Positions 1-64,000 of a DNA stretch of 64,000 nt are shown piece after piece; position 1 is the first letter of the stretch, and every line of letters begins with the position of its first letter. Made by a program: the position numbers and the translations under genes. The stretch is taken from positions 84,545-148,544 of the forward strand of contig NZ_JAENIJ010000002.1 in assembly GCF_016595435.1 (NCBI RefSeq), in the 5' to 3' direction. This stretch comes from Luteolibacter pohnpeiensis. Lineage in GTDB: Bacteria > Verrucomicrobiota > Verrucomicrobiia > Verrucomicrobiales > Akkermansiaceae. The notes beneath the pieces were generated by a model. The model ran no database searches. It saw only the letters and a program-made list of their open reading frames with translations, and was not told the origin of the DNA.

Positions 1-1451
1 AGGGTGAAATAGCGACGGGCCGTGGGTGTATCCTGAGTCGCAATTTGAAAACGGGCTAAATGCTGAAAACCACTTCCCAGGGGAGTTGCCGAAAATTCAT
101 TGCGCAACCAGACACCATTTTTCTGGAAACCAAACAAAATCGGCGGATCCGAAATTCGCACCCGTAGGTTATCCAATTCAAGGGCGACATCGTAAGGATT
201 GTAGAGCGTAACCACTGGATCATAGGTCAGCATCGGCACCACATATTGAGCGTTGCCCTTGGGATACGGCCGAGTGGGTTTGCTATTGTAAACATTCACG
301 CGATCCTGAATCCGCGCGTTGTGAGCCACCATCGAGAACATGATCTGCAATTTCGAGATAATCGGCAGCAGCCGCTCTTGGGATGGAGCGGTGATGAGTC
401 CTACGGTCGATGGGGTCAGGTCATTTTTCGTCAATGTGATCTCAGGTGTCCCGACTGCTGACTGATTGGTCCTGCGATAAAGTTGATAGTGATTCCGCAA
501 ATAATCCCAGGTCGGTGCTCCGTTCTCCGGTTGAAAATAAGGGGTTTCTCTGCCGAATACCGAGGTCAAATCGCTATCCGATTCGAACAGCTGGGTCAGA
601 TCGGTTTTAAATCCGCCCGATACCACATCGGTCAAAAGTCCAACTGAATATGGAGTTAGATCCGTCTCGTGTGTTTGTAGTAGTTTGCCTTGATTCGCTG
701 CGGCAAGAGCTGCGGTTTGAAGGGTGACCAGCTTCAGGGGATCTCCGATCTGATCGGGATTTAAATTGCTAATGATACCTTCCGGATAAGCCCGCTCCGG
801 AGAGATTCTGCGCGCCACTTTTTCACCATCGGTCGTCGCCTCGGTATCAGGCAAATTGATAGGTGCTTTCTGGCTTTCATCAATCACGGCCCAGGCGTAG
901 GAACCGTTAATTTTTCCATCTTTCTCAATCGGCACTCTGGCGGCAGCAAGCCCGGTGGTCCCAGCCGTCAAGTCGGGCCGCACCAACCAAGTCTGATTGG
1001 TTAGATCACCTTGTGGCAATTCGAGGTTGAGTTCATCTTCAACCGAATCAACAGAGGCAAGCCAGCCTTTGAAGAGTTTGCTTTTTGCGCCGTAATCCGG
1101 GCTGGACTCGGTTTCAGGGTTCCAACGCCAACTTTCCCAAACTCCCAATAAGTTGGGCTGTTTGGCAGCCGGAAACATGGCGGAAGCATTTGCACAGATA
1201 CGCTGATCCGGACCGAGTAAATTTTGCAATTCACCCATCGCCATCATCAGCGAGAACCGAGCATTGGCCTGAGCTCGTTGCTGAGCTCGCGCCGCCCCAT
1301 CCGATCGAACTGAAATGGTGGAAAGCGAAAGCAATCCCACTCCCAAAACAATCAGCAACGACATCATCATCAACACCACCATCAGCGCGAAGCCCTTTTC
1401 GCGGGCTAGCCGGTGGCGTGTGGATCGTTGGGGGCGGCAGGCGTATCTCAT
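1..1451 (-). CDS. GspK-like minor pseudopilin (type II secretion / type IV pilus family). The 3' end is truncated by the window start.
   Basis: A manual minus-strand translation in the frame whose codon top coordinates are 2 mod 3 reads stop-free from 1451 toward the window start across every segment I checked by hand (roughly 1451 down to 660). It gives MRYACRPQRSTRHRLAREKGFALMVVLMMMSLLIVLGVGLLSLSTI... This has a basic leader, a G-F-A-L cleavage-like site and a hydrophobic helix with no Glu at +5, which is the GspK signature. The ORF track does not list it because it runs off the window edge. An alternative ATG lies at 1470-1472. Confidence 0.45.
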   Translation of the reverse strand, partial: MRYACRPQRSTRHRLAREKGFALMVVLMMMSLLIVLGVGLLSLSTISVRSDGAARAQQRAQANARFSLMMAMGELQNLLGPDQRICANASAMFPAAKQPNLLGVWESWRWNPETESSPDYGAKSKLFKGWLASVDSVEDELNLELPQGDLTNQTWLVRPDLTAGTTGLAAARVPIEKDGKINGSYAWAVIDESQKAPINLPDTEATTDGEKVARRISPERAYPEGIISNLNPDQIGDPLKLVTLQTAALAAANQGKLLQTHETDLTPYSVGLLTDVVSGGFKTDLTQLFESDSDLTSVFGRETPYFQPENGAPTWDYLRNHYQLYRRTNQSAVGTPEITLTKNDLTPSTVGLITAPSQERLLPIISKLQIMFSMVAHNARIQDRVNVYNSKPTRPYPKGNAQYVVPMLTYDPVVTLYNPYDVALELDNLRVRISDPPILFGFQKNGVWLRNEFSATPLGSGFQHLARFQIATQDTPTARRYFT

Positions 1452-1545
1452 ATGGAGCGCTTTCGCGTTGGCATGTGGTCACGACCCACCCACCCCGTTG
1501 ACACGCTTGCACACATCGCAGGGGGGAATGAGCCTCATCAAATCA

Positions 1546-4500
1546 TCAAGGAGCTACCAACGTGGAGTCTGAAACCAGAACCCGGAGGAATACTTTGGGA
1601 ACGGTGGGGGAAGTTCCCGCCACTGTGAATGTCCGGTAAGTCCAGTCAGAGCTTGAGAGCGATGGCATGCCATCGGAAAGAGCGGGCGTGACCTCCGTCA
1701 CCTCCAAGGTGGTGAAGTCCTGCAGATCCGATGACGCCTGAATGGTGTAGCTGATGCCATCCACCGAGGACGATACCAAGTCTCCTGGACCGGTAAAGGT
1801 AACTCCAGCTCTCACTGGCAGGGTGATGGTCAGGGCGTTCACACCAGCTGAGACTTCGGCAATTTTCGAAACCACTTTTCCATCGTTGCCGGCGGAGAGC
1901 GGTGATCCATCCAGCGCGAATTCCATGAAGTTCGGGCGGCCATCACCATCAGGGTCAGCATCTCTACCGTTGTTGCTGGCGCTCAATCCGGCAGAGGTCG
2001 ACCAATCGGCATAATCCGTTGGTTCGGTGCCACCTGGAACGGTCAAGGTCACGGCCTTGCTGTCGGCATAACTCAGTTCAAAAGTCGTGCTGCCAATTTG
2101 CACATTCGCTCCTTCGGCCAATCCAGCAAAGGTGCCTTGAAGGGTGCCGGAGTAGGTCATCAAAGTGAACTTCGTTCCAGCTTCGTAAGTCCCGGATCCG
2201 GTGACTGCCAATGTGGCATTTCCAAGGCTCACATTGCCCGATACCACCACGGCAGAGGCCAATGAAGGACTCGCGCCGAAGGTGTATTTAGCAGTCGAGC
2301 CGGAGGCGAAAGTCAGGCCTTGCCCCACCGCGATGTTTCCGGATGCAGCATCCGGGAGCACATCCATGGTGCCAGCGACCTGGACACTGCCTGCAAGCGT
2401 GGTGCTTTCGCGGAGTTGCAAGGTTGTGCCGGAGGCAACGGTCACTTGTCCCGCTCCCAAAGATCCCCCAGCGCGAAGCACCAAGGTGCCGGCGTTGATG
2501 TCTGTTGGACCGGTGTAGGTGTTTGCGCCCGTCAATCTCAGGGTGCCCTCACCCAACTTTGCCAAACCTCCATCGGCGGAACCAGTGACACCTGTAGTCA
2601 GTGGAGAATCAAATGTTACCACAAATCCATTGGTATCCACGATTGCGCCGTCTTCTTTCACCGCAGCAACATTCACTGCGGTCATGAAACTTGCGGTTTC
2701 GGTATCACCGGTTTTGGCAAACAAGGTTCCTCCGTTGAAATTGAAGGTGGCTACTCCTGCATTGTCGTGGGCGATCCCGGTTGCGTTAACCGTTCCGCCG
2801 TTCAGATTGAAGGTGTTATCACCAGTTCCAAGTCCGTCTGCGCTGCGGCCAAATCGGATGATGTTGGTATCGAGCACTGCACTAGCGGACAGATTCCAAA
2901 CACCGGTTCCCGGACTTTCGCCGAGCCAAAGTTCGCCAGTCGCGGTAAATGTTCCGGCACTTTGATTCACGGTTCCGAATCCACCGGTTCCGGTGCCGAG
3001 CACCAGATTGCCGTTGCCCGTTTTCGTGAAGGAGCCACCGGTCATGTTGAAAGTTCCGATCCCGCCTTCACGGCCGACTGCGAACCAGTTATCAAGCGTG
3101 ACGACACCATCCGCGCTCAAATTGAAGGTCCCCTGTGACTTGGCACCATCCGCATTATTGGCGTTTTGACCAATCCACAGCTCACCGCTGGTGATCGCGA
3201 ACGTTCCACCGCTCAGGTTGAAAACCCCGGTCGAAGCACCGCCATCGCGGCCACCGACAAACGCGCTTCCGCCACCTTGCTTGATCAGATTTCCACCTGT
3301 CATTTCGACACTACCCGTGCCGCCGCCCCGACCGATCGCCAGCCAGTTATTAGCGGTGTAAGTATCACCCTCCGCAATGTTCAACACGGAAACAGCGCCT
3401 ACGCCCTGAGCGATTTGGGATTCACCACCGATGGAAACCGATCCTCCGTTGAGATTGATTGCGCCGCCCGAAGAAATGAAATTCGCCGTGGTGTCCAGCC
3501 CTTCCGCAGGAAAATTCAAGGCACCGGAACCTGCCTTGGTGATCGAGTAGTAGTTGAGTGATCCACCATTGCTGACGATCGTCTTATCGCCGTCACCAAG
3601 GAACGAGAAATTGCTGCCAATGGTGATTTGGTCCGGACTGAAGGTGCGGCTGGTCGCGTTCTCCAATGCGATCGTTGCCGTGGTCAGCGTGCCGAGCGGG
3701 TTGGTCGAAGACTCAGGCAAATTCTGCAACAGGAGCGTTCCCTCCAGCGCATAGTAAGTGCCGGTGAACACCTGATTGGTGGCATCAAGGGTCAGCGTGT
3801 TGGCACCCGTTTTATCAAAATACGTCCATGTCGATGCGTTCGGAAGCGTGCCGATGGAACCGGTGTAGACGTAATCCCCAAGGCGGGTATCGACCGCAAC
3901 CGAAGCGCCTTCGGTCATGGTTGCATTGCTTAGCATCGTTTCAAATTGAGCCTGGGTGAAACCACCATCTCCCAAGCTGGCTCCGAGGACGCCAAATGCG
4001 TCCACCGAAATTCGCCCTGATACATCCCAGCCCGGCATGGCCGATGGGGCACCGGCGATCATGTCACCGTCACTGACTGTGATGTTGCCGTTGAATGTAT
4101 TAGCACCCGTGAGACGCAGAATCCCTTGGCCAAGTTTGGTCAGGGTATCGCCAGTGCCAGAAGTATCACCATCCAACAAAGGTTGGGCGATCGTGACGTT
4201 GTAATTGTTCGTATCGATGATCGCACCGCCGGATTTGATCGAAGCGGTGGTCAATCCGGTCATGAACGCCGGCGCGTTTTCTCGTGCAGTCAGAGTCCCG
4301 CCGTTGAAGAAAAATGATCCAGTCGCTGCTGCATCTTTTTCCACCCGGTAGGTTGCGACCTTACCACCATCGAGATTGAACGTTCCATTCGAGGTTCCGT
4401 TCTGACCGAGGCGCAAGATGTTGAAATTAGCTTCCCCGGTTCCCGAAAGGTTCCAGACCGCCGTGCCGCCCTCCCCAAGCCAGGTTTGGCTGGTGATGTT

Positions 4501-5211
4501 GTTATAGACACCGCCGCTTTGGTTGATGGTCCCGGTGCCGCCTCCCGTTCCAAGCACGGTGCTACCGTTACCTGTCCGGGTAATCGTTCCGCCTGTCATG
4601 TTGATGACACCCATCGCGCCTTCCCGACCAACGGCCAGCCAGTTTTGAATGTCCAACGTTCCGCCACTGATGTTGTAAGTCCCGGCAACACCACCGCCGC
4701 CAGTTCCTTGGCCGATCCAGATTTGTGGCGTACAGATGATGCTCCCGCCGGTCTGGTTCAGAGTTCCCAAGCCAGATGGCAAGGTGTCGGTTTGTTCCCC
4801 GATCACAAGGGCATCATCATTGCTGTTGCCACCCGCTTTGTTGAGAACGCTATTTCCGCTGATGGTCATGGTTCCAGTGCCACCGCTGCCGAGATAGCTA
4901 TGTCCGGTGCCGAGAACCAGGCTTCGATCCGTCAGATTGATGGTCCCGGTTCCGCCTGCGGTCACACCGGCACCGATCTGCTTCACGTTCCAGTCTGTGG
5001 AAATCTCAATCGTTCCACCGTTATTGACTTGGGCGTAATCGACACCTCCTGGAATGACCCCTCCGTCCCAATTGGTCGCAGTCGAGTAGGAACCGGTGGT
5101 TCCAACCCACTCAATATCGGCCGCCAAACATGGCAGACTTGAAGAAATGGCCAAAACGGCAGTTGCAACAAAGGCAAACTTGATCTGAAAGAGATTGATT
5201 CGGGGTTTCAT
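1546..5211 (-). CDS. Secreted 1221-aa protein built of autotransporter-associated beta-strand repeats (adhesin-like). The C-terminal region has a Ca-binding-like DPDGDGRPN motif.
   Basis: N-terminal signal peptide (MKPRINLFQIKFAFVATAVLAISSSLPCLA). About 20 tandem G/T/N-rich repeats of the type GGTGTINQSGG...NLSGG, typical of the autotransporter-associated beta strand repeat. Thrombospondin-type-3-like DADPDGDGRPNFMEF near the C-terminus. One continuous 3.6 kb ORF. Confidence 0.8.
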   Translation of the reverse strand: MKPRINLFQIKFAFVATAVLAISSSLPCLAADIEWVGTTGSYSTATNWDGGVIPGGVDYAQVNNGGTIEISTDWNVKQIGAGVTAGGTGTINLTDRSLVLGTGHSYLGSGGTGTMTISGNSVLNKAGGNSNDDALVIGEQTDTLPSGLGTLNQTGGSIICTPQIWIGQGTGGGGVAGTYNISGGTLDIQNWLAVGREGAMGVINMTGGTITRTGNGSTVLGTGGGTGTINQSGGVYNNITSQTWLGEGGTAVWNLSGTGEANFNILRLGQNGTSNGTFNLDGGKVATYRVEKDAAATGSFFFNGGTLTARENAPAFMTGLTTASIKSGGAIIDTNNYNVTIAQPLLDGDTSGTGDTLTKLGQGILRLTGANTFNGNITVSDGDMIAGAPSAMPGWDVSGRISVDAFGVLGASLGDGGFTQAQFETMLSNATMTEGASVAVDTRLGDYVYTGSIGTLPNASTWTYFDKTGANTLTLDATNQVFTGTYYALEGTLLLQNLPESSTNPLGTLTTATIALENATSRTFSPDQITIGSNFSFLGDGDKTIVSNGGSLNYYSITKAGSGALNFPAEGLDTTANFISSGGAINLNGGSVSIGGESQIAQGVGAVSVLNIAEGDTYTANNWLAIGRGGGTGSVEMTGGNLIKQGGGSAFVGGRDGGASTGVFNLSGGTFAITSGELWIGQNANNADGAKSQGTFNLSADGVVTLDNWFAVGREGGIGTFNMTGGSFTKTGNGNLVLGTGTGGFGTVNQSAGTFTATGELWLGESPGTGVWNLSASAVLDTNIIRFGRSADGLGTGDNTFNLNGGTVNATGIAHDNAGVATFNFNGGTLFAKTGDTETASFMTAVNVAAVKEDGAIVDTNGFVVTFDSPLTTGVTGSADGGLAKLGEGTLRLTGANTYTGPTDINAGTLVLRAGGSLGAGQVTVASGTTLQLRESTTLAGSVQVAGTMDVLPDAASGNIAVGQGLTFASGSTAKYTFGASPSLASAVVVSGNVSLGNATLAVTGSGTYEAGTKFTLMTYSGTLQGTFAGLAEGANVQIGSTTFELSYADSKAVTLTVPGGTEPTDYADWSTSAGLSASNNGRDADPDGDGRPNFMEFALDGSPLSAGNDGKVVSKIAEVSAGVNALTITLPVRAGVTFTGPGDLVSSSVDGISYTIQASSDLQDFTTLEVTEVTPALSDGMPSLSSSDWTYRTFTVAGTSPTVPKVFLRVLVSDSTLVAP

Positions 5212-5375
5212 ATAGGGTTTTCGACAATAAAGATCTGCAACACTATCAAATCGATCCTTCCGGAACCGAATGTATCTGAAATATTTTGGGCCTGGGTCAG
5301 CCTAAATAGATCTCTGGATTAGATGAACGATCAGCTCCGTATTTTCCACCGGAACAGATGGGTTTAGTTCAATTT

Positions 5376-5501
5376 AATAGGGTTTGAGTGGAAGAACCCT
5401 ATTCTCCGTGCCAGGCCCTCTCAAGGATTTTCTCCCGGCCAGGGTGTTCCTACGATTACAATTTTGCCGCTTGAGTGGGATTGGTCAACTCAACCAATCC
5501 C
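5376..5501. promoter_or_regulatory. Two perfect hairpins in the 566-bp AT-rich leader/promoter region of the big repeat-protein gene.
   Basis: First hairpin: AATAGGGTT (5376-5384), 10-nt loop, AACCCTATT (5395-5403). Second hairpin: GGGATTGG (5477-5484), 9-nt loop, CCAATCCC (5494-5501). Both are preceded by the shared word TTGAGTGG, and the second has an alternative TTGAGT/ACTCAA pairing. Confidence 0.3.
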
Positions 5502-5777
5502 AAGCATTTTGAGCAATTTGCTCTGTAACAATCGGTTGCAGCAAAAGCAAAACGATCGATTAAATTCTACAACTCGAATTTATGGTGGATAGGCCGTAAC
5601 TTGATGTGGATTTTAACCCACAGACAAAACGGTTCGCAAGCATAAGCAGATTTAATGCCCAATTAAGCTAAATCTATTCCCAGTCTCACTTCGTCACTAA
5701 CTTAGCCGCTGCTAAATTGATCATCGGCGGTTATACTCGCCACCGCCGTTGTTAAGTATTACCCTGCTTATCGGCTT

Positions 5778-6518
5778 TTAATTGCCGAGTTTGGCTTCCA
5801 GCTCCGCGACGCGCTTTTCCAAGAAGCTTTTTGCCCGCGTTGCTTCGTTCAACTGCCTGGTAAGGTCGCCCGCTTGATCGCTGGTCAGGCTGTCTTTGCC
5901 ATAGGTGGATAGCTTCTGATTCGCAGCATCCAGATTGGCTTTCAGCTCATCACGCTGCGATTTCAGATCGTTGACTTGTTTCAACAACAGGCGATTGTCA
6001 TCCGCTGCAGATTGCGCGGTTTGCAACTCTGTCTGAAGACGTGAAATCTCCGTCATCGCGTCCTGACGGGCTTGTTCCGCCTGCATGAAATCCGCGCTTT
6101 TTTGGGAAATCTCTTGGTCTTTCTCTGCGATCAGATGGTGAAAACTTCCCGTCAGGGCAACCAGCGTCGATGCATCCTTCGTCAACCGAGCAGCGATCTC
6201 ATCGACTGATTCGCTTTCGCTGGAAATCGGAGTCAACCCGAGTGCTTCGCGCTGCCGGTTCAAATCCACCCGGCGTGCTTCAAGATCGGCTTTCAGAGCC
6301 TTCACTTGAGCTTTATCCACCTGATTGGTAGCTACTTGCGGTTTTCTCGTATTCAATACGAAAATCATCATCAACACCGCCCCCGCAAACAACAAGATCA
6401 CCAAATAGAGTGGAATCGGCGCGGATTTCTTAGGTTCGGCCGTCACCTCGACGGTTTCAACCACGGTCTCCTCCACCACCACTACGTCTTCCTGCTCGTT
6501 CGATTGACTCATGCGCAA
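5778..6518 (-). CDS. Membrane-anchored coiled-coil protein, function unknown.
   Basis: Acidic N-terminus, one TM helix (LYLVILLFAGAVLMMIFVL), then a long heptad-like region rich in Q, A, L, K and E. I recognise no catalytic motif. Confidence 0.55.
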   Translation of the reverse strand: MRMSQSNEQEDVVVVEETVVETVEVTAEPKKSAPIPLYLVILLFAGAVLMMIFVLNTRKPQVATNQVDKAQVKALKADLEARRVDLNRQREALGLTPISSESESVDEIAARLTKDASTLVALTGSFHHLIAEKDQEISQKSADFMQAEQARQDAMTEISRLQTELQTAQSAADDNRLLLKQVNDLKSQRDELKANLDAANQKLSTYGKDSLTSDQAGDLTRQLNEATRAKSFLEKRVAELEAKLGN

Positions 6519-6555
6519 TGGTGCTTACGACCCGCCGCTGATGTCAATTCAGGGG

Positions 6556-7191
6556 TCAGGGAAGCGCCAACAGTCCCAGCAGTTCCTGTGGTTTGGAGAA
6601 CACCAGTTCCGGGCCTTCAGCGGCGAGTGCTTCCCGCGAATTGAAGCCCCACGCTACCGCCGCGATCGAGATGCGAGCTTTTCTCGCGGCCTTGATGTCG
6701 CGGATTTCATCGCCCACATACAGCATCTCCTCGGGACGGAGCGAAAATGTCTTTCGAATCGCACGCAAATGACGGGCCTTACCCGTCAGTTTCGAAGTCG
6801 ATGAAATGAAATCGAACAAATCGCGCAATCCATGCGATTCCAGGAAAAGCTCAACGTTTGGCGTCGAATTTGAAGTTAAAATCCCGAAGCCTTTGACCTG
6901 CGGCCGGAGCTCACGAAGCACCTCACCAATCCCTGGAATCAGTGGCAACGACTCGATGTTGCGCCGCATCATTCCGGTCCCACGTGCGATGAATACCGGA
7001 ACCTTGCGTTTCGGAATCTCCAGATGAGCCAGCAATTCCTTCAACGAAAGATGACGCAAATTATCGATCTCTTCCCGGTCGACTTGGCGGATCCCGTAGT
7101 CTGGAGCGATCTCGTTAAAAATCTTACGACTTTCCTCAAGGGTGTCCGCAATGGTCCCGTCAAAGTCAAAGATCAGCGTCTGGTAATTCAT
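6556..7191 (-). CDS. HAD-IA family hydrolase (phosphoglycolate-phosphatase-like).
   Basis: N-terminal FDFDGTIADT (DxDGT motif I) and a C-terminal GDEIRDIKAARKA motif. Confidence 0.8.
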   Translation of the reverse strand: MNYQTLIFDFDGTIADTLEESRKIFNEIAPDYGIRQVDREEIDNLRHLSLKELLAHLEIPKRKVPVFIARGTGMMRRNIESLPLIPGIGEVLRELRPQVKGFGILTSNSTPNVELFLESHGLRDLFDFISSTSKLTGKARHLRAIRKTFSLRPEEMLYVGDEIRDIKAARKARISIAAVAWGFNSREALAAEGPELVFSKPQELLGLLALP

Positions 7192-7221
7192 TACAGCAAG
7201 AAGTTACACCATTTTTGGACC

Positions 7222-8226
7222 TCAAACGAGCGGCAAGTTCGGCGAAATATCAGCATCCAGCCTGGAAGAGGCGCCATCAAGAAATCGCAGCAATCCGGCA
7301 AATCCGATCATCGCCGCGTTATCCGTGCAAAGATCCGGGGGCGCCACCGCCAGGCGAATGCCCGCGCGATCGCATGCCTCCTGGAACGCAGCCCGCAACG
7401 CGCGATTCATGCTCACTCCGCCTGACAGCGCGATGATTTTGGCCCGACTGCGCCGAGCCGCCTTCATGGTTTTACCCACCAAGGTTTCAATGACTGCCAG
7501 CTGGAATGATGCCGCCAGGTCCGCAACCACGGGATTTTGCTCTTTTTGCAGCGTGTAAAGCACCGCCGTTTTGAGGCCGGAAAATGAAAAATCCAGATGC
7601 GGATCATGGAGCATTGAGCGCGGGAAATCGAAGGCCGCCGAGCTCCCTTCCTTGGCTACTTTTTCGATCTCGGGTCCGCCGGGATAGGGCAATCCGAGCA
7701 TTTTACCGACTTTATCGAATGCTTCACCGGCCGCATCATCCCGCGTGCTTCCGAGCTTCTGATATTCCCCCGCTGCCTTCACATCAATCAGCAGGGTGTG
7801 TCCGCCGGAAACAATGAGCCCGAGATGGGGCGGCACTTCGGTTTCTAACAAAAAGGGAGAGAGCAAATGGCCTTCCAGGTGATTGACCCCGATGAAAGGC
7901 TTGCCCAAGGCGCAGGCCATCGCCTTCGCCGCAGTGCTGCCGATCAAAAGAGATGAGGCGAGACCCGGTCCAGTCGTGGCAGCCAGCGCATCGACCTCGC
8001 CGATCGCAATTTCCGCCTCGGCTAGCGCCTGTTCGACCAACGGGCGGAGGTGCAGCGAATGATTGCGTGAAGCAAGTTCCGGGACGACTCCGCCGTGCTC
8101 ACGATGGAGCTCGATCTGGGACGAAATGACCGATGCGAGCACCTCGGTCGGTTCGCCTTTGGCTCCGCGCAAAACAGCCACCGCTGTTTCGTCACAGGAA
8201 GATTCAATTGCCAGGATCAGTGCCAC
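7222..8226 (-). CDS. tsaD: tRNA N6-adenosine threonylcarbamoyltransferase TsaD (Kae1/YgjD family).
   Basis: MALILAIESSCDETAVAVL start, HLEGHLLS and GGVSMNRALR motifs, 334 aa. Confidence 0.9.
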   Translation of the reverse strand: MALILAIESSCDETAVAVLRGAKGEPTEVLASVISSQIELHREHGGVVPELASRNHSLHLRPLVEQALAEAEIAIGEVDALAATTGPGLASSLLIGSTAAKAMACALGKPFIGVNHLEGHLLSPFLLETEVPPHLGLIVSGGHTLLIDVKAAGEYQKLGSTRDDAAGEAFDKVGKMLGLPYPGGPEIEKVAKEGSSAAFDFPRSMLHDPHLDFSFSGLKTAVLYTLQKEQNPVVADLAASFQLAVIETLVGKTMKAARRSRAKIIALSGGVSMNRALRAAFQEACDRAGIRLAVAPPDLCTDNAAMIGFAGLLRFLDGASSRLDADISPNLPLV

Positions 8227-8256
8227 GGAAAGATCGTTGAAGGATTCGGCAGAAAC

Positions 8257-9108
8257 TCACAACAACGAAACTGGCACATCCTCGCCATCTGCGCGCCGTA
8301 TCGACAAATTCGACTCGCCTGCCCCGCGTTTGAGATAACCGAGCGCGGCCCGTGTCCCATCAAGTGCCATCGGTGAAATGCTGGTGATTTCACCTGCGAT
8401 ACGATCTCCATCGTAGATCGAGAGATCGATCGAATCCGGCACGTCACTTGGGATCGAGAACCGCTGCAGGTTGCGATTCACCTTTCCGGCAGACTTGATC
8501 CGGGAGATCACTTCCTGGCCAATGTAGCAGCCTTTCGCGTAAGAAATGTCGGTGGTTTCCAGGTTAGCCTCAGGCGGTAACATCCCAGGTTGCAATTCCT
8601 TGCCCCAAGCCGGAACGGCATGGGAAATTCTGAAATCTTCCAACTGATCCATCGGAATCTCATCGATTTCATCCAACCCATGCGCTTCCGCCCCGACCGG
8701 CAACCAGCAATCGATGCCACTGGTCCCGAAACGATCTGTAGGGCTCGCCAGCATTCCGGCGGTTTCCTTGGGTTCGCAATCGAGCAAATGGACCAAACAT
8801 AATTCTGCCGTCCGATCGCGCACCTCGACATCATCCGCGATCAGATAGCGCGTCAGCCTTGCCTCAAGCTCGCCTTCATCGCCGTGCTCACAGGATACCC
8901 AGATCGCCTGATTCTCCGCTTCAGCCAGCCAAACCCGGAACTGCAGCTTGCCTTTGGCATCGGTGACGCAGGACGACCAGCTTTTGCCGGAGCCGATCAC
9001 CTTGCGGACATCCTGAGTCAGTTGCCCGTTCAAAAATCGGATCGCGTCCGGCCCGCTAAACTCTAACAAGGCCTTGGTTGGTATGGCGATTTTACCGCGT
9101 AAGCTCAC
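8257..9108 (-). CDS. ygfZ: YgfZ/GcvT-like folate-binding tRNA-modification protein.
   Basis: KGCYIGQEVISRIKSAGKV motif and FSGPDAIRFLNGQLTQDV N-terminal region. The ORF-track ATG at 9171 overlaps the upstream gene by 67 bp. A GTG at 9106-9108 overlaps the upstream TGA (GTGA) and gives a YgfZ-sized 283-aa protein, so I use that start. Confidence 0.7.
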   Translation of the reverse strand: MSLRGKIAIPTKALLEFSGPDAIRFLNGQLTQDVRKVIGSGKSWSSCVTDAKGKLQFRVWLAEAENQAIWVSCEHGDEGELEARLTRYLIADDVEVRDRTAELCLVHLLDCEPKETAGMLASPTDRFGTSGIDCWLPVGAEAHGLDEIDEIPMDQLEDFRISHAVPAWGKELQPGMLPPEANLETTDISYAKGCYIGQEVISRIKSAGKVNRNLQRFSIPSDVPDSIDLSIYDGDRIAGEITSISPMALDGTRAALGYLKRGAGESNLSIRRADGEDVPVSLL

Positions 9109-9944
9109 GAATCGGTTAGATAAGGTTTTGCCATAGCCGCGAAATCCAATCCGCCAAGCCCGGAATCGCACAGCGCTTGCATGCGAGTCGAGACCGCTTT
9201 GATGCCCGGGGCATCGATGCCTGCCTCGCCTGCCAGATCCAGCGCGTATTTGCTATCCTTGAGCATGTTCTCCAGCGAGAAATGGGTGTCGTAATCACCA
9301 CTCGCCATCGCCGGCAGCTTCATTCCTGCCAGCACAGAAGCTGAAGCATTTTGGGAAACGGCATCGATGAACGCATCTGCCGCGACTCCGTGTTTCACGG
9401 CGACGGCCAATCCTTCCGCCAAGGCTTGAACCGTGCTGGCGGTGATCAAATTGGTAGCAACCTTCACCACGGTTCCAGCACCGACTTTCCCGCAGTGAAG
9501 CAAGGATTTTGAGGTGGCCTGGAGATACGGGGTGACTTGCTCGATCAGCGCTTCATCGCCGCCGAGGTAATACACCAACTGCCCACCCGCTGAGGCGTTT
9601 TTGCTACCGGTGAAGGGTGAATCGAGAAACTTGCAACCCAGTTCCTGACAACGATTGTCGAGCCAGAGCGTGGTCACCAGATCGATGGTCGCATGATTGA
9701 TCACGATTTGTCCCGGCTTCAATTCCGGGGCGATTCTGGCAAAAATTTCCCGCACCGTTGGCGCATCTTTCAGATAGATCGAAATGATTTCCGCATCGCG
9801 AACCGCCTCTTCCGGGGTAGCGACCTCACCGGGCAGCGCTTTTGGCGTGCGATTCCAGCATGCAACCTCCCAACCGGCGTTTTGCAAACACGCAGACGCG
9901 CGTGAACCGATGATTCCTAAACCCAATACCGCTGCTTTTTTCAT
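9105..9944 (-). CDS. NAD(P)-dependent oxidoreductase of the 3-hydroxyisobutyrate / 6-phosphogluconate dehydrogenase-like family.
   Basis: MKKAAVLGLGIIGSRAS Rossmann motif. The start is trimmed to the internal ATG at 9942-9944, which is preceded by GAGG. The track ORF begins 30 codons earlier. Confidence 0.8.
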   Translation of the reverse strand: MKKAAVLGLGIIGSRASACLQNAGWEVACWNRTPKALPGEVATPEEAVRDAEIISIYLKDAPTVREIFARIAPELKPGQIVINHATIDLVTTLWLDNRCQELGCKFLDSPFTGSKNASAGGQLVYYLGGDEALIEQVTPYLQATSKSLLHCGKVGAGTVVKVATNLITASTVQALAEGLAVAVKHGVAADAFIDAVSQNASASVLAGMKLPAMASGDYDTHFSLENMLKDSKYALDLAGEAGIDAPGIKAVSTRMQALCDSGLGGLDFAAMAKPYLTDS

Positions 9945-9948
9945 AACC

Positions 9949-10788
9949 TCATTGCTGCCGTTGCAAGGCGAGCTCGACCAATTTGGCCGCCTGCTTCCGG
10001 ATCTCCTTGATCTGCTCTTTCGTTGGTTCGGCATTTTCTCCGATCACCATTTCCGTGCGCAAACCTGCTAAAATGTCGCGCATCGCCAGATAATTGGGCC
10101 GCTCCGAAATTCGCGGCTCCAGGCTGGCAACGCTCTCCGTGTAATAATCGGCAATGTCCTCGCGCATCACCTTGCGCGCGCGTTCCGGTGAAAACTGGTT
10201 ATCGACAGCCACCGTTGACACTTCCAGCGCGCGGATCCAGCCACCGAGGGAAATCAAGTGAGCCAAGTCCGCATCGCGCAGGCTCAGTAGCTCAATCACC
10301 ACATCGCGTTGAGTTGCAGCCAACTCTTTCTTCAGTTGCTCAACTTCCTGCTTGCGAGCACTTTCCAGCAAACTAGCCGCGTGGCGATTCACCCGGTCTC
10401 CCGCTCCGAGAGCCTTGCCATATCGGGTCAAATCCGCGGCAAGATCCTCCACTTTTTCCATTTGGCCGGCTTGCACGACAAGGAATCCATCGGCGATGAG
10501 AAATCCGAGTTCCATCGCGAGGTCGGCACGATCAAGCGGCATGCGTGCCGGCATTTTCCGCTCGGTCTCAGCAATGGGCAAGGGCATGAGAAATTGGAGC
10601 GTATCAAACAATTTCGCGATGGACGGAGCCGTGAACTCATTGACGGCGGATTCTTCCAGCACATGAGGATCATCCAACAGATCGGCCGGGATTTCCCCCT
10701 TCCAATCGACAGCTTCCCCATCCTCCTGAGCATGCGCTGCAAATGACAGGACAACCAATGCGAGAACTCCTGCAATCCAATGTTTCAC
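9949..10788 (-). CDS. Secreted hypothetical protein.
   Basis: A GTG start gives the signal peptide (M)KHWIAGVLALVVLSFAAHAQ. The rest is acidic and helical with no recognisable domain. Confidence 0.5.
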   Translation of the reverse strand: MKHWIAGVLALVVLSFAAHAQEDGEAVDWKGEIPADLLDDPHVLEESAVNEFTAPSIAKLFDTLQFLMPLPIAETERKMPARMPLDRADLAMELGFLIADGFLVVQAGQMEKVEDLAADLTRYGKALGAGDRVNRHAASLLESARKQEVEQLKKELAATQRDVVIELLSLRDADLAHLISLGGWIRALEVSTVAVDNQFSPERARKVMREDIADYYTESVASLEPRISERPNYLAMRDILAGLRTEMVIGENAEPTKEQIKEIRKQAAKLVELALQRQQ

Positions 10789-11148
10789 GAGCGCAGGCTG
10801 CCACCGTCTAGCGGATTCGGCAACCGACAAATCGCGGGGAAATGCAGTAGGAAATGGGCAAAATCCGCCACCTCACTTTTGAATTGCCAAGATGCGGAAC
10901 CTAGGGGAGAGTGTCGTCGTTGGAACGACGGAGGGACATTCCGGTCCGCAACGCGCGGAAAGTCCCGGGGTTCAAGCATCCCGCCCACCTTTGCTAAGCA
11001 ACGCAGCGCTCAGGTAACGGCATGCCCCCAAAAGATCACGCCACATCGTGCCTTGATCCGTCTCTTAACCACCCGCGAATCCATGGCCCAGCCATATCCC
11101 GCGGTTTGGTCCCGCCCATTACCTCCCCAATTCGTAATCTATCCACTC

Positions 11149-11901
11149 ATGGCCGGTCACAACAAGTGGTCCAAGGTCAAACACATCAAAGCACGTGTCG
11201 ATGCCGTCAAAGGTAGAGTCTTCAGCAAGTGCGCCCACGAGATCGCCCTGGCGGCCCGTGCTGGCGGCGGAGACCCGGCTGCCAATGCCCGGCTACGTTC
11301 CGCCATCGATCATGCCAAATCCGTATCCATGCCTAAAGATAACATCGAGCGTGCCATTAAAAAAGGCACCGGCGAGCTCGGCGGCGATGCGATCCAGGAA
11401 GTTACTTATGAAGGATATGGCCCAGGCGGCACCGCATTTATTGTCGAAATGGCAACCGATAACCTCAACCGCTCCGCCCAGGATACCCGCACGATTTTTT
11501 CGAAAAACGGCGGCAGCATCGGCACGCCTGGCAGCGTTTCCTATCAATTTGATCGCAAGGGAGAAATCCGTATCCCCGCGACCAGCATCTCTGCGGAGAA
11601 GCTCATGGATCTTGCGATTGAAGCAGGTGCGGACGACATCCAGAGCGATGACGACGAACACCTCATTTACACCGCGCCTACTGAGCTCGGCAGCGTCGCC
11701 AATATCCTGCGCGACCGTGAAATTTCCCTCACCTCTGAAAAACTCGTATCCATCCCACAAACACCCATTTTGATCGATGACCTGATCATCGCCCGCCAAG
11801 TCGTGAAAATTTACGACGTTATCGACGACTATCAGGACACTCACAACCTTTTCACCAATTTCGAGATCGCAGAGGAACTTCTCGATCAGATCGATCCATA
11901 A
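11149..11901 (+). CDS. yebC: YebC/PmpR-family transcriptional regulator (DUF28).
   Basis: MAGHNKWSKVKHIKARVDAVKG start, typical of the family, 250 aa. The track ORF is extended 123 codons upstream across the intergenic region. Confidence 0.9.
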   Translation: MAGHNKWSKVKHIKARVDAVKGRVFSKCAHEIALAARAGGGDPAANARLRSAIDHAKSVSMPKDNIERAIKKGTGELGGDAIQEVTYEGYGPGGTAFIVEMATDNLNRSAQDTRTIFSKNGGSIGTPGSVSYQFDRKGEIRIPATSISAEKLMDLAIEAGADDIQSDDDEHLIYTAPTELGSVANILRDREISLTSEKLVSIPQTPILIDDLIIARQVVKIYDVIDDYQDTHNLFTNFEIAEELLDQIDP

Positions 11902-11912
11902 ACCACTTTCGG

Positions 11913-13763
11913 ATGAGCAAAAACACCAACGAGGAAACCATCTCCCAGGCCACTGTGGATACCGAAACCAAGTCGGCGACAGCACGCAAGACGACCGCGA
12001 AAAAAGCCGCTACCAAGAAAGTAGCCGCCAAAAAAACCACGGCGAAAAAAGCAGCTGTCAAAAAAGTCGCGGCAAAGAAAACCGCCACGAAAAAGACTGC
12101 CGTAGATCAGGTTGAATTGCCTCTGGACGTAGCCTCCGCTCCGGTAAAACCGGCAGCCGCGAAAAAAACGGCGAGCCCGCGGGCTAGGAAAGCAGCCGCC
12201 GTCGCCACCGAAGAATCTCCCGTTTCCGCCCCAGCCCCGGCTGCGAAGGAGGAAACCCGCCCAGCAGAAGCTTCACAATCGGCACCGGCGGCCGATTCCC
12301 AAGTTGAGGAATCTCCCCGCCGCTTTGGCCGCGTCCCGGGTGGTGGACCTGTCGGCACCGCTACCCAGAAAGAGCCAAGCTCGAACGATTCTCACGAATC
12401 CGGCGTGCAAAACCGCGATACTGCCGATTTACCCCCCAAAGAACGCCACTCCCATTCGCGTGATGGCCAACATGCCGCTGCCGGAAATCACGCTGAGGGC
12501 GGAAATGGTGGAGATAGCCGCAGCAAGCGCCGCCGCGAGAAGCGGAAGCGCCGCCGTGATCAAGAGCGCAAAAATCGTAACGATCGAGGCGAACGCAACC
12601 CACGTGGTGGCGAAGATTTCCAACAGGAACGCCGCCCGGTGCAACTCGACGGACCCAAGGTCGAAGTCGATGGCATGCTGGAGCTTGCGCCAAAAGGATT
12701 CGGTTTCCTGCGTGTGCCGGGTAAAAACTTCGAACAGGCACGCGACGACGTGTTTGTTCCGCCCGATTTCATCCGCAAATACAACCTGCGCTTGGGCCAA
12801 TGGATCCACGGAATTTCCCAGGAAGGTCCACGCGGTCCTCAGCTGGTGGAAATCACCAGCATCAATGGCATGACCATCGCCGAAGCAGCCAAGTTGCCGC
12901 ATTTCGACGAACTGAAAGCGATCAACCCGAACAAGCGCATCAGTTTCGAAACGACTTCCGATCGCTTCACAACCCGGGTTGTCGACCTGATGGCTCCCGT
13001 CGGTCGCGGCCAGCGCGGCTTGATTGTATCCCCTCCTCGTTCCGGCAAAACCACCTTGCTGCTGCACATGGCGGAAGCCATCCGGGAAAAATACGACGAG
13101 CAGATGCACCTGATGATCATTCTGGTCGATGAGCGCCCGGAGGAAGTCACCGAGTTTCGCCGTGCACTTCCCGGTGCGGAAATTTTCGCCAGCTCCAACG
13201 ACGAAGGTGCCCGCAGCCATTGCCGCATCGCGGAACTTGCCATCGAACGAGCCAAGCGCCTGGTCGAGGCCGGTCAGGATGTCTTTGTGCTGATGGACTC
13301 GATCACCCGCCTTGCCCGCGCCTACAATGGCAACATGAACCATCGTGGCCGGGGCACCGGTACCGGCGGTCTCACCATCGGCTCGCTGGAAGTTCCACGC
13401 CGCCTGTTCGCTGCCGCCCGCAACACGCGTGGTGGAGGTTCGTTGACGATCCTCGCGACGGCTTTGATCCAGACCAACTCGCGGGCGGACGAAGCGATCT
13501 ACATGGAATTCAAAGGCACCGGCAACATGGAGCTCGTGCTCGATCGCAAAATCGCGGAAAACTACATCTATCCTGCCGTGGACATCTTCAAATCGGGAAC
13601 CCGGCGCGAAGAACTTCTGCTGCCGGACCACATGCTGCACAAAATCCACCTCATCCGCCGTGGACTCGCCGGTCACCGGCCAGCGGAAGCGATGGAACGC
13701 CTGCTCTATTTCCTGAAGAAATTTCCGAATAATCCTCAGATGCTTCTTGAGATAAAAGGGTGA
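11913..13763 (+). CDS. rho: Transcription termination factor Rho with an N-terminal insertion of about 230 aa that is lysine/alanine-rich and RG-rich.
   Basis: The C-terminal 400 aa carry canonical Rho motifs (PPRSGKTTLL Walker A, Q-loop and R-loop regions). The N-terminus carries (A/T)KKAA-type repeats resembling histone H1, followed by RRREKRKRRRDQERKNRNDRGERNPRGG. Confidence 0.95.
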   Translation: MSKNTNEETISQATVDTETKSATARKTTAKKAATKKVAAKKTTAKKAAVKKVAAKKTATKKTAVDQVELPLDVASAPVKPAAAKKTASPRARKAAAVATEESPVSAPAPAAKEETRPAEASQSAPAADSQVEESPRRFGRVPGGGPVGTATQKEPSSNDSHESGVQNRDTADLPPKERHSHSRDGQHAAAGNHAEGGNGGDSRSKRRREKRKRRRDQERKNRNDRGERNPRGGEDFQQERRPVQLDGPKVEVDGMLELAPKGFGFLRVPGKNFEQARDDVFVPPDFIRKYNLRLGQWIHGISQEGPRGPQLVEITSINGMTIAEAAKLPHFDELKAINPNKRISFETTSDRFTTRVVDLMAPVGRGQRGLIVSPPRSGKTTLLLHMAEAIREKYDEQMHLMIILVDERPEEVTEFRRALPGAEIFASSNDEGARSHCRIAELAIERAKRLVEAGQDVFVLMDSITRLARAYNGNMNHRGRGTGTGGLTIGSLEVPRRLFAAARNTRGGGSLTILATALIQTNSRADEAIYMEFKGTGNMELVLDRKIAENYIYPAVDIFKSGTRREELLLPDHMLHKIHLIRRGLAGHRPAEAMERLLYFLKKFPNNPQMLLEIKG

Positions 13764-13772
13764 TCATTCCCC

Positions 13773-14084
13773 ATGCGACAGGAGCAACAGGAAATCGAAG
13801 TCGAGGTCGTGGAGATCGATGGCGTAGCCACCGCTCCACCTGCCAAAGGCTATTCCGATCCCCATCACGACCCATATTCCACGGGAACTTCCGGAGGATG
13901 GGCGTGGCAGGATTGGCAAAAATGGCCCGGCCGGGTCCGTCAGCTCGACATGCGCTGGTGGCCGCTCTGGCTGTTTCTCGGCATCATTGCCCTATTTCTG
14001 CTCGTCACCATCGGCCTGGTCGCGGCGGCGATTTTTCTTCTGATCAAAATCGCCCAAATCATCTTCCGCGGACTTTCCCGCTGA
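13773..14084 (+). CDS. Small membrane protein, hypothetical.
   Basis: 103 aa. The C-terminal TM segment is WWPLWLFLGIIALFLLVTIGLVAAAIFLLI. It starts 10 bp after the rho stop. Confidence 0.4.
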   Translation: MRQEQQEIEVEVVEIDGVATAPPAKGYSDPHHDPYSTGTSGGWAWQDWQKWPGRVRQLDMRWWPLWLFLGIIALFLLVTIGLVAAAIFLLIKIAQIIFRGLSR

Positions 14085-14249
14085 AGTGGCTTCAGTTTAC
14101 GATCACTGCTCGACTTGATCCAAAAGTTCTTCGAGCAGAGACACCTCTGAAGGTAAGTTATCCTCTGTCAGGCACGTCATGCTGCGATTGCTCTCCAATC
14201 TGAATCCGCCAACCAGATCAGAATTCGATATCAATTTATTCGGAATTTC

Positions 14250-14867
14250 TCAGTTAAACTTCGTCGGCAGTGACGGGTTCTGCTCGTGCTGCCAGGCGGT
14301 CTGCAACTGAGCTGCACCGGTGCGATGCGTGTCCAATGGCGGCAATTGGTCGATTGGAAAAAAATCGATTTCACTGCTCTCGATGCTCGTCGTCGCCTCG
14401 CCGCCGATGAGGTCACAGAGGATGTAGATTTTGTAAATCGTGTGGGCATTCCTGGGGTAGCCAGCTCGATCCCGATCCACCACCGACGAAATCATGCGCG
14501 CCTTCACGATGAAACCGGTTTCCTCCAGGCACTCGCGTTCGACATTTTCGGCCGGAGAGGCATTCACATCTGCCCATCCTCCGGGCAGGGTCCAGAGCCC
14601 GGAGGAAACTTCCTTGATCATCAGTACCGAATTTCCGCGGAACACGACGGCTCTTACATCCACCTTCGGCGTCTCGTAGCCGAGTTCATCCGGCCAGGTG
14701 AAATCGGGCGAATAATCGGGGATCTGCAGGAGTTCACCGGCCATTTCCCGCAGCCTCTGGTAGCGCTCCAGATCGAATGGATCTTTCGCATACGTCAATC
14801 CAACCTGCGCGATCGACGCAAGCTCCCGAGAAAATTCCAACAAGTCCGCCACGCCCCACGTTTGCAT
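14250..14867 (-). CDS. NUDIX hydrolase with an N-terminal extension domain.
   Basis: Nudix box GGWADVNASPAENVERECLEETG. Confidence 0.8.
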   Translation of the reverse strand: MQTWGVADLLEFSRELASIAQVGLTYAKDPFDLERYQRLREMAGELLQIPDYSPDFTWPDELGYETPKVDVRAVVFRGNSVLMIKEVSSGLWTLPGGWADVNASPAENVERECLEETGFIVKARMISSVVDRDRAGYPRNAHTIYKIYILCDLIGGEATTSIESSEIDFFPIDQLPPLDTHRTGAAQLQTAWQHEQNPSLPTKFN

Positions 14868-14944
14868 ACGATTGTCTGAATCTCACGCATCAAATGATCG
14901 ATTCAATGTATTCCTGATGAAGAAATCCGATTGCCCTACCAGCA

Positions 14945-16606
14945 TTGTGGCCTCATCTTGATAGCCCCATGGATATTGGTGACGAAGCTGCAAGCAACCG
15001 ATGTGAGGTCAATCTGGAACGGCTCAACCTTGCGCTGCGAGCGTCGAACGAAGGCATCTGGGACTGGCAAACTGCGGAGGCGGACATTTACTACTCTCAT
15101 CGTATTCTTGAGTTTTTCGGCTGTGAAGCCGGGCAGGCACCGAATCTTTTCCTCCCGCCTTTTGAGTCGATCCATCCGGACGATCGGGTTCGCTTTGAGC
15201 AAACTCTGGCCCGTGCTCTAGCTCCTGGCGGGCCGGATACCCTGGCGATCGATGCCCAAGTGCAGGCGGGATCAGGCGTTCACCTTTGGCTGCGCATCCG
15301 CGGCACCGTGCTGCGCGATGAAGCGGGAAACGCAACCCGCATCGCCGGCTCGATGATCGATATCAGCAGGCGTAAATTCGCTGAGTCGCAGCTTGAAGAA
15401 GAGCGGTTTTTGTTACGGCAGTTGATCGATAACGTGCCGCTGCAGATTTATTTCAAAAACCTCGAATCGCGCTTCACTCTGACCAACAAGCGCATGGCGG
15501 AATGGATGGGCCTGGAAAAACCAGAGGACATGCTGGGCAAGCACGATCGGGATTTTTTCGAAGACGACCATTCACGCGCTGCCGAAGATGATGAGCGCAA
15601 CATTGTCGAAACCCGCCAACCCATTGTTGGAAAGCTCGAACACGAAACCTGGCACGAGGGCGAAGAAACCTGGGTCACCAGTTCCAAATTTCCATGGCTG
15701 GATCGCAATGGCAACATCCGCGGAACCTTCGGGGTTTCGGGTGATGTCACCGAGCTGGTGCGCACGCGGCAGGAAGCTGTCGTCCTGGCCGGAGAGCTGC
15801 AAAAGCGAAACGAGGCCTACGAAGAAGAACTCCACCTCGCCCGGGAAGTGCAACAAGCGCTGGCCAGCAGTGGCTTTCCCAAAGTTTCCGGGCCGGAAGG
15901 CGATGCTCTGCATTTCAGTTCCCGTTACATCCCGATCTCGGGATTGGCTGGCGATTTCTTCGAGGTGATCCCGATTTCCGATCACGAAGCGGGAATGTTG
16001 ATTTGCGATGTGATGGGCCACGGGGTGCGTGCCGCGCTGATCGTGGCGATGCTGCGTGGATTGTTAGAAAAGCAGCGTGCCCAGGCGGCCGATCCCAGCC
16101 AGTTTCTGAAAGGCCTGAATGACGGACTCTCCGCCATTCTGGATCGGGCCGGTGCTTCGATGTTCGCAACCGCATTTTATGCCGTGGTGAACCTCAAGAC
16201 CGACACCTTGAAATACGCCTGCGCCGGCCATCCCGGCCCGGTGGCGGCAGGATCTAACGGAGTCTATCAACTCGCCTTCGATCGCTCGGAGCGAGGACCA
16301 GGACTCGGCTTGATCAAAGGCGCTGCATATCCTTCTAACAAAGCCAAATTGGCTGAGATTGATCGCATCATCCTCTTCACCGATGGCGTGCTGGAAGCGG
16401 AGAATCAGGTGGGTGAACCGTTTTTCGAAAATCGCCTGATGGAACTCATCAGTGAAGGAACCGGCCAGACGTTGGATGAAATGTTGGACGGCATCCTCTC
16501 CACGGTGCTGGCGTTTTCCGAAGGCAAGCGCTTCGACGACGATGTGTGCCTGCTCGCCGTCGAAATGGTCCGCAAGCCGCAGCCTCAGTCGAGCAGATCC
16601 GCGTAG
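14945..16606 (+). CDS. PAS-domain protein serine/threonine phosphatase (PP2C/SpoIIE family, RsbU-like).
   Basis: Two PAS-like N-terminal modules. C-terminal PP2C motifs GDFFEV, CDVMGHG and FTDGV. Confidence 0.8.
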   Translation: MWPHLDSPMDIGDEAASNRCEVNLERLNLALRASNEGIWDWQTAEADIYYSHRILEFFGCEAGQAPNLFLPPFESIHPDDRVRFEQTLARALAPGGPDTLAIDAQVQAGSGVHLWLRIRGTVLRDEAGNATRIAGSMIDISRRKFAESQLEEERFLLRQLIDNVPLQIYFKNLESRFTLTNKRMAEWMGLEKPEDMLGKHDRDFFEDDHSRAAEDDERNIVETRQPIVGKLEHETWHEGEETWVTSSKFPWLDRNGNIRGTFGVSGDVTELVRTRQEAVVLAGELQKRNEAYEEELHLAREVQQALASSGFPKVSGPEGDALHFSSRYIPISGLAGDFFEVIPISDHEAGMLICDVMGHGVRAALIVAMLRGLLEKQRAQAADPSQFLKGLNDGLSAILDRAGASMFATAFYAVVNLKTDTLKYACAGHPGPVAAGSNGVYQLAFDRSERGPGLGLIKGAAYPSNKAKLAEIDRIILFTDGVLEAENQVGEPFFENRLMELISEGTGQTLDEMLDGILSTVLAFSEGKRFDDDVCLLAVEMVRKPQPQSSRSA

Positions 16607-18351
16607 TTCGCCTTCGCCAGATCGAGTGAAAGGTCCAGGATGACCTGGCTGTTCCCTTTGGTCAGCGCCAGATTCGCCATTTCCTCGCACTCGACGTGAT
16701 TGAGCGAACGAATCGCCTGACCCACACGCGGCACTTGCAACGGGCCTACCGAAAGTTCTTCAACGCCAAGCCCGATCAGCAGCGGAGTGAGTCGCACATC
16801 GCCGGCGATTTCGCCGCAAACGCCGGTCCAGATGCCGTTGTCGTTGGCCGCTTCGATCGTCCGCTTGATCAAGCGAATCACCGCCGGATGGGTCGGCCGA
16901 TAAAGCTCCGCAACGTGCGGATTCACCCGGTCTGCGGCGACCGTGTATTGGATCAAGTCGTTGGTGCCGATCGAGAAGAAATCGACTTCAGGAGCCAGCA
17001 AATCCGCACAAACTGCGGCGGATGGCACTTCAATCATGATCCCCATTGGCAACTTGGGATCAAAAGGCACGCCTTCCTCGTGCAGTTCATCCATGCAGCG
17101 CTTGAGCATTTCCCGCCCCTTGCGGACTTCCGAAAGGCCGGAAATCAGTGGAAACATCACGGAAACCTTGCCCTTGCCGCTGGCTCGCAAAATCGCCCGC
17201 AACTGATCGCGGAACATGTCCGGCCTGGCCAGCGAGACCCGGATTCCACGCCATCCGAGGAATGGGTTCGGCTCCGGATCGGTCAATGGCTCGACCGGCA
17301 GTTTGTCGCCACCCGCGTCTAAAGTCCGGATGATCACCGGATGCGGTGCCATCGTCTCGGCAATGCGGGAATAAACGTCCGCTTGCTCGCTTTCCCCCGG
17401 CATTTCCTCGCCGTTGAGCAAAAGGAATTCGGTCCGATAAAGTCCGATGCCCTTCGCTCCGCAGCTTTTGACCAGTGAAAGCTCATCGACCAGTTCGATG
17501 TTGGCGGAAACCGTCAACTCACGGCCATCGATTGTTTTCGTGGCCACTTCGCGCATGGCGTCCAGTGCCGAACGGACCTTTTCCTTCCGCTCGCTCAGCT
17601 CGCGGTAGTGCTCTTGAGTTTCCGCACTGGGGTAAAGGATCAGCTTGCCGGTGTAACCATCTAGAATCGCCGGAGCGAGAGTCTTGATGTCGATCACCGC
17701 ACCGTCCAGGCCCACCACTGCCGGGATTCCAAGCGCCCGGGCCAGAATCGCGGTGTGCGAGTTCACACTCCCCTGCTCGGTCGCGAATCCCATGACATGC
17801 CGCCGGTTCATCGACGCCGTATCGGATGGGGAAAGATCGTAGGCGACCAGGATATGGCGTCCATCGGGAACCAGCTGGCGGATGTCCTCACCCAGCTTGA
17901 AATTTCTCAGCACCCGCTGCGAAACGTCCTCAATATCCGCAGTTCTTTCTCGCAAATAGGGATCGGGAATCCGGCGCATCGCCTCCAGGAAATTCTGCAT
18001 CACCGCGTAGAACGCAAATTCCGCGTTCTGTTGCCGGGAACTGATCGCATCCGTCACCCGGTCGACCACCGCACGATCTTCCAACAGCATGATGTGCGCT
18101 TCGAAAATCGCCTGCTCATCATTGCCGGCCAGGACTTCCAGTCGGTTGCGCAACTCAGTGAGCTGCTTTTTGGTGACGTCGATCGCTTCCTCGAACCGCT
18201 GCTGTTCGCTGGCGATTTCTGAAGCCGAGATTTCATAGACCTCAGGGGCAGAAAACCCGCGGGCCATTACATGGATTAAGGAAAAAGCGATCCCCGGAGA
18301 CGCGGGAATCCCTTCATAAACGATTTCCGGTTCAAAGTCGCTTTTCGGCAT
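16585..18351 (-). CDS. ptsI: Phosphoenolpyruvate-protein phosphotransferase (PTS enzyme I).
   Basis: Start trimmed to MPKSDFEPEIVYEGIPASPGIAF. The PEP-utilising His region and the C-terminal TIM-barrel motifs are present. Confidence 0.9.
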   Translation of the reverse strand: MPKSDFEPEIVYEGIPASPGIAFSLIHVMARGFSAPEVYEISASEIASEQQRFEEAIDVTKKQLTELRNRLEVLAGNDEQAIFEAHIMLLEDRAVVDRVTDAISSRQQNAEFAFYAVMQNFLEAMRRIPDPYLRERTADIEDVSQRVLRNFKLGEDIRQLVPDGRHILVAYDLSPSDTASMNRRHVMGFATEQGSVNSHTAILARALGIPAVVGLDGAVIDIKTLAPAILDGYTGKLILYPSAETQEHYRELSERKEKVRSALDAMREVATKTIDGRELTVSANIELVDELSLVKSCGAKGIGLYRTEFLLLNGEEMPGESEQADVYSRIAETMAPHPVIIRTLDAGGDKLPVEPLTDPEPNPFLGWRGIRVSLARPDMFRDQLRAILRASGKGKVSVMFPLISGLSEVRKGREMLKRCMDELHEEGVPFDPKLPMGIMIEVPSAAVCADLLAPEVDFFSIGTNDLIQYTVAADRVNPHVAELYRPTHPAVIRLIKRTIEAANDNGIWTGVCGEIAGDVRLTPLLIGLGVEELSVGPLQVPRVGQAIRSLNHVECEEMANLALTKGNSQVILDLSLDLAKANYADLLD

Positions 18352-18455
18352 ATCCTCGACACAGCGTGATTCCTCAATGCCCCTTGGATCAAGGCGCAAT
18401 TTTATCCGGGCGTCCTACGCCCCATCAAATCAACGATTCAGAAGTGGATTTCCGC

Positions 18456-18722
18456 TCAATCCTCTTCAAATTTCCGGCTGATCAGGTCACCGATCGCCTC
18501 GAGAGCGGCATCTGCGTCTGATCCTTCGGCGTTCACCGAGATCACAGAGCCGTGACCAGCTGCCAGCATCATCAGTCCCATGATGCTCTTGCCGTCCACT
18601 TCCTCACCGTCCTTTTCGACGTAAATGTCTGCCTGGAAACGGTTTGCAGTTTTAACAAATTGAGCAGCAGGCCGGGCATGAATGCCGAGCTTGTTGAGGA
18701 TGGTGAAGTCTTTCTTTGCCAT
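18456..18722 (-). CDS. ptsH: Phosphocarrier protein HPr.
   Basis: MAKKDFTILNKLGIHARPAA with the active-site His in GIHARPA and the Ser46 region GKSIMGLM. 88 aa after trimming the track ORF. Confidence 0.9.
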   Translation of the reverse strand: MAKKDFTILNKLGIHARPAAQFVKTANRFQADIYVEKDGEEVDGKSIMGLMMLAAGHGSVISVNAEGSDADAALEAIGDLISRKFEED

Positions 18723-18804
18723 GGGATGGGGCTCACGCCGCCGGGAATCTAGTAAGGACCCACGGCGCATCCAAGGTAAAAGTTCGGCCAGCAGATGGAA
18801 ACCC

Positions 18805-21800
18805 TCACTCGCCGACCTTTAAACGGATGTCATCGGAGTTCGCCCGCAGCTCCGGCGCATACATGCCCTCCGCCATCGCGGGGAGTGCTTTGTAGGTGCC
18901 TGGGGCTTCGGCCCGCAGTTGGTAGCGAAGCGTGTGTTTTCCCCGTGGTAGCGAGCGGATGTAGAAATTCACGCTTTCGTTCCGCGGTTCCATGTAGGCG
19001 TTCAGGGTGCTGCCAGGAACGTATCCGCTGAGGGCTTCCAACGGCTCAAAACCGGCGGCTTTCGCATCGGAAAACAGCAAATATTCGTAGTCGTTTTTGC
19101 TCTCCAGGATCAATTCGACCTCAATACGGTCGCCCGATTTGACGGAATCGCCATCTTTCAGGACTTCGCGGCGGAACCGTTGCTCAAGCTGATGCGTCAC
19201 CAATCCGGTCGAATCCGGCGTTTCGGTTTCTTTTTCGAGCGGAATCAGCCTCGAAACGCGGCGCTGGACTTTCACCTCCAGGCCCGTGGCCTTGAGCTGA
19301 TCTTCCATGGTGAAAACCTGGAGATAGGCATTTGCATAGAGCGTGCCCTTGCCACTGCGGCGCAATTCGATCTGATGCTTCCCGCCAGGGACCTGCTCAC
19401 CGGAAAGAACGATGGTGCCATCGAAATCGAAAAGATTGTCGCGGTTGATTTCGACCGTTCTCAGCGAATTCCCATCGACCAGAACTTCCACCTTCATCTC
19501 AGGTGCGCCCTCGCCGCTGGCAGTGAAGTAATCCGCAATCGCCTCCACAGCAAACGCCGTATCGCGGGTCGATTTCCAGGCCGATCCCTGGCGGCGATTG
19601 TTCACCAGATACTTCGCCACTCCACGCGCCACGGAGTCCTTGGGTTTCACCGCGGCCAGCAATTTCAGATACCAGGCGTTTGCTTCCACTTCACTGCCAT
19701 ACCAATACCACCAGTAGGTTTGGTTGTTCAGATCAAGGTAGGCAGTCTGATTTTCAGCGTCCTGTTTTAGGAATTGGGAGACCACCTCAAGCATTTCATC
19801 ACGTCTCGCCACATCCCCCATGCGATTTTGCTCCAGCCCAAGCAAACACTGGGCGTAAACCGGCAAGTCCAGCCGGTCGCGATACAGAAATGCCGCCATC
19901 GGCTCGGAATTCCTCAATGCCTGCCCCAAAACGTATCGCACGAAAGCGTCAACGGCATCACAGCGCACTTTCTCGCGCAGATTCTTGTTCGGCACTTTTT
20001 TCCCGGCAGCTCTCAGCGCCTGATTCTCCACGTAACGCTGCAGCGCTTCCGCTTCGTGACGCTCGTAGGCGATCAGCCAGCCAATCGCGGGATCAAGCAT
20101 GGTCGATGGAATATCCACTCCAGCCTGATTCGCCGCCAACAAGCCATGAACGATCAGTGCCGTGGTGTGTGGGTAAGAATGCTCGCCGTAGCCGGAAAAC
20201 CAACCCCAGCCGCCATCGGCATTTTGCATCCCTGCCAGTCGGTCAAGCCCCGTGCTGATCATGCGATCCAGCTCCGCTTCATCAAACACTGGATTGCGTT
20301 GCCACTGCTGCCATTCCTTTTCCCGACCGGAACCCAGTTGCTGGGGATTCAAATTGATCCGTTTCGCACGGATTTCCGCCAGATTCACGCCCATTTCCGT
20401 CAGCATTTTGCGGGCGATCGCTGCTGGCACGAAACGATTCAACGTTTGCTCAGTGCAGCCGTGAGGATAGTCCGCCAGGTAAGGAATCGCATCCACCACC
20501 GCTCCGGCAACCGTCGGCGAAAAACGGATCGTCAGCTTCGATTCCTCCGGCCGACGCTTGTCCGGGACTTCGAAGTCGATGGCGGCCGATTCCTGATCCT
20601 CGGTGACCACGCGGCTCCACGCTTCCTGTTTCGAGATGCCATGGACCAGCACCGGAAGCTGGCGCTCCACCGCATCGCCATCGTCGTCTGCAGTCACTTT
20701 CATGCGCAGCGTCGCTTCACCGGCGTGGAGTGCTTTCACTTTCCAATCGACGCGTTTTTCCGACATCGCCGCCATTTCCACCGTTGGACTTTCTCCACTG
20801 ACCAGTTCCAGCGCTTCACCATCGAGTTCGAGAGAAACCGTCACCGATTTTGCTTCAGAGTGATCGTTGTGAACCACCGCACTCAGCACCGCTTCATCTC
20901 CTTCTACGAGAAACCGTGGCGCTTGCAGTCGGACCAGCAGTTCCTTCGACGTGATGATTTCCGCAGTGCCCTCGCCAACTTGTGTACCATCTGCCATCGC
21001 CCAGACCCGGGCCTTCCAGGTGGTCAAATTATCGGGGAATTCCAAGGGGATCTCGGCTTGGCCATTTTCGTCGGTTTCGATTTCACCAGACCATTTCAGC
21101 AAATCCGCAAAGTCCTTGCGGACGTGGATCTCAGGCGCAGCAGCCATTTCAGCTCCTTTAGCCATCGCACCACCTCTGGCCATCATCGGTGTGGCAGGGG
21201 ATGCAGCAAAAGGGTCAGCATCAGACTCTGCAAATTCATAACGTTGCCTACCGTAAAGGCTTCGCGACTGCGTCCGTATCCCGGCATCTGCGTAATAACC
21301 CAAATGCACCATTTCTTCTGAACCATCCCGGACCAAATTCCCGGAAGCGATCGGAATGGAGTCTGGAATCGAATAACCATAAAACTCGTTTTTCCAACCC
21401 CAGAAATTCTCATTGATCGGCCCGACGTTGGAGCCTCCGGCAATGGCTTCCAGTGCTTTATCGTAAATGGTCAGAGCGGCCTTCCCGCGAATCGGATTTC
21501 CCGCAGCATCCTTGAGCGTCAGCTTGATCGAGGAATGCGCCTGGGGTTGCACCCGGTTTGCAGCTGGCTCCAGAGAGACATCGATCAGCTTGCTAACAGG
21601 TGGTAGCAGCACCTCGCGCTCGGTCGAATGCACCTCCCCGTTGAACACGGTCACCGCTTCGATGAACATGTTGGGCATGTCGCGTGCGTCCAAGGGAACC
21701 GGCACTTCAAGGCTTTTGCCGTCCAGTTTCACCAGCTTCGCCTCGCGACCACTGTTTCCCGCCATGTGAATGAAAAGCCAGACGCTTGCATCCGCGTGAT

Positions 21801-24800
21801 CGCTATTCACCCGGAGTTTCAGGGTCTCTCCCGGCGCATAGGTTTGCTTATCGGTCAGCAACTCGATGTCACCGAACTTCCAATGCTCCGTGTCGGGAGC
21901 GCCGGAGCCATACACATTCAAAATCGCCCCGCCTTCCGTGACTTCACCGCCATCAAGCGAGAGCTTTGCGGAAAGCCGGTATTGTCCCGCAGCAGGTGCC
22001 TGGAATTTCTGCTCGATCTTGCCTTCGGCGTTCGTTTCCACCGGCCAGGAGGAAACTTCAGTTTCCTCGACTCGGCCATCGTCTCCGATATTCAGCTTGA
22101 GCAGGGCCAGGGTTCCCTTCGCACCAACCACCGGTTTCCCCGCCAAGGTAGCAGCGGAGATTTGCGCGACAACATCGTCACCTGGAGCGCTAAATCCACG
22201 CTCGGTCCAGACCACGACTTCGAATGGTTTTCGCGCTGCGATCACCTCCCCCGTGCCAGATTCCTCGCGTCTTGAAGCGTCCACCACTCGCGCCTCGATC
22301 ACGTATTTCGCGTCCATGTCGCCATGGGCCTGCAGCGCCGCTGCGGTATCCACCACCACTTCAACGGTACCATCTGGCCCGATTTCCGTGGTCTTTTGCA
22401 GCACCAACTCATCCGGCGTCCAACGGCCCCGATTTTGCCATGGCGGTGATGGTGGGAAGCAACGCCAGGAAGCCCAGGACGGGTGCCAGCTTGCGACCGC
22501 CTGAGGCCACCAGGCACCGGGTCCGTAAAGCCAATCCCATCTTGAAAGCGGGAACCAACGTTCGCCGAGCGATTTTCGTTTCACCGTGATCTCGACCCGC
22601 GCATTTCGCACCGGAGCACCATGGAAATAAGTCGCTTTGACCTTGGCGGTAAAAGTTTCGCCCAATTTCACCGGGGCATCTGGTGCCTCAACGGTCACCT
22701 CATACTCCGGCTTCCGATACTCCTCGACCCGGAAGGACATCGACGTCGAAATCTTGTCGACGATCTCGAATCTCGCACGCCATTCCCCCAGTGCCGCATC
22801 CCTGGGGATCACCGTCTCCGCCTCGACAGTTCCCATTGCATCGGTCTTCAGTTTTTCGAGTTTTACCGATTCGTCACCGCGTCCATTGTAAAGGGTTAGG
22901 GTCCCTTCCAAGTTGGCATATTTGCCATCCTCCGGATTGAAATAACCGACATTCCTTAGATAAAATTTCAAATGCACCGTATCCCCCGGCTGATAGAGCG
23001 GCCGGTCTGAAATCCCATAGCTGATGTCACGATTGCCATTCTCGAACCCAGACTCGCCGAGATAGTAGTTCAGGAAACCGGAATACGCCGACTTCCGCCC
23101 CTCGCTTTTCGCAACCGTCATCCATTGATAGTCACGGTCCCAATCGCCGCCATTTAGCAGCACCTTACCTTCCGCATCGGCAACGCGGGAAAATTCCTTC
23201 ACCAGGACATTCATTTTACGCCCCTGTGGCTCAGGCTTATTGACCGGCACGGTGCGAAAGCCGAAAAACTCAAATTCAGCCCCAGCGACAGGCTCGCCCG
23301 TTGCAGCATCGACGGCCCACCACTGTTTTTTACCATCCACATCCTTGTGCATCACGACCGTATCGACGATCCAGACCAAGGTGTTGAAAGGATGGCCATC
23401 GGCAGTTTCCGCAGTGATCCACCAAGCACCGGAATCCTCGACCGGAACTTCCAGCTCCACGTAAGTTTCCCGATGATCCGGAAGAGGCTTCAGGCTCTCA
23501 TCCCATGACTTCGCGACCTCGCCAATGTATTTGGACTCGTTATCATGAATCAATCGATTGGCCACGTTCGCGATGTTGATCATTTGATAATCGATCCCAT
23601 TGGGATTCGACTTCAGATAACTCACCGCATCTTTCAGAACGCTTTCCACATCCACCGGAGCAGCGGTCAACTTCAGCTCACGAGCATTCCGGAATACCAA
23701 AGGGAGCTTCACTTTGGAACCATGCGCCACGGATTCTGCACGATTGAACTGACCCCAGTCTCCGGTGATCTGCTCTAACAATTTCTTCCGCGAATCCTCC
23801 GGCCCCGGGCCATGTTTGGAAATGACCTGCTCCAGGCATTCTTCCGCCTTCTTCAATTGCAGGCGATCCAAGTAAACGGAAACCAGCGCGTCACCAGCAT
23901 CCCCGCCCAATCCCTTATCGTCCAAAATCGACCGATAGAGCGCGATAAAATGATAGTCCGCAGACAATTTGAAGCGCTTCACGCCATCCGATGTCTCCGC
24001 CAGGCATTCATCATCGGCGAGAGTCTCGACTTCCAGAATGCTTTTCGCCTGCTCCGGATCCTGCCAGCCCCATCGCTGATAAGAATTGAGACTTCTAATG
24101 CTGAATTCTTGCTGCAACTTCCGCGCCCGGATCATGATGACGCGCGCCTTGTTATTTTCATCCAGCTTCACCTGCTGATCCAATGCAAACCGCAATCTCT
24201 CGCCATCGTTCTTGGCTGCGTCCCAGCTTTCCGGAATCTGATAGAGGACCGGCTTGCCATCTTTCCACGGCGCCCCCTCAGTCCCTCCGTTCGGTCCGGG
24301 TTCACTCCATTCCGGTAGTGCATCCAGCGGCGTCAAGGTTTGCAACTTCCAGTCGTCCCGCTCCCCGATCAGTCCTTCGACATCTTGCCAAATATCGACC
24401 TTATCCTGAACCTCAACCGCCTTGGACTGTGCCAGCATCACCAACTGAAGGGAGCGAACGAAATCGCGGTAGTCGGTAAAAACGGTCTCCCCGGCATTTG
24501 CCACCGGATCCGCACCAGGCGCTGCCCGACGGATCGCATAGCCAGCGGAGGCATCTCGTTCAAACTCACCCGCGATGAGCCTGCCACGATGTGGAGCCCT
24601 CCAATATCCAGCAGCAGCCTCAGCCAGTAGCTTCGGGTTTTCCGCATGCGACGCTACGGCATTTTCTACCAAACCATCGAACTCGGCCCACTCGCGTAAA
24701 TTGCGCAATGCATCCACCGCATCACGCAGGTCCTCACCCGATTTGTCATCATTGATGGCCGAAAGTTGCTCACGATAAAGCGTTACCACATCGCGCCAAA

Positions 24801-24915
24801 GACCGCGTTTCATCAAGTCCTGACGCTGCTCACGCAACTCAGCCGAGGGCTGCGCCATTGCCAGGAAAGAACACCAATAGGTCAAAACACAAAGCCAAAC
24901 GGAAAATCTCATCAC
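18805..24915 (-). CDS. Alpha-2-macroglobulin family thioester-containing protein (2036 aa).
   Basis: Signal peptide. Thioester motif GCTEQ inside DYPHGCTEQTLNRF. The size is consistent with a large bacterial A2M. No pbpC partner is present in the window. Confidence 0.85.
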   Translation of the reverse strand: MMRFSVWLCVLTYWCSFLAMAQPSAELREQRQDLMKRGLWRDVVTLYREQLSAINDDKSGEDLRDAVDALRNLREWAEFDGLVENAVASHAENPKLLAEAAAGYWRAPHRGRLIAGEFERDASAGYAIRRAAPGADPVANAGETVFTDYRDFVRSLQLVMLAQSKAVEVQDKVDIWQDVEGLIGERDDWKLQTLTPLDALPEWSEPGPNGGTEGAPWKDGKPVLYQIPESWDAAKNDGERLRFALDQQVKLDENNKARVIMIRARKLQQEFSIRSLNSYQRWGWQDPEQAKSILEVETLADDECLAETSDGVKRFKLSADYHFIALYRSILDDKGLGGDAGDALVSVYLDRLQLKKAEECLEQVISKHGPGPEDSRKKLLEQITGDWGQFNRAESVAHGSKVKLPLVFRNARELKLTAAPVDVESVLKDAVSYLKSNPNGIDYQMINIANVANRLIHDNESKYIGEVAKSWDESLKPLPDHRETYVELEVPVEDSGAWWITAETADGHPFNTLVWIVDTVVMHKDVDGKKQWWAVDAATGEPVAGAEFEFFGFRTVPVNKPEPQGRKMNVLVKEFSRVADAEGKVLLNGGDWDRDYQWMTVAKSEGRKSAYSGFLNYYLGESGFENGNRDISYGISDRPLYQPGDTVHLKFYLRNVGYFNPEDGKYANLEGTLTLYNGRGDESVKLEKLKTDAMGTVEAETVIPRDAALGEWRARFEIVDKISTSMSFRVEEYRKPEYEVTVEAPDAPVKLGETFTAKVKATYFHGAPVRNARVEITVKRKSLGERWFPLSRWDWLYGPGAWWPQAVASWHPSWASWRCFPPSPPWQNRGRWTPDELVLQKTTEIGPDGTVEVVVDTAAALQAHGDMDAKYVIEARVVDASRREESGTGEVIAARKPFEVVVWTERGFSAPGDDVVAQISAATLAGKPVVGAKGTLALLKLNIGDDGRVEETEVSSWPVETNAEGKIEQKFQAPAAGQYRLSAKLSLDGGEVTEGGAILNVYGSGAPDTEHWKFGDIELLTDKQTYAPGETLKLRVNSDHADASVWLFIHMAGNSGREAKLVKLDGKSLEVPVPLDARDMPNMFIEAVTVFNGEVHSTEREVLLPPVSKLIDVSLEPAANRVQPQAHSSIKLTLKDAAGNPIRGKAALTIYDKALEAIAGGSNVGPINENFWGWKNEFYGYSIPDSIPIASGNLVRDGSEEMVHLGYYADAGIRTQSRSLYGRQRYEFAESDADPFAASPATPMMARGGAMAKGAEMAAAPEIHVRKDFADLLKWSGEIETDENGQAEIPLEFPDNLTTWKARVWAMADGTQVGEGTAEIITSKELLVRLQAPRFLVEGDEAVLSAVVHNDHSEAKSVTVSLELDGEALELVSGESPTVEMAAMSEKRVDWKVKALHAGEATLRMKVTADDDGDAVERQLPVLVHGISKQEAWSRVVTEDQESAAIDFEVPDKRRPEESKLTIRFSPTVAGAVVDAIPYLADYPHGCTEQTLNRFVPAAIARKMLTEMGVNLAEIRAKRINLNPQQLGSGREKEWQQWQRNPVFDEAELDRMISTGLDRLAGMQNADGGWGWFSGYGEHSYPHTTALIVHGLLAANQAGVDIPSTMLDPAIGWLIAYERHEAEALQRYVENQALRAAGKKVPNKNLREKVRCDAVDAFVRYVLGQALRNSEPMAAFLYRDRLDLPVYAQCLLGLEQNRMGDVARRDEMLEVVSQFLKQDAENQTAYLDLNNQTYWWYWYGSEVEANAWYLKLLAAVKPKDSVARGVAKYLVNNRRQGSAWKSTRDTAFAVEAIADYFTASGEGAPEMKVEVLVDGNSLRTVEINRDNLFDFDGTIVLSGEQVPGGKHQIELRRSGKGTLYANAYLQVFTMEDQLKATGLEVKVQRRVSRLIPLEKETETPDSTGLVTHQLEQRFRREVLKDGDSVKSGDRIEVELILESKNDYEYLLFSDAKAAGFEPLEALSGYVPGSTLNAYMEPRNESVNFYIRSLPRGKHTLRYQLRAEAPGTYKALPAMAEGMYAPELRANSDDIRLKVGE

Positions 24916-25282
24916 GCTACTATGACACCCAAACCGCTAATTTCTTGGAAGATTTATTTCTTTTCTTCGGTGCCTTTTCGCAAATAACGATGATTCCTAA
25001 TCGCTAGGCAGAAAAGCCCCAAGCAACTGGGCAAAATCTCGGAATCCATGTCCCATGAATGTTGCTGCACTCACGGAAAATGACATGGCTGAAATCGTGT
25101 TCCTGCCCATGCGTTGATTGAGCCGTATCAATCGGCCCAAGCAACGGGATCAGCCATAGCCACCGGTGGAACCGCTTGCCAGGTTCGATAGCCAAATTGG
25201 AGAGGTCAGCAATTCGTTCTTCTGTCACCTACGATAGCACCGACCTGCTTTCACTAAGTTGGAGCAATCAATCCAACTAACG

Positions 25283-25675
25283 CTATTCATAAGGGAGATC
25301 TTTGGCCGAGATTCCGATGAAATCAGGATCAGGCATTTCTGGCAGCTTGTAGGCATCAATCTTTTCCAATCCTAGAACCAATGCCTTACAAACCCGATGC
25401 ATCCCATCCATCACTCTACCATCCGGATCAAGGATGATCGGAAAACTCAAATCTGCACCATTAATAAGTTTGGAGTGATTCGCGATACTTCGGCATGTTG
25501 GAGCATCGCCTTCTGAATCATACCAATACATCTCGTCAATTTCCAGAATGCTGGTGAGTTCAATTTCCGAGGGCGTTAAATCGATCGTTTTCTTGATTAG
25601 ATTGCGCACATCCCATGCCAGCAATCCCTGTTCAGATGGCCGGAAATGATATTGAGGTCGCATTCTTTCTAACAA
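25283..25675 (-). CDS. Small ParB/Srx-fold (ParBc-like) domain protein.
   Basis: PIILDPDGRVMDGMHRVCKALVLGLEKIDAY resembles the ParB N-terminal / sulfiredoxin box (DG-HR...A). 130 aa. Same strand as the giant ATPase and 128 bp downstream of it. Confidence 0.45.
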   Translation of the reverse strand: MLERMRPQYHFRPSEQGLLAWDVRNLIKKTIDLTPSEIELTSILEIDEMYWYDSEGDAPTCRSIANHSKLINGADLSFPIILDPDGRVMDGMHRVCKALVLGLEKIDAYKLPEMPDPDFIGISAKDLPYE

Positions 25676-25803
25676 CGAATTTTCAAAAAATCTCAGCGCT
25701 AACTCAGATCGAAGAATTGAAGCAATTCAATGAATCCCCACACGCACCCTTGGCTGAAAAAAGCGTTAACTTTAATGCAATGGCTTCATCGGAATTCATG
25801 ACT

Positions 25804-28800
25804 CTATTCTTCACCAACGTTTTGCCGCACCTCGGGTTTGATGTCGATCGGAGGTTCATCATTTCCATCGAGGCTTTGGATAGGGCCGTTTTGTTCCTGA
25901 ACGGGCACCACCTTGATATCGACCTCCACTGGGACAGCTCGAAGGCCGGCGATGATGTCCCGCAATTGCTCCACAGTGGTCTCTGCAAGTGTTTGCGGTT
26001 TGATATAGTCCCGACCCGTTTCAGCAATGACAGTCCGGATGGAATCCAATCCGTCTTGAAAGGCTGAGAGTTGAGCGACGACGCGAGCCACCGGATCGTT
26101 CTCACCACTACCACCGAGCAGGCGGCGCTTCATGAATTCCTTTTTGATGTCCGTCCAACGGGCGATTTCCTTCTCATTGGCAATGCCTTCAAATTCCTTG
26201 AACTTGAGCAAGTTCGCCTCAGCCCCTTGAGTGAGTGTCTGCGATTCGTTTTGATAGTGATCCAGAATCAGTGACCGCACCTCCGCCAAAGTCATCAGTG
26301 GCAGGATCTTTTCAGCAATCCGATTCATGTTCCGATACGAACCTTGTAGCTTGAATGGCGGCTCTGTCCGATAGGCATCCTCTTGTGCCGCGCTGCGAAT
26401 GTATTCCTGGTTCACTTGCAGGATCGTGTCGCGGATCTCGAACAAATGGCGGGTGACTTTCACCATTTCCTCAATCTCTGCCGGTGCATAGTTCCCTTTG
26501 AAATCAATGCCTTCCTGAGAGCCAGTCGCGGCGATTTTCATCACCGTGTAGATGTCTTCCTGATGGCGGCTGGCTAGCTTCGCCATGACCTTGTTAGAAG
26601 TCAGGCTGTTCTCGATGTAACTCGCCTTAAATGCCTCAAGATGACCTCCAAGGATATCGCCGAGGTTATAGGTGTCCGCCCGGTTGGCGAGCATGTCCGG
26701 GATTTTGAACTTCGCGCCGCCTTCAGTATACGGGTTCCCGGCCATCACCACCGCGACCTTCTTACCACGGAGATCGTAGGTTCTGGCTTTGCCACGCCAC
26801 ACCCCTTCCATCTTGCGTTGGCCATCGCAAAGGCTGATGAAGCGTTGCAAAAATTCGGGGTTGGTGTGTTGGATGTCATCCACGTAAATCATCACGTTAT
26901 CCCCCATCTCAAGCGCGAGATTGAGCTTATCCACTTCCTCACGCGCCGAAAGGTTCGGTGCTTCGGTCGGGTCCAGGGAAACCACGCCATGCCCAAGCGC
27001 CGGGCCATTGATTTTCATGAAAGTGAGGCCAAGACGATTCGCCACATATTCCATGATCGTCGTTTTCCCGTAACCCGGTGGCGAGACAAGAAGCAACAAG
27101 CCTGAACGGTCGGTGCGTGTATCCACACCGGCGGTGCCGATCTGCTTGGCAAGGTTGTCTCCGATCAGAGGAAGATAGACTTCATTGATCAGCTGATTGC
27201 GCACAAACGAACTCATCACTCGTGGCTTGAATTCATCAAGCTTCAGCGACTCGCGTTTCTCCTCCGTCAACTGTTGCTTCAACCCGGCGCAAGCTTCGAA
27301 AGCAGGAAGATCATGTCGCTCGAACTTCATCAGCCGATCTCGAAACGCATGGTAATCGGTTTCATAAACTCCGCCATCACCAATCATCGGGTGCTGGCCG
27401 CGCAATCCCGAGACATGGATTTTCGAAACCACCTCAATCACTCCAAGCTGCTGGATGCCGCCACGCAACCAGTGAGCCGCAGCTTCCGCTACCCAGGAAA
27501 GTGGTGAGGTTCCATGCTGTGTTTCTTGAATGGCAGCCGATTTCAATTGCCCAGCCATCCAATCAAAAATCACCAGAAAGCGCCTTTCCGCATCCTTCTC
27601 AAATGCGGTCAGCACCTTGTTCATTTCAGCGACGGCACCTCTCTGATCCATTGCCAATTTGAACTCAGCGGTCGTTGCGGCTGCTTCAGCCGAAGCAGCG
27701 AAAGCTCCGCCCTCTGCCAGCTGTTCGAACAGATAACCGGCCGCCTCAGCTGCGAAAGAAACAGGCTCTGCGTGCTCACCGATACCCGCAATTTGCGAAG
27801 CCGCAGCTGAATCGGTTAGGAATGCCGAAAGCTGCCGCTGCAGCGCGGCCTGCATCGGGTGATTCGGAGTTGGAGCGGTGCCAAACGCGCGCCGCATCGC
27901 TCCGTGTGAGGCGATCATCGGCGCCAAGCGCGAACCTTCCTGCGTGTCCTTGAACACTTCCCAGAACAACATCGCCAACGTGCGAACGCGCGGGCCGAAT
28001 TTCAGCAAACCCAATGCATCATGGATCGGGCGGATCGCTGTGAGCAATTTCACCGCATCTTCGTCATGAACGCCCTTGGTATAACCTTCGGCATATCTAG
28101 CAGACATGAAGGCGTGCACCGCCTCCAGATCATTGCCTTGGTTTCCATCCTGCAGCATCCGATGAATCAACCATTCGACCCGATACACCTGGCGATTTTC
28201 ACTAATCAGTTGCTGATCCCAAACCTCGCGCGTGGCAAGAAACCGCTCATCGGTTACAGGCTCAAAAAATCCAGTTCCTGATAGATGATAGGCCATGCCT
28301 TCCTCATGTGGCACAATCGAAAGCGCAAGCTCCTGAGTATTGACCGAGAACCGATGCTTGCCGAATTGCAAAACATCTTTGCCGCCTGCGAACAACTCCT
28401 TGCGATCGCGCAGTTGTCGGATTGCATCGCTTTGCAAGGTCTTCAGCCGTGTCTGAAGATCATCCGATTTGACCGTATCACCCAAATCGCGAAGTTCAGA
28501 AATGATGTCGCGCAGCTTGGAAACCATCAGGTCACCCGCAAAGTAACCATTGATCGCGTCCAAATCCTCCTGCGAATCGGCGCGATTTTTGACACCGCTG
28601 AGAATTCGCTCAGCGGATTTCATCAGGTTACCCGCACGCCGACCGCGTTGTTCTAACAGCGACTGCTTCCGTCCCTCGAACGCTTCATAGACTTCTTCAC
28701 GCTTGCGTGAAAGTTGGTCGACATACTCATCGAAGTCAGCGAACCGACCTTCGAGTTCCTCGACCTGGACCATCACCTTGGTCAGGTATTCATCACACTT

Positions 28801-30921
28801 TTCGGGAGTATCGCAAAGGTCGATGAAATTCACCACGGCTTGACCGAGCAGCTTCATCTGCGCGCCGAATTGAGCGACGCCTTCACTTTGCGCCAATTCG
28901 CGACGCTTGGATTTCAGCTCAGCACGAATGCCATTGAGAGTTGCATACAGCGCCGAGATATTTTCGATGATCGCGGTCGTCTGTGTCGGATCTTCGATCC
29001 GCAGATTGCCAACAATATCGATCAACAATTCCAGTTCGCTGCCCGCTTGATCGAGCGCCTTCGCCACCTCATCCGCCTCGGTGGTTTTGGTGATTTGTTT
29101 GAGTATCGCGTGCTGTTCCTCAATCGCCTTCCGATAAGGATCGAGCGCCTCGTCACGCATCAGGAAATCCGCAGTCTGCTTGGAAACCTCATCAGTTGCC
29201 TTGGTGACCTGCTGGTCCAATGACTCAACAAACTGAAGGTCCACATAGCGCAGTTCACGCAGACCGATGATTTCACCGCGCCGCATCCGCAGATCGGCCA
29301 GGTTTCTAACAAAGCCTCGAATATCATCCGGAGATGTGATGCGGACCGCTTTGAGCAGTTTTTCGGTGATCGCACGGACTTCATTCGAACGAGCAGCCGT
29401 CGCCTGGCGGAGACGTTGCACTTTATCAAACTCCTCGATCGCCGAGTTGGCAGCGGCGTTGATTTCCTGAAGTGGTTCGGCGAGATTTTTTGTCTCCTCC
29501 TGATTCAACCAAAAGTAAGTATCAAGAACCTCGCGGCTGCGTTTGACCAGATCGAGATAAACATTCGCGTAGGTATCCCCTTTTCCAAACAGGATCAGGA
29601 TTTCCCGTGCTTCCGCCATCCCATGAACGAGGTTGGCATTGCCGACCTTGAACAAGAGAGACTCGCGTTTTTCCTCTGGCACCGCAACCGCGGAATCTCC
29701 GGCATACGGCGTTTGCCAAAGTTGCAAGGCATGATGTTTCTGTGGCTGATCCGGTGCTTTGAACTGCACCATTCTGCCATCGGCCGCGATCGCGAAACCA
29801 TTGCAAACCATCGGCGTTTCCACCTGCTGGGCGATGACGTTGTAGGACAACAAAACGTAATGACCGCTGGCTTGTTGATAGAAAACAAACAGGGTGTCTT
29901 CGCCATTCCCGGCCAGCAATCGGCGCTCGAAACGCAATTTACTCAGGCCGGTTTCGAATGTTTTCACCTCACCTGTCGCCAGGATATATCCATTGGCAAA
30001 CAGAAGCCCTTGGTCTTCTGGCAGTAGAACGCAGGATTCACCGATCCCATCGAGTCGATGGACGGCCTTGGTCTTCTCATTGAAAACCAGATAGCGGTGC
30101 AGCTCCTCACGGTACGGCAAAACCCGTAGCACGATGAGCGATCCGATGATCGCATAGTGAATCTCGGCATCATCCAGAGTTTGATCCGAATCCGTGACCG
30201 GCTCCGCGTAAATCCCCTCGCCGGTCTTGGTGTTATCCTCGATTTTAACCGTCAGGTCACCGCCTACCGTTTCAACGAACACCCGATCTTCAATGGAAAT
30301 GTGCGGATGCTCGCCAGAGCGATGCATATCGCGGTGTGCACGGGTCCATTGGAATTCAGTGGTCTCAGGAAACCGGCATTCATGATCCGAGCGATTGCCC
30401 TGATACTCCATGCTCCCATCACCATTCAGAAGCCACTTGAAGGTTTTGAAATCATTCTCGGTTTTCCCAATCCGCATTTTCATATGCAGGTGGGGCCCGA
30501 TCACCATGAATTTGATGAAAACCGCCTCGCGATAGTAGCGAAACAGCGTGTTGAAATCTTCAACAAACCCTTTATCGGTTAGCACCTCGCCAAGAGGGAC
30601 CGGATGAAAAGTGCCTTCGGGCTCCAACCGGTAGAGTGCGAAAACATCCTCCAACTCCATGGTCTGCTTAAGACCGAACTGGATATTGAATCCTAACAGA
30701 TAGAGATCATTTCCCAAACCGATGATATCTCGCGGAACACAGTTATGGCTGGTCGCGATGTGTCCGGTGGAAAGAAGGGCTGTCGGAATCGCGCCAAAGA
30801 CATCCTGCCGCGCGGCGTTCAACTGCTCGATCCGCTCACGCAGAACGGTCGCATGTTGATCAAGCCGGGCACGGATCACCTCATAGGCGCCGCCCTCAAG
30901 TTGTTGGGGTGCATCACTCAT
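25804..30921 (-). CDS. Giant 1705-aa multidomain protein with a MoxR/McrB/dynein-type AAA_5 ATPase module.
   Basis: Uninterrupted 5.1 kb ORF. The single AAA_5 module at about residues 1190-1330 has Walker A LLLLVSPPGYGKTT, Walker B/AAA_5 box VMIYVDDIQHTNPEFLQRFISL, a sensor-1-like VAVVMAGNPY and an Arg in IPDMLANRADTYNL. About 1150 aa N-terminal are coiled-coil or Ala-rich with no motif I recognise. There is no TM segment. Confidence 0.8.
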   Translation of the reverse strand: MSDAPQQLEGGAYEVIRARLDQHATVLRERIEQLNAARQDVFGAIPTALLSTGHIATSHNCVPRDIIGLGNDLYLLGFNIQFGLKQTMELEDVFALYRLEPEGTFHPVPLGEVLTDKGFVEDFNTLFRYYREAVFIKFMVIGPHLHMKMRIGKTENDFKTFKWLLNGDGSMEYQGNRSDHECRFPETTEFQWTRAHRDMHRSGEHPHISIEDRVFVETVGGDLTVKIEDNTKTGEGIYAEPVTDSDQTLDDAEIHYAIIGSLIVLRVLPYREELHRYLVFNEKTKAVHRLDGIGESCVLLPEDQGLLFANGYILATGEVKTFETGLSKLRFERRLLAGNGEDTLFVFYQQASGHYVLLSYNVIAQQVETPMVCNGFAIAADGRMVQFKAPDQPQKHHALQLWQTPYAGDSAVAVPEEKRESLLFKVGNANLVHGMAEAREILILFGKGDTYANVYLDLVKRSREVLDTYFWLNQEETKNLAEPLQEINAAANSAIEEFDKVQRLRQATAARSNEVRAITEKLLKAVRITSPDDIRGFVRNLADLRMRRGEIIGLRELRYVDLQFVESLDQQVTKATDEVSKQTADFLMRDEALDPYRKAIEEQHAILKQITKTTEADEVAKALDQAGSELELLIDIVGNLRIEDPTQTTAIIENISALYATLNGIRAELKSKRRELAQSEGVAQFGAQMKLLGQAVVNFIDLCDTPEKCDEYLTKVMVQVEELEGRFADFDEYVDQLSRKREEVYEAFEGRKQSLLEQRGRRAGNLMKSAERILSGVKNRADSQEDLDAINGYFAGDLMVSKLRDIISELRDLGDTVKSDDLQTRLKTLQSDAIRQLRDRKELFAGGKDVLQFGKHRFSVNTQELALSIVPHEEGMAYHLSGTGFFEPVTDERFLATREVWDQQLISENRQVYRVEWLIHRMLQDGNQGNDLEAVHAFMSARYAEGYTKGVHDEDAVKLLTAIRPIHDALGLLKFGPRVRTLAMLFWEVFKDTQEGSRLAPMIASHGAMRRAFGTAPTPNHPMQAALQRQLSAFLTDSAAASQIAGIGEHAEPVSFAAEAAGYLFEQLAEGGAFAASAEAAATTAEFKLAMDQRGAVAEMNKVLTAFEKDAERRFLVIFDWMAGQLKSAAIQETQHGTSPLSWVAEAAAHWLRGGIQQLGVIEVVSKIHVSGLRGQHPMIGDGGVYETDYHAFRDRLMKFERHDLPAFEACAGLKQQLTEEKRESLKLDEFKPRVMSSFVRNQLINEVYLPLIGDNLAKQIGTAGVDTRTDRSGLLLLVSPPGYGKTTIMEYVANRLGLTFMKINGPALGHGVVSLDPTEAPNLSAREEVDKLNLALEMGDNVMIYVDDIQHTNPEFLQRFISLCDGQRKMEGVWRGKARTYDLRGKKVAVVMAGNPYTEGGAKFKIPDMLANRADTYNLGDILGGHLEAFKASYIENSLTSNKVMAKLASRHQEDIYTVMKIAATGSQEGIDFKGNYAPAEIEEMVKVTRHLFEIRDTILQVNQEYIRSAAQEDAYRTEPPFKLQGSYRNMNRIAEKILPLMTLAEVRSLILDHYQNESQTLTQGAEANLLKFKEFEGIANEKEIARWTDIKKEFMKRRLLGGSGENDPVARVVAQLSAFQDGLDSIRTVIAETGRDYIKPQTLAETTVEQLRDIIAGLRAVPVEVDIKVVPVQEQNGPIQSLDGNDEPPIDIKPEVRQNVGEE

Positions 30922-30940
30922 CTCAAAAAAAGGTAAAGTT

Positions 30941-30967
30941 CCGGCAGGCTCTAACAGAACCTGCCGG
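30941..30967 (-). terminator. Intercistronic hairpin plus U-tract between the flotillin gene and the giant ATPase gene. Probably a partial terminator or attenuator.
   Basis: CCGGCAGG, 11-nt loop, CCTGCCGG. On the minus-strand RNA it is followed by AACUUUACCUUUUUUUUGAG and then the ATG at 30919-30921. Confidence 0.4.
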
Positions 30968-30979
30968 ATAGGGTAATCA

Positions 30980-33022
30980 TCACTTCAGGAACGAAGCGAC
31001 CTTCGCGTCAGCAAGGCCAAATCGCTCCGCGGTTCCAAGCAGACCGATCATTTTCTGGCGACTTTCACCGTTTGCATCTCCAATCAATTTTCCTAACAGA
31101 GCGGAAATGCTCAAGTTCTTCAGATCTTCAGTGGAAACACCGAAATCGGTGATCCAGGTGTTGATCTGGGATTTGAAGTATTCCGGATCGCCATTGAAGA
31201 AGGTGTCCTTCACGTCTCCGAGCACCTTGCTGTTGTCCACCGCGCGATCTACGACTTTTCCCGTAGTAATCGCCTTGGTGATACGGTCGAAGAACTCGGT
31301 TTCGCCGCCGACGATGTCGATCTTCGAATGCTTGAGGGCTTCTCCGATGACAACTGCCTGTTGCTCGGCAATCTGACGTTGGACGTCGATCTGAGCGAGT
31401 TCGATCGCCTTGTCTTTCTCGAGTTCCAGTTTGAACTCTTCGTGATCCTGACCGGCTTCTTCGAACAGCTTCATCGCATCGGCTTTCAGACGGATTGCTT
31501 CCGCATCGGCTTCGCCCTTGGCGCGCAGCACATCGGCTTCGCCCATGCCAATTGCGGCGGACTCCTTCGAAACAGCTTCGGCAAGCATCTTCTTCGCAAG
31601 AGATTGTTTCTCTGCAGAGCTTTGCTCGGCTTCGGCGATGATGATCATTTGCTCGGCATCCAGCTTTGCAGCCTGACGACGTGCCTCCGCAGATGTGGTG
31701 ATCGAGTACGCCTCTTCGTCAGCTCTGAATTGCGCTGCTTGTTTGTGAGCCTCGGCCTCTTTGGTTTGTTGGATCAGGTTTTCCTGAGCGGTTGCCTCCG
31801 CAGCCGTGACCAGCACCTTCTTCTCACGCTCCGCACCAGCGAAGGCTTCGGTGTCCTTGATTTTTTGTTGTTCTTCCACCACGGACTTTTCAACCACGAC
31901 ACGCTCGCGGATGACGTCCTGGATTTCCTTGCGTTGAATCTCGACGGCTTTTTCCGCTTCGATGCGTTTCAGCTCGGTCACGCGCTCACGTTCGATTTGT
32001 TCGACCATGCGCTCACGTTCGACGCGCTCAAGTTCGACCGCATCGGTGCGCTCTTTATTGCGCTGGGCAACCAACACCTGGCGTTGCTTGTTTTCTTCAG
32101 CGATAGCCAATTCTTCGTCTGCAGCGATGCGTGCAACCTCGGCTTTGCGGCGTTCTTCCTCGCGAACCTTGGCGGCTTCTGCTTCCTCACGGGATTGCAC
32201 CGATTCGACTTCGCGCTTCTGGCGTGCCTCGGTTTCTTTCAGCTGACGCTCAAGCTCCAGGATGGCTTCACGTGCTTCCACGTCCTGCTGTTTGATCACC
32301 TTTTCCTTATCGCGCTGAATTCGGTTCGAAAGCTTCGCTTGTTCAGCAGTGAGTTCGGTGATTTTCTTGATACCCTCGGAATCGAGAATGTTATCGGGAT
32401 CAAGCATTTCGATTGGCGTCTGCTCCAGAAAGTCGATCGCAGCATCTTCGAGGACATAGCCATTCAGATCGGTGCCGATCACACGCAGGATCGCGTCGCG
32501 GAACTTATCACGATCTTCGTAGAGCTGGATGAATTGGAAGCGCTTGCCGACGGTCTTGAGCGCTTCAGAGAATTTCGCATCGAATAGATTACGGATCTCT
32601 GCTTCACTGGATGCACGCTGGCAGCCGATCGACTCGGCGACTTTCAACACGTCTTCCTGGACGTTATTGATACGAACGAAGAACACGACTTTGATATCTG
32701 CCCGCATGTTGTCCTGACAGATCAGACCGTTTTTTCCTGTACGGTCGACTTCGATCTTTTTCACCGAAATGTCGATCTCTTCGATGCGGTGAATGATCGG
32801 CCACACAAAGCCACCGTTAAAAATCACTTTCGGTCCCTGTCCGGTCCGAACCAAGGCTTTGCCTTTCTCGACTTTCCGATAACAAGTTAGAATTAGATAA
32901 GCAAATCCAATGGTGATGATGACACCGATCACAATTAGAACAAGGCTCATCGAGCCCAGGAGATCACCCAACACCCCGGGAGGGAAATGGGAACTAATCA
33001 AGTGGATGGAGGATTCTTTCAT
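30980..33022 (-). CDS. Flotillin-family SPFH/band-7 protein (YqiK/FloT-like), 680 aa.
   Basis: N-terminal TM segment, an SPFH core (KALVRTGQG...IEEIDISVKKIEV), and a long flotillin-type C-terminal coiled coil rich in E, A, R, K and Q. Confidence 0.85.
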   Translation of the reverse strand: MKESSIHLISSHFPPGVLGDLLGSMSLVLIVIGVIITIGFAYLILTCYRKVEKGKALVRTGQGPKVIFNGGFVWPIIHRIEEIDISVKKIEVDRTGKNGLICQDNMRADIKVVFFVRINNVQEDVLKVAESIGCQRASSEAEIRNLFDAKFSEALKTVGKRFQFIQLYEDRDKFRDAILRVIGTDLNGYVLEDAAIDFLEQTPIEMLDPDNILDSEGIKKITELTAEQAKLSNRIQRDKEKVIKQQDVEAREAILELERQLKETEARQKREVESVQSREEAEAAKVREEERRKAEVARIAADEELAIAEENKQRQVLVAQRNKERTDAVELERVERERMVEQIERERVTELKRIEAEKAVEIQRKEIQDVIRERVVVEKSVVEEQQKIKDTEAFAGAEREKKVLVTAAEATAQENLIQQTKEAEAHKQAAQFRADEEAYSITTSAEARRQAAKLDAEQMIIIAEAEQSSAEKQSLAKKMLAEAVSKESAAIGMGEADVLRAKGEADAEAIRLKADAMKLFEEAGQDHEEFKLELEKDKAIELAQIDVQRQIAEQQAVVIGEALKHSKIDIVGGETEFFDRITKAITTGKVVDRAVDNSKVLGDVKDTFFNGDPEYFKSQINTWITDFGVSTEDLKNLSISALLGKLIGDANGESRQKMIGLLGTAERFGLADAKVASFLK

Positions 33023-33060
33023 GGGAGGTTTGGTTTCTAGGGTTAGATTGGGATAAATCG

Positions 33061-33747
33061 TTAGATTGAAGTAGTGGGAATGGGATGAACTAGATAAACT
33101 CCGGAGCTTTGATCGAGTGATACCACTACGATCTCAGTACCTCGGGGAATGGCGTCCGCGCCTTCTGTGAGTCTCGCATTCAGAATCGCTGGAGCACCCT
33201 GTTCACGAATGACTTCGACTTGACCGAATTTTGAATCGAGAATGATGGAACGGACCACGCCGGTTTGACCGATCACCGGCACCGCATCTTCCTGCTCCTT
33301 CAACTTTTTCATCAGTGGCACCAAAGGCTGCGTCACCAATTTGGTCACGATGGCACCCGTAATCAGAGCGCCCAATGCAAACCCAAGGGCAAGCAAATTG
33401 CTGTGACCTGGATTCAGATAATAATTCGTCAGAATGGAAATCGCCCACATGGCCGTGACCATCACGCTGATGACCACCGTGGTCGGAATAAGCCCCGCAT
33501 TTACGAATCGAAGCAATGCTCCTGCGACATCACCAATATTTCCGGCATCGCCGTCCACATCGACATCCATGTCCACGTCAACATCGGAGTCGGGCAGATC
33601 GAAATCTAACAGATCAACACCGACTGCGCCAAGCAATGATACAAGCCAGAAGACGACAACCACGCCTAGCGCGATTGTCAGCGGCAGATTGTATGGCAAC
33701 AACGCCTGCTCCCAAAGTTCTTTCACGGAGGAGACCTTAGGGAGCAC
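33061..33747 (-). CDS. NfeD/YqiJ-like membrane protein (the usual flotillin operon partner).
   Basis: Three TM helices, an acidic DVDVDMDVDVDGD linker, and a C-terminal OB-fold-like VVRSIILDSKFGQVEVIREQG...GTEIVVVSLD. Ends 38 bp upstream of the flotillin gene. Confidence 0.7.
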   Translation of the reverse strand: MLPKVSSVKELWEQALLPYNLPLTIALGVVVVFWLVSLLGAVGVDLLDFDLPDSDVDVDMDVDVDGDAGNIGDVAGALLRFVNAGLIPTTVVISVMVTAMWAISILTNYYLNPGHSNLLALGFALGALITGAIVTKLVTQPLVPLMKKLKEQEDAVPVIGQTGVVRSIILDSKFGQVEVIREQGAPAILNARLTEGADAIPRGTEIVVVSLDQSSGVYLVHPIPTTSI

Positions 33748-33798
33748 ATCGATTCATGACAACATGTTCCGCTGTGTAAACGCAGCCCATGTTTGTAG

Positions 33799-35043
33799 TC
33801 ACTTTTGATCTATGTGTTGAGAATTTCCACCCACTCCGAGGCCACGGTACATCACGGCGAAGATCACGAAACATACAGCGATCATCGACGCCAGGATTCC
33901 CCAAAAATGAAACCAGCCTCCCACTCCATCCTCAACAAAATGGTTGCGCAGCCAACCACAGACGCGAGCACCAATAAACGGACCGAATCCGGATGACATA
34001 AATGCCAGCAGTCCTTGCGCCTGCCCTCGCATTCCCGCATCCACCCGGCGATCCAGGAAGACCTGCGCCGTAATGAAATAGAATGTATAGCAAACGCCAT
34101 GAAGGCCGATACCCAAGATGTGCCAACCTATGACGCCAACCAGCCCGGCATACGCGCTCAAGCTAAAACGCAGCGCGGACAATCCCAGCGCCATCAACAG
34201 CACAACTTTCACACGCAATCTCGCCATGACCGAACCAACGATCAGTAGCGCTACGATTTCACTAGCTTGAGCCACCGCCATGGTCGCAGTCGGATGCGTA
34301 TCCCCCATTGCCTTCAACTGCTCCGGCGAAAACATGTAGAATGCCGCAAGCGGGATGGAGAACAAGGCGGTCACCACAAAGAAAACGCAATGATCCCTTT
34401 GCTTCAGCAGCGTGAACGCATCAAAGCCTAACAGACTTCGCCACGACCTGCTCTTGCCCAGTGGTGGTGTATAGGGAAGGCAAAGCCCGATGACGCCTGC
34501 CGCCAGACGGCCCAGCGCGCCAGCATAGCCCGCCAAAGGAGAGCTATCCGCATGCAACACGAGTCCTGTTAACAGACCGCCACTCACCCATCCCAGGGTC
34601 GCTCCTATTCTAACAAATGGAAAACTTCGCTCGGACTTCGCCAAATGGGTAAACGAAACCGTGGCAAGATAACCCCACATCGGGCCACAAGCCAAGGAGT
34701 ATAGACCTAACAAACCGATAAACCACCACGCATTCCAGCCACGATGCAATACGAGAAATGCCAGCGCCAGAAAGATCGATCCGAGCAACGAGCTATAGGC
34801 AAACAATCGGTTTGCGGCAACCCGCTGATCCGCCAATGCGCCGCCGATCAGTGGAGAAACCATTGCCGCAAACGGCGCCACCATGAATGCGATCGCAACC
34901 CACTCGGACAAGCCCAGGGATCGCATGATATTGGTGAGGGCGGGCATCCAACAGCCCGATGACATGCCTTGAAAAAAGAACGCGAGCCAAATCCAGACGA
35001 ATGTTCCGTATTTGCCACTACCGCGTTCTGGGTCGTTCCTCAC
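33799..35043 (-). CDS. MFS transporter.
   Basis: About 12 TM helices and a GxLaDr-like motif (GGALADQRV). 414 aa. Ends 51 bp upstream of the NfeD-like gene. Confidence 0.8.
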   Translation of the reverse strand: MRNDPERGSGKYGTFVWIWLAFFFQGMSSGCWMPALTNIMRSLGLSEWVAIAFMVAPFAAMVSPLIGGALADQRVAANRLFAYSSLLGSIFLALAFLVLHRGWNAWWFIGLLGLYSLACGPMWGYLATVSFTHLAKSERSFPFVRIGATLGWVSGGLLTGLVLHADSSPLAGYAGALGRLAAGVIGLCLPYTPPLGKSRSWRSLLGFDAFTLLKQRDHCVFFVVTALFSIPLAAFYMFSPEQLKAMGDTHPTATMAVAQASEIVALLIVGSVMARLRVKVVLLMALGLSALRFSLSAYAGLVGVIGWHILGIGLHGVCYTFYFITAQVFLDRRVDAGMRGQAQGLLAFMSSGFGPFIGARVCGWLRNHFVEDGVGGWFHFWGILASMIAVCFVIFAVMYRGLGVGGNSQHIDQK

Positions 35044-35154
35044 TTCATGAGCTTGGCTGTGTGACTCAAGAGATCCAGTCGGTTTTCATGGGAATTACAA
35101 ACTCGCACCCCGTAGAATCTACGAATTCCCTTGCTAAATGACCTGCGACTTGAT

Positions 35155-35168
35155 TTGTTCCACCGAAC
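35155..35168. promoter_or_regulatory. Candidate LexA operator (SOS box) TGTTCCACCGAACA.
   Basis: Perfect TGTTC-N4-GAACA palindrome 14 bp upstream of the lexA ATG. It lies in the 138-bp divergent intergenic region shared with the MFS gene. A third half-site, CTGTTCACC, follows directly. Confidence 0.6.
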
Positions 35169-35181
35169 ACTGTTCACCCTT

Positions 35182-35793
35182 ATGCACGCCCTCACCCCAC
35201 GCCAACAAGAGATCCTGGACTTTCTAAAAACGTCCCAACGCGAGTCCGGCATCATGCCGTCGACTCGTGAAATTCAGCACCATTTCAATTTCGCGAGCCA
35301 AACTGCAGCGATGAGCCACCTCCGTGCGCTGGAGAGAAAAGGCGTGATCCAGAGGCTCGCCGGAAAAGCCCGAGCCGTCATTTTCCCCGATGAACTCAAC
35401 CGTGCCGAGGTTGTTACCATTCCGCTTTACGGTCGGATTGCCGCCGGTATGTCCCAAGACGCACCTCAGGAACAGCAAGGATGCATTTCCGTCGATATTG
35501 CATCACTCGGCATTCCACGTCATGCCCGCACATTCGCGTTGAAAGTCCATGGAGACTCCATGATTGACGCGCACATTTGCGATGGGGATACGGTGATTCT
35601 GGAATTCAAGGAAGCACGTAAAAACGACATTGTTGCCGCTTTGATCGATGGTGAAACCACTCTCAAACGCTATGTTTTGGACAAAGGGCGACCGTTTCTA
35701 AAGGCAGAAAATCCAGATTACCCGAATCTCATTCCTGCCCGTGAGCTGATCATTCAAGGCGTGCTCGTCGCGCTGCTTCGGCAAACCAACTGA
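35182..35793 (+). CDS. lexA: LexA repressor (S24 peptidase).
   Basis: MHALTPRQQEILDFL...HLRALERKGVI wHTH region. Cleavage-site and catalytic Ser/Lys region (AAGMS..., GDSMIDAHI, TLKRY). The track ORF starts 17 codons early. Confidence 0.9.
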   Translation: MHALTPRQQEILDFLKTSQRESGIMPSTREIQHHFNFASQTAAMSHLRALERKGVIQRLAGKARAVIFPDELNRAEVVTIPLYGRIAAGMSQDAPQEQQGCISVDIASLGIPRHARTFALKVHGDSMIDAHICDGDTVILEFKEARKNDIVAALIDGETTLKRYVLDKGRPFLKAENPDYPNLIPARELIIQGVLVALLRQTN

Positions 35794-35836
35794 TTCACGT
35801 CTGATTCAAAGCCACCACGATCTCTAACAAATAATC

Positions 35837-35879
35837 CGGAATCAGCGCTTTCGCGGGCTGGTTCCGGTTTTTTGTTTTG
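35837..35879 (+). terminator. Rho-independent terminator after lexA.
   Basis: CCGGAA, loop, TTCCGG, followed by TTTTTTGTTTT. Confidence 0.5.
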
Positions 35880-35969
35880 AGATTACGGTTATACCCAGTC
35901 CCGAAAAGATAAGTTCACCAAATCTGGGGAATTGACGGACATGGAATTGCTTTTTAGGATAGATCTAGT

Positions 35970-37265
35970 TTGAAGCCCCCTAACATGATCAGTTTCTCGT
36001 GCCCTGCATGTCGGGTGAGATTGACACTCCCCGTTCATCTGGCAGGCGTAGTAGGACCTTGTCCTAACTGCCGGACCGAGATCCAAGCTCCATTAGCCTC
36101 AAATTACCGTCCATCGTTATCGGACATTCCCCTACCCGTTGTTTCATCCCCAGCTGCACGAACGGAATACCAACCCACTCCCGAGTCGGGCGACCCAGAA
36201 GCTCCCATTCGGCTTGAGCATCCATTTCGCCCGGAACCACGACATTTGCCACAGCGATCGGATTTCCCTGAGCCTCCGATCGGCAAGCCCATGCCGGAGC
36301 CAGATCCCTACAACACAGGGCGCGCCTATCGTCCGTCCGCTTACCGGCGGCGTCCGATTTTACGAATGCTGATCCCGATCTTCGGCATCCTCATCTTGGC
36401 CGCCATTGTAAGTGGACTGTGCATGTTCCTGATGCATCGAAAAACCGATCCGTTGCCGCTGACGAATGCAGAGGACCTGCAACCAACGTCTCCGCCCAAA
36501 GCCAGCCCCCCCCCTGAGGAATTATCATCCATCGGCGGAGATGCCCCCAGTGCCCCAGAGACTCCTGATGCGTTGCCAGCCCCGAAAGAGAGTCCGGATT
36601 TCGCACAGGTCGCCAAACAAGCTGGTGAAGTGCTTAATCAATTTCTGAATGCTCAAAGCCTCGAAGAACGGCTCCCATTGATCGAGACCAAAGCAGATCC
36701 TACCACTCTGCAAGACACAGTTCTGGCCAAACCAATGCCTCCGGTACAGCGATCGGTGGTGGAAATGCAACAGCCGCCGGATCCGATTGAAAACCTCATC
36801 GACACCTACTTCAGCGTCGCATTCAGAACGGAAAACAACGGCACGGATCAACAGCTGATCTTGGTTCGAACACGACAATCCGCAAATCCGAAAGTGGTGG
36901 TTGAGCCTTTCCTCGATTTGTATGGCGGGAGATTGAAGCAATTCTGCGAAACTCCGGTCAGCAAGGCTGAAACCTTTGAAGTGGTCGCCTCAGCGCTAGC
37001 AAATTGTTACAATGAGGCGGTGCCGAATCGTGAGAAAAAGATGGCCATCAAACTCATGGCGCACGATAACACGCGGCCCATCGCCGAGGCGTATTTCAGC
37101 AGCAAGCACTCTCAGATAGCCGATCTTCTTTCGGATGATCTTTCGGGTTTCCGCTATGGCCAGGCTCAGCCATGCACGATTTTGCTCCGATGGAACACCG
37201 AGGAAGATCCCGAGAAGCCTTTCATTGAAGCGCTCGATATCAGCGCGCTCAATTGGAACCCTTGA
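35970..37265 (+). CDS. Zinc-ribbon (CxxC-x17-CxxC) membrane protein with a proline-rich linker and a C-terminal domain of unknown function.
   Basis: MISFSCPACRVRL...GPCPNCRTEIQAP, a Pro-rich spacer, TM helix ILRMLIPIFGILILAAIVSGLCMFL, then a roughly 260-aa soluble domain. Confidence 0.6.
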   Translation: MKPPNMISFSCPACRVRLTLPVHLAGVVGPCPNCRTEIQAPLASNYRPSLSDIPLPVVSSPAARTEYQPTPESGDPEAPIRLEHPFRPEPRHLPQRSDFPEPPIGKPMPEPDPYNTGRAYRPSAYRRRPILRMLIPIFGILILAAIVSGLCMFLMHRKTDPLPLTNAEDLQPTSPPKASPPPEELSSIGGDAPSAPETPDALPAPKESPDFAQVAKQAGEVLNQFLNAQSLEERLPLIETKADPTTLQDTVLAKPMPPVQRSVVEMQQPPDPIENLIDTYFSVAFRTENNGTDQQLILVRTRQSANPKVVVEPFLDLYGGRLKQFCETPVSKAETFEVVASALANCYNEAVPNREKKMAIKLMAHDNTRPIAEAYFSSKHSQIADLLSDDLSGFRYGQAQPCTILLRWNTEEDPEKPFIEALDISALNWNP

Positions 37266-37695
37266 TTCGACCGGCTTCCTTTAAAGCGCGCCAGCCACCT
37301 CGCAAGACTTTCACATCTGCGCCGAGATCCAGAGCCCGCACCTTTGCGGCAACTTGTCGGCTAAGGCCGCAGTTTTCATCATCGCAATAAACCACCACAT
37401 GGGGGTTCTGCATGATGTGCATGACGGCGTTCGCTTCAAGCTCCTGCGCGTCCTCTGCAGTGTCCAGATTCCATAGGATCGATCCTTCAAGCCCATCTTT
37501 TTCCCAAGCTTTTCGGGATCTGGCATCGATCCAAACTACTGGTTCGACAACCTCACCCAAGCAGATTTCATCCGGTTTGCGCGTCGATGGATCACAAATC
37601 ACCATTCGTACCGGTGCCCCCTTCACGAGATAAGTGACACCTGCAGCTGCAAACGTGAGGCCCACAATGATTGCGAGCTGAGTGAACGATTTCAT
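37249..37695 (-). CDS. Rhodanese-domain sulfurtransferase (secreted or periplasmic).
   Basis: Signal peptide MKSFTQLAIIVGLTFAAAG. Active-site loop VVVYCDDENCGLSRQ. The start overlaps the upstream stop as ATGA. Confidence 0.75.
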   Translation of the reverse strand: MKSFTQLAIIVGLTFAAAGVTYLVKGAPVRMVICDPSTRKPDEICLGEVVEPVVWIDARSRKAWEKDGLEGSILWNLDTAEDAQELEANAVMHIMQNPHVVVYCDDENCGLSRQVAAKVRALDLGADVKVLRGGWRALKEAGRIKGSN

Positions 37696-38363
37696 GACTT
37701 TTTCTGAATCACAGCAAATGCCTGGAGCAGCTTGTAGCGATCCATCGGACAATCCGTTTCAATACGGAAAATGCCTAAAGTGCCCATTTTTTCAGTAGAG
37801 ACCGGGGTAACTTCAAGCTCGTATTCCTCACCATCCTTGATGGTTTTCAAATTCGTGGTGAAAGCGTTGGTCGAGGATTTTACCGCATCAAGATGAACGG
37901 GTTTGTCATCATGAACCGCGATTTTGATCGTCTTGGAACTCGTCTTATCCCCCACAGTCCACTTCAAGGTTTTTGGCTCCATCGAGATCAAAACCGGGAT
38001 GTTGATGTGGATTTTGAGGGTTTGGGTCGCGACATCGACATCCTCTCCCTTGAGCCAAACTTTCACTGGTTTATCGACCTCACCGGAAAAATTCCCGATA
38101 TCGAATACCGCTTGGATCTTTCCGGATTCTCCCGGCGAGAACTGGGTTTTGCCGTCACTTACTTTGACCGATACACATGAGCAACCGCCGTCAGTTTTCT
38201 CAATCGTCACCGGGTGCTGAGTATCGTTGGTGAAATCGAACTCGGCCGTCACACTCCGGGCCGCTGGGTCGGCCGTAATTTCCTTGGAGGTTTCAGTAAA
38301 CTTGAGACCACCCGCAAACAGCGTCCCAGCCAAGAACAGCCACGATCCAATGACGACTTTCAT
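37692..38363 (-). CDS. Secreted DUF1573-like protein (paralog A).
   Basis: Signal peptide and a TDGGCSC motif. About 50% identical to the neighbouring ORF, for example IEKTDGGC.C....VS.GKT...PGESG. Confidence 0.6.
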   Translation of the reverse strand: MKVVIGSWLFLAGTLFAGGLKFTETSKEITADPAARSVTAEFDFTNDTQHPVTIEKTDGGCSCVSVKVSDGKTQFSPGESGKIQAVFDIGNFSGEVDKPVKVWLKGEDVDVATQTLKIHINIPVLISMEPKTLKWTVGDKTSSKTIKIAVHDDKPVHLDAVKSSTNAFTTNLKTIKDGEEYELEVTPVSTEKMGTLGIFRIETDCPMDRYKLLQAFAVIQKKS

Positions 38364-38444
38364 GCGCTATACATGATGCGATCTGGCAGTGATTGCAAGT
38401 GCAGGAACGGATTTGATCCTGAAGGAAGGTAAAATTAGCCCGCC

Positions 38445-39122
38445 TCAATGTTTCTGCTGAATACCGCCGTATGCCTGGATCGAGCGATACCGCTCGGCGC
38501 GGGAATCAGTCAAAATCCGGAAAATGCCTAACTCGCCGAGCTTTTCCGTCGAGGACGGGGTTACGGTTAACTCGTATTCCGTGCCTTCCTTGAGCGTCTT
38601 CAACTCCGTCGCAAACGATGCGTTGGAAGACTCAATCGACTCAACCTTGATCGGTTGCGTGTCGTGCATTTGAATTTTAATGACTTTCGGTTCCGGCTTT
38701 TCACCAACCGACCAAACCAGGGTTTTAGGCTCCACCGAAACCAAAACCGGGATCTTGATTTTGATATCCAATGTCTGCTTCTGGGTTTTCAGGTGATCGC
38801 CCTTCAGCCAAACATTCAGGGGTCGATCGACTTCTCCGGTGTAATTTTCGAGAGAAACAATGGCTCGAAGAACTCCCGATTCTCCCGGTGCGTAAACGGT
38901 TTTACCTCCTGAAACCTTGATCGCAACGCAAGTGCAACCTCCATCGGTCTTTTCAATCTGGAGCTTTTCGTCACTCCGATTCGTGAAATTGAAATCGACC
39001 GTCACTGTCTCTTTAGTGGGATCGACAGTGACTTCCTTGGTGGATTCGGCAAATTCCAGCCCGCCTGCGAAAAGCACACCCGTCAGTGCGGCCCACGATG
39101 CGATCACGACTTTCATGGCCAA
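38445..39122 (-). CDS. Secreted DUF1573-like protein (paralog B).
   Basis: Tandem duplicate of the previous gene with the same signal peptide and TDGGCTC core. Confidence 0.6.
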   Translation of the reverse strand: MAMKVVIASWAALTGVLFAGGLEFAESTKEVTVDPTKETVTVDFNFTNRSDEKLQIEKTDGGCTCVAIKVSGGKTVYAPGESGVLRAIVSLENYTGEVDRPLNVWLKGDHLKTQKQTLDIKIKIPVLVSVEPKTLVWSVGEKPEPKVIKIQMHDTQPIKVESIESSNASFATELKTLKEGTEYELTVTPSSTEKLGELGIFRILTDSRAERYRSIQAYGGIQQKH

Positions 39123-39638
39123 CTACTGGGCCTGTTTCTCATCGGTTGCAAGTGCTACCGAAATAATCAGCCGACCACCGCGCCACTCGGGCCCGAGAAT
39201 GAACAGAGGCTTATCGCGTTCTAACAGCGCATCCGTCTTGAGAATCTTCTTACGGCTCAGCCAAAGCTCCAAATCCAACCTCATCGAGTCTTTGGAAGGC
39301 AGGCTGCGGGATTCAAAACGGACCAGAACCTCATCCGACGGCTTCAATGGCTGTGCCCAGTTCTCGTAACTGCGGAACAACGGTTGATCGTCCAAGCCAA
39401 GCAGTCGATAGTGCTTGAACTGAAGCTGCTGCTCTTTTTGCAGCTGCTTTTTCACCGTGTCCTCTACCTTCGGAAATCGCTCACCCGCAGCTGCCGGATC
39501 AGCGTCCGTTCCGTAATATACCGCCACCTTCACGCGGCCAACACTCATTTTCCCGGGGTCGTCCTGGGCAAAAAGGGCGCCGCCATTCATGCCGAATAGA
39601 CAGAAAATGGTCAGAAAGATGGATCTGCAAAGATTCAT
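39123..39638 (-). CDS. Secreted hypothetical protein.
   Basis: Signal peptide. Translationally coupled to the anti-sigma gene upstream and the DUF1573 gene downstream. Confidence 0.5.
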   Translation of the reverse strand: MNLCRSIFLTIFCLFGMNGGALFAQDDPGKMSVGRVKVAVYYGTDADPAAAGERFPKVEDTVKKQLQKEQQLQFKHYRLLGLDDQPLFRSYENWAQPLKPSDEVLVRFESRSLPSKDSMRLDLELWLSRKKILKTDALLERDKPLFILGPEWRGGRLIISVALATDEKQAQ

Positions 39639-40270
39639 CGGGAAATTGGTTGGCTTACTCCGCCACCTGTAGGTTGCCCTGCGGTGGAATCCATTTCACG
39701 ATTGGTCGGAATCATTACCGTTTGGGTAAAATCGGTCGAATCCGGAATGGCGTTAACCCCTTGCAAAACAATAACTGCCGCTGAAGCCGGAGAACTGGAA
39801 TACCAATGAGCATCCACGCCGATTTCTGGAGAATAGACGAGTGGTGTATAGGAAGCAGGGGTGGCCAGTGGCGGATTGACTTTAGCAACGGGCACAGCAA
39901 CTGGAGTGTCCTGCGTTTTCATGCCGATCCAGAATGCCAATGCCATCCCAGCAAAGGCGCTGGCGGGCATCAGCCAGGACTTCCAAATGGAAAATTTAGT
40001 CACCGTGACCGTAGCTGGTCGCGGTACTGGCTTTGGAGTCAATTCACGAATGCTTTGCTCGATACGGCTGTTAAAGAAATCAGGGAATGGAGGTTCTTCT
40101 GCAGCAGGGAGCGCCGTGCTCACCATTTTCTTCCAGTCACGAACCTCCTGACGGGCGGCAAGTTGATCCGGTTGGGTCAGGGCCCAAGCTTCGACGGCAG
40201 CCAAGTCCTTACCTTCCAGTTCATCCTCCAGCCAAAGGGCCAGCATCATTTCATCAGGTTTGGTATTCAT
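39635..40270 (-). CDS. Membrane anti-sigma factor.
   Basis: N-terminal anti-sigma-like helix, one TM helix and a Pro-rich periplasmic tail. Overlaps the ECF sigma gene by 17 bp. Confidence 0.6.
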   Translation of the reverse strand: MNTKPDEMMLALWLEDELEGKDLAAVEAWALTQPDQLAARQEVRDWKKMVSTALPAAEEPPFPDFFNSRIEQSIRELTPKPVPRPATVTVTKFSIWKSWLMPASAFAGMALAFWIGMKTQDTPVAVPVAKVNPPLATPASYTPLVYSPEIGVDAHWYSSSPASAAVIVLQGVNAIPDSTDFTQTVMIPTNREMDSTAGQPTGGGVSQPISR

Positions 40271-40913
40271 CTTTCAGCATCGATTGGAGTTTTTGACGCG
40301 CGTAAAATAGGCGGCTCATCACCGTACCCAGGGTCGATTCCATGGCCTCGGCGATTTCTTTGTAGGAAAGTCCCTGCACGTCTTTAAGGATAACAACTTC
40401 CCTATGCTCAGGTGAAAGCTTAGATAACGCCGATTCGATTTTTTCTCGAAGTTCGCCGTGTGCCAGCGATTCATCGGGCGCATCGGTAAACGACGGGGTC
40501 GTCCGCGCAGCCGGATCAATCCGGTCACGTTCAAAGATCTCGTCGTTGAGTTCGCCAGCGCTCTCAACCTTCCGCTTGCGCGTCCAGTCATAGACGGTAT
40601 TGTGCGCAATCCGATAAAGCCAGGTCGAGAAACGCGCCTTGGCTTCAAATTTGGGAAGCGCTTGCCACGCCTTGATAAAGACCTCTTGCGAGAGGTCCCA
40701 AGCGTCTGCTTCCTGATGAATCATATTGCGGATCATGGCGAAAATTCTACCCCGATGACGGGTAATCAGCGCGTCATAGGCCCGCATGTCACCACTCTGA
40801 GCAAGTGCGACAAGCCGGAAATCGTCATCCGGATCGAGCGCTGCATCGTCCGGATCGACGGGCCCGTTAAGCCCTTTCGCATCCTTCGACGTGTCCCCGC
40901 TCATTTTATTCAT
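40254..40913 (-). CDS. ECF (sigma-70 family group IV) RNA polymerase sigma factor.
   Basis: Region 2 (FAMIRNMIHQEADAWDLSQEVFIKAW) and region 4 (VVILKDVQGLSYKEIAEAMESTLGTVMSRL). Confidence 0.85.
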   Translation of the reverse strand: MNKMSGDTSKDAKGLNGPVDPDDAALDPDDDFRLVALAQSGDMRAYDALITRHRGRIFAMIRNMIHQEADAWDLSQEVFIKAWQALPKFEAKARFSTWLYRIAHNTVYDWTRKRKVESAGELNDEIFERDRIDPAARTTPSFTDAPDESLAHGELREKIESALSKLSPEHREVVILKDVQGLSYKEIAEAMESTLGTVMSRLFYARQKLQSMLKDEYQT

Positions 40914-41009
40914 GTTTCACCAATTTTTTCCGCGATTCTCTCGCAGCAGCCGAGAGAAATCCTGATCGTTTCAAAAAACATAGGCAACTGGAATGTTCGG
41001 ATGGACGCA

Positions 41010-41495
41010 TCACGGGGCTACCGCCAGCCTTTCAACGCCCGGCTCTGCCTCAAATAAAAATCCGTTTTCCTTGTAAGTCTTCAGACGGAAATGCGTTGCG
41101 GTCGAAAGCACGCCTTCCAGCGTGCTGAGTTTTTCCGAAACGAATCGAGCTACATCCCGCAAATCACCGCCTTCGACGACGACCATGAGATCATAGCCAC
41201 CACTCGCCAGGTAGCAGGAAACGACCTGATCGAACTTCGCGATTCTCATCGCTAAGCGGTCGAAGCCACCACCGCGTTCCGGAGTCACTTTGACCTCGAT
41301 GAAAGCCGAGACCGCTGTATCGCCAGCATGCTCGGGATCGATCACCGCGTGATAGCCGAGAATCGTGCCATCTTTTTCCCACGCTGCCATTCGCACCGAT
41401 ACCTCATCGGGCGAAAGAGAAAGCAAATCCGCGAGTTCCGTGTTGGAGTAACGGGCTTTGCGGCGCAGGAGTTGGATTAACGGGTCGGTAGGCAT
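41010..41495 (-). CDS. lrp: Lrp/AsnC-family transcriptional regulator.
   Basis: MPTDPLIQLLRRKARYSNTELADLLSLSPDEV HTH region plus a RAM domain. Start trimmed to the ATG at 41493-41495. Confidence 0.85.
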   Translation of the reverse strand: MPTDPLIQLLRRKARYSNTELADLLSLSPDEVSVRMAAWEKDGTILGYHAVIDPEHAGDTAVSAFIEVKVTPERGGGFDRLAMRIAKFDQVVSCYLASGGYDLMVVVEGGDLRDVARFVSEKLSTLEGVLSTATHFRLKTYKENGFLFEAEPGVERLAVAP

Positions 41496-41514
41496 GGCCA
41501 CAACAAAACTCAGT

Positions 41515-42588
41515 TCAGTCTCCCAGGCAAATCCCAACCGCTTTAGCGGCAAGAACCAGTTCTCCGCCAGGTTCCACCAGGCGCAATTTGCTGACCGCGT
41601 CCTCAATTGGAACCGAATCCACATGGTAGGCCTGATAGCTGACCATCCGGCCAAAGGCGCCTTCTTCCGCGAGTTTCACAGCCATGACCCCGAACCGCAT
41701 GCCCAAAATCCGGTCCAGTGCCGTGGGCGCTCCCCCTCGCTGCAAATGCCCAAGAGTCGTGGATCGGGTATCTTTTCCGGTGAGCCGCTGCAAACTTGCT
41801 GCCACTTGTTCGCCGATGCCTCCCAAACGGACTTCGCCGCTGGTATTGGAGGCAATCGTCACCAATTCACCATCCGGCATGGATGCCCCCTCGGCAACCA
41901 CGACCAGCGTGCTGTGGTAGCCCTGGGCATCGCGCTGTTTGATGAAATCGGCGACTTTGTTCAGGCTAAACGGAATTTCCGGCAATAGAATGACATTGGA
42001 GCCACCTGCGATGCCGCCCCAGAGCGCAATCCAGCCAGCGTGGCGCCCCATCACTTCCAATACCATCACCCGTTTGTGACTTTCACCCGTCGTGTGCAGG
42101 CGGTCGAGACCATCCACTACAGACGTTACGGCGCTATCGAAACCGAACGTCATGGCTGTCGCATCCAGATCGTTATCGATCGTCTTTGGCACCCCAATGA
42201 TTGGCCAACCTTCACGATAGAGCTGCAATCCAGTGGTCAGCGATCCATCACCGCCGACGACGACCAACGCGCTGATTTCCAGCTGCTCCATAGTCCGTTT
42301 CGCACGGGCTACGATTTCAGGCGGAATCTCCGCCACGTCGCCCTTGCCGATTTTTGCCACAAAATGGCCCTTGTTGGTGGTACCTAGGATGGTGCCTCCC
42401 ATCTTCAGGATGCCGATCGTATCCTGAGGTTTGAGAATCTTGTAATCACCTGGCGGCAGCAGCCCTTCAAAGCCATCGCGAAACCCGATCACCTCCCATC
42501 CCAACTGGTGGGCCGCTCCGACCACACCATGGATCACTGCATTCAGTCCCGGACAATCGCCGCCGCTATTGAGAATACCAATTCGCAT
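41515..42588 (-). CDS. pfkA: 6-phosphofructokinase.
   Basis: MRIGILNSGGDCPGLNAVI, GGDGS and other PFK motifs. The Gly in GGDGS suggests the ATP-dependent type. Confidence 0.9.
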   Translation of the reverse strand: MRIGILNSGGDCPGLNAVIHGVVGAAHQLGWEVIGFRDGFEGLLPPGDYKILKPQDTIGILKMGGTILGTTNKGHFVAKIGKGDVAEIPPEIVARAKRTMEQLEISALVVVGGDGSLTTGLQLYREGWPIIGVPKTIDNDLDATAMTFGFDSAVTSVVDGLDRLHTTGESHKRVMVLEVMGRHAGWIALWGGIAGGSNVILLPEIPFSLNKVADFIKQRDAQGYHSTLVVVAEGASMPDGELVTIASNTSGEVRLGGIGEQVAASLQRLTGKDTRSTTLGHLQRGGAPTALDRILGMRFGVMAVKLAEEGAFGRMVSYQAYHVDSVPIEDAVSKLRLVEPGGELVLAAKAVGICLGD

Positions 42589-42610
42589 GATGAAAGATTC
42601 TAAATGGGTT

Positions 42611-43621
42611 TCAGCGCGGGTCAGGGACTTTTAAAATTTCCCGCTCGGGATTTTTTACCGGTGCTCCAGACTCAAGCCATGGATCGTAGATGGACCAACC
42701 CTGCGTGATGAGATTGCGAGCCTTTGTAAACCGGTCCGGGCTGTTCAGCAAAACAACAATCAGACGGCGAGGAGTGACCCCTTTGGAACCGTCGGGCTTC
42801 TTGGTGATAAAGGCATCGCGATCCATGCAAACCGAAAGACAAGGCCCGGCAAGGTTCGTCGTGCCGGTTTTCAGGCCCAAAATTCCAGGTTCGCCGATCA
42901 ATTCGTTGGTGTTTTTGATATTGAACTCCCGGGTCCCCGCCGGTCCTGTGACGCTGATTTTGCGACTCTCTTGTCTCACGATGAAACTGATCGCATTCCG
43001 GCGCATCGCATAAATCGACAGCCGCGCGATATCTGCTGCCGTGGAAGTGCCGATGTTTTTCCGGTTATCCAACCCGTGCGGATTTTCGAAATGAGTGCGA
43101 TCCATATTGATCGCCGCCGCCAGCTTGTTCATTTCTCCGACAAAAGCCGCCACTGGATCACCGTCCTTACCGCGCTTGATCAGGATTTGACGGCCGACGT
43201 AATCCGCAATCGTCAGAGCCGCGAGGTTATCCGATCCGAGCAACGCGGAATACATCGCATCCCGCATCGAAATCCGATCTCCCGGCTGCAGATTCATCGG
43301 ATTTGGTCCGCCCACCATCGCCACCGTCTGCGGTGCGGTCATTTCAATCGAACCGATATCCAGGCCACTGGCGGTTGTCCAGTCCACCGCCACCACTGCC
43401 GTTGCAATCTTGGTCAAGCTCGCTACCGGACGCTTCACCGACGAATTGGTGGCGATGAGGATTTTACCTGAATGAGCCTCTACCACCATGATACTTTCCG
43501 TCCCTTGACCCATGGCCACCATTGGAAATAACATGCACAACAGTGCTAAAATCCTGACAATCATATACAGCATTCCTAAAGGCATTGAGATTAGCGGACA
43601 GATGCTGTAACTCAACTCCAA
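42611..43621 (-). CDS. dacA: D-alanyl-D-alanine carboxypeptidase (serine peptidase S11, PBP5-like).
   Basis: Signal peptide. SxxK motif (ASLTK), SGN-like (SDN) and KTG motifs. The exact start is uncertain. Confidence 0.8.
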   Translation of the reverse strand: MELSYSICPLISMPLGMLYMIVRILALLCMLFPMVAMGQGTESIMVVEAHSGKILIATNSSVKRPVASLTKIATAVVAVDWTTASGLDIGSIEMTAPQTVAMVGGPNPMNLQPGDRISMRDAMYSALLGSDNLAALTIADYVGRQILIKRGKDGDPVAAFVGEMNKLAAAINMDRTHFENPHGLDNRKNIGTSTAADIARLSIYAMRRNAISFIVRQESRKISVTGPAGTREFNIKNTNELIGEPGILGLKTGTTNLAGPCLSVCMDRDAFITKKPDGSKGVTPRRLIVVLLNSPDRFTKARNLITQGWSIYDPWLESGAPVKNPEREILKVPDPR

Positions 43622-43936
43622 ACCCGATCTTTTGCCGAACTGCCTTCTCCGAATCCGAAAGAAATTGGAGCCGTCAGACGTTTCTCTCGATTGAGTTATT
43701 CCCCCTTTTTACCAATTCCCGCCATCCCCCTGGCAATTCTCCACGAAATGTTTCTTTCCCTTTGAACATTTCTTGCCCCCAAACCCCCGAAAAACCCGAG
43801 TTCCCTACCCGTGCAATCCACTATCCCTTACATAAATCATTCGACCACACCTTTTTCCACCATCAACTCCAGGCTCGCGATCGCCTTGCAGCCACGAGAT
43901 AAGCCACAATCGATCATTTAAACCACTAGATATCGT

Positions 43937-44470
43937 ATGTGGCACTCTATCCTTTCATCCGCAGCCTGGCACAACGTTGGCATCGGCCTCGCATGGGTTG
44001 TTACCAGCTGTCTTCTTATTGCAGGCCTGATCGGCTGCTTTCTACCCATCCTGCCCGGACACCTGATCATTCTTATCGCTGCGGTCGCTCATCGGCTCAT
44101 GCTCGGCGCGGATCGATCCGGGCTCGAGTGGTGGTCCTTTCTGGTGATCATCCTTTTCATGGTCATTTCACAAACTTTTGAAATTGCCAGTGGGGCAGCA
44201 GGCTCCAAGTGGTTTGGCGGCACCAAATGGGGAGCGATCGGCGCCTTCGTTGGCAGCATCGTCGGCCTGTTTTTCATGCCATTCGGGCTTTTGCTCGGTC
44301 CTTTGATCGGCGCATTTGCCTGTGAGCTGCTATTTTCAAAAAAATCCATCCGCTATGCCACCAACTCCGGCATTGGCTCGGTCGTCGGCACCATTGCCGG
44401 CATGGGCATGAAAATTGCCATCGGCATCATCATGATCCTCTGGTTCTTCCTGGACGTCTTTTTGGTTTGA
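43937..44470 (+). CDS. DUF456-like small membrane protein.
   Basis: Four TM helices and Gly-rich motifs. Confidence 0.55.
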   Translation: MWHSILSSAAWHNVGIGLAWVVTSCLLIAGLIGCFLPILPGHLIILIAAVAHRLMLGADRSGLEWWSFLVIILFMVISQTFEIASGAAGSKWFGGTKWGAIGAFVGSIVGLFFMPFGLLLGPLIGAFACELLFSKKSIRYATNSGIGSVVGTIAGMGMKIAIGIIMILWFFLDVFLV

Positions 44471-44497
44471 TAATTACCCGTGAACAGGCAGCTTCTC

Positions 44498-44888
44498 CCT
44501 GCCGCTCCCCGGACGGTCGCAATCGGGCGCAAGCTGCAGATTGAGGAAAGTCCGGACACCATCGGGCAGCGCGCCTCGTGAAAGCGAGGGACGGAAGCCG
44601 TGAGGCAACCGGACGGAAAGTGCAGCAGAAAAAATACCGCCGATGGCCGCAAGGCACAGGTAAGGTTGAAATGGTGGGGTAAGAGCCCACCGCGCCAAGG
44701 GCAACTGCGGCGGCATGGAAAACCCCGCGCGGTGCAAGACAGAACAGAATAGGGCGGCCCGCCCGTTAGAAATTCAGGTATTAGTCGCATCCTGCGCAAG
44801 CAGGGCGCTCCGCCTCGGCAGAGTGAGAGAAATGGCCGTCCAGCCCGGCAACGGGTGGACAGAATCCGGCTTACAGGGGAGCGGCATC
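44498..44888 (+). ncRNA. rnpB: RNase P RNA (bacterial type A).
   Basis: GAGGAAAGTCCGGAC, ACCGCCGATGGCC, CAGGTAAGG..GGTAAGAGCCCACCGCGC and ACAGAATCCGGCTTA are universally conserved blocks. The P1 helix pairs CCGCTCCCC (44502-44510) with GGGGAGCGG (44875-44883). Confidence 0.85.
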
Positions 44889-44964
44889 CTTTTGAAGATC
44901 GAACTTCTAACCTCGAACGCTGAAGTTGATTGAGTCAGGTGAGGAACATCACTAACTTGAAGCC

Positions 44965-45333
44965 ATGGCGAACAATTCCGGAATGGAAATGCCGCGCTGC
45001 GCGGAAAAACTAATGCAGCTCGGCGTTTCTCCGCAGCTGTCAGCTCCCGCTATCCATCGGTGGTTCTGGCGTATGGGACTTGCGATCCAACCTCCGATTT
45101 ATGCAACCGGGGCACAGGCAACTCTCGTTCGGTGCCTCCTGTTATCATTGCTGTGGACATGCAGCATGTGGCTCATCGCCGGCAAATCCCTCAGTGGCCC
45201 TCTTCTAGCAGGCTCGCTAACGTTTGGACTCATCGTTGCGTTATACCGCAACTTCGAACTCCTCCACCTCCGTAAAAAGCTCCATCTTCCATCCTTAAAA
45301 GATCTATTGGAAGACAACGCCGAGTCGATCTAA
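44965..45333 (+). CDS. Hypothetical small membrane protein.
   Basis: ORF with hydrophobic segments inside an islet whose GC content looks lower than the flanks. The call is weak. Confidence 0.35.
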   Translation: MANNSGMEMPRCAEKLMQLGVSPQLSAPAIHRWFWRMGLAIQPPIYATGAQATLVRCLLLSLLWTCSMWLIAGKSLSGPLLAGSLTFGLIVALYRNFELLHLRKKLHLPSLKDLLEDNAESI

Positions 45334-45340
45334 CAAAGCT

Positions 45341-45931
45341 ATGACCCAAATCATCCCTGCCATCTTGGGCATTGTGTTAAGCATCACCATTCTCGGATTC
45401 ATTCCATACATGATCTGGGTGATTCTCACAGCATTCAAGAAGCGATGGAAAAAGGTAAGTCTGCAGATTGCAATATATGTTACAACTCTAACTCTACCAA
45501 TAGCCGGTTTATTCTTATTTAAGACAAAAGATCATCAAACCTACCTGGCCGGACTTTTTGATACTGAGGTGGAGTTGGCTGTCCCCGTGTATGACTACGA
45601 CTCGGAGAGGTCTTTCAATGGTGACGGACTTTCCTTCGCGGTATACGAGCTACCCGCTACCATACGAACCCGTTTCGAAAACGCGGATCTCAGACTATTA
45701 TCCGAATTCCCGAAGCGTCCGAACTATCGGAATCGCTGGGAATTCGAGCACTGGCGTCAAACACCCTCAGCTCCCGAATTTAAGGAATATCTAAAATTCG
45801 CTCGCGCCCCTCATGAAATTGATAATGTGGAGCAACTGAAAGAGCATTTCGAAGCGATGGAGACCGCGTTGAAGCAAAAAGGAAGTTACTATGCCTTTTT
45901 TTTACAATACCTCGTCTGGCCATGTGAATGA
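45341..45931 (+). CDS. Hypothetical membrane protein.
   Basis: N-terminal TM pair and a K/R-rich region in an AT-richer islet. No recognisable domain. Confidence 0.45.
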   Translation: MTQIIPAILGIVLSITILGFIPYMIWVILTAFKKRWKKVSLQIAIYVTTLTLPIAGLFLFKTKDHQTYLAGLFDTEVELAVPVYDYDSERSFNGDGLSFAVYELPATIRTRFENADLRLLSEFPKRPNYRNRWEFEHWRQTPSAPEFKEYLKFARAPHEIDNVEQLKEHFEAMETALKQKGSYYAFFLQYLVWPCE

Positions 45932-46020
45932 TATCGACTTTTTCGTCGTCGACCTGGCAAATAACAAGCTATACTTCATGAATTTCAACACCTGAACACC
46001 ATCAAACTTACTTCGATTAC

Positions 46021-46485
46021 TCACCGGCACTCCGCCACGGCCATCGCGGCGATGCCTTCTTTCCGGCCAACAAACCCCATCATTTCGTTAGTCGTCGCCT
46101 TGATCCCCACGCGTTGAGGAGGGATGCCTAAGGCAGCACCAATTTTTTCGCGCATCGCCTCACGATGTGGCAGGACTTTGGGAGCTTCAGCGATGATGGT
46201 GGAATCGACATTGACGATGCTCAGGCCTTCCTGATCCGCCACTTCGCGGCATTTCTCCAGAATTTTCAACGAGCAGATGTCCTTGCAGGCCGGATCGCCC
46301 GGCGGAAAGAAGAAACCGATATCCGGCTGGCCAAGCGCGCCCAGAACCGCATCCGCAATCGCATGGCAAAGCACATCCGCGTCCGAATGGCCATCCAGAC
46401 CATGGGTGTGCGGGATTGTCACTCCACCCAAAACGAGCGGTCTGCCTTCCTTAAAACGATGAACGTCGTAGCCGATTCCAGTCAT
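46021..46485 (-). CDS. ispF: 2-C-methyl-D-erythritol 2,4-cyclodiphosphate synthase.
   Basis: GIGYDVHRF, HSDADV and other IspF motifs. Confidence 0.9.
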   Translation of the reverse strand: MTGIGYDVHRFKEGRPLVLGGVTIPHTHGLDGHSDADVLCHAIADAVLGALGQPDIGFFFPPGDPACKDICSLKILEKCREVADQEGLSIVNVDSTIIAEAPKVLPHREAMREKIGAALGIPPQRVGIKATTNEMMGFVGRKEGIAAMAVAECR

Positions 46486-46508
46486 GTGAATGGGATTCTA
46501 ACAGAAAC

Positions 46509-47258
46509 TTAGAGGATCTTCTCGATTGGAATCTTGCCGTTGGTCGCGACAATTGCCCAGGCATCCTGATGGTTTTCGGCTGGAGTCAACTCGACCTTGC
46601 CACCCGCGGTTTCCACCAACAATTGGCCGGCCGCGATATCCCACAGGGAAATTCTGGATTCGACGTAAGCGTCCAATCTGCCGCTGGCGATGTAGGCCAT
46701 GCCGAGTGCAGCCGATCCCATCATGCGCATCTTGCGAGCCTGGAGCGAGGCGCGACGGAAGCGCTCGATTCCTGTTCGCAACGCTTCTTCGTCCTTGCCG
46801 CAACCGACGAACAAAACGGACTCCGCCAGGTCCGTACGCGGACTGACCTGAATCGGCTCTCCATTCAACAAAGCGGGGCCACCTTTTTCGACAGTCCAGG
46901 TTTCGCCCACCATCGGGTCATGAATCACACCCACGGTGATTTCACCTGCCACTCGCAAGGCGATCGAAACGCAAAAGTGAGGAATGCCGTAGAAGTAATT
47001 CACCGTGCCATCGATCGGATCGACGATCCATTCGCGTTCGGAATCCGGATTTCCGGCCAATCCTTCCTCGCCGTAAAGTGCATCGGACGGACGCGCATCG
47101 AGCAAAATTTTCGTGATCAAATCCTGCGACTCCTTGTCCAGCGCCAGCTTGATATCGTGGTGCATCGCTTCATCAACTGCAGCTTCCTTGCCGAAGTTCG
47201 CGCGTAAAAGTTTTCCTGCTTCGTGTGCGGCGAAGGTCGCCAATTCCAGATCGCTCAT
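46509..47258 (-). CDS. suhB: Inositol monophosphatase family protein (SuhB-like).
   Basis: WIVDPIDGT and EEG motifs. Confidence 0.85.
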   Translation of the reverse strand: MSDLELATFAAHEAGKLLRANFGKEAAVDEAMHHDIKLALDKESQDLITKILLDARPSDALYGEEGLAGNPDSEREWIVDPIDGTVNYFYGIPHFCVSIALRVAGEITVGVIHDPMVGETWTVEKGGPALLNGEPIQVSPRTDLAESVLFVGCGKDEEALRTGIERFRRASLQARKMRMMGSAALGMAYIASGRLDAYVESRISLWDIAAGQLLVETAGGKVELTPAENHQDAWAIVATNGKIPIEKIL

Positions 47259-47262
47259 GATG

Positions 47263-47964
47263 TCAGTGGTTGGATGAAGTTGAAATTTTTGTTAGATGAA
47301 GGTCGAGAATGGTTTCCACCAGATCCTTGGCGAGTTCGGATTTCGGAGCATGAGGCAATTCCAGGGTTCGGTCCGGGAAGCAAAGGGTGACTTCATTGCC
47401 GTGGCTATCAAATCCCCTGCCCTCTTCCGAAACGTCATTGGCGACCACCAGATCGCAGCCCTTTCCGGTCAGTTTGCGGCGGGCGTTGGCTTCAAGATTT
47501 TCCGTTTCGGCAGCAAAGCCAACCAAAGTCCCGGCGAAGCCGAACTCACCGCGCGCGGAGCCGAGGATGTCCTTGGTTTTCACCAACTCAAGCATCAGGG
47601 AATCGCCCTCTTTTTTGATTTTTTGCGGCGCCACCTTTGCCGGCGTGTAATCCGCGACCGCCGCGACAAAAACGGCGATGTCCATGCGCTTGAGATGATG
47701 CCCCACCACCTCGTGCATTTCAGCAGCCGTGGTGACGGGAACAAAGTCCACGTAGTCAGGAACGTCCAGCGAAGTCGGGCCTGAAACCAGCAACACGGTG
47801 TGCCCCGCCTTGGCAAAGGCTTCAGCGACGGCATAGCCCATTTTACCCGAAGATCGGTTCGTTAAAAAACGGACAGGATCGATGGGTTCGCGTGTGGGGC
47901 CGGCGGTGACGAGAACGTTCACGCCGCCAGTCTGGACAGCTGCCGCCGCGTGGCAAGCGGACAA
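47263..47964 (-). CDS. coaB: Phosphopantothenate-cysteine ligase (stand-alone CoaB domain).
   Basis: VLVTAGPTREPIDPVRFLTNRSSGKMG motif. At 233 aa it lacks the CoaC decarboxylase half. Confidence 0.8.
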   Translation of the reverse strand: MSACHAAAAVQTGGVNVLVTAGPTREPIDPVRFLTNRSSGKMGYAVAEAFAKAGHTVLLVSGPTSLDVPDYVDFVPVTTAAEMHEVVGHHLKRMDIAVFVAAVADYTPAKVAPQKIKKEGDSLMLELVKTKDILGSARGEFGFAGTLVGFAAETENLEANARRKLTGKGCDLVVANDVSEEGRGFDSHGNEVTLCFPDRTLELPHAPKSELAKDLVETILDLHLTKISTSSNH

Positions 47965-47992
47965 ATGCCCGGGATCCGCGCTTCTTCGGAAA

Positions 47993-48865
47993 TCACGATC
48001 GCAAATCGGCTTTTAACAATTTCAAAAATGCCAGCAGCGCCGGATTCCGATCGGCCTTATTCCAGGCTGCAGCAACCGACCAGGCCGCGTTTTTTTCCCG
48101 CAAACGATGGAAACGAACCCCCTCAATGCGATGATTCCAAAACGATTGCGGAATCATCGCCACCCCCAGCCCCGCTTGCACCAGCGCCACCGCAGTCATG
48201 AATTCCGGGACCGATTGCACAATTTTCGGGTGAAACCCGTGCCTGGCGCAAAGCTGCAAGGTGTGCCGATGAAATGCCGGTGATCGATCTTCTGAAATCG
48301 TCACAAATGGCTGATCCCGGCAATCCGCCAAGGTTGCCTTCTCCGGCAGCGGCGAAGCGGAGGAAGAAATGAAGGCCATCCGATCTTTCACCGCCGCGAT
48401 CGACTGGAGCGACGCCGGGACTGGAGCGCGTAGAAATCCGAGGTCCAGCTCACGGGCCTCCAAAGCGCTCACCTGCTCTGCAGTCGACATGTCGCGCAAA
48501 CTCACCTCGATCCCGGGCGCGATCTCACGCAGCCGGACGATCAACTTCGGAACCAGTTCAAATGTATGAAATCCGAACCCAAGCCTCAGTTGCCCGACCT
48601 CACCACGCGCGACCATGCTGCCGCGCTGCAAAAGCCGATCAAAACCCAGCAGCATCGCCCGCACCTCCGGCAGGAATTGCATTCCGGTCGCGCTGAGAAC
48701 GGTCCGATGTTTCCCACGCTCAAACAACTCACCACCCAGCTCATCCTCCAACTTGCGGATTTGCTTGGTCAATGCCGGTTGGCTGAGATTCAGCAGATTC
48801 GCAGCACGCCCGAAATGAAGTTGTTCAGCCAGAACGACAAAAGATTTCAGTTCGCGAATCTCCAT
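47993..48865 (-). CDS. LysR-family transcriptional regulator.
   Basis: N-terminal HTH (FGRAANLLNLSQPALTKQIRKLEDELG) plus a substrate-binding domain. Confidence 0.85.
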   Translation of the reverse strand: MEIRELKSFVVLAEQLHFGRAANLLNLSQPALTKQIRKLEDELGGELFERGKHRTVLSATGMQFLPEVRAMLLGFDRLLQRGSMVARGEVGQLRLGFGFHTFELVPKLIVRLREIAPGIEVSLRDMSTAEQVSALEARELDLGFLRAPVPASLQSIAAVKDRMAFISSSASPLPEKATLADCRDQPFVTISEDRSPAFHRHTLQLCARHGFHPKIVQSVPEFMTAVALVQAGLGVAMIPQSFWNHRIEGVRFHRLREKNAAWSVAAAWNKADRNPALLAFLKLLKADLRS

Positions 48866-48935
48866 AACCTCAGGTTATCACCATCATGAAATCTTACCAT
48901 TAGAAGAATTCCCGAATTTCCCGGATAGTCCGGGT

Positions 48936-50117
48936 GTGGACACGAATCACACGATCACCCTCTCTGCGGCGGATCATCGGAAATCCCGATTGTCAGCCTG
49001 TGCCTATTTTCTCATCGACGGCATGATCTTCGGAACTTGGGCCACCTTGATTCCGTCTTTCAAAGCAAAATTCCAACTCGATGAAGGCCAGCTCGGTATC
49101 GCGTTATTTGGAATGGTGATTGGCGCGTTAATTTCGATGCCGCTGGTCGGCCAAGTGATTTCCCGCCGTGGCAGCCGTCCGGTTTTGCTCTGCCTGGCAC
49201 CGGCGTTCTGCGTTGCACTCGTCACGCTCGCACTGGCTCCCGCGTTTGTCTGGTTAGTCACGGCGGCCTTGCTCTTCGGTGCAGTGAAGGGCGCTTTCGA
49301 TGTAACCATCAACTCGCAAGCGATCGCCGTCGAAAATGCCGGCACCAAGCCAATCATGGCAACGTTTCAGGCACTTTGGAGCAGCGGCGGTCTGATTGCC
49401 GCGCTGTTCGCCAGCATGGCCTTGAAGCAAGGCGTTTCGCCTTTGGTGATCGCATCAACCGTCGCGATTTCCCTCGCCTGCCTTGCCATGATCGCCGCAG
49501 GAAATCTGATCAGCGGTGATGCCACCCACAGCGATTCACCTGAAAAACAAAGCGGCTTTAAATTGCCAAATCAGCGGTTGATTCGCATCGGCGTGCTCGC
49601 CTGCATGGCCTTGTTTGCGGAAGGCGTCATGATGGATTGGAGCGCGGTTTATACCAAAAGCGTCGCAGGCGCAGCCGATTGGTTAGCACCGGTGGCTTAC
49701 GGAGTTTTCTCCTTATCCATGGCGGGAGGTCGTCTCTCAGGCGATTACTTCACGGCGAAACTTGGCCCCGTCGGCGTGCTGAAAGTAAGTGGCACCCTCA
49801 CCACCATCGGCCTGCTGATCATCGTTCTCGTCCAATTCTGGCCTGCCACTTTCGTGGGGCTCCTGTTCTCTGGAGTCGGGCTTTCCAATCTCGTGCCCGT
49901 GCTGTTCGGTGCCGGTGGTCGCGCCCACGAAGGCGGCGCAGGCAAAGGCATCGCCGCCGTTTCCATGATGGGTTACCTAGGATTCCTCGCCGGGCCGCCA
50001 CTCATCGGCGGGTTAAGTCACCTGATCGGGCTTCCTGGAGCATTTTCACTGGTGGTGATTTTCGCGCTTTTCATCGCCATCCGTGGTGGAGCGATGCTGC
50101 GGCCCGTTCCAAATTGA
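48936..50117 (+). CDS. MFS transporter.
   Basis: 12 predicted TM helices. Divergent from the LysR gene. Confidence 0.8.
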   Translation: MDTNHTITLSAADHRKSRLSACAYFLIDGMIFGTWATLIPSFKAKFQLDEGQLGIALFGMVIGALISMPLVGQVISRRGSRPVLLCLAPAFCVALVTLALAPAFVWLVTAALLFGAVKGAFDVTINSQAIAVENAGTKPIMATFQALWSSGGLIAALFASMALKQGVSPLVIASTVAISLACLAMIAAGNLISGDATHSDSPEKQSGFKLPNQRLIRIGVLACMALFAEGVMMDWSAVYTKSVAGAADWLAPVAYGVFSLSMAGGRLSGDYFTAKLGPVGVLKVSGTLTTIGLLIIVLVQFWPATFVGLLFSGVGLSNLVPVLFGAGGRAHEGGAGKGIAAVSMMGYLGFLAGPPLIGGLSHLIGLPGAFSLVVIFALFIAIRGGAMLRPVPN

Positions 50118-50179
50118 TTCAGGAATTGGGTTTGCGACCCGGGTGATTTCATCGAAATTCGATCAACCACTTCGACCTC

Positions 50180-50608
50180 ATGAACATCGCCATCGGATCT
50201 GACCACGCGGGCTACACCTACAAACAGGAAATCATCTCCTACCTGCGCAGCGCAGGCCACCAGGTCACGGATTTCGGCACCGATTCCACCGATGCGGTGG
50301 ATTATCCGAAATTCATTCGTCCCGTTGCTGAAGCCGTTGCCGCAGGAAAATTCGATCGCGGCATCGTCCTTGGCGGTTCCGGCAATGGCGAGGCGATCGC
50401 GGCCAATCGCGTTCGCGGCATCCGCTGTGGCCTCTGCTGGAACACCGAGTCCGCGCGCCTCACCCGCCTGCATAACGACGCAAACGTGCTGTCGCTGGGC
50501 GAACGGATGATGGATTTGGAAACCGCGCTTTCCATCGTCGATGTCTTCCTTGCCACTGCCTTTGAAGGCGGCCGCCATCTTGCGCGAATTCGGGAACTGG
50601 ACGAGTGA
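50180..50608 (+). CDS. rpiB: Ribose-5-phosphate isomerase B.
   Basis: MNIAIGSDHAGY, GSGNGEAIAANR and the catalytic Cys region. Confidence 0.9.
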   Translation: MNIAIGSDHAGYTYKQEIISYLRSAGHQVTDFGTDSTDAVDYPKFIRPVAEAVAAGKFDRGIVLGGSGNGEAIAANRVRGIRCGLCWNTESARLTRLHNDANVLSLGERMMDLETALSIVDVFLATAFEGGRHLARIRELDE

Positions 50609-50689
50609 AGCCAGTCAGCAAGCGCTTGGATTTTAATTGCAAACATCATAAGCCCTGATAGCACATGGTGAATTCCAAATTCGGATTCC

Positions 50690-51907
50690 ATGAGCCATCG
50701 CCTGCAATTGAGCCGCTTTGCGTTGTTGGTGATTTTTGCTACAGGTCTGGGAATCGGACTCATCACCGGTTGGATCTCTCACGGCAAATCCTCAACTTCG
50801 GAGATTTCAACATCACTTCCACCCCCCAACTGGCGCAGCAACGATCGAGCTCGTTCTGAAGATCATCCGGCTCGATCAAGCCGTCCAAATGCTATTCGCC
50901 ATGGCGGTGCCGAGCTACAATCCGGTCCTGCCGTCGAGACTGCCTATCGGAATATCCTTCAAAACAATCTGGAAGATGAGCGACTGGAGGGTTTCAAGGT
51001 ATTGCTCACAACCACTTCCCCGAAAGATTTTCCGCAGATCGTTTCATTAATCCGGGAAATGGATGAACGTGGAACCGGAAACGGCAACGAATGGTCAGCG
51101 CTGTGGGCGGAATGGGGCCGACGCGATCCTCTCTCGGCGATCGATTTCATGCGCTCGATGGATTGGAGCGAATGGAACCACACCGCTCCCGAGCAAGCGA
51201 TCAACCAGACGATGATTTATTGGGCGGATACAGATCTCGATGGCGCGTTGCGACATTTCGAAACGGTCGATCTGCCACAAGGTAGAGAAGAAGGCCTCTA
51301 CGGGTTGGTGCGGGGCTGGGCAGCGCACGATCCCGATGCAGCAGCAACATGGCTTTTTAAAACCGGCCTCGGGGTGGACGGAGAATACGGAGCATTGGTG
51401 GAAGCAATGAGCCGAACCGAAGGCGTGCAAGCGACGACGGAGTGGTTTGAAAAAATCGTCAGCTCGGGTGCCCCGCAAAAAGATATCGACGGACTTGCGA
51501 TCAAAGTCATTGGCAGCCTTGTGAATCAAGACCCGCAGCAAGCCGCAGGATTGATTGAGCGCAATACGACCTTGGATTGGGCACAGAATAAGAAATTGAT
51601 CCAAGCCACAGCTCAAGAATACGCCTCGGCAGATCCCGTAGACGCTATGGATTGGGCGGAACGCATCAAATCCGGCACCGCCAAGCAGCAAGTCCTGAAC
51701 ACCTGGGCCGTTCGAGATACTTCTGCTGCCATTGAATGGCTGGATCAACACCAGCAAAGCACCGAGCACACAAACCTCGCATTCAATTTGGCCTATCAAC
51801 TGATTAACATCGATCTCGGCTCTGCACGGAAAGTTGCGCTTTCGATCCAGGATTCGAAGGCGCGTGATAACCTGTTAGGGGTGATCGCCACTAAAGAACA
51901 TCACTGA
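50690..51907 (+). CDS. Membrane-anchored repeat protein (HEAT/TPR-like helical repeats), function unknown.
   Basis: N-terminal TM helix followed by W/A/D-rich helical repeats. Confidence 0.5.
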   Translation: MSHRLQLSRFALLVIFATGLGIGLITGWISHGKSSTSEISTSLPPPNWRSNDRARSEDHPARSSRPNAIRHGGAELQSGPAVETAYRNILQNNLEDERLEGFKVLLTTTSPKDFPQIVSLIREMDERGTGNGNEWSALWAEWGRRDPLSAIDFMRSMDWSEWNHTAPEQAINQTMIYWADTDLDGALRHFETVDLPQGREEGLYGLVRGWAAHDPDAAATWLFKTGLGVDGEYGALVEAMSRTEGVQATTEWFEKIVSSGAPQKDIDGLAIKVIGSLVNQDPQQAAGLIERNTTLDWAQNKKLIQATAQEYASADPVDAMDWAERIKSGTAKQQVLNTWAVRDTSAAIEWLDQHQQSTEHTNLAFNLAYQLINIDLGSARKVALSIQDSKARDNLLGVIATKEHH

Positions 51908-51969
51908 CGCTACAAACAAGCGCCGATCTTCCCCTTGCTGGCAACGCTCATTCAATTAATCTCGGGAGC

Positions 51970-52971
51970 GTGATTCAAAGTTTTATAAACAAATTATCAT
52001 CCAAACCGCCCCGGCAGAGATTTTCCATTGTCGTGAAGTTGATAGTCACGGCCATCGCCCTTATCCTTTTCCTAGTCGGATCACTCAGCTCTTTCTACAG
52101 CGTCCCTATGGAATCGGAAGCAGTTGTGCTGCGCTTTGGAAAGTTCCACAGCATCGCACCACCGGGGCTGCACTATAAGCTGCCTTATGGGATCGATGAA
52201 ACCATTATGGTGCCAGTGCGGCGGCAACTAAAACTTGAATTTGGGTTCACCACACCAAACGCGACCAATCCCTATCAATCCAGTCAGGAACCCAAACTCG
52301 AACGGGACATGGTCACGGGAGACCTGAATGCAGTTCAAGTGGAATGGATTGTCCAATATACAATCGCTGATCCCCGCAAATATCTCTTCAACCTGCGCGA
52401 CCCCGCCGCCACACTGCGCGATCTAACAGAAAGCGTGATGACAGAAATCATCGGCGACCGGACCGTCGATGAGGTGCTGACATTTGGCCGCACCGAAATT
52501 GAGGTCGAGGCACTCACCCGATTGCAACAGCAACTCAACTTGTTAGATATCGGTATCCGTGCTGATCAGATTCAACTGAAAAACGTCCATCCTCCGGGAC
52601 CGGTGCAGAGCTCATTCGACGAAGTGAACCGCGCCCAACAGGAACGGGAACAGATGATCAATGAAGCAAATGGCCAATACAATCGTGTCATTCCAAAAGC
52701 GCGAGGCCTGGCCGATCAACGGATTTCCGCAGCCGAAGGATATGCGGTCCAGCGGGTCAACGAAGCTGAAGGCGATGTTGCCCGATTCAAGGAATTGCTC
52801 ACCCAATACGAAAAGGCTCCGGCGATCACCCGCCAGCGGCTGTATCTCGAAACCATGAATGAAGTGCTGCCGAAAATGGGCGGAAAAATCATTCTCGATG
52901 AAGATGCCAAACAATTTCTCCCACTGATGAACCTGAATTCATCATCAGTCCCAGCTTCTAACAAAAACTAA
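51970..52971 (+). CDS. hflK: FtsH protease modulator HflK (SPFH).
   Basis: TM helix, then VVLRFGKFHSIAPPGLHYKLPYGIDE and the SPFH core. Confidence 0.85.
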   Translation: MIQSFINKLSSKPPRQRFSIVVKLIVTAIALILFLVGSLSSFYSVPMESEAVVLRFGKFHSIAPPGLHYKLPYGIDETIMVPVRRQLKLEFGFTTPNATNPYQSSQEPKLERDMVTGDLNAVQVEWIVQYTIADPRKYLFNLRDPAATLRDLTESVMTEIIGDRTVDEVLTFGRTEIEVEALTRLQQQLNLLDIGIRADQIQLKNVHPPGPVQSSFDEVNRAQQEREQMINEANGQYNRVIPKARGLADQRISAAEGYAVQRVNEAEGDVARFKELLTQYEKAPAITRQRLYLETMNEVLPKMGGKIILDEDAKQFLPLMNLNSSSVPASNKN

Positions 52972-52984
52972 TTTCCCAGGACTC

Positions 52985-53962
52985 ATGAAAACCATACTCG
53001 CATTCGTGTTCGGGCTCTTCGTGCTCCTTTTCATCGTATCGACGTGCACCTACACCGTTTCACCGACCGAACAGGCATTCATCACTGAATTCGGCAAACC
53101 GGTTGGCAAGCCGATCAATTCAGACCCGAACCATGATGAAGCTGGAATTCACTTCAAAAAACCATTCATCCAAAAGGTAAACCGCATCGAGAAGCGCATC
53201 CTCCAATGGGACGGCCCTGCGACCGAAATGCCCACCCGGGACAAGCTCTATATCTCCGTCGATAACTTCGCCCGCTGGCGCATCGTTGATCCAATCGCTT
53301 ATTATGAACAACTGCGCGACGAACGCAGCGCGCTGTCACGTCTTGATGACATCATCGGCGGCGAAACCCGGAATGCGATTGCTTCCCATGATTTGATCGA
53401 AGTCGTCCGCAGTCGGAAAGACCGCCAACCCGTCCGCGATGAGTCGTTGACCGGGGCCGATTCAACACTCGGAACCTTGCCGCCAATCCAATATGGCCGC
53501 GCGGTCATCGACGAACAAATTCTCAAGGCCGCGCAATCCAAGGTATCGGCCTGGGGCATCGAGATCATTGATGTCCGGTTCAAGCGGATCAACTACAAGT
53601 CCGGCGTCATCGAGAAGATCTATGCTCGCATGGCATCCGAGCGGCTCCAAATCGCAGAGAGATTCCGCTCCGAAGGTGCCGGAGCCGCTGCAAAAATCAT
53701 CGGCCGCAAAGATCGGGATCTCCTTTCGATACAATCGGAGGCTTATCGGAAAGAACAAGAGATCAAAGGCAAAGCGGATGCCCAAGCGACCGGGATTTAC
53801 GCCAGTGCCTACAACACCAGCCCAACAGCGGCAGATTTCTATCAGTTCAATAAAACTCTCGATACCTACCGCATGACTCTCGGGAAGGATAGCACTGCGA
53901 TCTTTACCACCAATAGTGATCTGTTCCATCTCATGAAACGGATCGATCCTGACAAACGATAA
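52985..53962 (+). CDS. hflC: FtsH protease modulator HflC (SPFH).
   Basis: TM helix, TVSPTEQAFITEFGKP...GIHFKKPFIQKV, and a C-terminal coiled coil. Confidence 0.85.
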   Translation: MKTILAFVFGLFVLLFIVSTCTYTVSPTEQAFITEFGKPVGKPINSDPNHDEAGIHFKKPFIQKVNRIEKRILQWDGPATEMPTRDKLYISVDNFARWRIVDPIAYYEQLRDERSALSRLDDIIGGETRNAIASHDLIEVVRSRKDRQPVRDESLTGADSTLGTLPPIQYGRAVIDEQILKAAQSKVSAWGIEIIDVRFKRINYKSGVIEKIYARMASERLQIAERFRSEGAGAAAKIIGRKDRDLLSIQSEAYRKEQEIKGKADAQATGIYASAYNTSPTAADFYQFNKTLDTYRMTLGKDSTAIFTTNSDLFHLMKRIDPDKR

Positions 53963-54025
53963 CGACCTTCGTCCCTTTGCTTGTTAGACGTGCACCGTTG
54001 CCATCCGCATGTCTTCGAGCGAAAT

Positions 54026-54061
54026 CCGCCATCGACCTCACATCCTGTAGGTCGATGGCGG
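54026..54061. terminator. Bidirectional stem-loop terminator between convergent hflC and the SDR gene.
   Basis: Perfect 13-bp inverted repeat CCGCCATCGACCT, 10-nt loop, AGGTCGATGGCGG. Confidence 0.5.
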
Positions 54062-54088
54062 AGCATTTAACGATTTTGAAAGAGGCAA

Positions 54089-54838
54089 TTACCTCCAACC
54101 ACCAGCCGCTGCCAGAACCTGTCCATTGACCCAACCTGAGGCGTCGGATGCAAGAAACACAGCCGCTTTGCCGATGTCATCGGGCTGGCCGATACGACCC
54201 AGCGGAGTCCGCGCGATGATCGCTTCTTTCAAATCGGACTCAATGATCCCTGTGGCATGCGTCCCTTCGGTTTCCACCATCCCTGGATTCAACGAATTCA
54301 CACGAATCCCTTTGGGGCCAAGCTCCTGGGACAGCGATTGAGTGATGGCATCCACTGCGGCTTTGGTTGCACTATAAACCGACGCTCCAGGCATCGGCGA
54401 AAATGCGACGACCGAACTGACGTTGATGATATTTCCGCCATTTTCACCGAAGTACTCCACGGCTTTTTGCGAAGTCAGAAGAAGCCCCAAGACATTCAAA
54501 TTGAATTGCGCGTGGAAATGCTCATCGGTGATTCCCTCCAGCGGAGAAAACTGATAGATGCCGGCATTGTTGACGAGGATATCCAGCTTTCCGAATGCTG
54601 ACTTAGATTCCTCAAACAGGCGATTGATATCCGACTGCTTGGAGACATCTCCTTGCACTGCGATGGCTTTGCCCCCCGCAGCGGTGATTTCTGAAACGAC
54701 TTTCTCCGCACCTTGTTTACTAGATGCATAGTTGACCACAACCGACGCACCCGCAGCAGCAAGATGCTTGGCGATACCCGCACCGATGCCTTTTGATGCT
54801 CCGGTGACGATTGCAACTTTTCCAGTGAGTTGATTCAT
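54089..54838 (-). CDS. SDR-family oxidoreductase (FabG-like).
   Basis: TGASKGIGAGIA, NNAG and YSATKAA motifs. Confidence 0.85.
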   Translation of the reverse strand: MNQLTGKVAIVTGASKGIGAGIAKHLAAAGASVVVNYASSKQGAEKVVSEITAAGGKAIAVQGDVSKQSDINRLFEESKSAFGKLDILVNNAGIYQFSPLEGITDEHFHAQFNLNVLGLLLTSQKAVEYFGENGGNIINVSSVVAFSPMPGASVYSATKAAVDAITQSLSQELGPKGIRVNSLNPGMVETEGTHATGIIESDLKEAIIARTPLGRIGQPDDIGKAAVFLASDASGWVNGQVLAAAGGWR

Positions 54839-57800
54839 GATTCGATGTTTGTTCTTTGTTTTTTCGCGCCAATGCTTTCAAGCACCACGTAAAAAATCGG
54901 TGTCAGGAATAGACCGAAGATGGTGACTCCGATCATTCCGGAAAAGACGGCCACGCCCATTGCCTTACGCATTTCTGCCCCGGCACCATGAGCCACAACC
55001 AATGGGAAGACGCCCGCGATGAAGGCGATTGATGTCATCAAGATCGGGCGCAAGCGAAGTCTGGAGGCTTCCACTGCGGATTCGACAATGCCCTTGCCTT
55101 CTTCCCGCAACTTAACCGCGAACTCGACGATTAGAATTGCATTCTTCGCCGCCAACCCGATCAAAACGATCAGGCCAATTTGGGTGAAGATATTATTATC
55201 TCCCTTGGTATACCAAACTCCGAGCATGGCCGCGAGCAAGGCCATTGGCACAATCAACAAGACAGCAAACGGGAGTCGGAAACTTTCATATTGTGCCGCG
55301 AGAACGAGGAACACCAGCAAGATACTGATCGGGAAAACCAAGACACCGCTGTTCCCGGCCAGAATTTTCTGATAGGTCAAGTCCGTCCAATCCAGCGCCA
55401 TTCCCTTAGGCAATGTTTCCTTCGCCACCTTTTCCATCAGCGCCTCGGCTTGCCCTGAACTATAGCCGGGAGCTGGTCCTCCGTTGACCTCAGCGGCTGC
55501 GTAGCCGTTGTAGCGCATCGCACGATCCGGCCCGTACGTTTCGCTGACCTTGATCACAGATGCCAGTGGCACCATCTGTCCTTGATCGTTCCGGGTCCGC
55601 AATCTCAGGATATCCTGCGCATTGGTTCGGAATGGCGCATCTGCCTGGGCAATGACCTGATAGGTTCGACCAAAGCGATTGAAATCGTTCACATAAAGCG
55701 AGCCGAGATTGATCTGCATCGCTTCAAAGATATTTGCCAGAGGAATCCCTTGCTGCTTTGCCTTGGCGCGATCCACATCCACATTCAACTGCGGAGTATT
55801 GACCGTGAAACCAGAGAACGCCCCCGCAAGCCCGGGTGTTTGGTTCGCCTTCGCCACCAACGACTGGGTCGCTTCGTAAAGCGCGTCATAGCCAGCACCT
55901 GTCCGGTCTTCGACGTAGAGTTTAAATCCACCTGTGGTGCCAAGACCGTTCACCGGTGGCGGCGGGAAGATCGCCACAAATGCTTCCTGAATTTGCGCAT
56001 ACTCCGCTTGCAACTGAGCCGCGATTTCCGGCCCGGACAAACCTTTCCCTTCACGCTCCTCGAACGACTTCAAAGTCACGAACGCGATGCCCGAATTCGG
56101 ACTGTTGGTGAAGCCGTTGATCGAAAGGCCTGGAAATGCAATGGATTCGGCAACGCCCGGATGTTTCAGAGCGATTTCACTCATCTTGCGAATCACTTCA
56201 TCCGTCCGCTCCAGAGATGCCCCATCCGGCAATTGGGCAAACGCCACCAAATATTGTTTATCCTGAGCGGGAATGAACCCTGAAGGAACTTTTTTGAAAC
56301 TGTAATACGTCAACCCTAGTAGCCCGAGGTATAGCACGAGCGCGATCGCACTTTTCCGAATCATTCGATTCACTCCGCCCGAGTATTTGGTCGAGGACCA
56401 GTCAAAGAATCGGTTGAAGGGGCGGAAAAACCAACCCAGCGCCTTATCCATCACCTTCGACAACCCATCCTTGGGTGCATGGTGATCACGCAGCAATAAC
56501 GCACTCAATGCCGGCGAAAGGGTCAACGAGTTGAACGCTGAAATCACCGTGGAAATCGCAATCGTAATCGCAAATTGTTTATAAAATTGCCCGCTAAGTC
56601 CGGTGATGAATGCCGTGGGAATAAACACCGCAGACAACACCAGTGCCGTGGCAATGATCGGGCCCGTTACCTCTCGCATCGCTCGCTTGGTTGCCTCAAT
56701 TGGAGAGAACCCAAGCGCAATATTGCGCTCCACGTTTTCCACTACCACGATGGCATCATCCACCACAATCCCGATCGCGAGGACGAGTCCGAACAGCGAA
56801 AGAGCATTGATGGTAAAGCCCAGGGCGCTCATCATGGCAAACGTTCCCACCAAAGAAACCGGAACCGCTGCCAGGGGAATGATCGACGCTCGCCAGGTTT
56901 GGAGGAATAAAATCACGACAAGCACCACCAGTACTGTCGCCTCTAACAAGGTATGCACGACCGCTTCGATCGAGTGGCGCACAAACACCGTCGGGTCGTA
57001 AGCGATTTTATAATCCAGCCCGTCCGGGAAATCCTTTTTCAGATCCTCCATCGTTTTGCGGACGTTGTTGGATAGCTCAATCGCATTCGCGCCAGGTAAT
57101 TGGAAAATCGGAATCGCCACCGCCGTTTGGTTGCTCAATTGCGACCTCAACGCATATTCCGAGGCAGCCAGCTCCACCCTAGCAACGTCTCTCAGCAAGG
57201 TGCGCTCACCATGTTCACCGATTTTTACGATGATATTTTCGAACTCCTCCTCCGTGACCAATCTCCCCTTTGTATTGATCAGCAACTCGGTTTCAGCGCC
57301 CCCCGGATTCGGTTGCTGACCCACTGCGCCGGCTGCGACCTGGACGTTCTGCTCACGGATCGCGTTGACCACATCACCGGCCGTCAGCCCTCTCGAAGCA
57401 ACTTTGTTAGGATCCAGCCACACGCGCATGGCATAATCTCCTGAGCCGAATAATTGCACCTGCCCCACACCGGGAATCCGTGTTAACACATCACGAACCT
57501 GCAAGGTCGCGTAGTTCCGGACATAAATCTCATCATACCTTTTGTCCGGTGAAAGCAAATGCACGACCATCGTTAAATCCGGAGAGCTTTTGATGGTGGT
57601 AACACCAAGACGGCGAACTTCCTCCGGCAATTTAGGCAATGCTTGTGCCACCCGGTTTTGCACCTGGACTTGGGCATCGTCCGGATCCGTGCCGAGCTTG
57701 AAGGTGATGGTCAAGGTCATCACCCCATCACTCGTCGCCTGGGAAAACATGTAGATGGAATCCTCGACGCCGTTGATCGCCTGCTCCAGCGGCGTTGAAA

Positions 57801-57987
57801 CCGTCTCGGCGATCGTTTTCGGATTCGCCCCCGGATAAGTCGCAGTAACCACCACCGTCGGCGGGATCACTTCCGGATACTCACTGACGGGAAGCCGGAA
57901 AAGCGAGATCGCCCCCACGAGGAAGATCACAATCGACAAGACGCCGGCAAAAATCGGCCTCTTGATGAAGAAATCGGAAAAGTTCAT
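54835..57987 (-). CDS. RND efflux permease (HAE1/AcrB family).
   Basis: 1050 aa, 12 TM helices with two large periplasmic loops. Begins MNFSDFFIKRPIFAGVLSIVIFLVG. Confidence 0.9.
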   Translation of the reverse strand: MNFSDFFIKRPIFAGVLSIVIFLVGAISLFRLPVSEYPEVIPPTVVVTATYPGANPKTIAETVSTPLEQAINGVEDSIYMFSQATSDGVMTLTITFKLGTDPDDAQVQVQNRVAQALPKLPEEVRRLGVTTIKSSPDLTMVVHLLSPDKRYDEIYVRNYATLQVRDVLTRIPGVGQVQLFGSGDYAMRVWLDPNKVASRGLTAGDVVNAIREQNVQVAAGAVGQQPNPGGAETELLINTKGRLVTEEEFENIIVKIGEHGERTLLRDVARVELAASEYALRSQLSNQTAVAIPIFQLPGANAIELSNNVRKTMEDLKKDFPDGLDYKIAYDPTVFVRHSIEAVVHTLLEATVLVVLVVILFLQTWRASIIPLAAVPVSLVGTFAMMSALGFTINALSLFGLVLAIGIVVDDAIVVVENVERNIALGFSPIEATKRAMREVTGPIIATALVLSAVFIPTAFITGLSGQFYKQFAITIAISTVISAFNSLTLSPALSALLLRDHHAPKDGLSKVMDKALGWFFRPFNRFFDWSSTKYSGGVNRMIRKSAIALVLYLGLLGLTYYSFKKVPSGFIPAQDKQYLVAFAQLPDGASLERTDEVIRKMSEIALKHPGVAESIAFPGLSINGFTNSPNSGIAFVTLKSFEEREGKGLSGPEIAAQLQAEYAQIQEAFVAIFPPPPVNGLGTTGGFKLYVEDRTGAGYDALYEATQSLVAKANQTPGLAGAFSGFTVNTPQLNVDVDRAKAKQQGIPLANIFEAMQINLGSLYVNDFNRFGRTYQVIAQADAPFRTNAQDILRLRTRNDQGQMVPLASVIKVSETYGPDRAMRYNGYAAAEVNGGPAPGYSSGQAEALMEKVAKETLPKGMALDWTDLTYQKILAGNSGVLVFPISILLVFLVLAAQYESFRLPFAVLLIVPMALLAAMLGVWYTKGDNNIFTQIGLIVLIGLAAKNAILIVEFAVKLREEGKGIVESAVEASRLRLRPILMTSIAFIAGVFPLVVAHGAGAEMRKAMGVAVFSGMIGVTIFGLFLTPIFYVVLESIGAKKQRTNIES

Positions 57988-58020
57988 ATGCGTCTTTTTA
58001 AAGATCCATTCAGATTTGAT

Positions 58021-59211
58021 TCAGCGTACCGCGACTTCTGGATCCACGGTCATGCCGGCTGCGACCTTTTGCAGTCCGTTGATAATCACCCGATCTCCTG
58101 CAGCTAATCCTTCCCTAATGACTCTACGTCCGCCGATAACACGGCCGAGTTTCACCGTGCGATACGCCACCGTATTATCCGCTCCAACAGTTAGAACATA
58201 CTTCTGATCCTGACTTGTGCCGATCGCCCGCTCACTGACAAACAAGGTCGGATTTTCCGCACTGATCGGCAGTCGCACCCGCGCTGATAGACCGGGAATC
58301 AATTCCTCATCCACATTTGGAAACACCATCCGCAGCACTAAGCTGCCGGTTCCTGAATCAAGATGATTGTCTGTGGATTCAATGTATCCCACATGAAGAA
58401 AGTCATCTTCATTGCTCAGTTGGGCTTCGACCGGGATGTGACCCTTTTTTTGCAAAATCTTCCCCTCCCGAACCAGTTGGTTGAAAGTCAGTAGGGTGTT
58501 TTCATCCACATCCGCGTAAACAAACACATCACCCGCAGACACAATTCTGGTCAGCACGGTGCCATTCCCCGGCGTTCCAGATACCATGTTTCCCGTAGTT
58601 ACATAGGCGCGGTTCACCAAACCACTGATCGGAGCCCGGACCTCGGTGTATTCCAAATCCAGCAACGCTGTTTTCAGAGATGCCTCAGCTGCCAGGACTG
58701 CGGCTTTAGCCTCGGCCAGGGTCGAACTCCTGACTTCCGCTTCTTCCATGGAGATCGCTTTGCTGCCAAGCAGATCATCCGAGCGTTTTGACTGACTTTC
58801 GGCAATCTGCACCCGAACCTTGGTGCGCTCCAACTCTGCCTTCGCCAGATCCACTTGAGCCTGAAATGGGCGCGGATCGATGACAAACAGCACATCGCCT
58901 TTCTCCACCTTTTTACCGGCCTCCAAACGAACCTCGACGATGGGCCCAGAAACCTGCGCTCTCAGTTCAACACTTTCCTGAGCCTCTACCCTGCCGAGCA
59001 ACTCGCGGAACTCCACCGACATTTCTTGCTGCACTTGAGCGATGGTCACTTTCGGCGGAGGTGGGGCAGCTTGCGCCGCTTGCCCCTCCGCTGCCTGGGC
59101 CGTCGTATTGACTAAATAGAAAACAATCAACGCCACCCCGGCAGCGGCTGATAAATCAAGCCAACGAAAACGCTTGAAGCGGCTGCGCGAAAAGATCAAA
59201 ACAGGACTCAT
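58021..59211 (-). CDS. RND efflux periplasmic adaptor subunit (membrane fusion protein).
   Basis: Signal anchor, coiled-coil hairpin, lipoyl and beta-barrel motifs. Confidence 0.85.
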   Translation of the reverse strand: MSPVLIFSRSRFKRFRWLDLSAAAGVALIVFYLVNTTAQAAEGQAAQAAPPPPKVTIAQVQQEMSVEFRELLGRVEAQESVELRAQVSGPIVEVRLEAGKKVEKGDVLFVIDPRPFQAQVDLAKAELERTKVRVQIAESQSKRSDDLLGSKAISMEEAEVRSSTLAEAKAAVLAAEASLKTALLDLEYTEVRAPISGLVNRAYVTTGNMVSGTPGNGTVLTRIVSAGDVFVYADVDENTLLTFNQLVREGKILQKKGHIPVEAQLSNEDDFLHVGYIESTDNHLDSGTGSLVLRMVFPNVDEELIPGLSARVRLPISAENPTLFVSERAIGTSQDQKYVLTVGADNTVAYRTVKLGRVIGGRRVIREGLAAGDRVIINGLQKVAAGMTVDPEVAVR

Positions 59212-59264
59212 AATTGGATGTAGTTGACTAATTAGTAAAGTAATAGACTAAAAAAAGGGGAAAT

Positions 59265-59867
59265 TTAGGCGATTTTCCCGCCAAGAATCCCGATTGAGGC
59301 TTCAGGGAGGTTCCTGAGATATTCCAAATCATTTTGGATTCGCGCCTGGCCCATGCTGCCCTCAAACAGAGCGAACAGACTTTTCGCCATGCGCATCGCG
59401 TCACCTTCGGAAAATACGCCTTGAGCTTGGCCATCACGGATCGTCGATTCGAAATAGCGAATTTGCCGATCGAGAATTTCCTGTGCTTTCGCACGCAACA
59501 GTTCGTCCTGACTGCAAACTTCGCTACCTACCGAAAAGCAGGGACAGCCGAGAACTTGGCCGTGTTTCGCGAGCATTTCTGCCTGAAAATCCAGGATTTC
59601 CTGCATGAATTGACGCACTCTCTCAAGCGGCGGGGTGGAGGACGAAAACCAAGCGTCCCACTTTGGCTTGGCCGAGTCTTGCCAATTTGCTTCCAGCGCC
59701 GCTACAGCCAAGGTCGATTTGGAATCGAAGAAATAGTAAAAACTTCCCTTCTTCACTCCGGCACGCTCGCAGATCGCATCAATCGTCACCGTGCCGTAGC
59801 TACGCTCCCAGATCAAATCCAGTGCAGCTTCCAGCAGGCGCTCTTTTGCATCACTCGTGCGGCCCAT
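59265..59867 (-). CDS. TetR/AcrR-family transcriptional regulator.
   Basis: N-terminal HTH TIDAICERAGVKKGSFYYFF. Confidence 0.85.
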   Translation of the reverse strand: MGRTSDAKERLLEAALDLIWERSYGTVTIDAICERAGVKKGSFYYFFDSKSTLAVAALEANWQDSAKPKWDAWFSSSTPPLERVRQFMQEILDFQAEMLAKHGQVLGCPCFSVGSEVCSQDELLRAKAQEILDRQIRYFESTIRDGQAQGVFSEGDAMRMAKSLFALFEGSMGQARIQNDLEYLRNLPEASIGILGGKIA

Positions 59868-59944
59868 GGGTTTTTAATAGTTTACCAATTGGTCAACTAC
59901 AAGTGATTTTTTCAGAAATCGCCATGGGTGAAATCATCCAGGGA

Positions 59945-61453
59945 TCATTTACCCTCGCTGCTCGCCTTTGCTTTCCCTGATTTGATAGCACCGAGTTCGA
60001 CCTGAGCCTGCTTCTTTTGCGCATCATCAAAGCCGCCGAAAAGTTTGTCCGCCAGCTCTTTACCGCTGGTTTCACCGCGCTCGGAAGCCAGTGTCGCATA
60101 GGCCCAGGACTTCGGTAAATCCACTTTGGTTCCCAATCCTTGGGAAAGCATCCGCGCGACTGCAAAAGTCGCAGGACCATTCCCCTGATCCGCGGCCATG
60201 GAGTAAAGCTTTCCGGCATTTCCAAGATTTTGCGGCACACCCACGCCTCGCTCATACATCGCGCCGAGGTTATTCTGGGCCTGCGGGTAACCGGCTTGCG
60301 CCGCTTTGCCCAGCCAGGCAGCCGCAGCTGCCGGATCTGCCACGGCGAGTTTGCCAGAAAGATAAAACAGCCCGAGCTCATTTTGAGCTTCGGCAAGACC
60401 ACCGACTGAGGCGTTAAGAAGATTGTTGTAGCCGGCCATCAAGTCCGGCTTGTCACCGGAAAGTCGAATCACTGCCAACTTGAAATGCGCCTCCGGGTTT
60501 CCGGCTTTAGCAGCCGTCTCTAACAAATCGACCGCGCGGCCCTGGTCCTTATCGACGGTTTTGCCTTCCAGATAGAAATCTGCCGCGCGCATGGCACAAT
60601 CCGGTTGGCCGGCATCCTTGCCACGCTCGAAGGCTGCAAGCGCCGCTTTGTCGTCGTGGTTCACTTTTTCTTCGAAGTCGCCGAGAACCAAATAGGCGGA
60701 TGGATTTTTCAAGGCGATCGCCTTATCTAACCACTCACGGCCGAGTTTCAGATCGCGGATTTCCTCGGGGCCGCTCAACAGTCGGGACGCCAAGGTCACC
60801 ATGGCTCCGGCATCACCCTGATCCGCGGCGCGCTTGAATGCCGCCATCGCTTTTTTGATATCGATCTTATCGGCAAAGCCAAATTGTCCTTCATACAAGC
60901 GGCCTAACAAAACCATGGCAGTGACATCGCCTGCATCTGCGGATTTGCCCCACCATTGCACGGCCTGATCGTAATCCGGCTCTTTGCTGAAGCGTCCCCG
61001 CAAATAAGCCTCGCCGAGGATTCTTCCCGCGACCTGAGGATCCGTCTCCGCTTTCGTTTCCAAGCGCTTTTTCGCATCCTCACGGACTTTTGGGTCTTCC
61101 GAGGCGAGGTAAATGAAAGCGATGCGGTAGGCCGCATCATTCTGGCCTTTAGCGGCCGCCTTGAGGTAATAGTCCAGAGCTTGTTCCTGGGAAAGTTCCA
61201 CTCCCTTGCCGGTCTCGTAGGCAAAGCCCATCAGATAGAGCGCGTCCGCATTTCCCTTTTCGACCAGAGGCTTCGCCAGTTCCATCGCCTTGTCGAAATC
61301 ACCAGCCTGAAACGCATCAACGGCAGCCTTCACCGGCCCGTCCACTTCGGTCGGGATCGCAGGTGGCGCGGGGTCCGTTCCAGGCTCCGCCGCATGAACC
61401 GAACCCAGTGAAATCGCACCCAAAAGGAACAGGAGAGGGAATTTGAACCGCAT
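59945..61453 (-). CDS. Secreted Sel1-repeat (TPR-like) protein.
   Basis: Start trimmed to the signal peptide MRFKFPLLFLLGAISLGSVHA. About 10 Sel1-like repeats of the form ...GDA.A...LG..Y..G.GV..D...A..W..KAA.QG. Confidence 0.75.
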   Translation of the reverse strand: MRFKFPLLFLLGAISLGSVHAAEPGTDPAPPAIPTEVDGPVKAAVDAFQAGDFDKAMELAKPLVEKGNADALYLMGFAYETGKGVELSQEQALDYYLKAAAKGQNDAAYRIAFIYLASEDPKVREDAKKRLETKAETDPQVAGRILGEAYLRGRFSKEPDYDQAVQWWGKSADAGDVTAMVLLGRLYEGQFGFADKIDIKKAMAAFKRAADQGDAGAMVTLASRLLSGPEEIRDLKLGREWLDKAIALKNPSAYLVLGDFEEKVNHDDKAALAAFERGKDAGQPDCAMRAADFYLEGKTVDKDQGRAVDLLETAAKAGNPEAHFKLAVIRLSGDKPDLMAGYNNLLNASVGGLAEAQNELGLFYLSGKLAVADPAAAAAWLGKAAQAGYPQAQNNLGAMYERGVGVPQNLGNAGKLYSMAADQGNGPATFAVARMLSQGLGTKVDLPKSWAYATLASERGETSGKELADKLFGGFDDAQKKQAQVELGAIKSGKAKASSEGK

Positions 61454-61517
61454 GGCGGACGCTAGCCTGCCCACCCCCTGGTGCGCAACCGGATAGATGG
61501 GGCGCGGAAAAATTGGT

Positions 61518-62687
61518 TCAGCAGCTGGAACGCGTGCGAAGATCTTCAATGCATTCGATCAGCACCGCTCGATCCATCTCATGCACGTCCACTCCTTTTC
61601 CCGGCTCTTGTAACAACAAGACCGTCAGCTCCCCACCAAGATGTTCACGAAATTCCGCCAAACCATCAAACACCGCCAACTCCCCTGAAGTGGATGTTTC
61701 ATCCAGCATCGGATGCCAGGTTTTCAACTGCAGTTTGTCCAAAATGCGCAAAATCCGATCGGCTGTTTCCTGAGCCAAGAGCCCGGTGCGCGCCGAATAA
61801 AGCGTATCAATCGCCAGACCCACCGCCACCGCCGGAGCATGCGACAGAACATAACCGGTCATCGCTTCCAGTTTGTGCGCCGCCCAGTGGCCGAAGTCTA
61901 ACGGGCGACTGGAACCACTTTCAAATGGGTCACCACTCGTCGCAATATGCCGGGCATGCAACAACGCCGAACGTTTGACACACTCTTCAAGAATGTCTGG
62001 AGCGAGCGCGGCGAGTTCATCGATGTTTGCATCCATCCAATCGAAAAACTCGGCATCTTTCACCAACGCAACTTTGACCGCCTCGATCAGCCCGGCGCGT
62101 TTCACGTCATCCGGCTGCGAATGAAGAAAGCGGAAATCATTGATGACGGCGTATGGCACGGCAAACGCGCCGATCCAGTTTTTCTTTCCTAAACCATTGA
62201 TCGCACACTTCACCCCCACGCCACTGTCGTCTTGTGAAAGAGTTGTGGTTGGAAAACGGACCAGTCTCACCCCCCGGTGCGCCGTCGCCATCGCATAGCC
62301 GGCCGCATCCAAGAAGGCCCCACCGCCAATCACCAGCGCATACGAATGACGGTCGATGTGGGCATCATTCAATTTTTCCCAAATCTCACGGACCAAACGA
62401 TCATCCGCTTTCACCGGCTCACCACCTGGCATTACCACCACACCTTTCAGCTCCACCTGGGAATCCGCAAAGTATTGATTCGCCTCTGCTTCAAGTGACG
62501 GCCAGGCATCAGCAACGGCTTGCTCGATAAAGACCATCGCTCGTCGCCCTGCTCCTTCCTCGAGGATTTCATTCAAGATCGGATTCGATTTCGAAAAGGC
62601 ATCTCGAGTAAAAACAATCCGGTGCTTGAAGGTTACAGGAATTTGGAAATCGTAGCGGGACATCGGCGGGCGGAAGCTAGGCACCAA
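61518..62687 (-). CDS. 3-dehydroquinate synthase family (sugar-phosphate cyclase).
   Basis: IGGGAFLDAAGYAMATAHRGVRLVRFPTTTLSQDDSGVGVKCAIN matches the DHQS nucleotide-binding and metal-binding region. Confidence 0.8.
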   Translation of the reverse strand: MVPSFRPPMSRYDFQIPVTFKHRIVFTRDAFSKSNPILNEILEEGAGRRAMVFIEQAVADAWPSLEAEANQYFADSQVELKGVVVMPGGEPVKADDRLVREIWEKLNDAHIDRHSYALVIGGGAFLDAAGYAMATAHRGVRLVRFPTTTLSQDDSGVGVKCAINGLGKKNWIGAFAVPYAVINDFRFLHSQPDDVKRAGLIEAVKVALVKDAEFFDWMDANIDELAALAPDILEECVKRSALLHARHIATSGDPFESGSSRPLDFGHWAAHKLEAMTGYVLSHAPAVAVGLAIDTLYSARTGLLAQETADRILRILDKLQLKTWHPMLDETSTSGELAVFDGLAEFREHLGGELTVLLLQEPGKGVDVHEMDRAVLIECIEDLRTRSSC

Positions 62688-62722
62688 TACGCCGTCGCGC
62701 CAACGTTTCTTCTTATAATCCC

Positions 62723-63247
62723 ATGTCGAAAATCACCACCTTATTTGAAACGGAATGGCTCGGACTCTATCGAATCGGTCACTGGGATTTCGCTTGCAGG
62801 CCGCACGCGCCAACGGCGGTGGGCATCCTTGCGGTCACTCCTGAAAGCGAAATCATTCTGATTGAGCAGTTTCGCATTCCGATGCAACGCCGGGTGATCG
62901 AAGTCCCTGCGGGCATCGTGGGTGACGAGCCAGAACACATCGGTGAACCGTTGGAAGAAACCGCACGCCGCGAACTGTTGGAAGAGACCGGCTATTTCGC
63001 CTCAGACATGAAACTCCTGCTTGGCACGCCCACCACGGCAGGCATGAGCTCGGAAATCATCTATCTGTTCCAAGCATCCAATCTCGAAAGAAGAGGGCCC
63101 GGTGGCGGAACAGAAAATGAAGACATCACCGTGCACCACGTTCCGCTTTCCGAGCTGCGCGCGTGGCTGAAGCAGAAAGAATCGGAAGGGCTACTGATCG
63201 ATTTCAAAATCCACGCCACCCTGTGGATGGCCGGAATCATCGCCTGA
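62723..63247 (+). CDS. NUDIX hydrolase (ADP-ribose-pyrophosphatase-like).
   Basis: Nudix box GEPLEETARRELLEETGY. Confidence 0.8.
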   Translation: MSKITTLFETEWLGLYRIGHWDFACRPHAPTAVGILAVTPESEIILIEQFRIPMQRRVIEVPAGIVGDEPEHIGEPLEETARRELLEETGYFASDMKLLLGTPTTAGMSSEIIYLFQASNLERRGPGGGTENEDITVHHVPLSELRAWLKQKESEGLLIDFKIHATLWMAGIIA

Positions 63248-63249
63248 AC

Positions 63250-63978
63250 TCAAATTCCGAATTTGGTATCTCCTGATTTCGCCATTTTCCAAACCGGACC
63301 GTTTGGATCGAACGGTGGTGCATTGTCCGCATTCGATTTCTCAGGCAAACTGCGGTCGAAGCGGAACAGCGGCAGAATCGGAGAGCCCGTGGATGCCTTG
63401 TTGTAATCCGCACCGACTTCCTCGATGTGCAGTGCTGCACAAAAAAGGCCGCCCGGCACTTCACTAATCAAAATCTCAACTGGGTAAGTGCGACCGGCAA
63501 CCACATCGAAAGTCGGCCCCACGCCCAAACCGAGGTTCTTCTCATTCCAGTTCTGCGTGGTCTCATATTGATAAGTTTTGATCTTGTCCTCCTTCATCGC
63601 GGAAGAGCGCAACAGTCGGTCAAATTCACGATTATCATTCTGACCTGTTAGATATGGAATATGCAAATGGGGCTCAAAGTCCACCGTCCCCATGGTATAT
63701 CCCCAATCAAAGACATTCTTCTTATTGAAGCGGACCACCATGATATCATCCCCCGCCCCAACGAACCGGAATTTCCCTGTTTTTGGAGCGATCACATTGC
63801 CGCTGTAAACCACAACCCATCGGCTTGGCTGCACTTCATTCGCGCAATTGAACGCCTTGGGTGCCTCACCTGCATCCATCGCCGGGATGTAGATCTTTGT
63901 CTGATAGAGCGTGTTCGAGGCTTTGTAGTATTTGCTCAGATACCGCAAGTTCCAGTTGTCGACAAATTTACGAACCAC
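63250..63978 (-). CDS. Hypothetical protein. The N-terminus may continue beyond the window end.
   Basis: ORF with no recognisable motif. The region upstream of the first Met runs to the window edge. Confidence 0.4.
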   Translation of the reverse strand: MVRKFVDNWNLRYLSKYYKASNTLYQTKIYIPAMDAGEAPKAFNCANEVQPSRWVVVYSGNVIAPKTGKFRFVGAGDDIMVVRFNKKNVFDWGYTMGTVDFEPHLHIPYLTGQNDNREFDRLLRSSAMKEDKIKTYQYETTQNWNEKNLGLGVGPTFDVVAGRTYPVEILISEVPGGLFCAALHIEEVGADYNKASTGSPILPLFRFDRSLPEKSNADNAPPFDPNGPVWKMAKSGDTKFGI

Positions 63979-64000
63979 CTCTTTGGTCTCGTCATCCGTG

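Follow-up and report, generated by a model that had tools for sequence, protein, structure and literature searches.

Genes of the locus

The window analyzed here, a 64-kb stretch of DNA from Luteolibacter pohnpeiensis (phylum Verrucomicrobiota), contains five co-oriented open reading frames on the minus strand: a 414-aa MFS transporter (33799-35043), a YqiJ/NfeD-like membrane protein (33061-33747, 228-aa ORF), a YqiK-type flotillin (30980-33022, 680 aa), a giant ATPase of 1705 aa with the domain order DUF3686-DUF7902-AAA+ (25804-30921) and a ParB-N/Srx-like neighbor (25283-25675, 130 aa as called). These genes, their spacers of 51, 38, 58 and 128 nt, and the presence of hflK and hflC in the same window (51970-53962) had been described in an earlier note on this DNA and agree with the coordinates read from the window. 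The assignment of the first protein to the MFS transporters is also confirmed, more specifically to the nucleoside:H+ symporter family (PF03825, E 3.5e-60).

The 228-aa protein, previously described as NfeD/YqiJ-like, is a YqiJ homolog: comparison of its family with Escherichia coli YqiJ using hhalign gives a probability of 96.9% and an E-value of 1.7e-10 over 187 columns, and the Pfam YqiJ_N profile scores 20.3 bits, under its cut-off of 23. The protein contains three hydrophobic segments, and alignment with homologs suggests that the true start is the GTG at 33726 (codon 8). The 680-aa protein is indeed a flotillin, of the YqiK type, as indicated by both hhalign (family vs E. coli YqiK, probability 100%, E 5.4e-42, 404 columns) and phmmer (E. 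coli YqiK as the query against the ORFs of the window, E 1.1e-43). In this protein, a membrane segment at the N-terminus is followed by an SPFH domain, a long coiled coil rich in Glu and Ala, and a conserved domain at the C-terminus; the single hydrophobic segment covers residues 13-49. The Pfam Band_7 profile (PF01145) does not match this protein even at E 10 and reaches only 4 of 26 members of the flotillin family (best E 7e-14), so that membership in SPFH/Band_7 follows from transitive homology via YqiK. In a search of PDB sequences, the flotillin profile matched the coiled-coil region of QmcA, weakly.

In yqiJ-yqiK of E. coli and yuaF-floT of Bacillus subtilis, homologs of the YqiJ-like and flotillin genes are arranged in this order, too. 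E. coli K-12 differs in that yqiK is followed by sibD/ibsD and hldE, without an ATPase gene, and YqiK is shorter than the L. pohnpeiensis flotillin (553 aa vs 680 aa).

Domain architecture of the giant ATPase

The 1705-aa protein had been thought to contain a single recognizable module, AAA_5, after some 1150 residues that could not be assigned. This description does not hold because two Pfam families match in that part of the protein (all following coordinates are on the minus strand). DUF3686 (PF12458) covers residues 27-470 (29512-30843) over the full length of the profile (positions 2-448 of 448, E 2.5e-177, 590.3 bits vs a cut-off of 25), and DUF7902 covers residues 591-675 (28897-29151, E 8.3e-27). 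The DUF3686 region consists of an N-terminal helix followed by a predicted propeller-like domain: residues 48-403 are beta-rich in the AlphaFold2 model, and Foldseek matches the N-terminal domain to propellers of WD-repeat proteins and of the clathrin terminal domain (with probabilities of up to 1.00 but weak E-values of about 1e-3). A long helical or coiled-coil region follows in the AlphaFold2 model (residues 416-839, 28405-29676), inside which DUF7902 is located, and then a compact, Ala-rich and confidently folded helical domain (residues 914-1152, 27466-28182; pLDDT mostly 80-94) that harbors, just within its N-terminal boundary, the family's invariant residues G950, H952 and D955. There are no hydrophobic segments in the entire protein which, judging by its sequence, is soluble and cytoplasmic.

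The AAA+ core (residues ~1240-1440, 26602-27204) contains a Walker A motif (SPPGYGKTT, 1280-1288), a Walker B motif (DDIQH, 1348-1352) with DD rather than DE, a sensor-1-like N1396 and an Arg-finger-like R1414. All these elements are invariant across 51 diverse homologs, suggesting that the ATPase is probably catalytically active. The previous classification of this domain with the MoxR/McrB-type AAA_5 ATPases is not supported. The similarity consists of the P-loop AAA+ fold and a marginal AAA_5 match (22.9 bits vs a cut-off of 22), whereas PF00004 scores higher (31.4 bits, E 2.9e-7); the matches among PDB sequences are Cdc48/p97/VAT, Rix7, NVL and RuvB, in the P-loop only, and neither MoxR nor McrB is found among the 60 PDB sequence matches. 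In hhalign comparisons with E. coli proteins, the family probability is 8% for RavA, 31% over 20 columns for McrB and 76% over 35 columns for FtsH; these alignments cover little past the P-loop and do not single out one AAA+ clade. By sequence, this is a divergent AAA+ domain. Overall, searches of PDB sequences with the 680-aa and 1705-aa proteins, the neighboring ParB-like protein and the family profiles gave P-loop or weak QmcA matches only.

Conservation and genomic context of the module

At 50% identity, the ATPase family falls into 922 clusters, and it is present in at least 585 species genomes. Adjacency to flotillin was scored in the 59 homologous loci with sufficient upstream DNA; six phyla are found among the loci, namely Verrucomicrobiota, Planctomycetota, Kiritimatiellota, Desulfobacterota, Bacteroidota and Clostridia. 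A flotillin of about 700 aa is encoded directly upstream of the ATPase on the same strand in 55 of these loci, and in 52 the YqiJ-like gene is present as well, in the same order and orientation; an adjoining flotillin is absent in four. The same flotillin-ATPase pairing is found in RefSeq-annotated Pseudomonas plasmid pQBR103 and in a Streptomyces plasmid. The proposed link between the giant ATPase and the flotillin/NfeD pair is therefore well supported, and the opposite expectation, that homologs of the ATPase would rarely adjoin SPFH/NfeD genes, does not hold. Conversely, the MFS, ParB-like and lexA genes have no counterparts in any of the 83 comparison loci, so the five-gene unit that was originally envisaged is reduced to a conserved unit of three genes that encode the YqiJ-like protein, the YqiK-like flotillin and the DUF3686 AAA+ ATPase.

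Among the 24 Bacteroidota loci, 16 have this operon headed by genes of the CesT_Tir_1 (E 1.1e-56) and PspA_IM30 (E 2.5e-40) families, and pQBR103 carries a run of co-oriented genes with YjfI and PspA at its head and the SPFH protein and the ATPase as its last members. Neither CesT nor PspA was identified in the 64-kb window when it was searched with profiles of the Bacteroidota genes for these two families. This arrangement has been described previously, contrary to the initial view of an undescribed system: an operon consisting of YqiJ/YuaF, a band-7/flotillin protein and an "AAA+ ATPase with coiled-coil and β-propeller" has been reported to occur with or without CesT-PspA (Ravi et al., 2024; mSystems, PMC11237479). 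That class was described from gene neighborhoods only, and no function was given; its authors drew the same contextual inference as we do here. The L. pohnpeiensis locus has all the features of the abbreviated operon, namely a YqiJ-type protein with three transmembrane segments, a YqiK-type flotillin, a DUF3686 AAA+ ATPase and their conserved adjacency, and lacks the CesT/Tir-PspA head pair of the full form. It represents the abbreviated band-7/flotillin-YqiJ-AAA+ operon, which belongs to the wider PspA (phage-shock/ESCRT-III-like) envelope-stress neighborhoods. Compared with the published operons, the L. pohnpeiensis locus has an additional, lineage-specific MFS gene upstream, and its ATPase gene is preceded by a strong hairpin. 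A full-text literature search for DUF3686 and a search for the combination of YqiK, YqiJ and an ATPase retrieved no paper, and the giant ATPase is not mentioned in a Pseudomonas aeruginosa SPFH paper or in an ESCRT survey.

The hairpin (30940-30968, minus strand), detected by a terminator-like scan, is located in the 58-nt spacer between the flotillin and ATPase genes and consists of a 13-bp stem followed by a U-run (MFE -26.1 kcal/mol, z -4.77). It is not a repeated element of the window, where it has no further copy, and of 24 other loci, 13 have unrelated but equally stable hairpins between the two genes. The stem-loop is a candidate partial terminator, attenuator or stabilizer of mRNA ends that probably sets a high ratio of scaffold to enzyme expression. 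Such a hairpin could also mean that the ATPase is transcribed separately, which counts against the operon model.

The genes flanking the module bear on its potential involvement in anti-phage defense, where a membrane scaffold, an McrB-like NTPase and a ParB-fold nuclease-like effector would form part of a defense island. The ParB/Srx-like assignment of the small neighbor is upheld at the level of the predicted fold. The protein probably starts at the ATG at 25663 and is accordingly 126 aa long; its AlphaFold2 model has a pLDDT of 90.6, and the top Foldseek matches are all ParB-N, KorB, Noc and Srx (probability up to 1.00, with an E-value of only 3.5e-3 and a TM-score of about 0.4). There is no match to Pfam, and a DGMHR sequence, a DGxHR-type motif, is invariant. 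Nevertheless, this gene is missing from 83 of the 83 comparison loci, its homologs are found in unrelated contexts in three other genomes, and its GC content of 44%, against 52-53% for the three module genes, indicates a foreign base composition. Small PD-(D/E)XK genes are inserted into the operon in some relatives, which would fit a defense function, but the flanks of the module otherwise vary from locus to locus (biosynthetic, peptidase and sulfatase-like genes) and include no recurrent defense genes. When the five proteins were compared with PADLOC-DB 2.0, the ATPase matched mad8 and IetA below threshold, with E-values of 2-3e-3 and in the P-loop only, and the other four proteins matched nothing. 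Among 50,697 phage records no match was found, and among 72,556 plasmid records 13 match, mostly megaplasmids or chromids. Together with the short, low-probability McrB alignment, these observations make a defense function very improbable, and the suggested resemblance to defense islands is not substantiated.

Equally doubtful is a role in DNA repair or the SOS response, an idea that derives from the name 'DNA repair ATPase', under which RefSeq lists an L. pohnpeiensis protein 100% identical to the ATPase, from the corresponding Pfam name and from the divergent lexA gene with its box. The TGTTC-N4-GAACA palindrome is, as reported, the sole perfect copy in the window; its position, 35156-35169, is one base off the one originally given. 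With 113 nt between it and the downstream MFS start, it formally falls within the -250..+50 window in which verrucomicrobial LexA regulon members have been called (Erill et al., 2016). A tandem operator layout has been published for lexA autoregulation, and the box, 13 nt ahead of the lexA ATG and with a second TGTTC after it, conforms to this layout; it is most probably lexA's own autoregulatory operator. Furthermore, lexA adjoins the module in none of the other loci, no LexA box accompanies the operon in the other verrucomicrobial loci, and a search of 80 genome loci yielded one irrelevant site, inside a flotillin gene of Desulfobacterales. The proposed DNA damage-linked expression thus is not borne out. 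Neither DNA-binding nor nuclease domains were detected in the ATPase by domain and PDB searches, and our literature search found no experimental basis for the 'DNA repair ATPase' name. An observation in favor of an SOS connection comes from Flavobacteriales, where a divergently encoded regulator is related to LexA-like S24 repressors and CTAA-N5-TTAG boxes are present in the shared intergenic region. A further possibility, that the divergent regulator of Bacteroidota corresponds to the non-canonical LexA known from the literature, agrees with the operator motif. Its S24 catalytic and cleavage residues are nevertheless not conserved, which leaves SOS control unsupported. Given that these regulators contain no Ala-Gly cleavage site and no conserved Ser/Lys dyad, they are unlikely to be RecA-cleavable, and those of Flavobacteriales appear from their sequences to be dedicated LexA-like pseudo-peptidases. 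On this evidence, we assign a repair or SOS function a very low probability.

A possible role in envelope stress and membrane remodeling

The homologies, the domain architecture, the ATPase free of membrane segments and the synteny across phyla are direct observations. From these, we infer a physical interaction between the ATPase and the flotillin, as well as the oligomeric state of the ATPase, its substrate and the stress signal. The function that we moderately favor is that of an envelope-stress or membrane-remodeling module in which the ATPase would act on flotillin (or PspA) assemblies. Specifically, the YqiJ-like protein with its three transmembrane segments and the membrane-anchored flotillin would together form a large SPFH structure at the inner membrane, on its cytoplasmic side. 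The soluble giant ATPase would oligomerize via its AAA+ module, dock via the N-terminal propeller and the coiled coil, and consume ATP in building up, reshaping or taking apart the flotillin scaffold and, where they are co-encoded, PspA polymers as well. Such action would parallel that of Vps4 on ESCRT-III or of FtsH together with HflK/C.

The analogy with ESCRT-III/Vps4 and PspA/IM30 derives from the PspA context in Bacteroidota and Pseudomonas, which suggests an ATP-driven polymer remodeler. In contrast to those systems, the L. pohnpeiensis locus has no PspA gene in the window, and no MIT domain was detected in the ATPase. A PspA-like segment in the coiled coil of the ATPase was considered and rejected since the PspA profile gave no match. 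The search with this profile was prompted by the JGI name of one ATPase homolog, 'phage shock protein A'. Classical AAA unfoldases carry an aromatic residue in pore loop 1. In our reading of the family alignment, the corresponding position is occupied by a conserved GHxVxSLDP motif without an aromatic residue, so that Vps4-like threading is not assured.

An alternative is the HflK/C-FtsH model of SPFH-caged quality control, in which a flotillin/YqiJ dome would corral the ATPase, and the ATPase would extract or unfold client membrane proteins rather than act on the scaffold. The classes of the partners agree, in that both pairs combine an SPFH scaffold with an AAA+ enzyme at the inner membrane; the window itself contains hflKC; PDB sequence searches with the ATPase find unfoldases of the classical AAA clade as its closest matches; and the operonic link between flotillin and ATPase is conserved. 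However, FtsH is membrane-anchored, contains a protease domain and is encoded elsewhere, whereas the giant ATPase is soluble, lacks a membrane anchor and adjoins the gene for its presumed scaffold; its homology to FtsH is confined to the P-loop region, and domain searches found no protease or other effector domain in the 1705-aa protein. In addition to the lack of an evident aromatic pore loop in the alignment, the association with PspA and CesT favors polymer remodeling over client degradation. We therefore regard caged quality control as a minor possibility compared with remodeling of the scaffold itself.

Extending the remodeling scenario further, the DUF3686 ATPase might be the first dedicated ATP-driven factor for the assembly or disassembly of bacterial flotillin domes, a 'Vps4 for SPFH scaffolds' with a non-canonical substrate loop, kept far below the scaffold in abundance by the conserved hairpin and, in L. 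pohnpeiensis, perhaps additionally coupled to DNA damage through the lexA region. This is a speculative proposal that we consider rather unlikely.

The association of flotillin with the ATPase having been published already, the contribution of the present analysis is a tidied definition of the module, which consists of three genes rather than five, very probably belongs neither to defense nor to the SOS response and includes an ATPase that is not MoxR- or McrB-like. Further testable details are the recurrent hairpin preceding the ATPase gene and the LexA-like pseudo-peptidase regulators of Flavobacteriales. An AAA+ enzyme that is soluble and probably active, occurs in at least 585 species genomes and, in 55 of the 59 loci scored for it, directly follows a flotillin gene provides an experimental handle on the role of bacterial flotillins, and the substrate of this ATPase would show the purpose of the flotillin scaffold.

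The conserved YqiJ-flotillin-ATPase module

Re-reading of the coordinates confirmed, in this stretch of Luteolibacter pohnpeiensis (Verrucomicrobiota), five minus-strand genes separated by spacers of 51, 38, 58 and 128 nt. The MFS gene (33799-35043) encodes a member of the nucleoside:H+ symporter family (PF03825, E 3.5e-60). The following gene (33061-33747), for which alignment of homologs suggests translation from a GTG at 33726, encodes a 228-aa protein with three hydrophobic segments. The Pfam YqiJ_N model by itself stays below threshold on this protein; E. coli YqiJ aligns with a 23-sequence profile of its family over 187 columns (hhalign probability 96.9%, E 1.7e-10), and by profile comparison it is a YqiJ homolog. 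The 680-aa product of the third gene (30980-33022) gives no match to Pfam Band_7, which recognizes only 4 of 26 members of the family; judged by its similarity to E. coli YqiK (hhalign probability 100%, E 5.4e-42; phmmer E 1.1e-43), it is plainly a YqiK-type flotillin despite the absent Band_7 match.

The ATPase encoded next (25804-30921) belongs to a family of 922 clusters at 50% identity, mainly 1,600-1,900 aa long; with each species represented by a single genome, at least 585 carriers were counted. We inspected the loci of 80 of these carriers and one metagenomic locus, and limited the synteny count to the 59 loci with at least 3.2 kb of upstream DNA. The adjacency of ATPase homologs to SPFH/NfeD genes, which the earlier note had proposed to check, holds: a flotillin of ~680-720 aa is encoded immediately 5' of the ATPase on the same strand in 55 of the 59 loci, and is itself preceded by a YqiJ-like gene in 52. 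The syntenic loci come from Verrucomicrobiota, Planctomycetota, Kiritimatiellota, Desulfobacterota, Bacteroidota and Clostridia. In RefSeq, a 'DNA repair ATPase' also follows an 'SPFH domain-containing' or 'flotillin family' protein in Pseudomonas fluorescens pQBR103 and a Streptomyces plasmid.

Additional upstream genes, CesT_Tir_1 and PspA_IM30, lengthen the operon in 16 of 24 Bacteroidota loci. We also observe, in the SBW25 megaplasmid pQBR103 (L092:1-13190), ten co-oriented genes in the order YjfI, PspA, rhomboid, DUF2491, DUF350, DUF1190, glutathionylspermidine synthase-like, hypothetical, SPFH and 'DNA repair ATPase', a run that unites a polyamine-type PspA operon with the flotillin-ATPase module; this well-studied plasmid is thus a handy experimental system for the module. 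The arrangement had been put forward as undescribed; this operon class is already present in Ravi et al. (mSystems, 2024; PMC11237479), who reported operons of four components, including CesT/Tir-PspA and a 3-TM YqiJ/YuaF protein, and noted that abbreviated operons lacking PspA are more widespread and may act with PspA encoded elsewhere. No PspA or CesT gene is found within the 64-kb window, and its module almost certainly is such an abbreviated YqiJ-flotillin-AAA+ operon.

The 58-nt flotillin-ATPase spacer contains a 13-bp stem-loop (30940-30968, minus strand; -26.1 kcal/mol, z -4.77) with a U-run after it, and equally stable hairpins built from unrelated sequence, some U-tailed, occupy the same place in 13 of 24 other short-spacer loci. 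This suggests partial termination or mRNA-end stabilization, by which the enzyme would stay scarcer than the scaffold; given so stable a hairpin, co-transcription of flotillin and ATPase is not to be assumed. The comparison loci with such very stable, non-homologous hairpins just after the flotillin stop codon include L016, L025, L026, L034, L042, L059, L062, L063 and L065.

Domain architecture of the ATPase

The 1705-aa protein, previously considered mostly unassignable, matches Pfam DUF3686 at residues 27-470 (E 2.5e-177) and DUF7902 at 591-675. An AlphaFold2 model of residues 1-1200 (mean pLDDT 74.6) opens with a helix at the N terminus; residues 48-403 form a beta-rich domain, 416-839 a long helical/coiled-coil region, 850-888 a small beta unit of low confidence, and 914-1152 a helical domain that is folded with confidence. 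For the beta-rich part, Foldseek retrieves propellers of the WD-repeat and clathrin terminal-domain kinds, at weak E-values. No hydrophobic segment was seen.

The AAA+ core is nearly invariant in 51 diverse homologs (Walker A SPPGYGKTT, Walker B DDIQH, N1396, R1414). PF00004 outscores AAA_5 on this core, and its PDB matches are Cdc48/p97/VAT, NVL, Rix7 and RuvB, never MoxR or McrB. The hhalign probabilities against E. coli proteins are 76% for FtsH, 8% for RavA and 31% for McrB. The MoxR/McrB-type label given to the core is therefore unsupported, and these scores single out no one AAA+ clade. The identical protein (100% identity) is named 'DNA repair ATPase' in RefSeq for L. pohnpeiensis, a name for which no experimental support was found; a literature search for DUF3686 gave no paper, and no experimental study of the operon was found.

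Neighboring genes, LexA and defense

The MFS protein, the 130-aa protein and LexA have homologs in none of 83 comparison loci, including relatives with a 74%-identical ATPase. The small protein, probably of 126 aa (25283-25663, minus strand), is modeled at pLDDT 90.6. Its top matches are all ParB, KorB, Noc or Srx, and the motif DGMHR is invariant, which supports a ParB-N/Srx-like fold. Its gene has a GC content of 44%, against 52-53% in the three module genes. The family is widespread and stand-alone and keeps 53-74% identity across Verrucomicrobiota, Gamma- and Betaproteobacteria, a pattern that suggests horizontal spread. In three other genomes the gene has unrelated surroundings. Just downstream, 18805-24915 (minus strand) encodes a 2036-aa bacterial alpha-2-macroglobulin (bMG10, MG2, A2M, bait region, TED) with the thioester motif GCTEQ.

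The palindrome TGTTCCACCGAACA is indeed the sole perfect copy in the window; its position, reported one base off, is 35156-35169. The lexA ORF as listed (35131-35793, plus strand) opens at a TTG at 35131; the LexA domain starts at 35182, as does an ATG. With this true start, neither the box, which lies 13 nt 5' of the ATG, nor a second TGTTC at 35171-35175 falls within the gene; both are upstream of it. Experiments in Verrucomicrobia have established such a tandem layout for the autoregulation of lexA (PMC4951493). Such a box is absent near the operon from all other verrucomicrobial loci checked, and the proposed SOS link of the operon is not supported; the box lies only 113 nt from the MFS start, and divergent control is conceivable in this one species. 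Located 3' of lexA, a 431-aa ORF (35970-37265, plus strand) has no Pfam match; in its translation we read a zinc-ribbon-like CxxC...CxxC motif at the N terminus, a linker rich in Pro and a single hydrophobic segment.

A divergent gene for a regulator of ~250 aa accompanies the cesT-pspA-yqiJ-flotillin-ATPase operon in 15 Bacteroidota loci (in Flavobacteriales, L039:4305-5285, L055, L060, L061, L068, L070 and L076). The regulator combines HTH_3 with an S24-peptidase-like domain that ends in an extra helix and lacks both an Ala-Gly cleavage site and a conserved Ser/Lys dyad. The motif CTAA-N5-TTAG, which serves the non-canonical LexA of Bacteroidetes as operator, occurs in the regulator/operon intergenic region of 7 of the 15 loci (2.08 sites per kb versus 0.038 elsewhere). 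The regulator may be a LexA-like paralog that cannot be cleaved and serves this operon alone.

A defense island, as had been suggested, is not supported: PADLOC returned only two sub-threshold P-loop matches among the locus proteins, and flanking genes vary between loci with no recurrent defense genes seen. A search for the ATPase in 50,697 phage records found nothing, and in 72,556 plasmid records it gave only 13 matches, mostly megaplasmids, chromids or mislabeled chromosomes. The flotillin-ATPase spacer exceeds 300 nt in 27 of 61 loci and in several relatives harbors a small PD-(D/E)XK gene of PDDEXK_3 (E 2e-38) or DUF559 (E 3.7e-27), namely L005:9553-9927, L007:9507-9926, L012:76-501, L033:818-1258, L046:9344-9901 and L049:9524-9946; it resembles an insertion hot spot for small nuclease genes that are possibly selfish.

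Possible role of the module

The three module genes stay together across phyla, two of them encode membrane proteins homologous to a known SPFH/NfeD-type pair, and the module repeatedly joins PspA operons. The third protein is a soluble AAA+ enzyme with protein-interaction domains, probably active. Tentatively, and at slightly less than an even chance, we propose that the ATPase would dock on flotillin (and PspA) assemblies and remodel or recycle them in envelope stress. There are two caveats: GHxVxSLDP stands, in our reading of the 51-homolog alignment, where classical AAA unfoldases have the aromatic loop residue, and Walker B has DD in place of DE. The module is real, well conserved and a member of an operon class already described, and the ATPase is a good handle on the function of bacterial flotillins.

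Follow-up and report, generated by a model that had tools for sequence, protein, structure and literature searches.

The operon type considered here has been described in a comparative genomics study of the phage-shock system (mSystems 2024, PMC11237479), in which a "beta-propeller + coiled-coil + AAA+ ATPase" was placed in CesT/Tir-PspA-YqiJ/YuaF-Band-7/flotillin operons and a sub-membrane assembly and its dynamics were proposed. That study reached the cassette via PspA neighbourhoods, drew an ESCRT-like analogy, and stated that an "abbreviated operon" is widely distributed. YqiJ-YqiK in E. coli and YuaF-FloT in B. subtilis are NfeD-flotillin pairs of the SPFH2 group (PMC2636767), and the paper on S. 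oneidensis SO1376/SO1377 presents a YqiJ/YqiK pair that comes with a terminator and lacks an ATPase. A review (PMC13086221) treats the HflK/C-FtsH complex together with SPFH-NfeD cages. Neither Hinderhofer 2009 nor the P. aeruginosa SPFH paper mentions an ATPase, and our literature search returned no paper using DUF3686, PF12458, or "DNA repair ATPase" together with flotillin. Here, we report that a giant ATPase of Luteolibacter pohnpeiensis is encoded by the third gene of a cassette, preceded by a yqiJ-like (NfeD-type) gene and by a gene for a flotillin composed of TM, SPFH and coiled-coil parts. A preliminary description of the ATPase gene had framed the protein as an odd MoxR/McrB relative and thereby missed the cassette. 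The window, i.e., the whole stretch of 64,000 nucleotides that was analysed, shows a housekeeping neighbourhood around the cassette (Rho, PtsI, PFK, AcrB) and contains no PspA gene. The cassette is laid out as follows.

33061..33747, minus strand: gene for a YqiJ/YuaF-type (NfeD-like, "DUF1449") membrane protein, 228 aa (YqiJ_N, hydropathy)
30980..33022, minus strand: flotillin-like gene, 680 aa (Band_7, hydropathy, gene linkage)
32888-32944, minus strand: flotillin N-terminal TM, residues 27-45 (hydropathy)
32450-32875, minus strand: flotillin SPFH/Band_7 domain, residues 50-191 (PF01145)
30983-31342, minus strand: conserved flotillin C-terminal domain, residues 561-680 (block kept in 53 orthologues)
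30940..30968, minus strand: terminator-like hairpin, 13-bp stem with 8 G-C pairs, then a T-run (sequence)
25804..30921, minus strand: giant ATPase gene, 1705 aa, beta-propeller / coiled-coil / AAA+ (ORF, identity, homologues, Pfam)

In the YqiJ-like protein, 3-4 TM segments are accompanied by an acidic loop rich in D and V, and its C-terminal domain is soluble and rich in beta structure; its YqiJ_N match (PF21001, E=6e-4) is under the curated cut-off, and its gene groups with a Hymenobacter plasmid gene annotated DUF1449 by NCBI. The flotillin escapes Pfam detection when scanned full-length, and its residues 1-260 match Band_7 (PF01145) with E=1.9e-13; its middle is an E/A/K/R-rich coiled coil of about 330 aa. 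Positive charges follow the TM, and the SPFH domain is therefore predicted to lie inside the cell. These two upstream genes are the same pair, in the same order and topology, as YqiJ-YqiK and YuaF-FloT, which are accompanied by no ATPase gene; the YqiK/FloT flotillins share about 33% SPFH identity with the Luteolibacter flotillin, and tblastn found in them no match to its C-terminal domain. The flotillin stop codon and the ATG of the ATPase are separated by 58 nt, which hold the hairpin. Strong hairpins occupy the same site in many related loci, their sequence not being conserved, and we infer that the hairpin acts as an attenuator or a stoichiometry setter. The 130-aa ORF downstream of the ATPase (25283-25675) has no homologue in any related locus and is thus considered to be outside the cassette.

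Eighty related loci were fetched overall, 62 of them with enough upstream DNA for a linkage count. In 60 of these 62, the gene immediately before the ATPase, and on its strand, is a flotillin gene, and a yqiJ-like gene precedes the flotillin in 58 of the 60; two loci (L054 and L077) have an ATPase without an adjacent flotillin. Flotillin-ATPase loci span at least seven phyla, and the sources include Verrucomicrobiota, Planctomycetota, Bacteroidota, Calditrichia, Myxococcota and Kiritimatiellota. When all the flanking ORFs of the 80 loci were clustered, no further neighbour proved to be widely conserved; a PspA gene adjoins in just one of the 80. A plasmid collection gave the same picture: a flotillin SPFH match adjoins the ATPase in all 13 records that carry one, and the order yqiJ-like gene, flotillin, ATPase is kept in all three inspected maps (Hymenobacter, pQBR103, Proteus). 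The SPFH domains beside the ATPase in these 13 records are the closest ones (40-58% identity), and an ATPase is lacking from the remaining 299 records with a flotillin (<=35% identity). We found the flotillin C-terminal domain in 10 of the 13 ATPase-bearing records, adjoining the ATPase, and in no other record of the collection. The ATPase-linked flotillins are a distinct subfamily with a C-terminal domain of its own. The Hymenobacter plasmid holds an extended operon (Tir chaperone-PspA-DUF1449-flotillin-ATPase), and PspA also precedes the cassette in pQBR103 and on a Kiritimatiellota chromosome (PspA_IM30, E=2.7e-10). In complete genomes of E. coli, blastn with the Proteus AAA module found nothing, and 50,697 phage records gave no match.

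The ATPase ORF starts with ATG, fills 25804..30921 of the minus strand exactly, and is a genuine gene whose product matches the NCBI "DNA repair ATPase" of Luteolibacter pohnpeiensis at 100% identity. It is far above chance because more than 4666 homologues were found at E<=1e-10, the top 120 all being full-length. Members of the family occur in over 500 species-level genomes and, among metagenomic sequences, in thousands of clusters, with 58-76% identity within Verrucomicrobiota and a constant architecture; one homologue is labelled "phage shock protein A" by a source. Culturable carriers include Proteus mirabilis, Vibrio campbellii and Pseudomonas fluorescens pQBR103. The ATPase is a member of a widespread, already catalogued family (Pfam DUF3686/DUF7902, NCBI "DNA repair ATPase"), and the Luteolibacter gene is an ordinary member of it; the value lies in the family itself. 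The architecture, once called unusual for a MoxR/McrB relative, is that of this large family and appears in PMC11237479. The protein is soluble: its maximum 19-residue Kyte-Doolittle mean is 1.43, and no hydrophobic stretch reaches a TM threshold, in agreement with the membrane anchor having been reported as absent. Its parts are listed below.

29512..30843, minus strand: DUF3686, residues 27-470, with an N-terminal helix (11-42), a beta-propeller of about seven blades (48-403) and the first helices (PF12458)
28405..29676, minus strand: long-helix, coiled-coil-like arm, residues 416-839 (AlphaFold2 model)
28897-29151, minus strand: DUF7902, residues 591-675, inside the helical arm (PF25472, E=8e-27)
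27247..28374, minus strand: middle domain, residues 850-1225, opening with a small beta-meander (850-888) and continuing as an all-helical domain (model, alignment)
28054-28074, minus strand: GVHDEDA motif of the middle domain (invariant columns)
26182..27246, minus strand: AAA+ module with N-linker and lid, residues 1226-1580 (PF00004, PF07728, conservation; coordinates translation-checked)
27058-27084, minus strand: Walker A SPPGYGKTT, residues 1280-1288 (sequence)
26875-26895, minus strand: Walker B VMIYVDD, residues 1343-1349 (sequence)
25807..26181, minus strand: C-terminal tail, residues 1581-1705 (conservation, model)

The N-terminal ~1150 residues, previously taken as unassigned, contain two catalogued domains, DUF7902 and DUF3686, the latter matching with E=2.5e-177 and 590 bits over profile positions 2-448 of 448 (Pfam); the profile check for a known enzymatic N-terminus thus gave known domains, not enzymatic ones. 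In the AlphaFold2 model the DUF3686 region has about 28 strands arranged in blades of four, which corrects the view that everything outside the ATPase module is helical or coiled coil. Foldseek matches the propeller region to propellers of the WD40 type and of other types (DCAF1, clathrin terminal domain, Vps18, Elp1). A protocoatomer-like reading (clathrin, Vps18 and IFT-A matches) was considered and rejected: the TM-scores of 0.07-0.14 come from the propeller alone and are no evidence of homology. Long helices do exist as had been proposed, and they are found in the arm at residues 416-839, with lengths of 48, 58 and 52 residues (481-528, 645-702 and 731-782) and pLDDT mostly 76-90. The Ala-rich AASAEAAATTAEFKLAM, also pointed out before, corresponds to residues 1075-1091 within the variable part of the middle domain.

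The middle domain is modelled with pLDDT 85-95 for residues 950-1200. Residues 914-1152 are all-helical in the model, and there is therefore no second alpha/beta ATPase fold; Pfam likewise finds one P-loop and one AAA match region in the 1705 residues, so that the picture of a giant protein with a single AAA+ module stands. Residues G854, E908, G950, H952 and D955 are invariant in 63 sequences and again in 12 diverse members. No Pfam or PDB relative was found for residues ~840-1235, including a search of the middle-domain alignment against the PDB, and no Pfam family pointed to a hidden enzymatic domain either there or in residues 1400-1705, 12 diverse members included. With its invariant G-V-H-D-x-D motif, the middle domain (850-1225) could hold an unrecognised activity.

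The motifs of the AAA+ module had been recognised correctly (SPPGYGKTT, Walker B, the Asn and the Arg) and located incorrectly: the module was put at about residues 1190-1330, and the conserved block covers ~1226-1580 with its motifs at 1280-1530. In an alignment of 63 diverse family members (30-61% identity), Walker A and the Walker B DD are invariant, and so are sensor-1 N1396 (VVMAGNP), the Arg-finger candidate R1414 (MLANRAD) and the sensor-2 candidate R1530 (QGSYR). Of 72 long (>1500 aa) cluster representatives, 71 carry SPPGYGKT. Walker B is included in VMIYVDDIQHTNPEFLQRF (residues 1343-1361) and has the form hhhhDD, not DE, in all members aligned. Among the conserved blocks that the homologue alignment defined, the AAA+ module plus lid ranks highest (0.62-0.84, save a variable stretch at ~1451-1500). 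The loop after beta2, GHGVVSLDP, has no aromatic residue, i.e., the canonical aromatic pore loop is absent from the ATPase. The DD of Walker B makes a processive unfoldase less probable and fits a slower, switch-like ATPase. Conservation of the C-terminal tail is 0.36-0.45 up to residue 1625 and then 0.06-0.16, with a gap fraction of up to 0.76 and pLDDT <50 (AlphaFold); Pfam gives no match for residues ~1400-1705.

The module was originally called AAA_5-type, and PF07728 (AAA_5, best E=4e-9) does pass in 24 of 24 diverse members; PF00004 (best E=2e-9) passes in the same 24, and hence the AAA_5 label, judged by profile matches, is best regarded as ambiguous. For PF00004 the full-protein score is 31.4 bits (cut-off 21.2; profile positions 1-72 of 131), and for AAA_5 it is 22.9 bits (cut-off 22), rising to 26.4 bits on the isolated module; in the 24 members PF00004 does as well as AAA_5 or better. 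AAA_3 matches five of the 24, weakly. PDB sequence and profile searches with the full protein and with the full-family, AAA-module and middle-domain alignments gave matches in the P-loop region only (classical-clade proteins and RuvB), and no solved relative. The AAA+ part of a second AlphaFold model is of low confidence (pLDDT 59.7), and Foldseek on it returned the AAA+ fold as a mix of RFC, FtsH, Cdc48, NorQ, Vps4, Rubisco activase and RuvB; for these two reasons we assign no clade. Please note that a hairpin (1373-1380) precedes the sensor-1 strand in the model with pLDDT <50, and no helix-2 insert is visible there.

Classical AAA proteins are marked by a second region of homology with two arginines and by an aromatic pore loop 1. 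The ATPase has a single invariant Arg after sensor 1 (R1414, ANRAD). Neither a McrC partner nor the McrB-specific nucleotide motif was found, and the single P-loop and the all-helical residues 914-1152 leave no concatenated AAA modules of the dynein/midasin type, which bears out the earlier statement that the protein is neither dynein- nor midasin-like. The reported lack of vWA/MIDAS and McrC partners also holds: no vWA/MIDAS gene was seen in the window neighbourhood, among the conserved neighbours of the 80 loci or in the annotated plasmid loci, and no McrC gene in the window neighbourhood.

Most likely, the ATPase acts on the flotillin/NfeD membrane scaffold, not on DNA. Based on gene linkage and domain logic, we consider it a good probability that this is a flotillin-linked ATPase performing ATP-driven scaffold remodelling or client handling in envelope stress. 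Briefly, the flotillin and its NfeD partner would form an SPFH-type oligomeric scaffold at the cytoplasmic face of the inner membrane, and the ATPase would assemble as an AAA+ ring whose long N-terminal arms (propeller tip, helical stalk) dock on that scaffold, the flotillin C-terminal domain specific to the subfamily being a plausible site. ATP turnover would then remodel the scaffold (assembly, opening, disassembly) or handle proteins held there during envelope stress, and the intergenic hairpin would limit the ATPase to a sub-stoichiometric amount. PspA and a CesT/Tir-like chaperone extend the cassette elsewhere, tying it to the phage-shock (membrane-repair) network.

A more specific version, possible though rather doubtful, would have the ATPase dedicated to opening or disassembling the flotillin/NfeD cage at the expense of ATP, working through six propeller-tipped arms on the flotillin C-terminal domains. 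In solved SPFH domes the C-terminal domains converge at the apex; the AAA+ ring would pull the cage apart or gate it, and the middle domain with G-V-H-D-x-D might add a further activity. If true, this opener would be a bacterial counterpart of Vps4-ESCRT-III or NSF-SNARE recycling, and some SPFH scaffolds would be actively cycled machines, not passive membrane organisers. Knock-outs of bacterial flotillins mostly have weak phenotypes, and, whichever version holds, the family of very large ATPases locked genetically to one flotillin/NfeD subfamily offers an energy-consuming handle on the purpose of the scaffold.

A dedicated remodelling ATPase for PspA/ESCRT-III-like polymers, a Vps4 analogue that flotillin and NfeD merely recruit to the membrane, seems to us unlikely. 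The direct precedence of PspA in Hymenobacter, pQBR103 and a Kiritimatiellota genome speaks for it, as do the PspA route and ESCRT-like analogy of PMC11237479 and the one "phage shock protein A" label, and there is a real likeness to Vps4/ESCRT-III in that a cytoplasmic AAA+ protein is tied genetically to a membrane-shaping polymer and, in some genomes, to PspA; Vps4 is also among the Foldseek matches of the AAA+ module. However, the constant partner is flotillin (60/62), not PspA (1/80, and absent from the 64-kb window), and the ATPase differs from Vps4 in having no MIT or MIT-like domain, no aromatic pore loop, a Walker B DD and a far larger size; it has no PspA/Snf7 Pfam match either. A PspA gene may nevertheless lie elsewhere in the genome. 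We hold it very unlikely that the protein belongs to the MoxR/McrB type (AAA_5) as an aberrant member whose N-terminal extension is novel, acting in the manner of a MoxR chaperone or a McrBC-type nuclease without the usual partner. The AAA_5 profile does match from Walker A to sensor 1, as in RavA, NorQ, CbbQ and McrB, NorQ and CbbQ are among the fold matches (of the low-confidence model), and by our own reading of the sequence NPxxE..G...P..L.NR after sensor 1 resembles MoxR-type motifs. Compared with MoxR/McrB, however, the ATPase is 4-5 times larger, lacks the vWA/MIDAS or McrC partner, and scores at least as well with classical AAA as with AAA_5.

Two further readings are highly improbable. 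An anti-phage or conflict system, in which a large NTPase and membrane effectors trigger abortive infection, would suit a giant ATPase with membrane partners, and the patchy distribution across phyla, high cross-phylum identity and presence on some megaplasmids are compatible with horizontal spread. Against it, PADLOC-DB has no significant match, hitting the P-loop only at noise level (mad8 E=2.4e-3, IetA E=3.2e-3) and neither the flotillin nor the YqiJ-like protein; the phage records gave no match, the neighbourhood is housekeeping, and the very high conservation (58-76% within Verrucomicrobiota) with constant architecture shows no defence-type domain shuffling. The database name suggests a DNA repair ATPase, perhaps SOS-controlled, a reading that we regard as the most far-fetched. 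Besides the NCBI/Pfam wording ("DNA repair ATPase" / "ATPase involved in DNA repair"), it can draw on lexA, which lies 4 kb upstream in the window and has a perfect TGTTC-N4-GAACA palindrome, and on a LexA-family regulator that divergently adjoins the extended Hymenobacter operon. But a nucleoside permease gene intervenes, the adjacency is not kept in relatives, and a LexA/SOS link is unproven. Pfam finds no DNA-binding, nuclease, SMC/Rad50 or AAA_23-type domain; the AAA+ part is contiguous and C-terminal with Walker A and B 60 residues apart, not a coiled-coil-split ABC head, and the N-terminus is a propeller in place of the Walker A of SMC/Rad50/RecN. The conserved partners are membrane proteins, and the literature searched has no paper that uses DUF3686 or PF12458. 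The "DNA repair" name probably derives from coiled-coil similarity; as an annotation it is without support and probably misleading.

Among characterized machines, HflK/HflC-FtsH and prohibitin-m-AAA, in which an SPFH membrane scaffold is coupled to an AAA+ machine, are the best precedent for the flotillin-ATPase pair. FtsH is anchored in the membrane, a cage on the periplasmic side encloses it, and it has a protease domain; the Luteolibacter ATPase, unlike FtsH, is soluble, has no protease domain, and bears an arm of propeller and helices 1200 residues long, and its flotillin is predicted to have a cytoplasmic SPFH domain. The closest described counterpart is the operon type of PMC11237479, with which the Luteolibacter locus agrees in two respects: the domains of the ATPase run propeller, coiled coil, C-terminal AAA+, and the genes run YqiJ-like, flotillin, ATPase. 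The equivalence with the Dokdonia example of that study is drawn via the Hymenobacter locus, not from a direct Dokdonia alignment; across 95% of its length, the Luteolibacter ATPase is 47% identical to that of the full Hymenobacter operon. In contrast to the full operons, the Luteolibacter locus has no adjacent PspA and CesT/Tir genes, and its three-gene cassette is the counterpart of the "abbreviated operon".

The ATPase gene starts with an ATG at 30921 and ends at 25804 on the minus strand (ORF call and translation), exactly the 25804-30921 interval proposed in the preliminary description, and its 1705-aa product is 100% identical to the NCBI entry 'DNA repair ATPase [Luteolibacter pohnpeiensis]' (Verrucomicrobiota). 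More than 4666 homologues were found at E<=1e-10, the best 120 of which are each full-length (1633-1714 aa; 58-76% identity). With residues 1-1200 as the query, an exhaustive search of 1.84 billion cluster representatives gave 426 clusters at E<=1e-30, whose full-length proteins are 1590-1930 aa long, and 71 of the 72 representatives that exceed 1500 aa have an identical SPPGYGKT P-loop at a comparable position. Gene and architecture are therefore real and conserved. All motifs quoted earlier are present in the protein, although further along the chain than had been stated: SPPGYGKTT at residues 1280-1288, VMIYVDDIQHTNPEFLQRF at 1343-1361, and the Ala-rich stretch AASAEAAATTAEFKLAM at 1075-1091. 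Taken as a whole, the earlier observation is confirmed in part and its interpretation supported in part; one correction concerns the N-terminus, which had been called unassigned and in which Pfam places DUF3686 and DUF7902.

Domains of the ATPase, from Pfam and an AlphaFold2 model of residues 1-1200 (mean pLDDT 79.6)
Residues 11-42, N-terminal helix (AlphaFold2)
Residues 27-470, DUF3686, 'ATPase involved in DNA repair' (Pfam, entire profile, E=2.5e-177)
Residues 48-403, about 28 beta-strands, i.e., seven blades of four (AlphaFold2)
Residues 416-839, long helices over about 420 residues, three of them of 48-58 residues (AlphaFold2)
Residues 591-675, DUF7902 (Pfam, E=8e-27)
Residues 850-888, small beta-meander (AlphaFold2)
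Residues 914-1152, all-helical domain (AlphaFold2)
Residues 1276-1401, weaker AAA-type matches (Pfam)

Foldseek against the PDB matched the N-terminal model to WD40-type and other beta-propellers (DCAF1, clathrin terminal domain plus linker, Vps18, Elp1), with low TM-scores and owing to the propeller. No segment reaches the transmembrane hydropathy threshold, so the protein indeed has no membrane anchor. For the middle domain (840-1235), neither Pfam nor the PDB offers a relative, also when 12 diverse members were scanned, and Pfam gives no match in residues ~1400-1705. An alignment of 63 full-length, diverse family members (30-61% identity) shows conservation to be highest in the AAA+ module and lid (1226-1575), intermediate in the propeller, and low in residues 1000-1225, including the Ala-rich stretch, and in the C-terminal tail. 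Among the residues invariant in all 63 are the whole P-loop, the Walker B D1348-D1349-x-Q-H (always DD, never DE), sensor 1 N1396-P1397, the arginine-finger candidate R1414, and the sensor-2 candidate Q-G-S-Y-R (1526-1530), as well as, outside the ATPase module, G854, E908, and G950/H952/D955 of a GVHDEDA motif. The middle domain with its invariant His and Asp may conceal a further activity.

We read the module as AAA+, with a slight lean to the AAA_5 group. The window protein scores 31.4 bits with PF00004 (classical AAA) and 22.9 bits with PF07728 (AAA_5; cut-off 22), and each profile matches 24 of 24 diverse isolated modules (best E 2e-9 and 4e-9, respectively), the AAA_5 alignment extending further, up to sensor 1. 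The earlier 'AAA_5-type' label thus agrees with PF07728, but PF00004 matches too, so the label is neither confirmed nor excluded. PDB sequence and profile matches are confined to the P-loop region (Rix7, NVL, p97/Cdc48, RuvB, midasin), with no sequence match past it. AlphaFold modeled residues 1150-1705 poorly (pLDDT 59.7), and on this low-confidence model Foldseek returned an AAA+ fold with mixed relatives, i.e., RFC/Ctf18, FtsH, Cdc48, NorQ, Vps4, Rubisco activase, and RuvB.

Two genes for membrane proteins, overlooked in the preliminary description, lie directly upstream of the ATPase gene.

The part of the cassette upstream of the ATPase gene
30940-30968, minus strand, strong terminator-like hairpin followed by a T-run, in the 58-nt gap between flotillin stop and ATPase start
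30980-33022, minus strand, flotillin gene (680 aa), immediately upstream of the ATPase gene
33061-33747, minus strand, YqiJ/YuaF-type NfeD-like membrane protein gene (228 aa), upstream of the flotillin gene

The flotillin has one N-terminal TM, an SPFH/Band_7 domain, an E/A/K/R-rich coiled coil of ~330 residues, and a conserved C-terminal domain; positive residues follow the TM, and the SPFH domain and C-terminus are therefore predicted to lie in the cytoplasm. Band_7 was matched (E=1.9e-13) only when the first 260 residues were scanned alone; a Pfam scan of the full-length protein gave no match whatsoever, even at E<=10. We suspect that the biased coiled coil masks the match, which could account for the 'hypothetical protein' labels on orthologues, e.g., in Hymenobacter.

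A scan of GTDB (one genome per species) found ATPase relatives in at least 508 loci, the best 80 of which were compared; these belong to Verrucomicrobiota, Planctomycetota, Bacteroidota, Desulfobacteraceae, Calditrichia, Myxococcota, and Kiritimatiellota. Among loci with 2.8 kb or more of upstream sequence, the flotillin gene is directly upstream on the same strand in 60 of 62 (the exceptions are loci L054 and L077), and the yqiJ-like gene is also there in 58 of 60 with enough DNA. Clustering of all flanking ORFs in the best 80 of at least 508 loci gave no other widely conserved neighbor. An independent plasmid collection shows the linkage still more sharply. The ATPase occurs there in 13 records: Hymenobacter, Nonomuraea, Deinococcus (two), Streptomyces (three), P. 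fluorescens pQBR103, Halomonas, Vibrio campbellii, Photobacterium, and Proteus mirabilis (two chromosomes filed as plasmids). The SPFH domain of the window flotillin matches 312 records of this collection; the 13 best matches (40-58% identity) are those same 13 records, with the ATPase adjoining in each, and the remainder (<=35% identity) are ordinary YqiK-type flotillins without the ATPase. A search with the last 141 residues of the flotillin detected this C-terminal part in 10 of the 13 and in no other record of the collection. By this identity gap and the distribution of the C-terminal domain, the ATPase-linked flotillins are a separate subfamily with a private C-terminal domain.

Stable hairpins occur at the same position, with no conservation of sequence, in many related loci (L024, L031, L038, L039, L041, L044, L047, L049, L056, L061, L064, L069, L073, L076, and L078), which suggests partial termination or transcript stabilization that sets the flotillin:ATPase ratio. 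In 16 relatives a gene of ~125 aa of the PD-(D/E)XK nuclease superfamily (Pfam PDDEXK_3, E=3.5e-39), which we take to be the 'GxxExxY' family, lies between the flotillin and ATPase genes (locus L003, 8485-8859, and about 15 other Verrucomicrobiota loci, e.g., L004, L005, L006, L008, L011, L013, L014, L020, L023, L025, L026, and L042); it resembles a selfish or mobile insertion and is absent from the window. Also absent from the window is a phage CII (CP76)-like HTH gene (~160 aa, Pfam E=9e-8) that eight Verrucomicrobiota/Kiritimatiellota loci carry just upstream of the yqiJ-like gene, divergent in most (L036, 6481-6960, minus; L028, L030, L032, L039, L044, and L075; L064, 6170-6685, plus), whose product may be a dedicated cassette regulator. 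A canonical lexA (LexA_DNA_bind plus Peptidase_S24; 35131-35793, plus strand) lies 4 kb upstream of the window ATPase gene, divergent from the permease gene preceding the cassette, and the start of lexA carries a perfect TGTTCCACCGAACA palindrome (35156-35169). A divergent LexA-family regulator also adjoins the extended Hymenobacter operon (locus L082, 1580-2365), and the Dokdonia example has a cHTH+protease gene in that position (PMC11237479). The lexA adjacency is not kept in close relatives of the window, and the putative regulatory link is thus unproven.

Elsewhere the window is ordinary chromosome, its GC content is even (0.51-0.59), and nothing in it points to a mobile island surrounding the cassette.

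Other genes in the window
1546-5211, minus strand, PATR-repeat (autotransporter-passenger-like) protein, 1221 aa
11913-13763, plus strand, Rho
16585-18399, minus strand, PTS enzyme I
18805-24915, minus strand, bacterial alpha-2-macroglobulin (2036 aa), downstream of the ATPase gene
25283-25675, minus strand, ORF of 130 aa, immediately downstream of the ATPase gene
35970-37265, plus strand, 431-aa ORF adjoining lexA
41515-42588, minus strand, phosphofructokinase
54835-59211, minus strand, AcrB/HlyD-type RND efflux pair

The alpha-2-macroglobulin has MG2, bait region, A2M, TED, and bMG10 domains and a hydrophobic N-terminus, and its gene is not kept beside the cassette in other loci. The 130-aa ORF has no Pfam, NCBIfam, or PADLOC match and a homologue in none of the best 80 of at least 508 related loci; by eye, its DGMHR motif recalls ParB/sulfiredoxin-type proteins. 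No Pfam family is above threshold in the 431-aa ORF, with weak zinc-ribbon-like matches at its N-terminus only.

This operon type is largely known already at the level of comparative genomics. [quoted passage not shown] The Hymenobacter plasmid locus reads LexA-family regulator (divergent), Tir chaperone, PspA, DUF1449, flotillin, 'DNA repair ATPase', the last 47% identical to the window protein; order and identity therefore tie the window gene to the published operon. A longer version with PspA/rhomboid/glutathionylspermidine-synthase is found on pQBR103, one Kiritimatiellota chromosome has PspA directly upstream of the cassette, and Proteus mirabilis has the minimal three-gene cassette, divergently adjoined by LemA-family and TPM-domain genes (locus L083, 2681-4461, minus strand); in PMC11237479, TPM domains appear as a further membrane module associated with PspA. 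Neither DUF3686 nor PF12458 is mentioned in the searched library, and our literature search found no experimental work on the ATPase family.

Our proposal starts from a protein that is soluble, whose AAA+ site is intact and strongly conserved, and whose long arm combines a propeller with helices; its gene almost always accompanies those of one particular flotillin/NfeD pair. On membranes, SPFH proteins assemble into large rings or domes, frequently together with NfeD partners, and HflK/C is an SPFH cage housing the AAA+ protease FtsH (PMC13086221). The ATPase may form an oligomeric ring whose propeller-tipped arms would contact the flotillin/NfeD scaffold, plausibly via the subfamily-specific flotillin C-terminal domain, and ATP would drive remodeling of the scaffold or the processing of proteins retained there, within the envelope-stress network to which PspA belongs; the intergenic hairpin would lower ATPase abundance below that of the scaffold. 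A processive unfoldase is disfavored because the aromatic pore loop is absent and Walker B is DD. A DD Walker B also occurs in switch-like AAA+ proteins, e.g., DnaA. Rival readings make the protein a Vps4-like remodeler of PspA or part of a MoxR/McrB-like system, or the cassette a defence system. A further rival, a true DNA-repair enzyme as the database name has it, finds no support: the protein has no DNA-related domain, and its partners are membrane proteins.

Set against known systems, the ATPase differs from dynein and midasin in having one AAA+ module only, as had been proposed, and is therefore not like either; it differs from MoxR/McrB systems in having no vWA or McrC partner, an absence that also held, so that behavior of a MoxR- or McrB-like system is not expected. 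Beyond the published description go the linkage counts (60/62 and 13/13), the flotillin subfamily with a C-terminal domain of its own, a Walker B that is invariably DD, the GVHDxDA motif, and the recurrent intergenic hairpin, all of which make experiments sharper. The window copy is an ordinary member, in abbreviated form, of an already described family; the interest lies in that family, a widespread and very conserved putative energy-consuming partner of bacterial flotillins that is present in culturable species.

Follow-up and report, generated by a model that had tools for sequence, protein, structure and literature searches.

In Luteolibacter pohnpeiensis (Verrucomicrobiota, Verrucomicrobiales, Verrucomicrobiaceae), lexA and a minus-strand gene of the major facilitator (MFS) nucleoside:H+ symporter family diverge from a common intergenic region, which contains a palindrome resembling a LexA-binding site. 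The question raised by this locus is whether the palindrome is the operator of lexA, and whether it also controls the MFS gene and the three genes that follow it on the minus strand, which encode a YqiJ/NfeD-like protein, an SPFH/flotillin-like protein and an AAA+ ATPase. The window referred to below is the whole 64-kb stretch of DNA analysed in this study, and the coordinates of its relevant features are given in Table 1. The initial annotation of this DNA described the region between lexA and the MFS gene as 138 bp long, and this is borne out: the region spans 35044-35181, between the lexA ATG at 35182 and the MFS start codon, a GTG at 35043. The product of lexA is a true LexA according to its Pfam domains (LexA_DNA_bind, E 1e-20; Peptidase_S24, E 2e-22), and is 100% identical to the NCBI entry 'repressor LexA [Luteolibacter pohnpeiensis]'. 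None of the genes recA, uvrA, imuA and splB was found within the 64-kb window, leaving lexA as the sole SOS gene there.

Table 1. Coordinates of the predicted regulatory sites and of the genes surrounding the lexA-MFS intergenic region in the window.
Feature	Position	Strand	Basis or remark
Three-gene module (YqiJ/NfeD-like, SPFH/flotillin-like, AAA+ ATPase)	25804-33747	-	Pfam and NCBIfam
DUF3686-DUF7902-AAA+ ATPase gene, 1705 aa	25804-30921	-	Pfam/NCBIfam
SPFH/flotillin-like coiled-coil protein gene, 680 aa	30980-33022	-	Homologs with Band_7
YqiJ/NfeD-like membrane protein gene	33061-33747	-	YqiJ_N 20.3 bits, under the Pfam cutoff of 23
MFS nucleoside:H+ symporter family gene, divergent from lexA	33799-35043	-	Pfam Nuc_H_symport (PF03825), E 3.5e-60
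MFS promoter-like element: CTGGAT (35078-35073), N18, AAGCTC (35054-35049)	35049-35078	-	Ends 5 nt before the GTG
Predicted lexA promoter: -35-like cTTGCTA (35130-35136), 17-bp spacer, TTTGTT (35154-35159) entering the box	35130-35159	+	Conserved spacing
Primary LexA operator (predicted), perfect TGTTC-N4-GAACA palindrome TGTTCCACCGAACA	35156-35169	.	Uniqueness, published motif, conservation
Secondary degenerate LexA site (predicted) TGTTCACCCTTATG	35171-35184	+	1 bp 3' of the primary box; only the first TGTTC kept; overlaps the lexA start codon
lexA, 203 aa, gene under operator control (predicted)	35182-35793	+	Pfam LexA_DNA_bind and Peptidase_S24

The palindrome is spelled TGTTC-CACC-GAACA, with no mismatches and all ten arm bases intact, and a motif scan of both strands found no second perfect TGTTC-N4-GAACA in the window. 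It had initially been placed at 35155-35168, one base lower than its real position. Its location upstream of the lexA ATG was correct, although the distance of 14 bp given for it was not, as 12 nt were measured between the end of the box and the ATG. The extra half-site that had been noted, CTGTTCACC, is real and begins one base past the box as part of the degenerate site, the last three bases of which are the lexA ATG itself. Together with the C that precedes it, this site forms a tandem unit (C + TGTTCACCCTTATG, 35170-35184) directly 3' of the primary box. Matches with up to two mismatches were not enriched in the window (22 found compared to 28.8 expected), none of the 22 precedes a plausible SOS gene, and the scan at this threshold revealed no second box in 35044-35130 or in the rest of the intergenic region.

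The motif that the initial annotation named for Verrucomicrobia is indeed the published one. Erill, Campoy, Kilic and Barbe (2016, Front Mol Biosci 3:33; PMC4951493) described the LexA motif of this phylum, discovering TGTTC-N4-GAACA with MEME in 116 Verrucomicrobia lexA, recA and imuA promoters, and the palindrome of the window is the same as this EMSA-backed consensus. Single-base mutagenesis EMSA in V. spinosum showed every arm base to be essential, and LexA binding was validated on the recA and lexA promoters of V. spinosum and on the lexA promoter of O. terrae (PMC4951493). The core regulon comprises lexA, recA, imuA and splB, with the imu mutagenesis cassette included (PMC4951493). More than half of the Verrucomicrobia lexA promoters contain a conserved site followed by a degenerate one that retains the first TGTTC, an arrangement defined as tandem when the second site lies within 1-2 bp and keeps at least this first TGTTC; in the V. 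spinosum lexA promoter the tandem sites are 1 bp apart and give two EMSA shifts (PMC4951493).

The predicted site in the window shares with these published operators the 14-bp consensus, the position before lexA and the 1-bp tandem layout, as well as the phylum, order and family of the host, but differs in its species, its CACC spacer and its divergent neighbor; L. pohnpeiensis is unnamed in the main text of PMC4951493. A close counterpart is the lexA promoter of Haloferula sp. BvORR071, which is given in the supplement of that paper as AAATCCACGAATTTTCGCTTGCCGTAATTTCACGACCATGGTTTGTTCCTAAGAACACTGTTCACTAAGCCATG. Its layout of CGCTTGCC-N17-TTTGTTCCTAAGAACACTGTTCAC...ATG matches the ...GAATTCCCTTGCTAAATGACCTGCGACTTGATTTGTTCCACCGAACACTGTTCACCCTTATG of the window, including the cTTGnn-N17-TTTGTTC context upstream that is common to both, whereas the gene divergent from lexA encodes a 303-aa hypothetical protein in Haloferula rather than the MFS protein. 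The LexA (DinR) box of Firmicutes and Actinobacteria, GAAC-N4-GTTC, has a related half-site chemistry, and the junction between the two sites of the window (GAACA-C-TGTTC) contains the same pentamers as the DinR box in an inverted arrangement. However, the junction gives GAAC-N3-GTTC rather than the N4 of the DinR box, so the Firmicutes box is not recreated, and the host LexA is probably of the Verrucomicrobia type. Junctions of this sort in O. terrae have been used to argue for the evolution of the motif (PMC4951493).

The conservation of the box was examined in an overall comparison of approximately 170 related loci. A LexA protein scan with one genome per species yielded 80 loci from Verrucomicrobiales and Chthoniobacterales, and box statistics were computed for the 56 usable Verrucomicrobiales lexA loci, with the box sought within 150 bp of lexA. 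The box was perfect in 45 of these 56 loci and differed at one position in another 8, so that 53 of 56 contain it in the same place, and 45 of the 53 box-bearing loci have the half-site (N1 + TGTTC) after it. The distance from the end of the box to the first ATG is nearly the same in relatives (median 13 nt) as in the window. Within approximately 10 kb on either side of lexA, loci L001-L057 contained no other perfect box. The recognition-helix region of the protein, ASQTAAMSHLRALERKG, is nearly invariant among the Verrucomicrobiales LexA proteins whose genes bear the box, while that of the Chthoniobacterales LexA deviates (ASQTSVMQY...). In an alignment of ten intergenic regions (A1), the arms and the half-site are invariant while the spacer drifts.

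These observations bear on two other explanations of the palindrome itself. The first is that it arose by chance or serves another dimeric regulator unrelated to LexA. Dinucleotide-preserving shuffling does yield perfect boxes by chance at an expected 0.05 per window (5 of 100 shuffles had one somewhere), but a chance match is not expected 12 nt before lexA, nor would one be kept in position, sequence and tandem half-site in 53 of 56 loci while spacer and flanks drift. As the palindrome also fits a motif validated by EMSA in the same phylum, this explanation is very improbable. The second, that the inverted repeat works as a hairpin in RNA or DNA, such as an attenuator or a structure of the 5' UTR, instead of as a protein operator, draws on its 5-bp arms, 4-nt loop and proximity to the start codon, but is just as hard to credit: the folding energy is only -2.6 kcal/mol (z = -0.7), the fold was equally good or better in 49 of 200 shuffles, and Rfam gave no match for the palindrome. 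The absence of both a meaningful hairpin energy and an Rfam match fits a protein-binding site, and because the arms are invariant in relatives rather than covarying, they point to sequence-specific recognition and not to structure.

The lexA genes of Chthoniobacterales (L058-L080) are preceded by TGTTCAnTTGAACT at -40; just past the lexA stop there is a second box, a perfect TGTTC-N4-GAACA. In L070 (10625-11837), this second box lies 41 bp before an ORF with a RecA fold that resembles ImuA, which is followed by an IMS/ImuB-like ORF. Since a perfect box here precedes imuA/imuB-like genes, the motif appears to mark SOS operators in the present data set. The L070 locus indicates a lexA / imuA-imuB arrangement with what would be separate operators.

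Upstream of the box, cTTGnn-N17-TTTGTTC is kept in 9 of the 10 aligned loci, with an AT-rich tract ahead of it in most relatives. The hexamers of the predicted lexA promoter are weak by E. coli standards. Scans for a consensus sigma-70 promoter and for terminators gave no match at the intergenic region; we therefore infer the layout of the lexA promoter, and its overlap with the box at the -10 and the transcription start, from the conserved spacing. Under this layout, LexA dimers of this species would occupy the perfect TGTTC-N4-GAACA site, and the weaker site, which starts 1 bp further on and covers the start codon, would be filled cooperatively. Both sites would lie directly downstream of the -35-like element and over the -10 and transcription-start region, and because they cover this region, bound LexA would block transcription of its own gene. 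Following DNA damage, RecA-stimulated self-cleavage of LexA via its Peptidase_S24 domain would lift the block. It is thus highly likely that, in L. pohnpeiensis, lexA is autoregulated through a tandem operator made up of 35156-35169 and 35171-35184, a reading backed directly by the sequence, by its uniqueness in the window, by its conservation and by the fact that motif and arrangement are the same as those published. The operator is of an already published kind, a known site of lexA self-repression, and is therefore no discovery.

The second part of the question concerns the minus strand. The initial annotation held that the box serves a divergent promoter of the MFS-NfeD-flotillin-ATPase string and that this cluster may be part of the SOS regulon, which would mean that one operator in the shared 138-bp region represses both lexA and an operon made up of the MFS gene and the three genes after it. 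The geometry allows such control on paper, as the box lies 113 bp from the MFS start codon and thus within the -250..+50 window that PMC4951493 used for regulon prediction while demanding evidence in at least three genomes. The divergent lexA-MFS pair also recurs in 11 related loci. However, the MFS gene appears to have an upstream element of its own. The sequence CTGGCA-N18-TAGnnn is found approximately 10 nt before the GTG in at least 14 MFS loci, with or without an adjacent lexA (including L002, L003, L006, L007, L014, L161, L162, L164, L166, L168 and L171), and from its sequence it looks like the promoter of a leaderless or near-leaderless mRNA. The copy in the window is degenerate (CTGGAT...AAGCTC compared to CTGGCA...TAGnnn). 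A sigma-54 reading of the MFS-proximal CTGGCA was considered and dropped by eye, with the GC of the -12 at an inconstant position.

The LexA box does not abut this putative MFS core promoter but lies 77 bp past it in the window and 45-127 bp past it in relatives, so that the box varies in its spacing to the MFS element but keeps a constant spacing to the lexA ATG. Orthologs of the MFS gene that are not located beside lexA (approximately 62-65% identity) were found in six contexts (L164/165, L166/167, L168, L169, L170 and L171), and, allowing up to two mismatches, no box was found in the 400 bp upstream in any of the six. In addition, two genomes, one of them L. yonseiensis, have a convergent gene after the MFS gene that neighbors lexA, and the MFS gene would thus be monocistronic there.

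The remaining three genes form a module whose nearest relative is the E. coli yqiJ-yqiK pair (NfeD-like + flotillin/SPFH). Common to both are a YqiJ_N-like membrane protein followed by an SPFH/Band_7-like protein with a long coiled coil, while the module exceeds the pair by the 1705-aa DUF3686-DUF7902-AAA+ ATPase; relative to yqiJ-yqiK, the YqiJ_N match of the module is below the cutoff and its SPFH-like protein has no direct Pfam match. The comparison with yqiJ-yqiK revealed no connection to LexA. For this 680-aa protein, Pfam and a profile search of PDB sequences returned nothing, and the NCBIfam FloT match reached 20 bits compared to a cutoff of 700. Among its 14 homologs (44-81% identical), 3 match Band_7 (best E 1.7e-12), and because of these Band_7/SPFH matches the label 'flotillin-like' appears acceptable; two homolog translations with stop codons were excluded from the alignment. 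PDB matches of the ATPase are confined to the Cdc48/p97-type AAA core. A defence-system reading of the module was rejected, as PADLOC gave sub-threshold AAA matches alone. The 58-bp gap between the SPFH-like and ATPase genes contains a perfect hairpin with a 13-bp stem, TCCGGCAGGTTCTGTTAGAGCCTGCCGGA, at 30940-30968 (-); in relatives, this gap ranges from 12 to approximately 480 bp.

A metagenome scan for the DUF3686 domain provided 80 further loci (L081-L160), and in approximately 60 of them the YqiJ, SPFH and ATPase genes are colinear with variable neighbors; the module never adjoins an MFS gene or a close lexA among these 60. Conversely, the module is missing from all 80 lexA loci, among them 6 in which lexA and the MFS gene are still paired and at least 8 kb of flanking sequence is available, and the linkage of module, MFS gene and lexA was found in 0 of approximately 160 other loci. 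Upstream sequence was available for 42 module loci, and none of these has a box with up to one mismatch, while two-mismatch boxes occur at the level of chance (7 compared to approximately 6 expected). The closest relatives (73-77% identity) differ in the genes upstream, and wherever the upstream region can be read, it is one of their own. Judging from these gene contexts, the module seems to be an autonomous unit whose presence at this place in this species is incidental. In the window (18805-35043), the MFS gene flanks it on one side and an alpha-2-macroglobulin gene (18805-24915) on the other, which gives the impression of an insertion or exchange. A different order is seen in L164 (5234-9230), where the MFS ortholog is followed by convergent genes for a photolyase-related protein (DPRP/FAD_binding_7), flavin reductase and SDR, and then by an alpha-2-macroglobulin gene.

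There are several features of this genome that could nevertheless favor bidirectional control. Only 51, 38 and 58 bp separate the four minus-strand genes from one another, and a convincing terminator was not seen after the MFS gene in the window, so that co-transcription is possible in this genome. Moreover, a CTTGCC-containing region found upstream of the module in close relatives is missing from the window, and the module may therefore depend on read-through here. The Pfam title of DUF3686, 'ATPase involved in DNA repair', would also suit membership in the SOS regulon, but no evidence was found to support this label, and no mention of DUF3686 / PF12458 was found in the literature. Against these features stand the boxless upstream regions of the module and of the MFS orthologs elsewhere and the 77 bp between the box and the MFS element. 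Comparative absence and geometry thus argue that neither the MFS gene nor the module is a conserved LexA target, and the proposals that the box serves the divergent promoter and that the cluster belongs to the SOS regulon find no support. SOS control of the cluster by a box acting in both directions is unlikely; we give it a small residual probability because read-through and long-range effects are possible in this genome.

For the same reason, a slightly smaller probability still is kept for a lineage-specific version, in which, within the Luteolibacter subclade that has the lexA-MFS pair, LexA at the tandem operator would also damp the MFS gene, and in L. pohnpeiensis read-through would place the module under damage control. 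Such damping might proceed by DNA bending, or by competition for the AT-rich tract between the two -35 regions. If true, this rewiring would connect the SOS response of this lineage with the uptake of nucleosides and with a membrane-scaffold ATPase.

Several observations concern other parts of the window. Downstream of lexA (35970-38363) there is a block that encodes a 431-aa protein, for which Pfam and NCBIfam searches were empty, a rhodanese-domain protein and two DUF1573 proteins. This block is syntenic with lexA in L003, L007, L008, L010, L012 and L162, and is inverted and located upstream of lexA in L040-L043. At 10780-11901 (+), the longest ORF of a YebC/TACO1-family gene adds approximately 125 N-terminal residues, and its start is probably over-called. 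The gene at 11913-13763 (+) encodes a Rho factor with a long N-terminal extension that has a weak histone-H1-like (HC2) match.

The tandem operator adds one more species to a published and experimentally validated motif, which helps annotation but leaves current understanding unchanged. The more useful result of this study is the negative one, namely that an intergenic region held in common with lexA is no evidence of SOS control, and that annotation of the flotillin-like/AAA+ module as DNA-damage inducible or as 'DNA repair' is unwarranted on such a basis. The three-gene module itself is uncharacterised and widespread, and may merit a study of its own.
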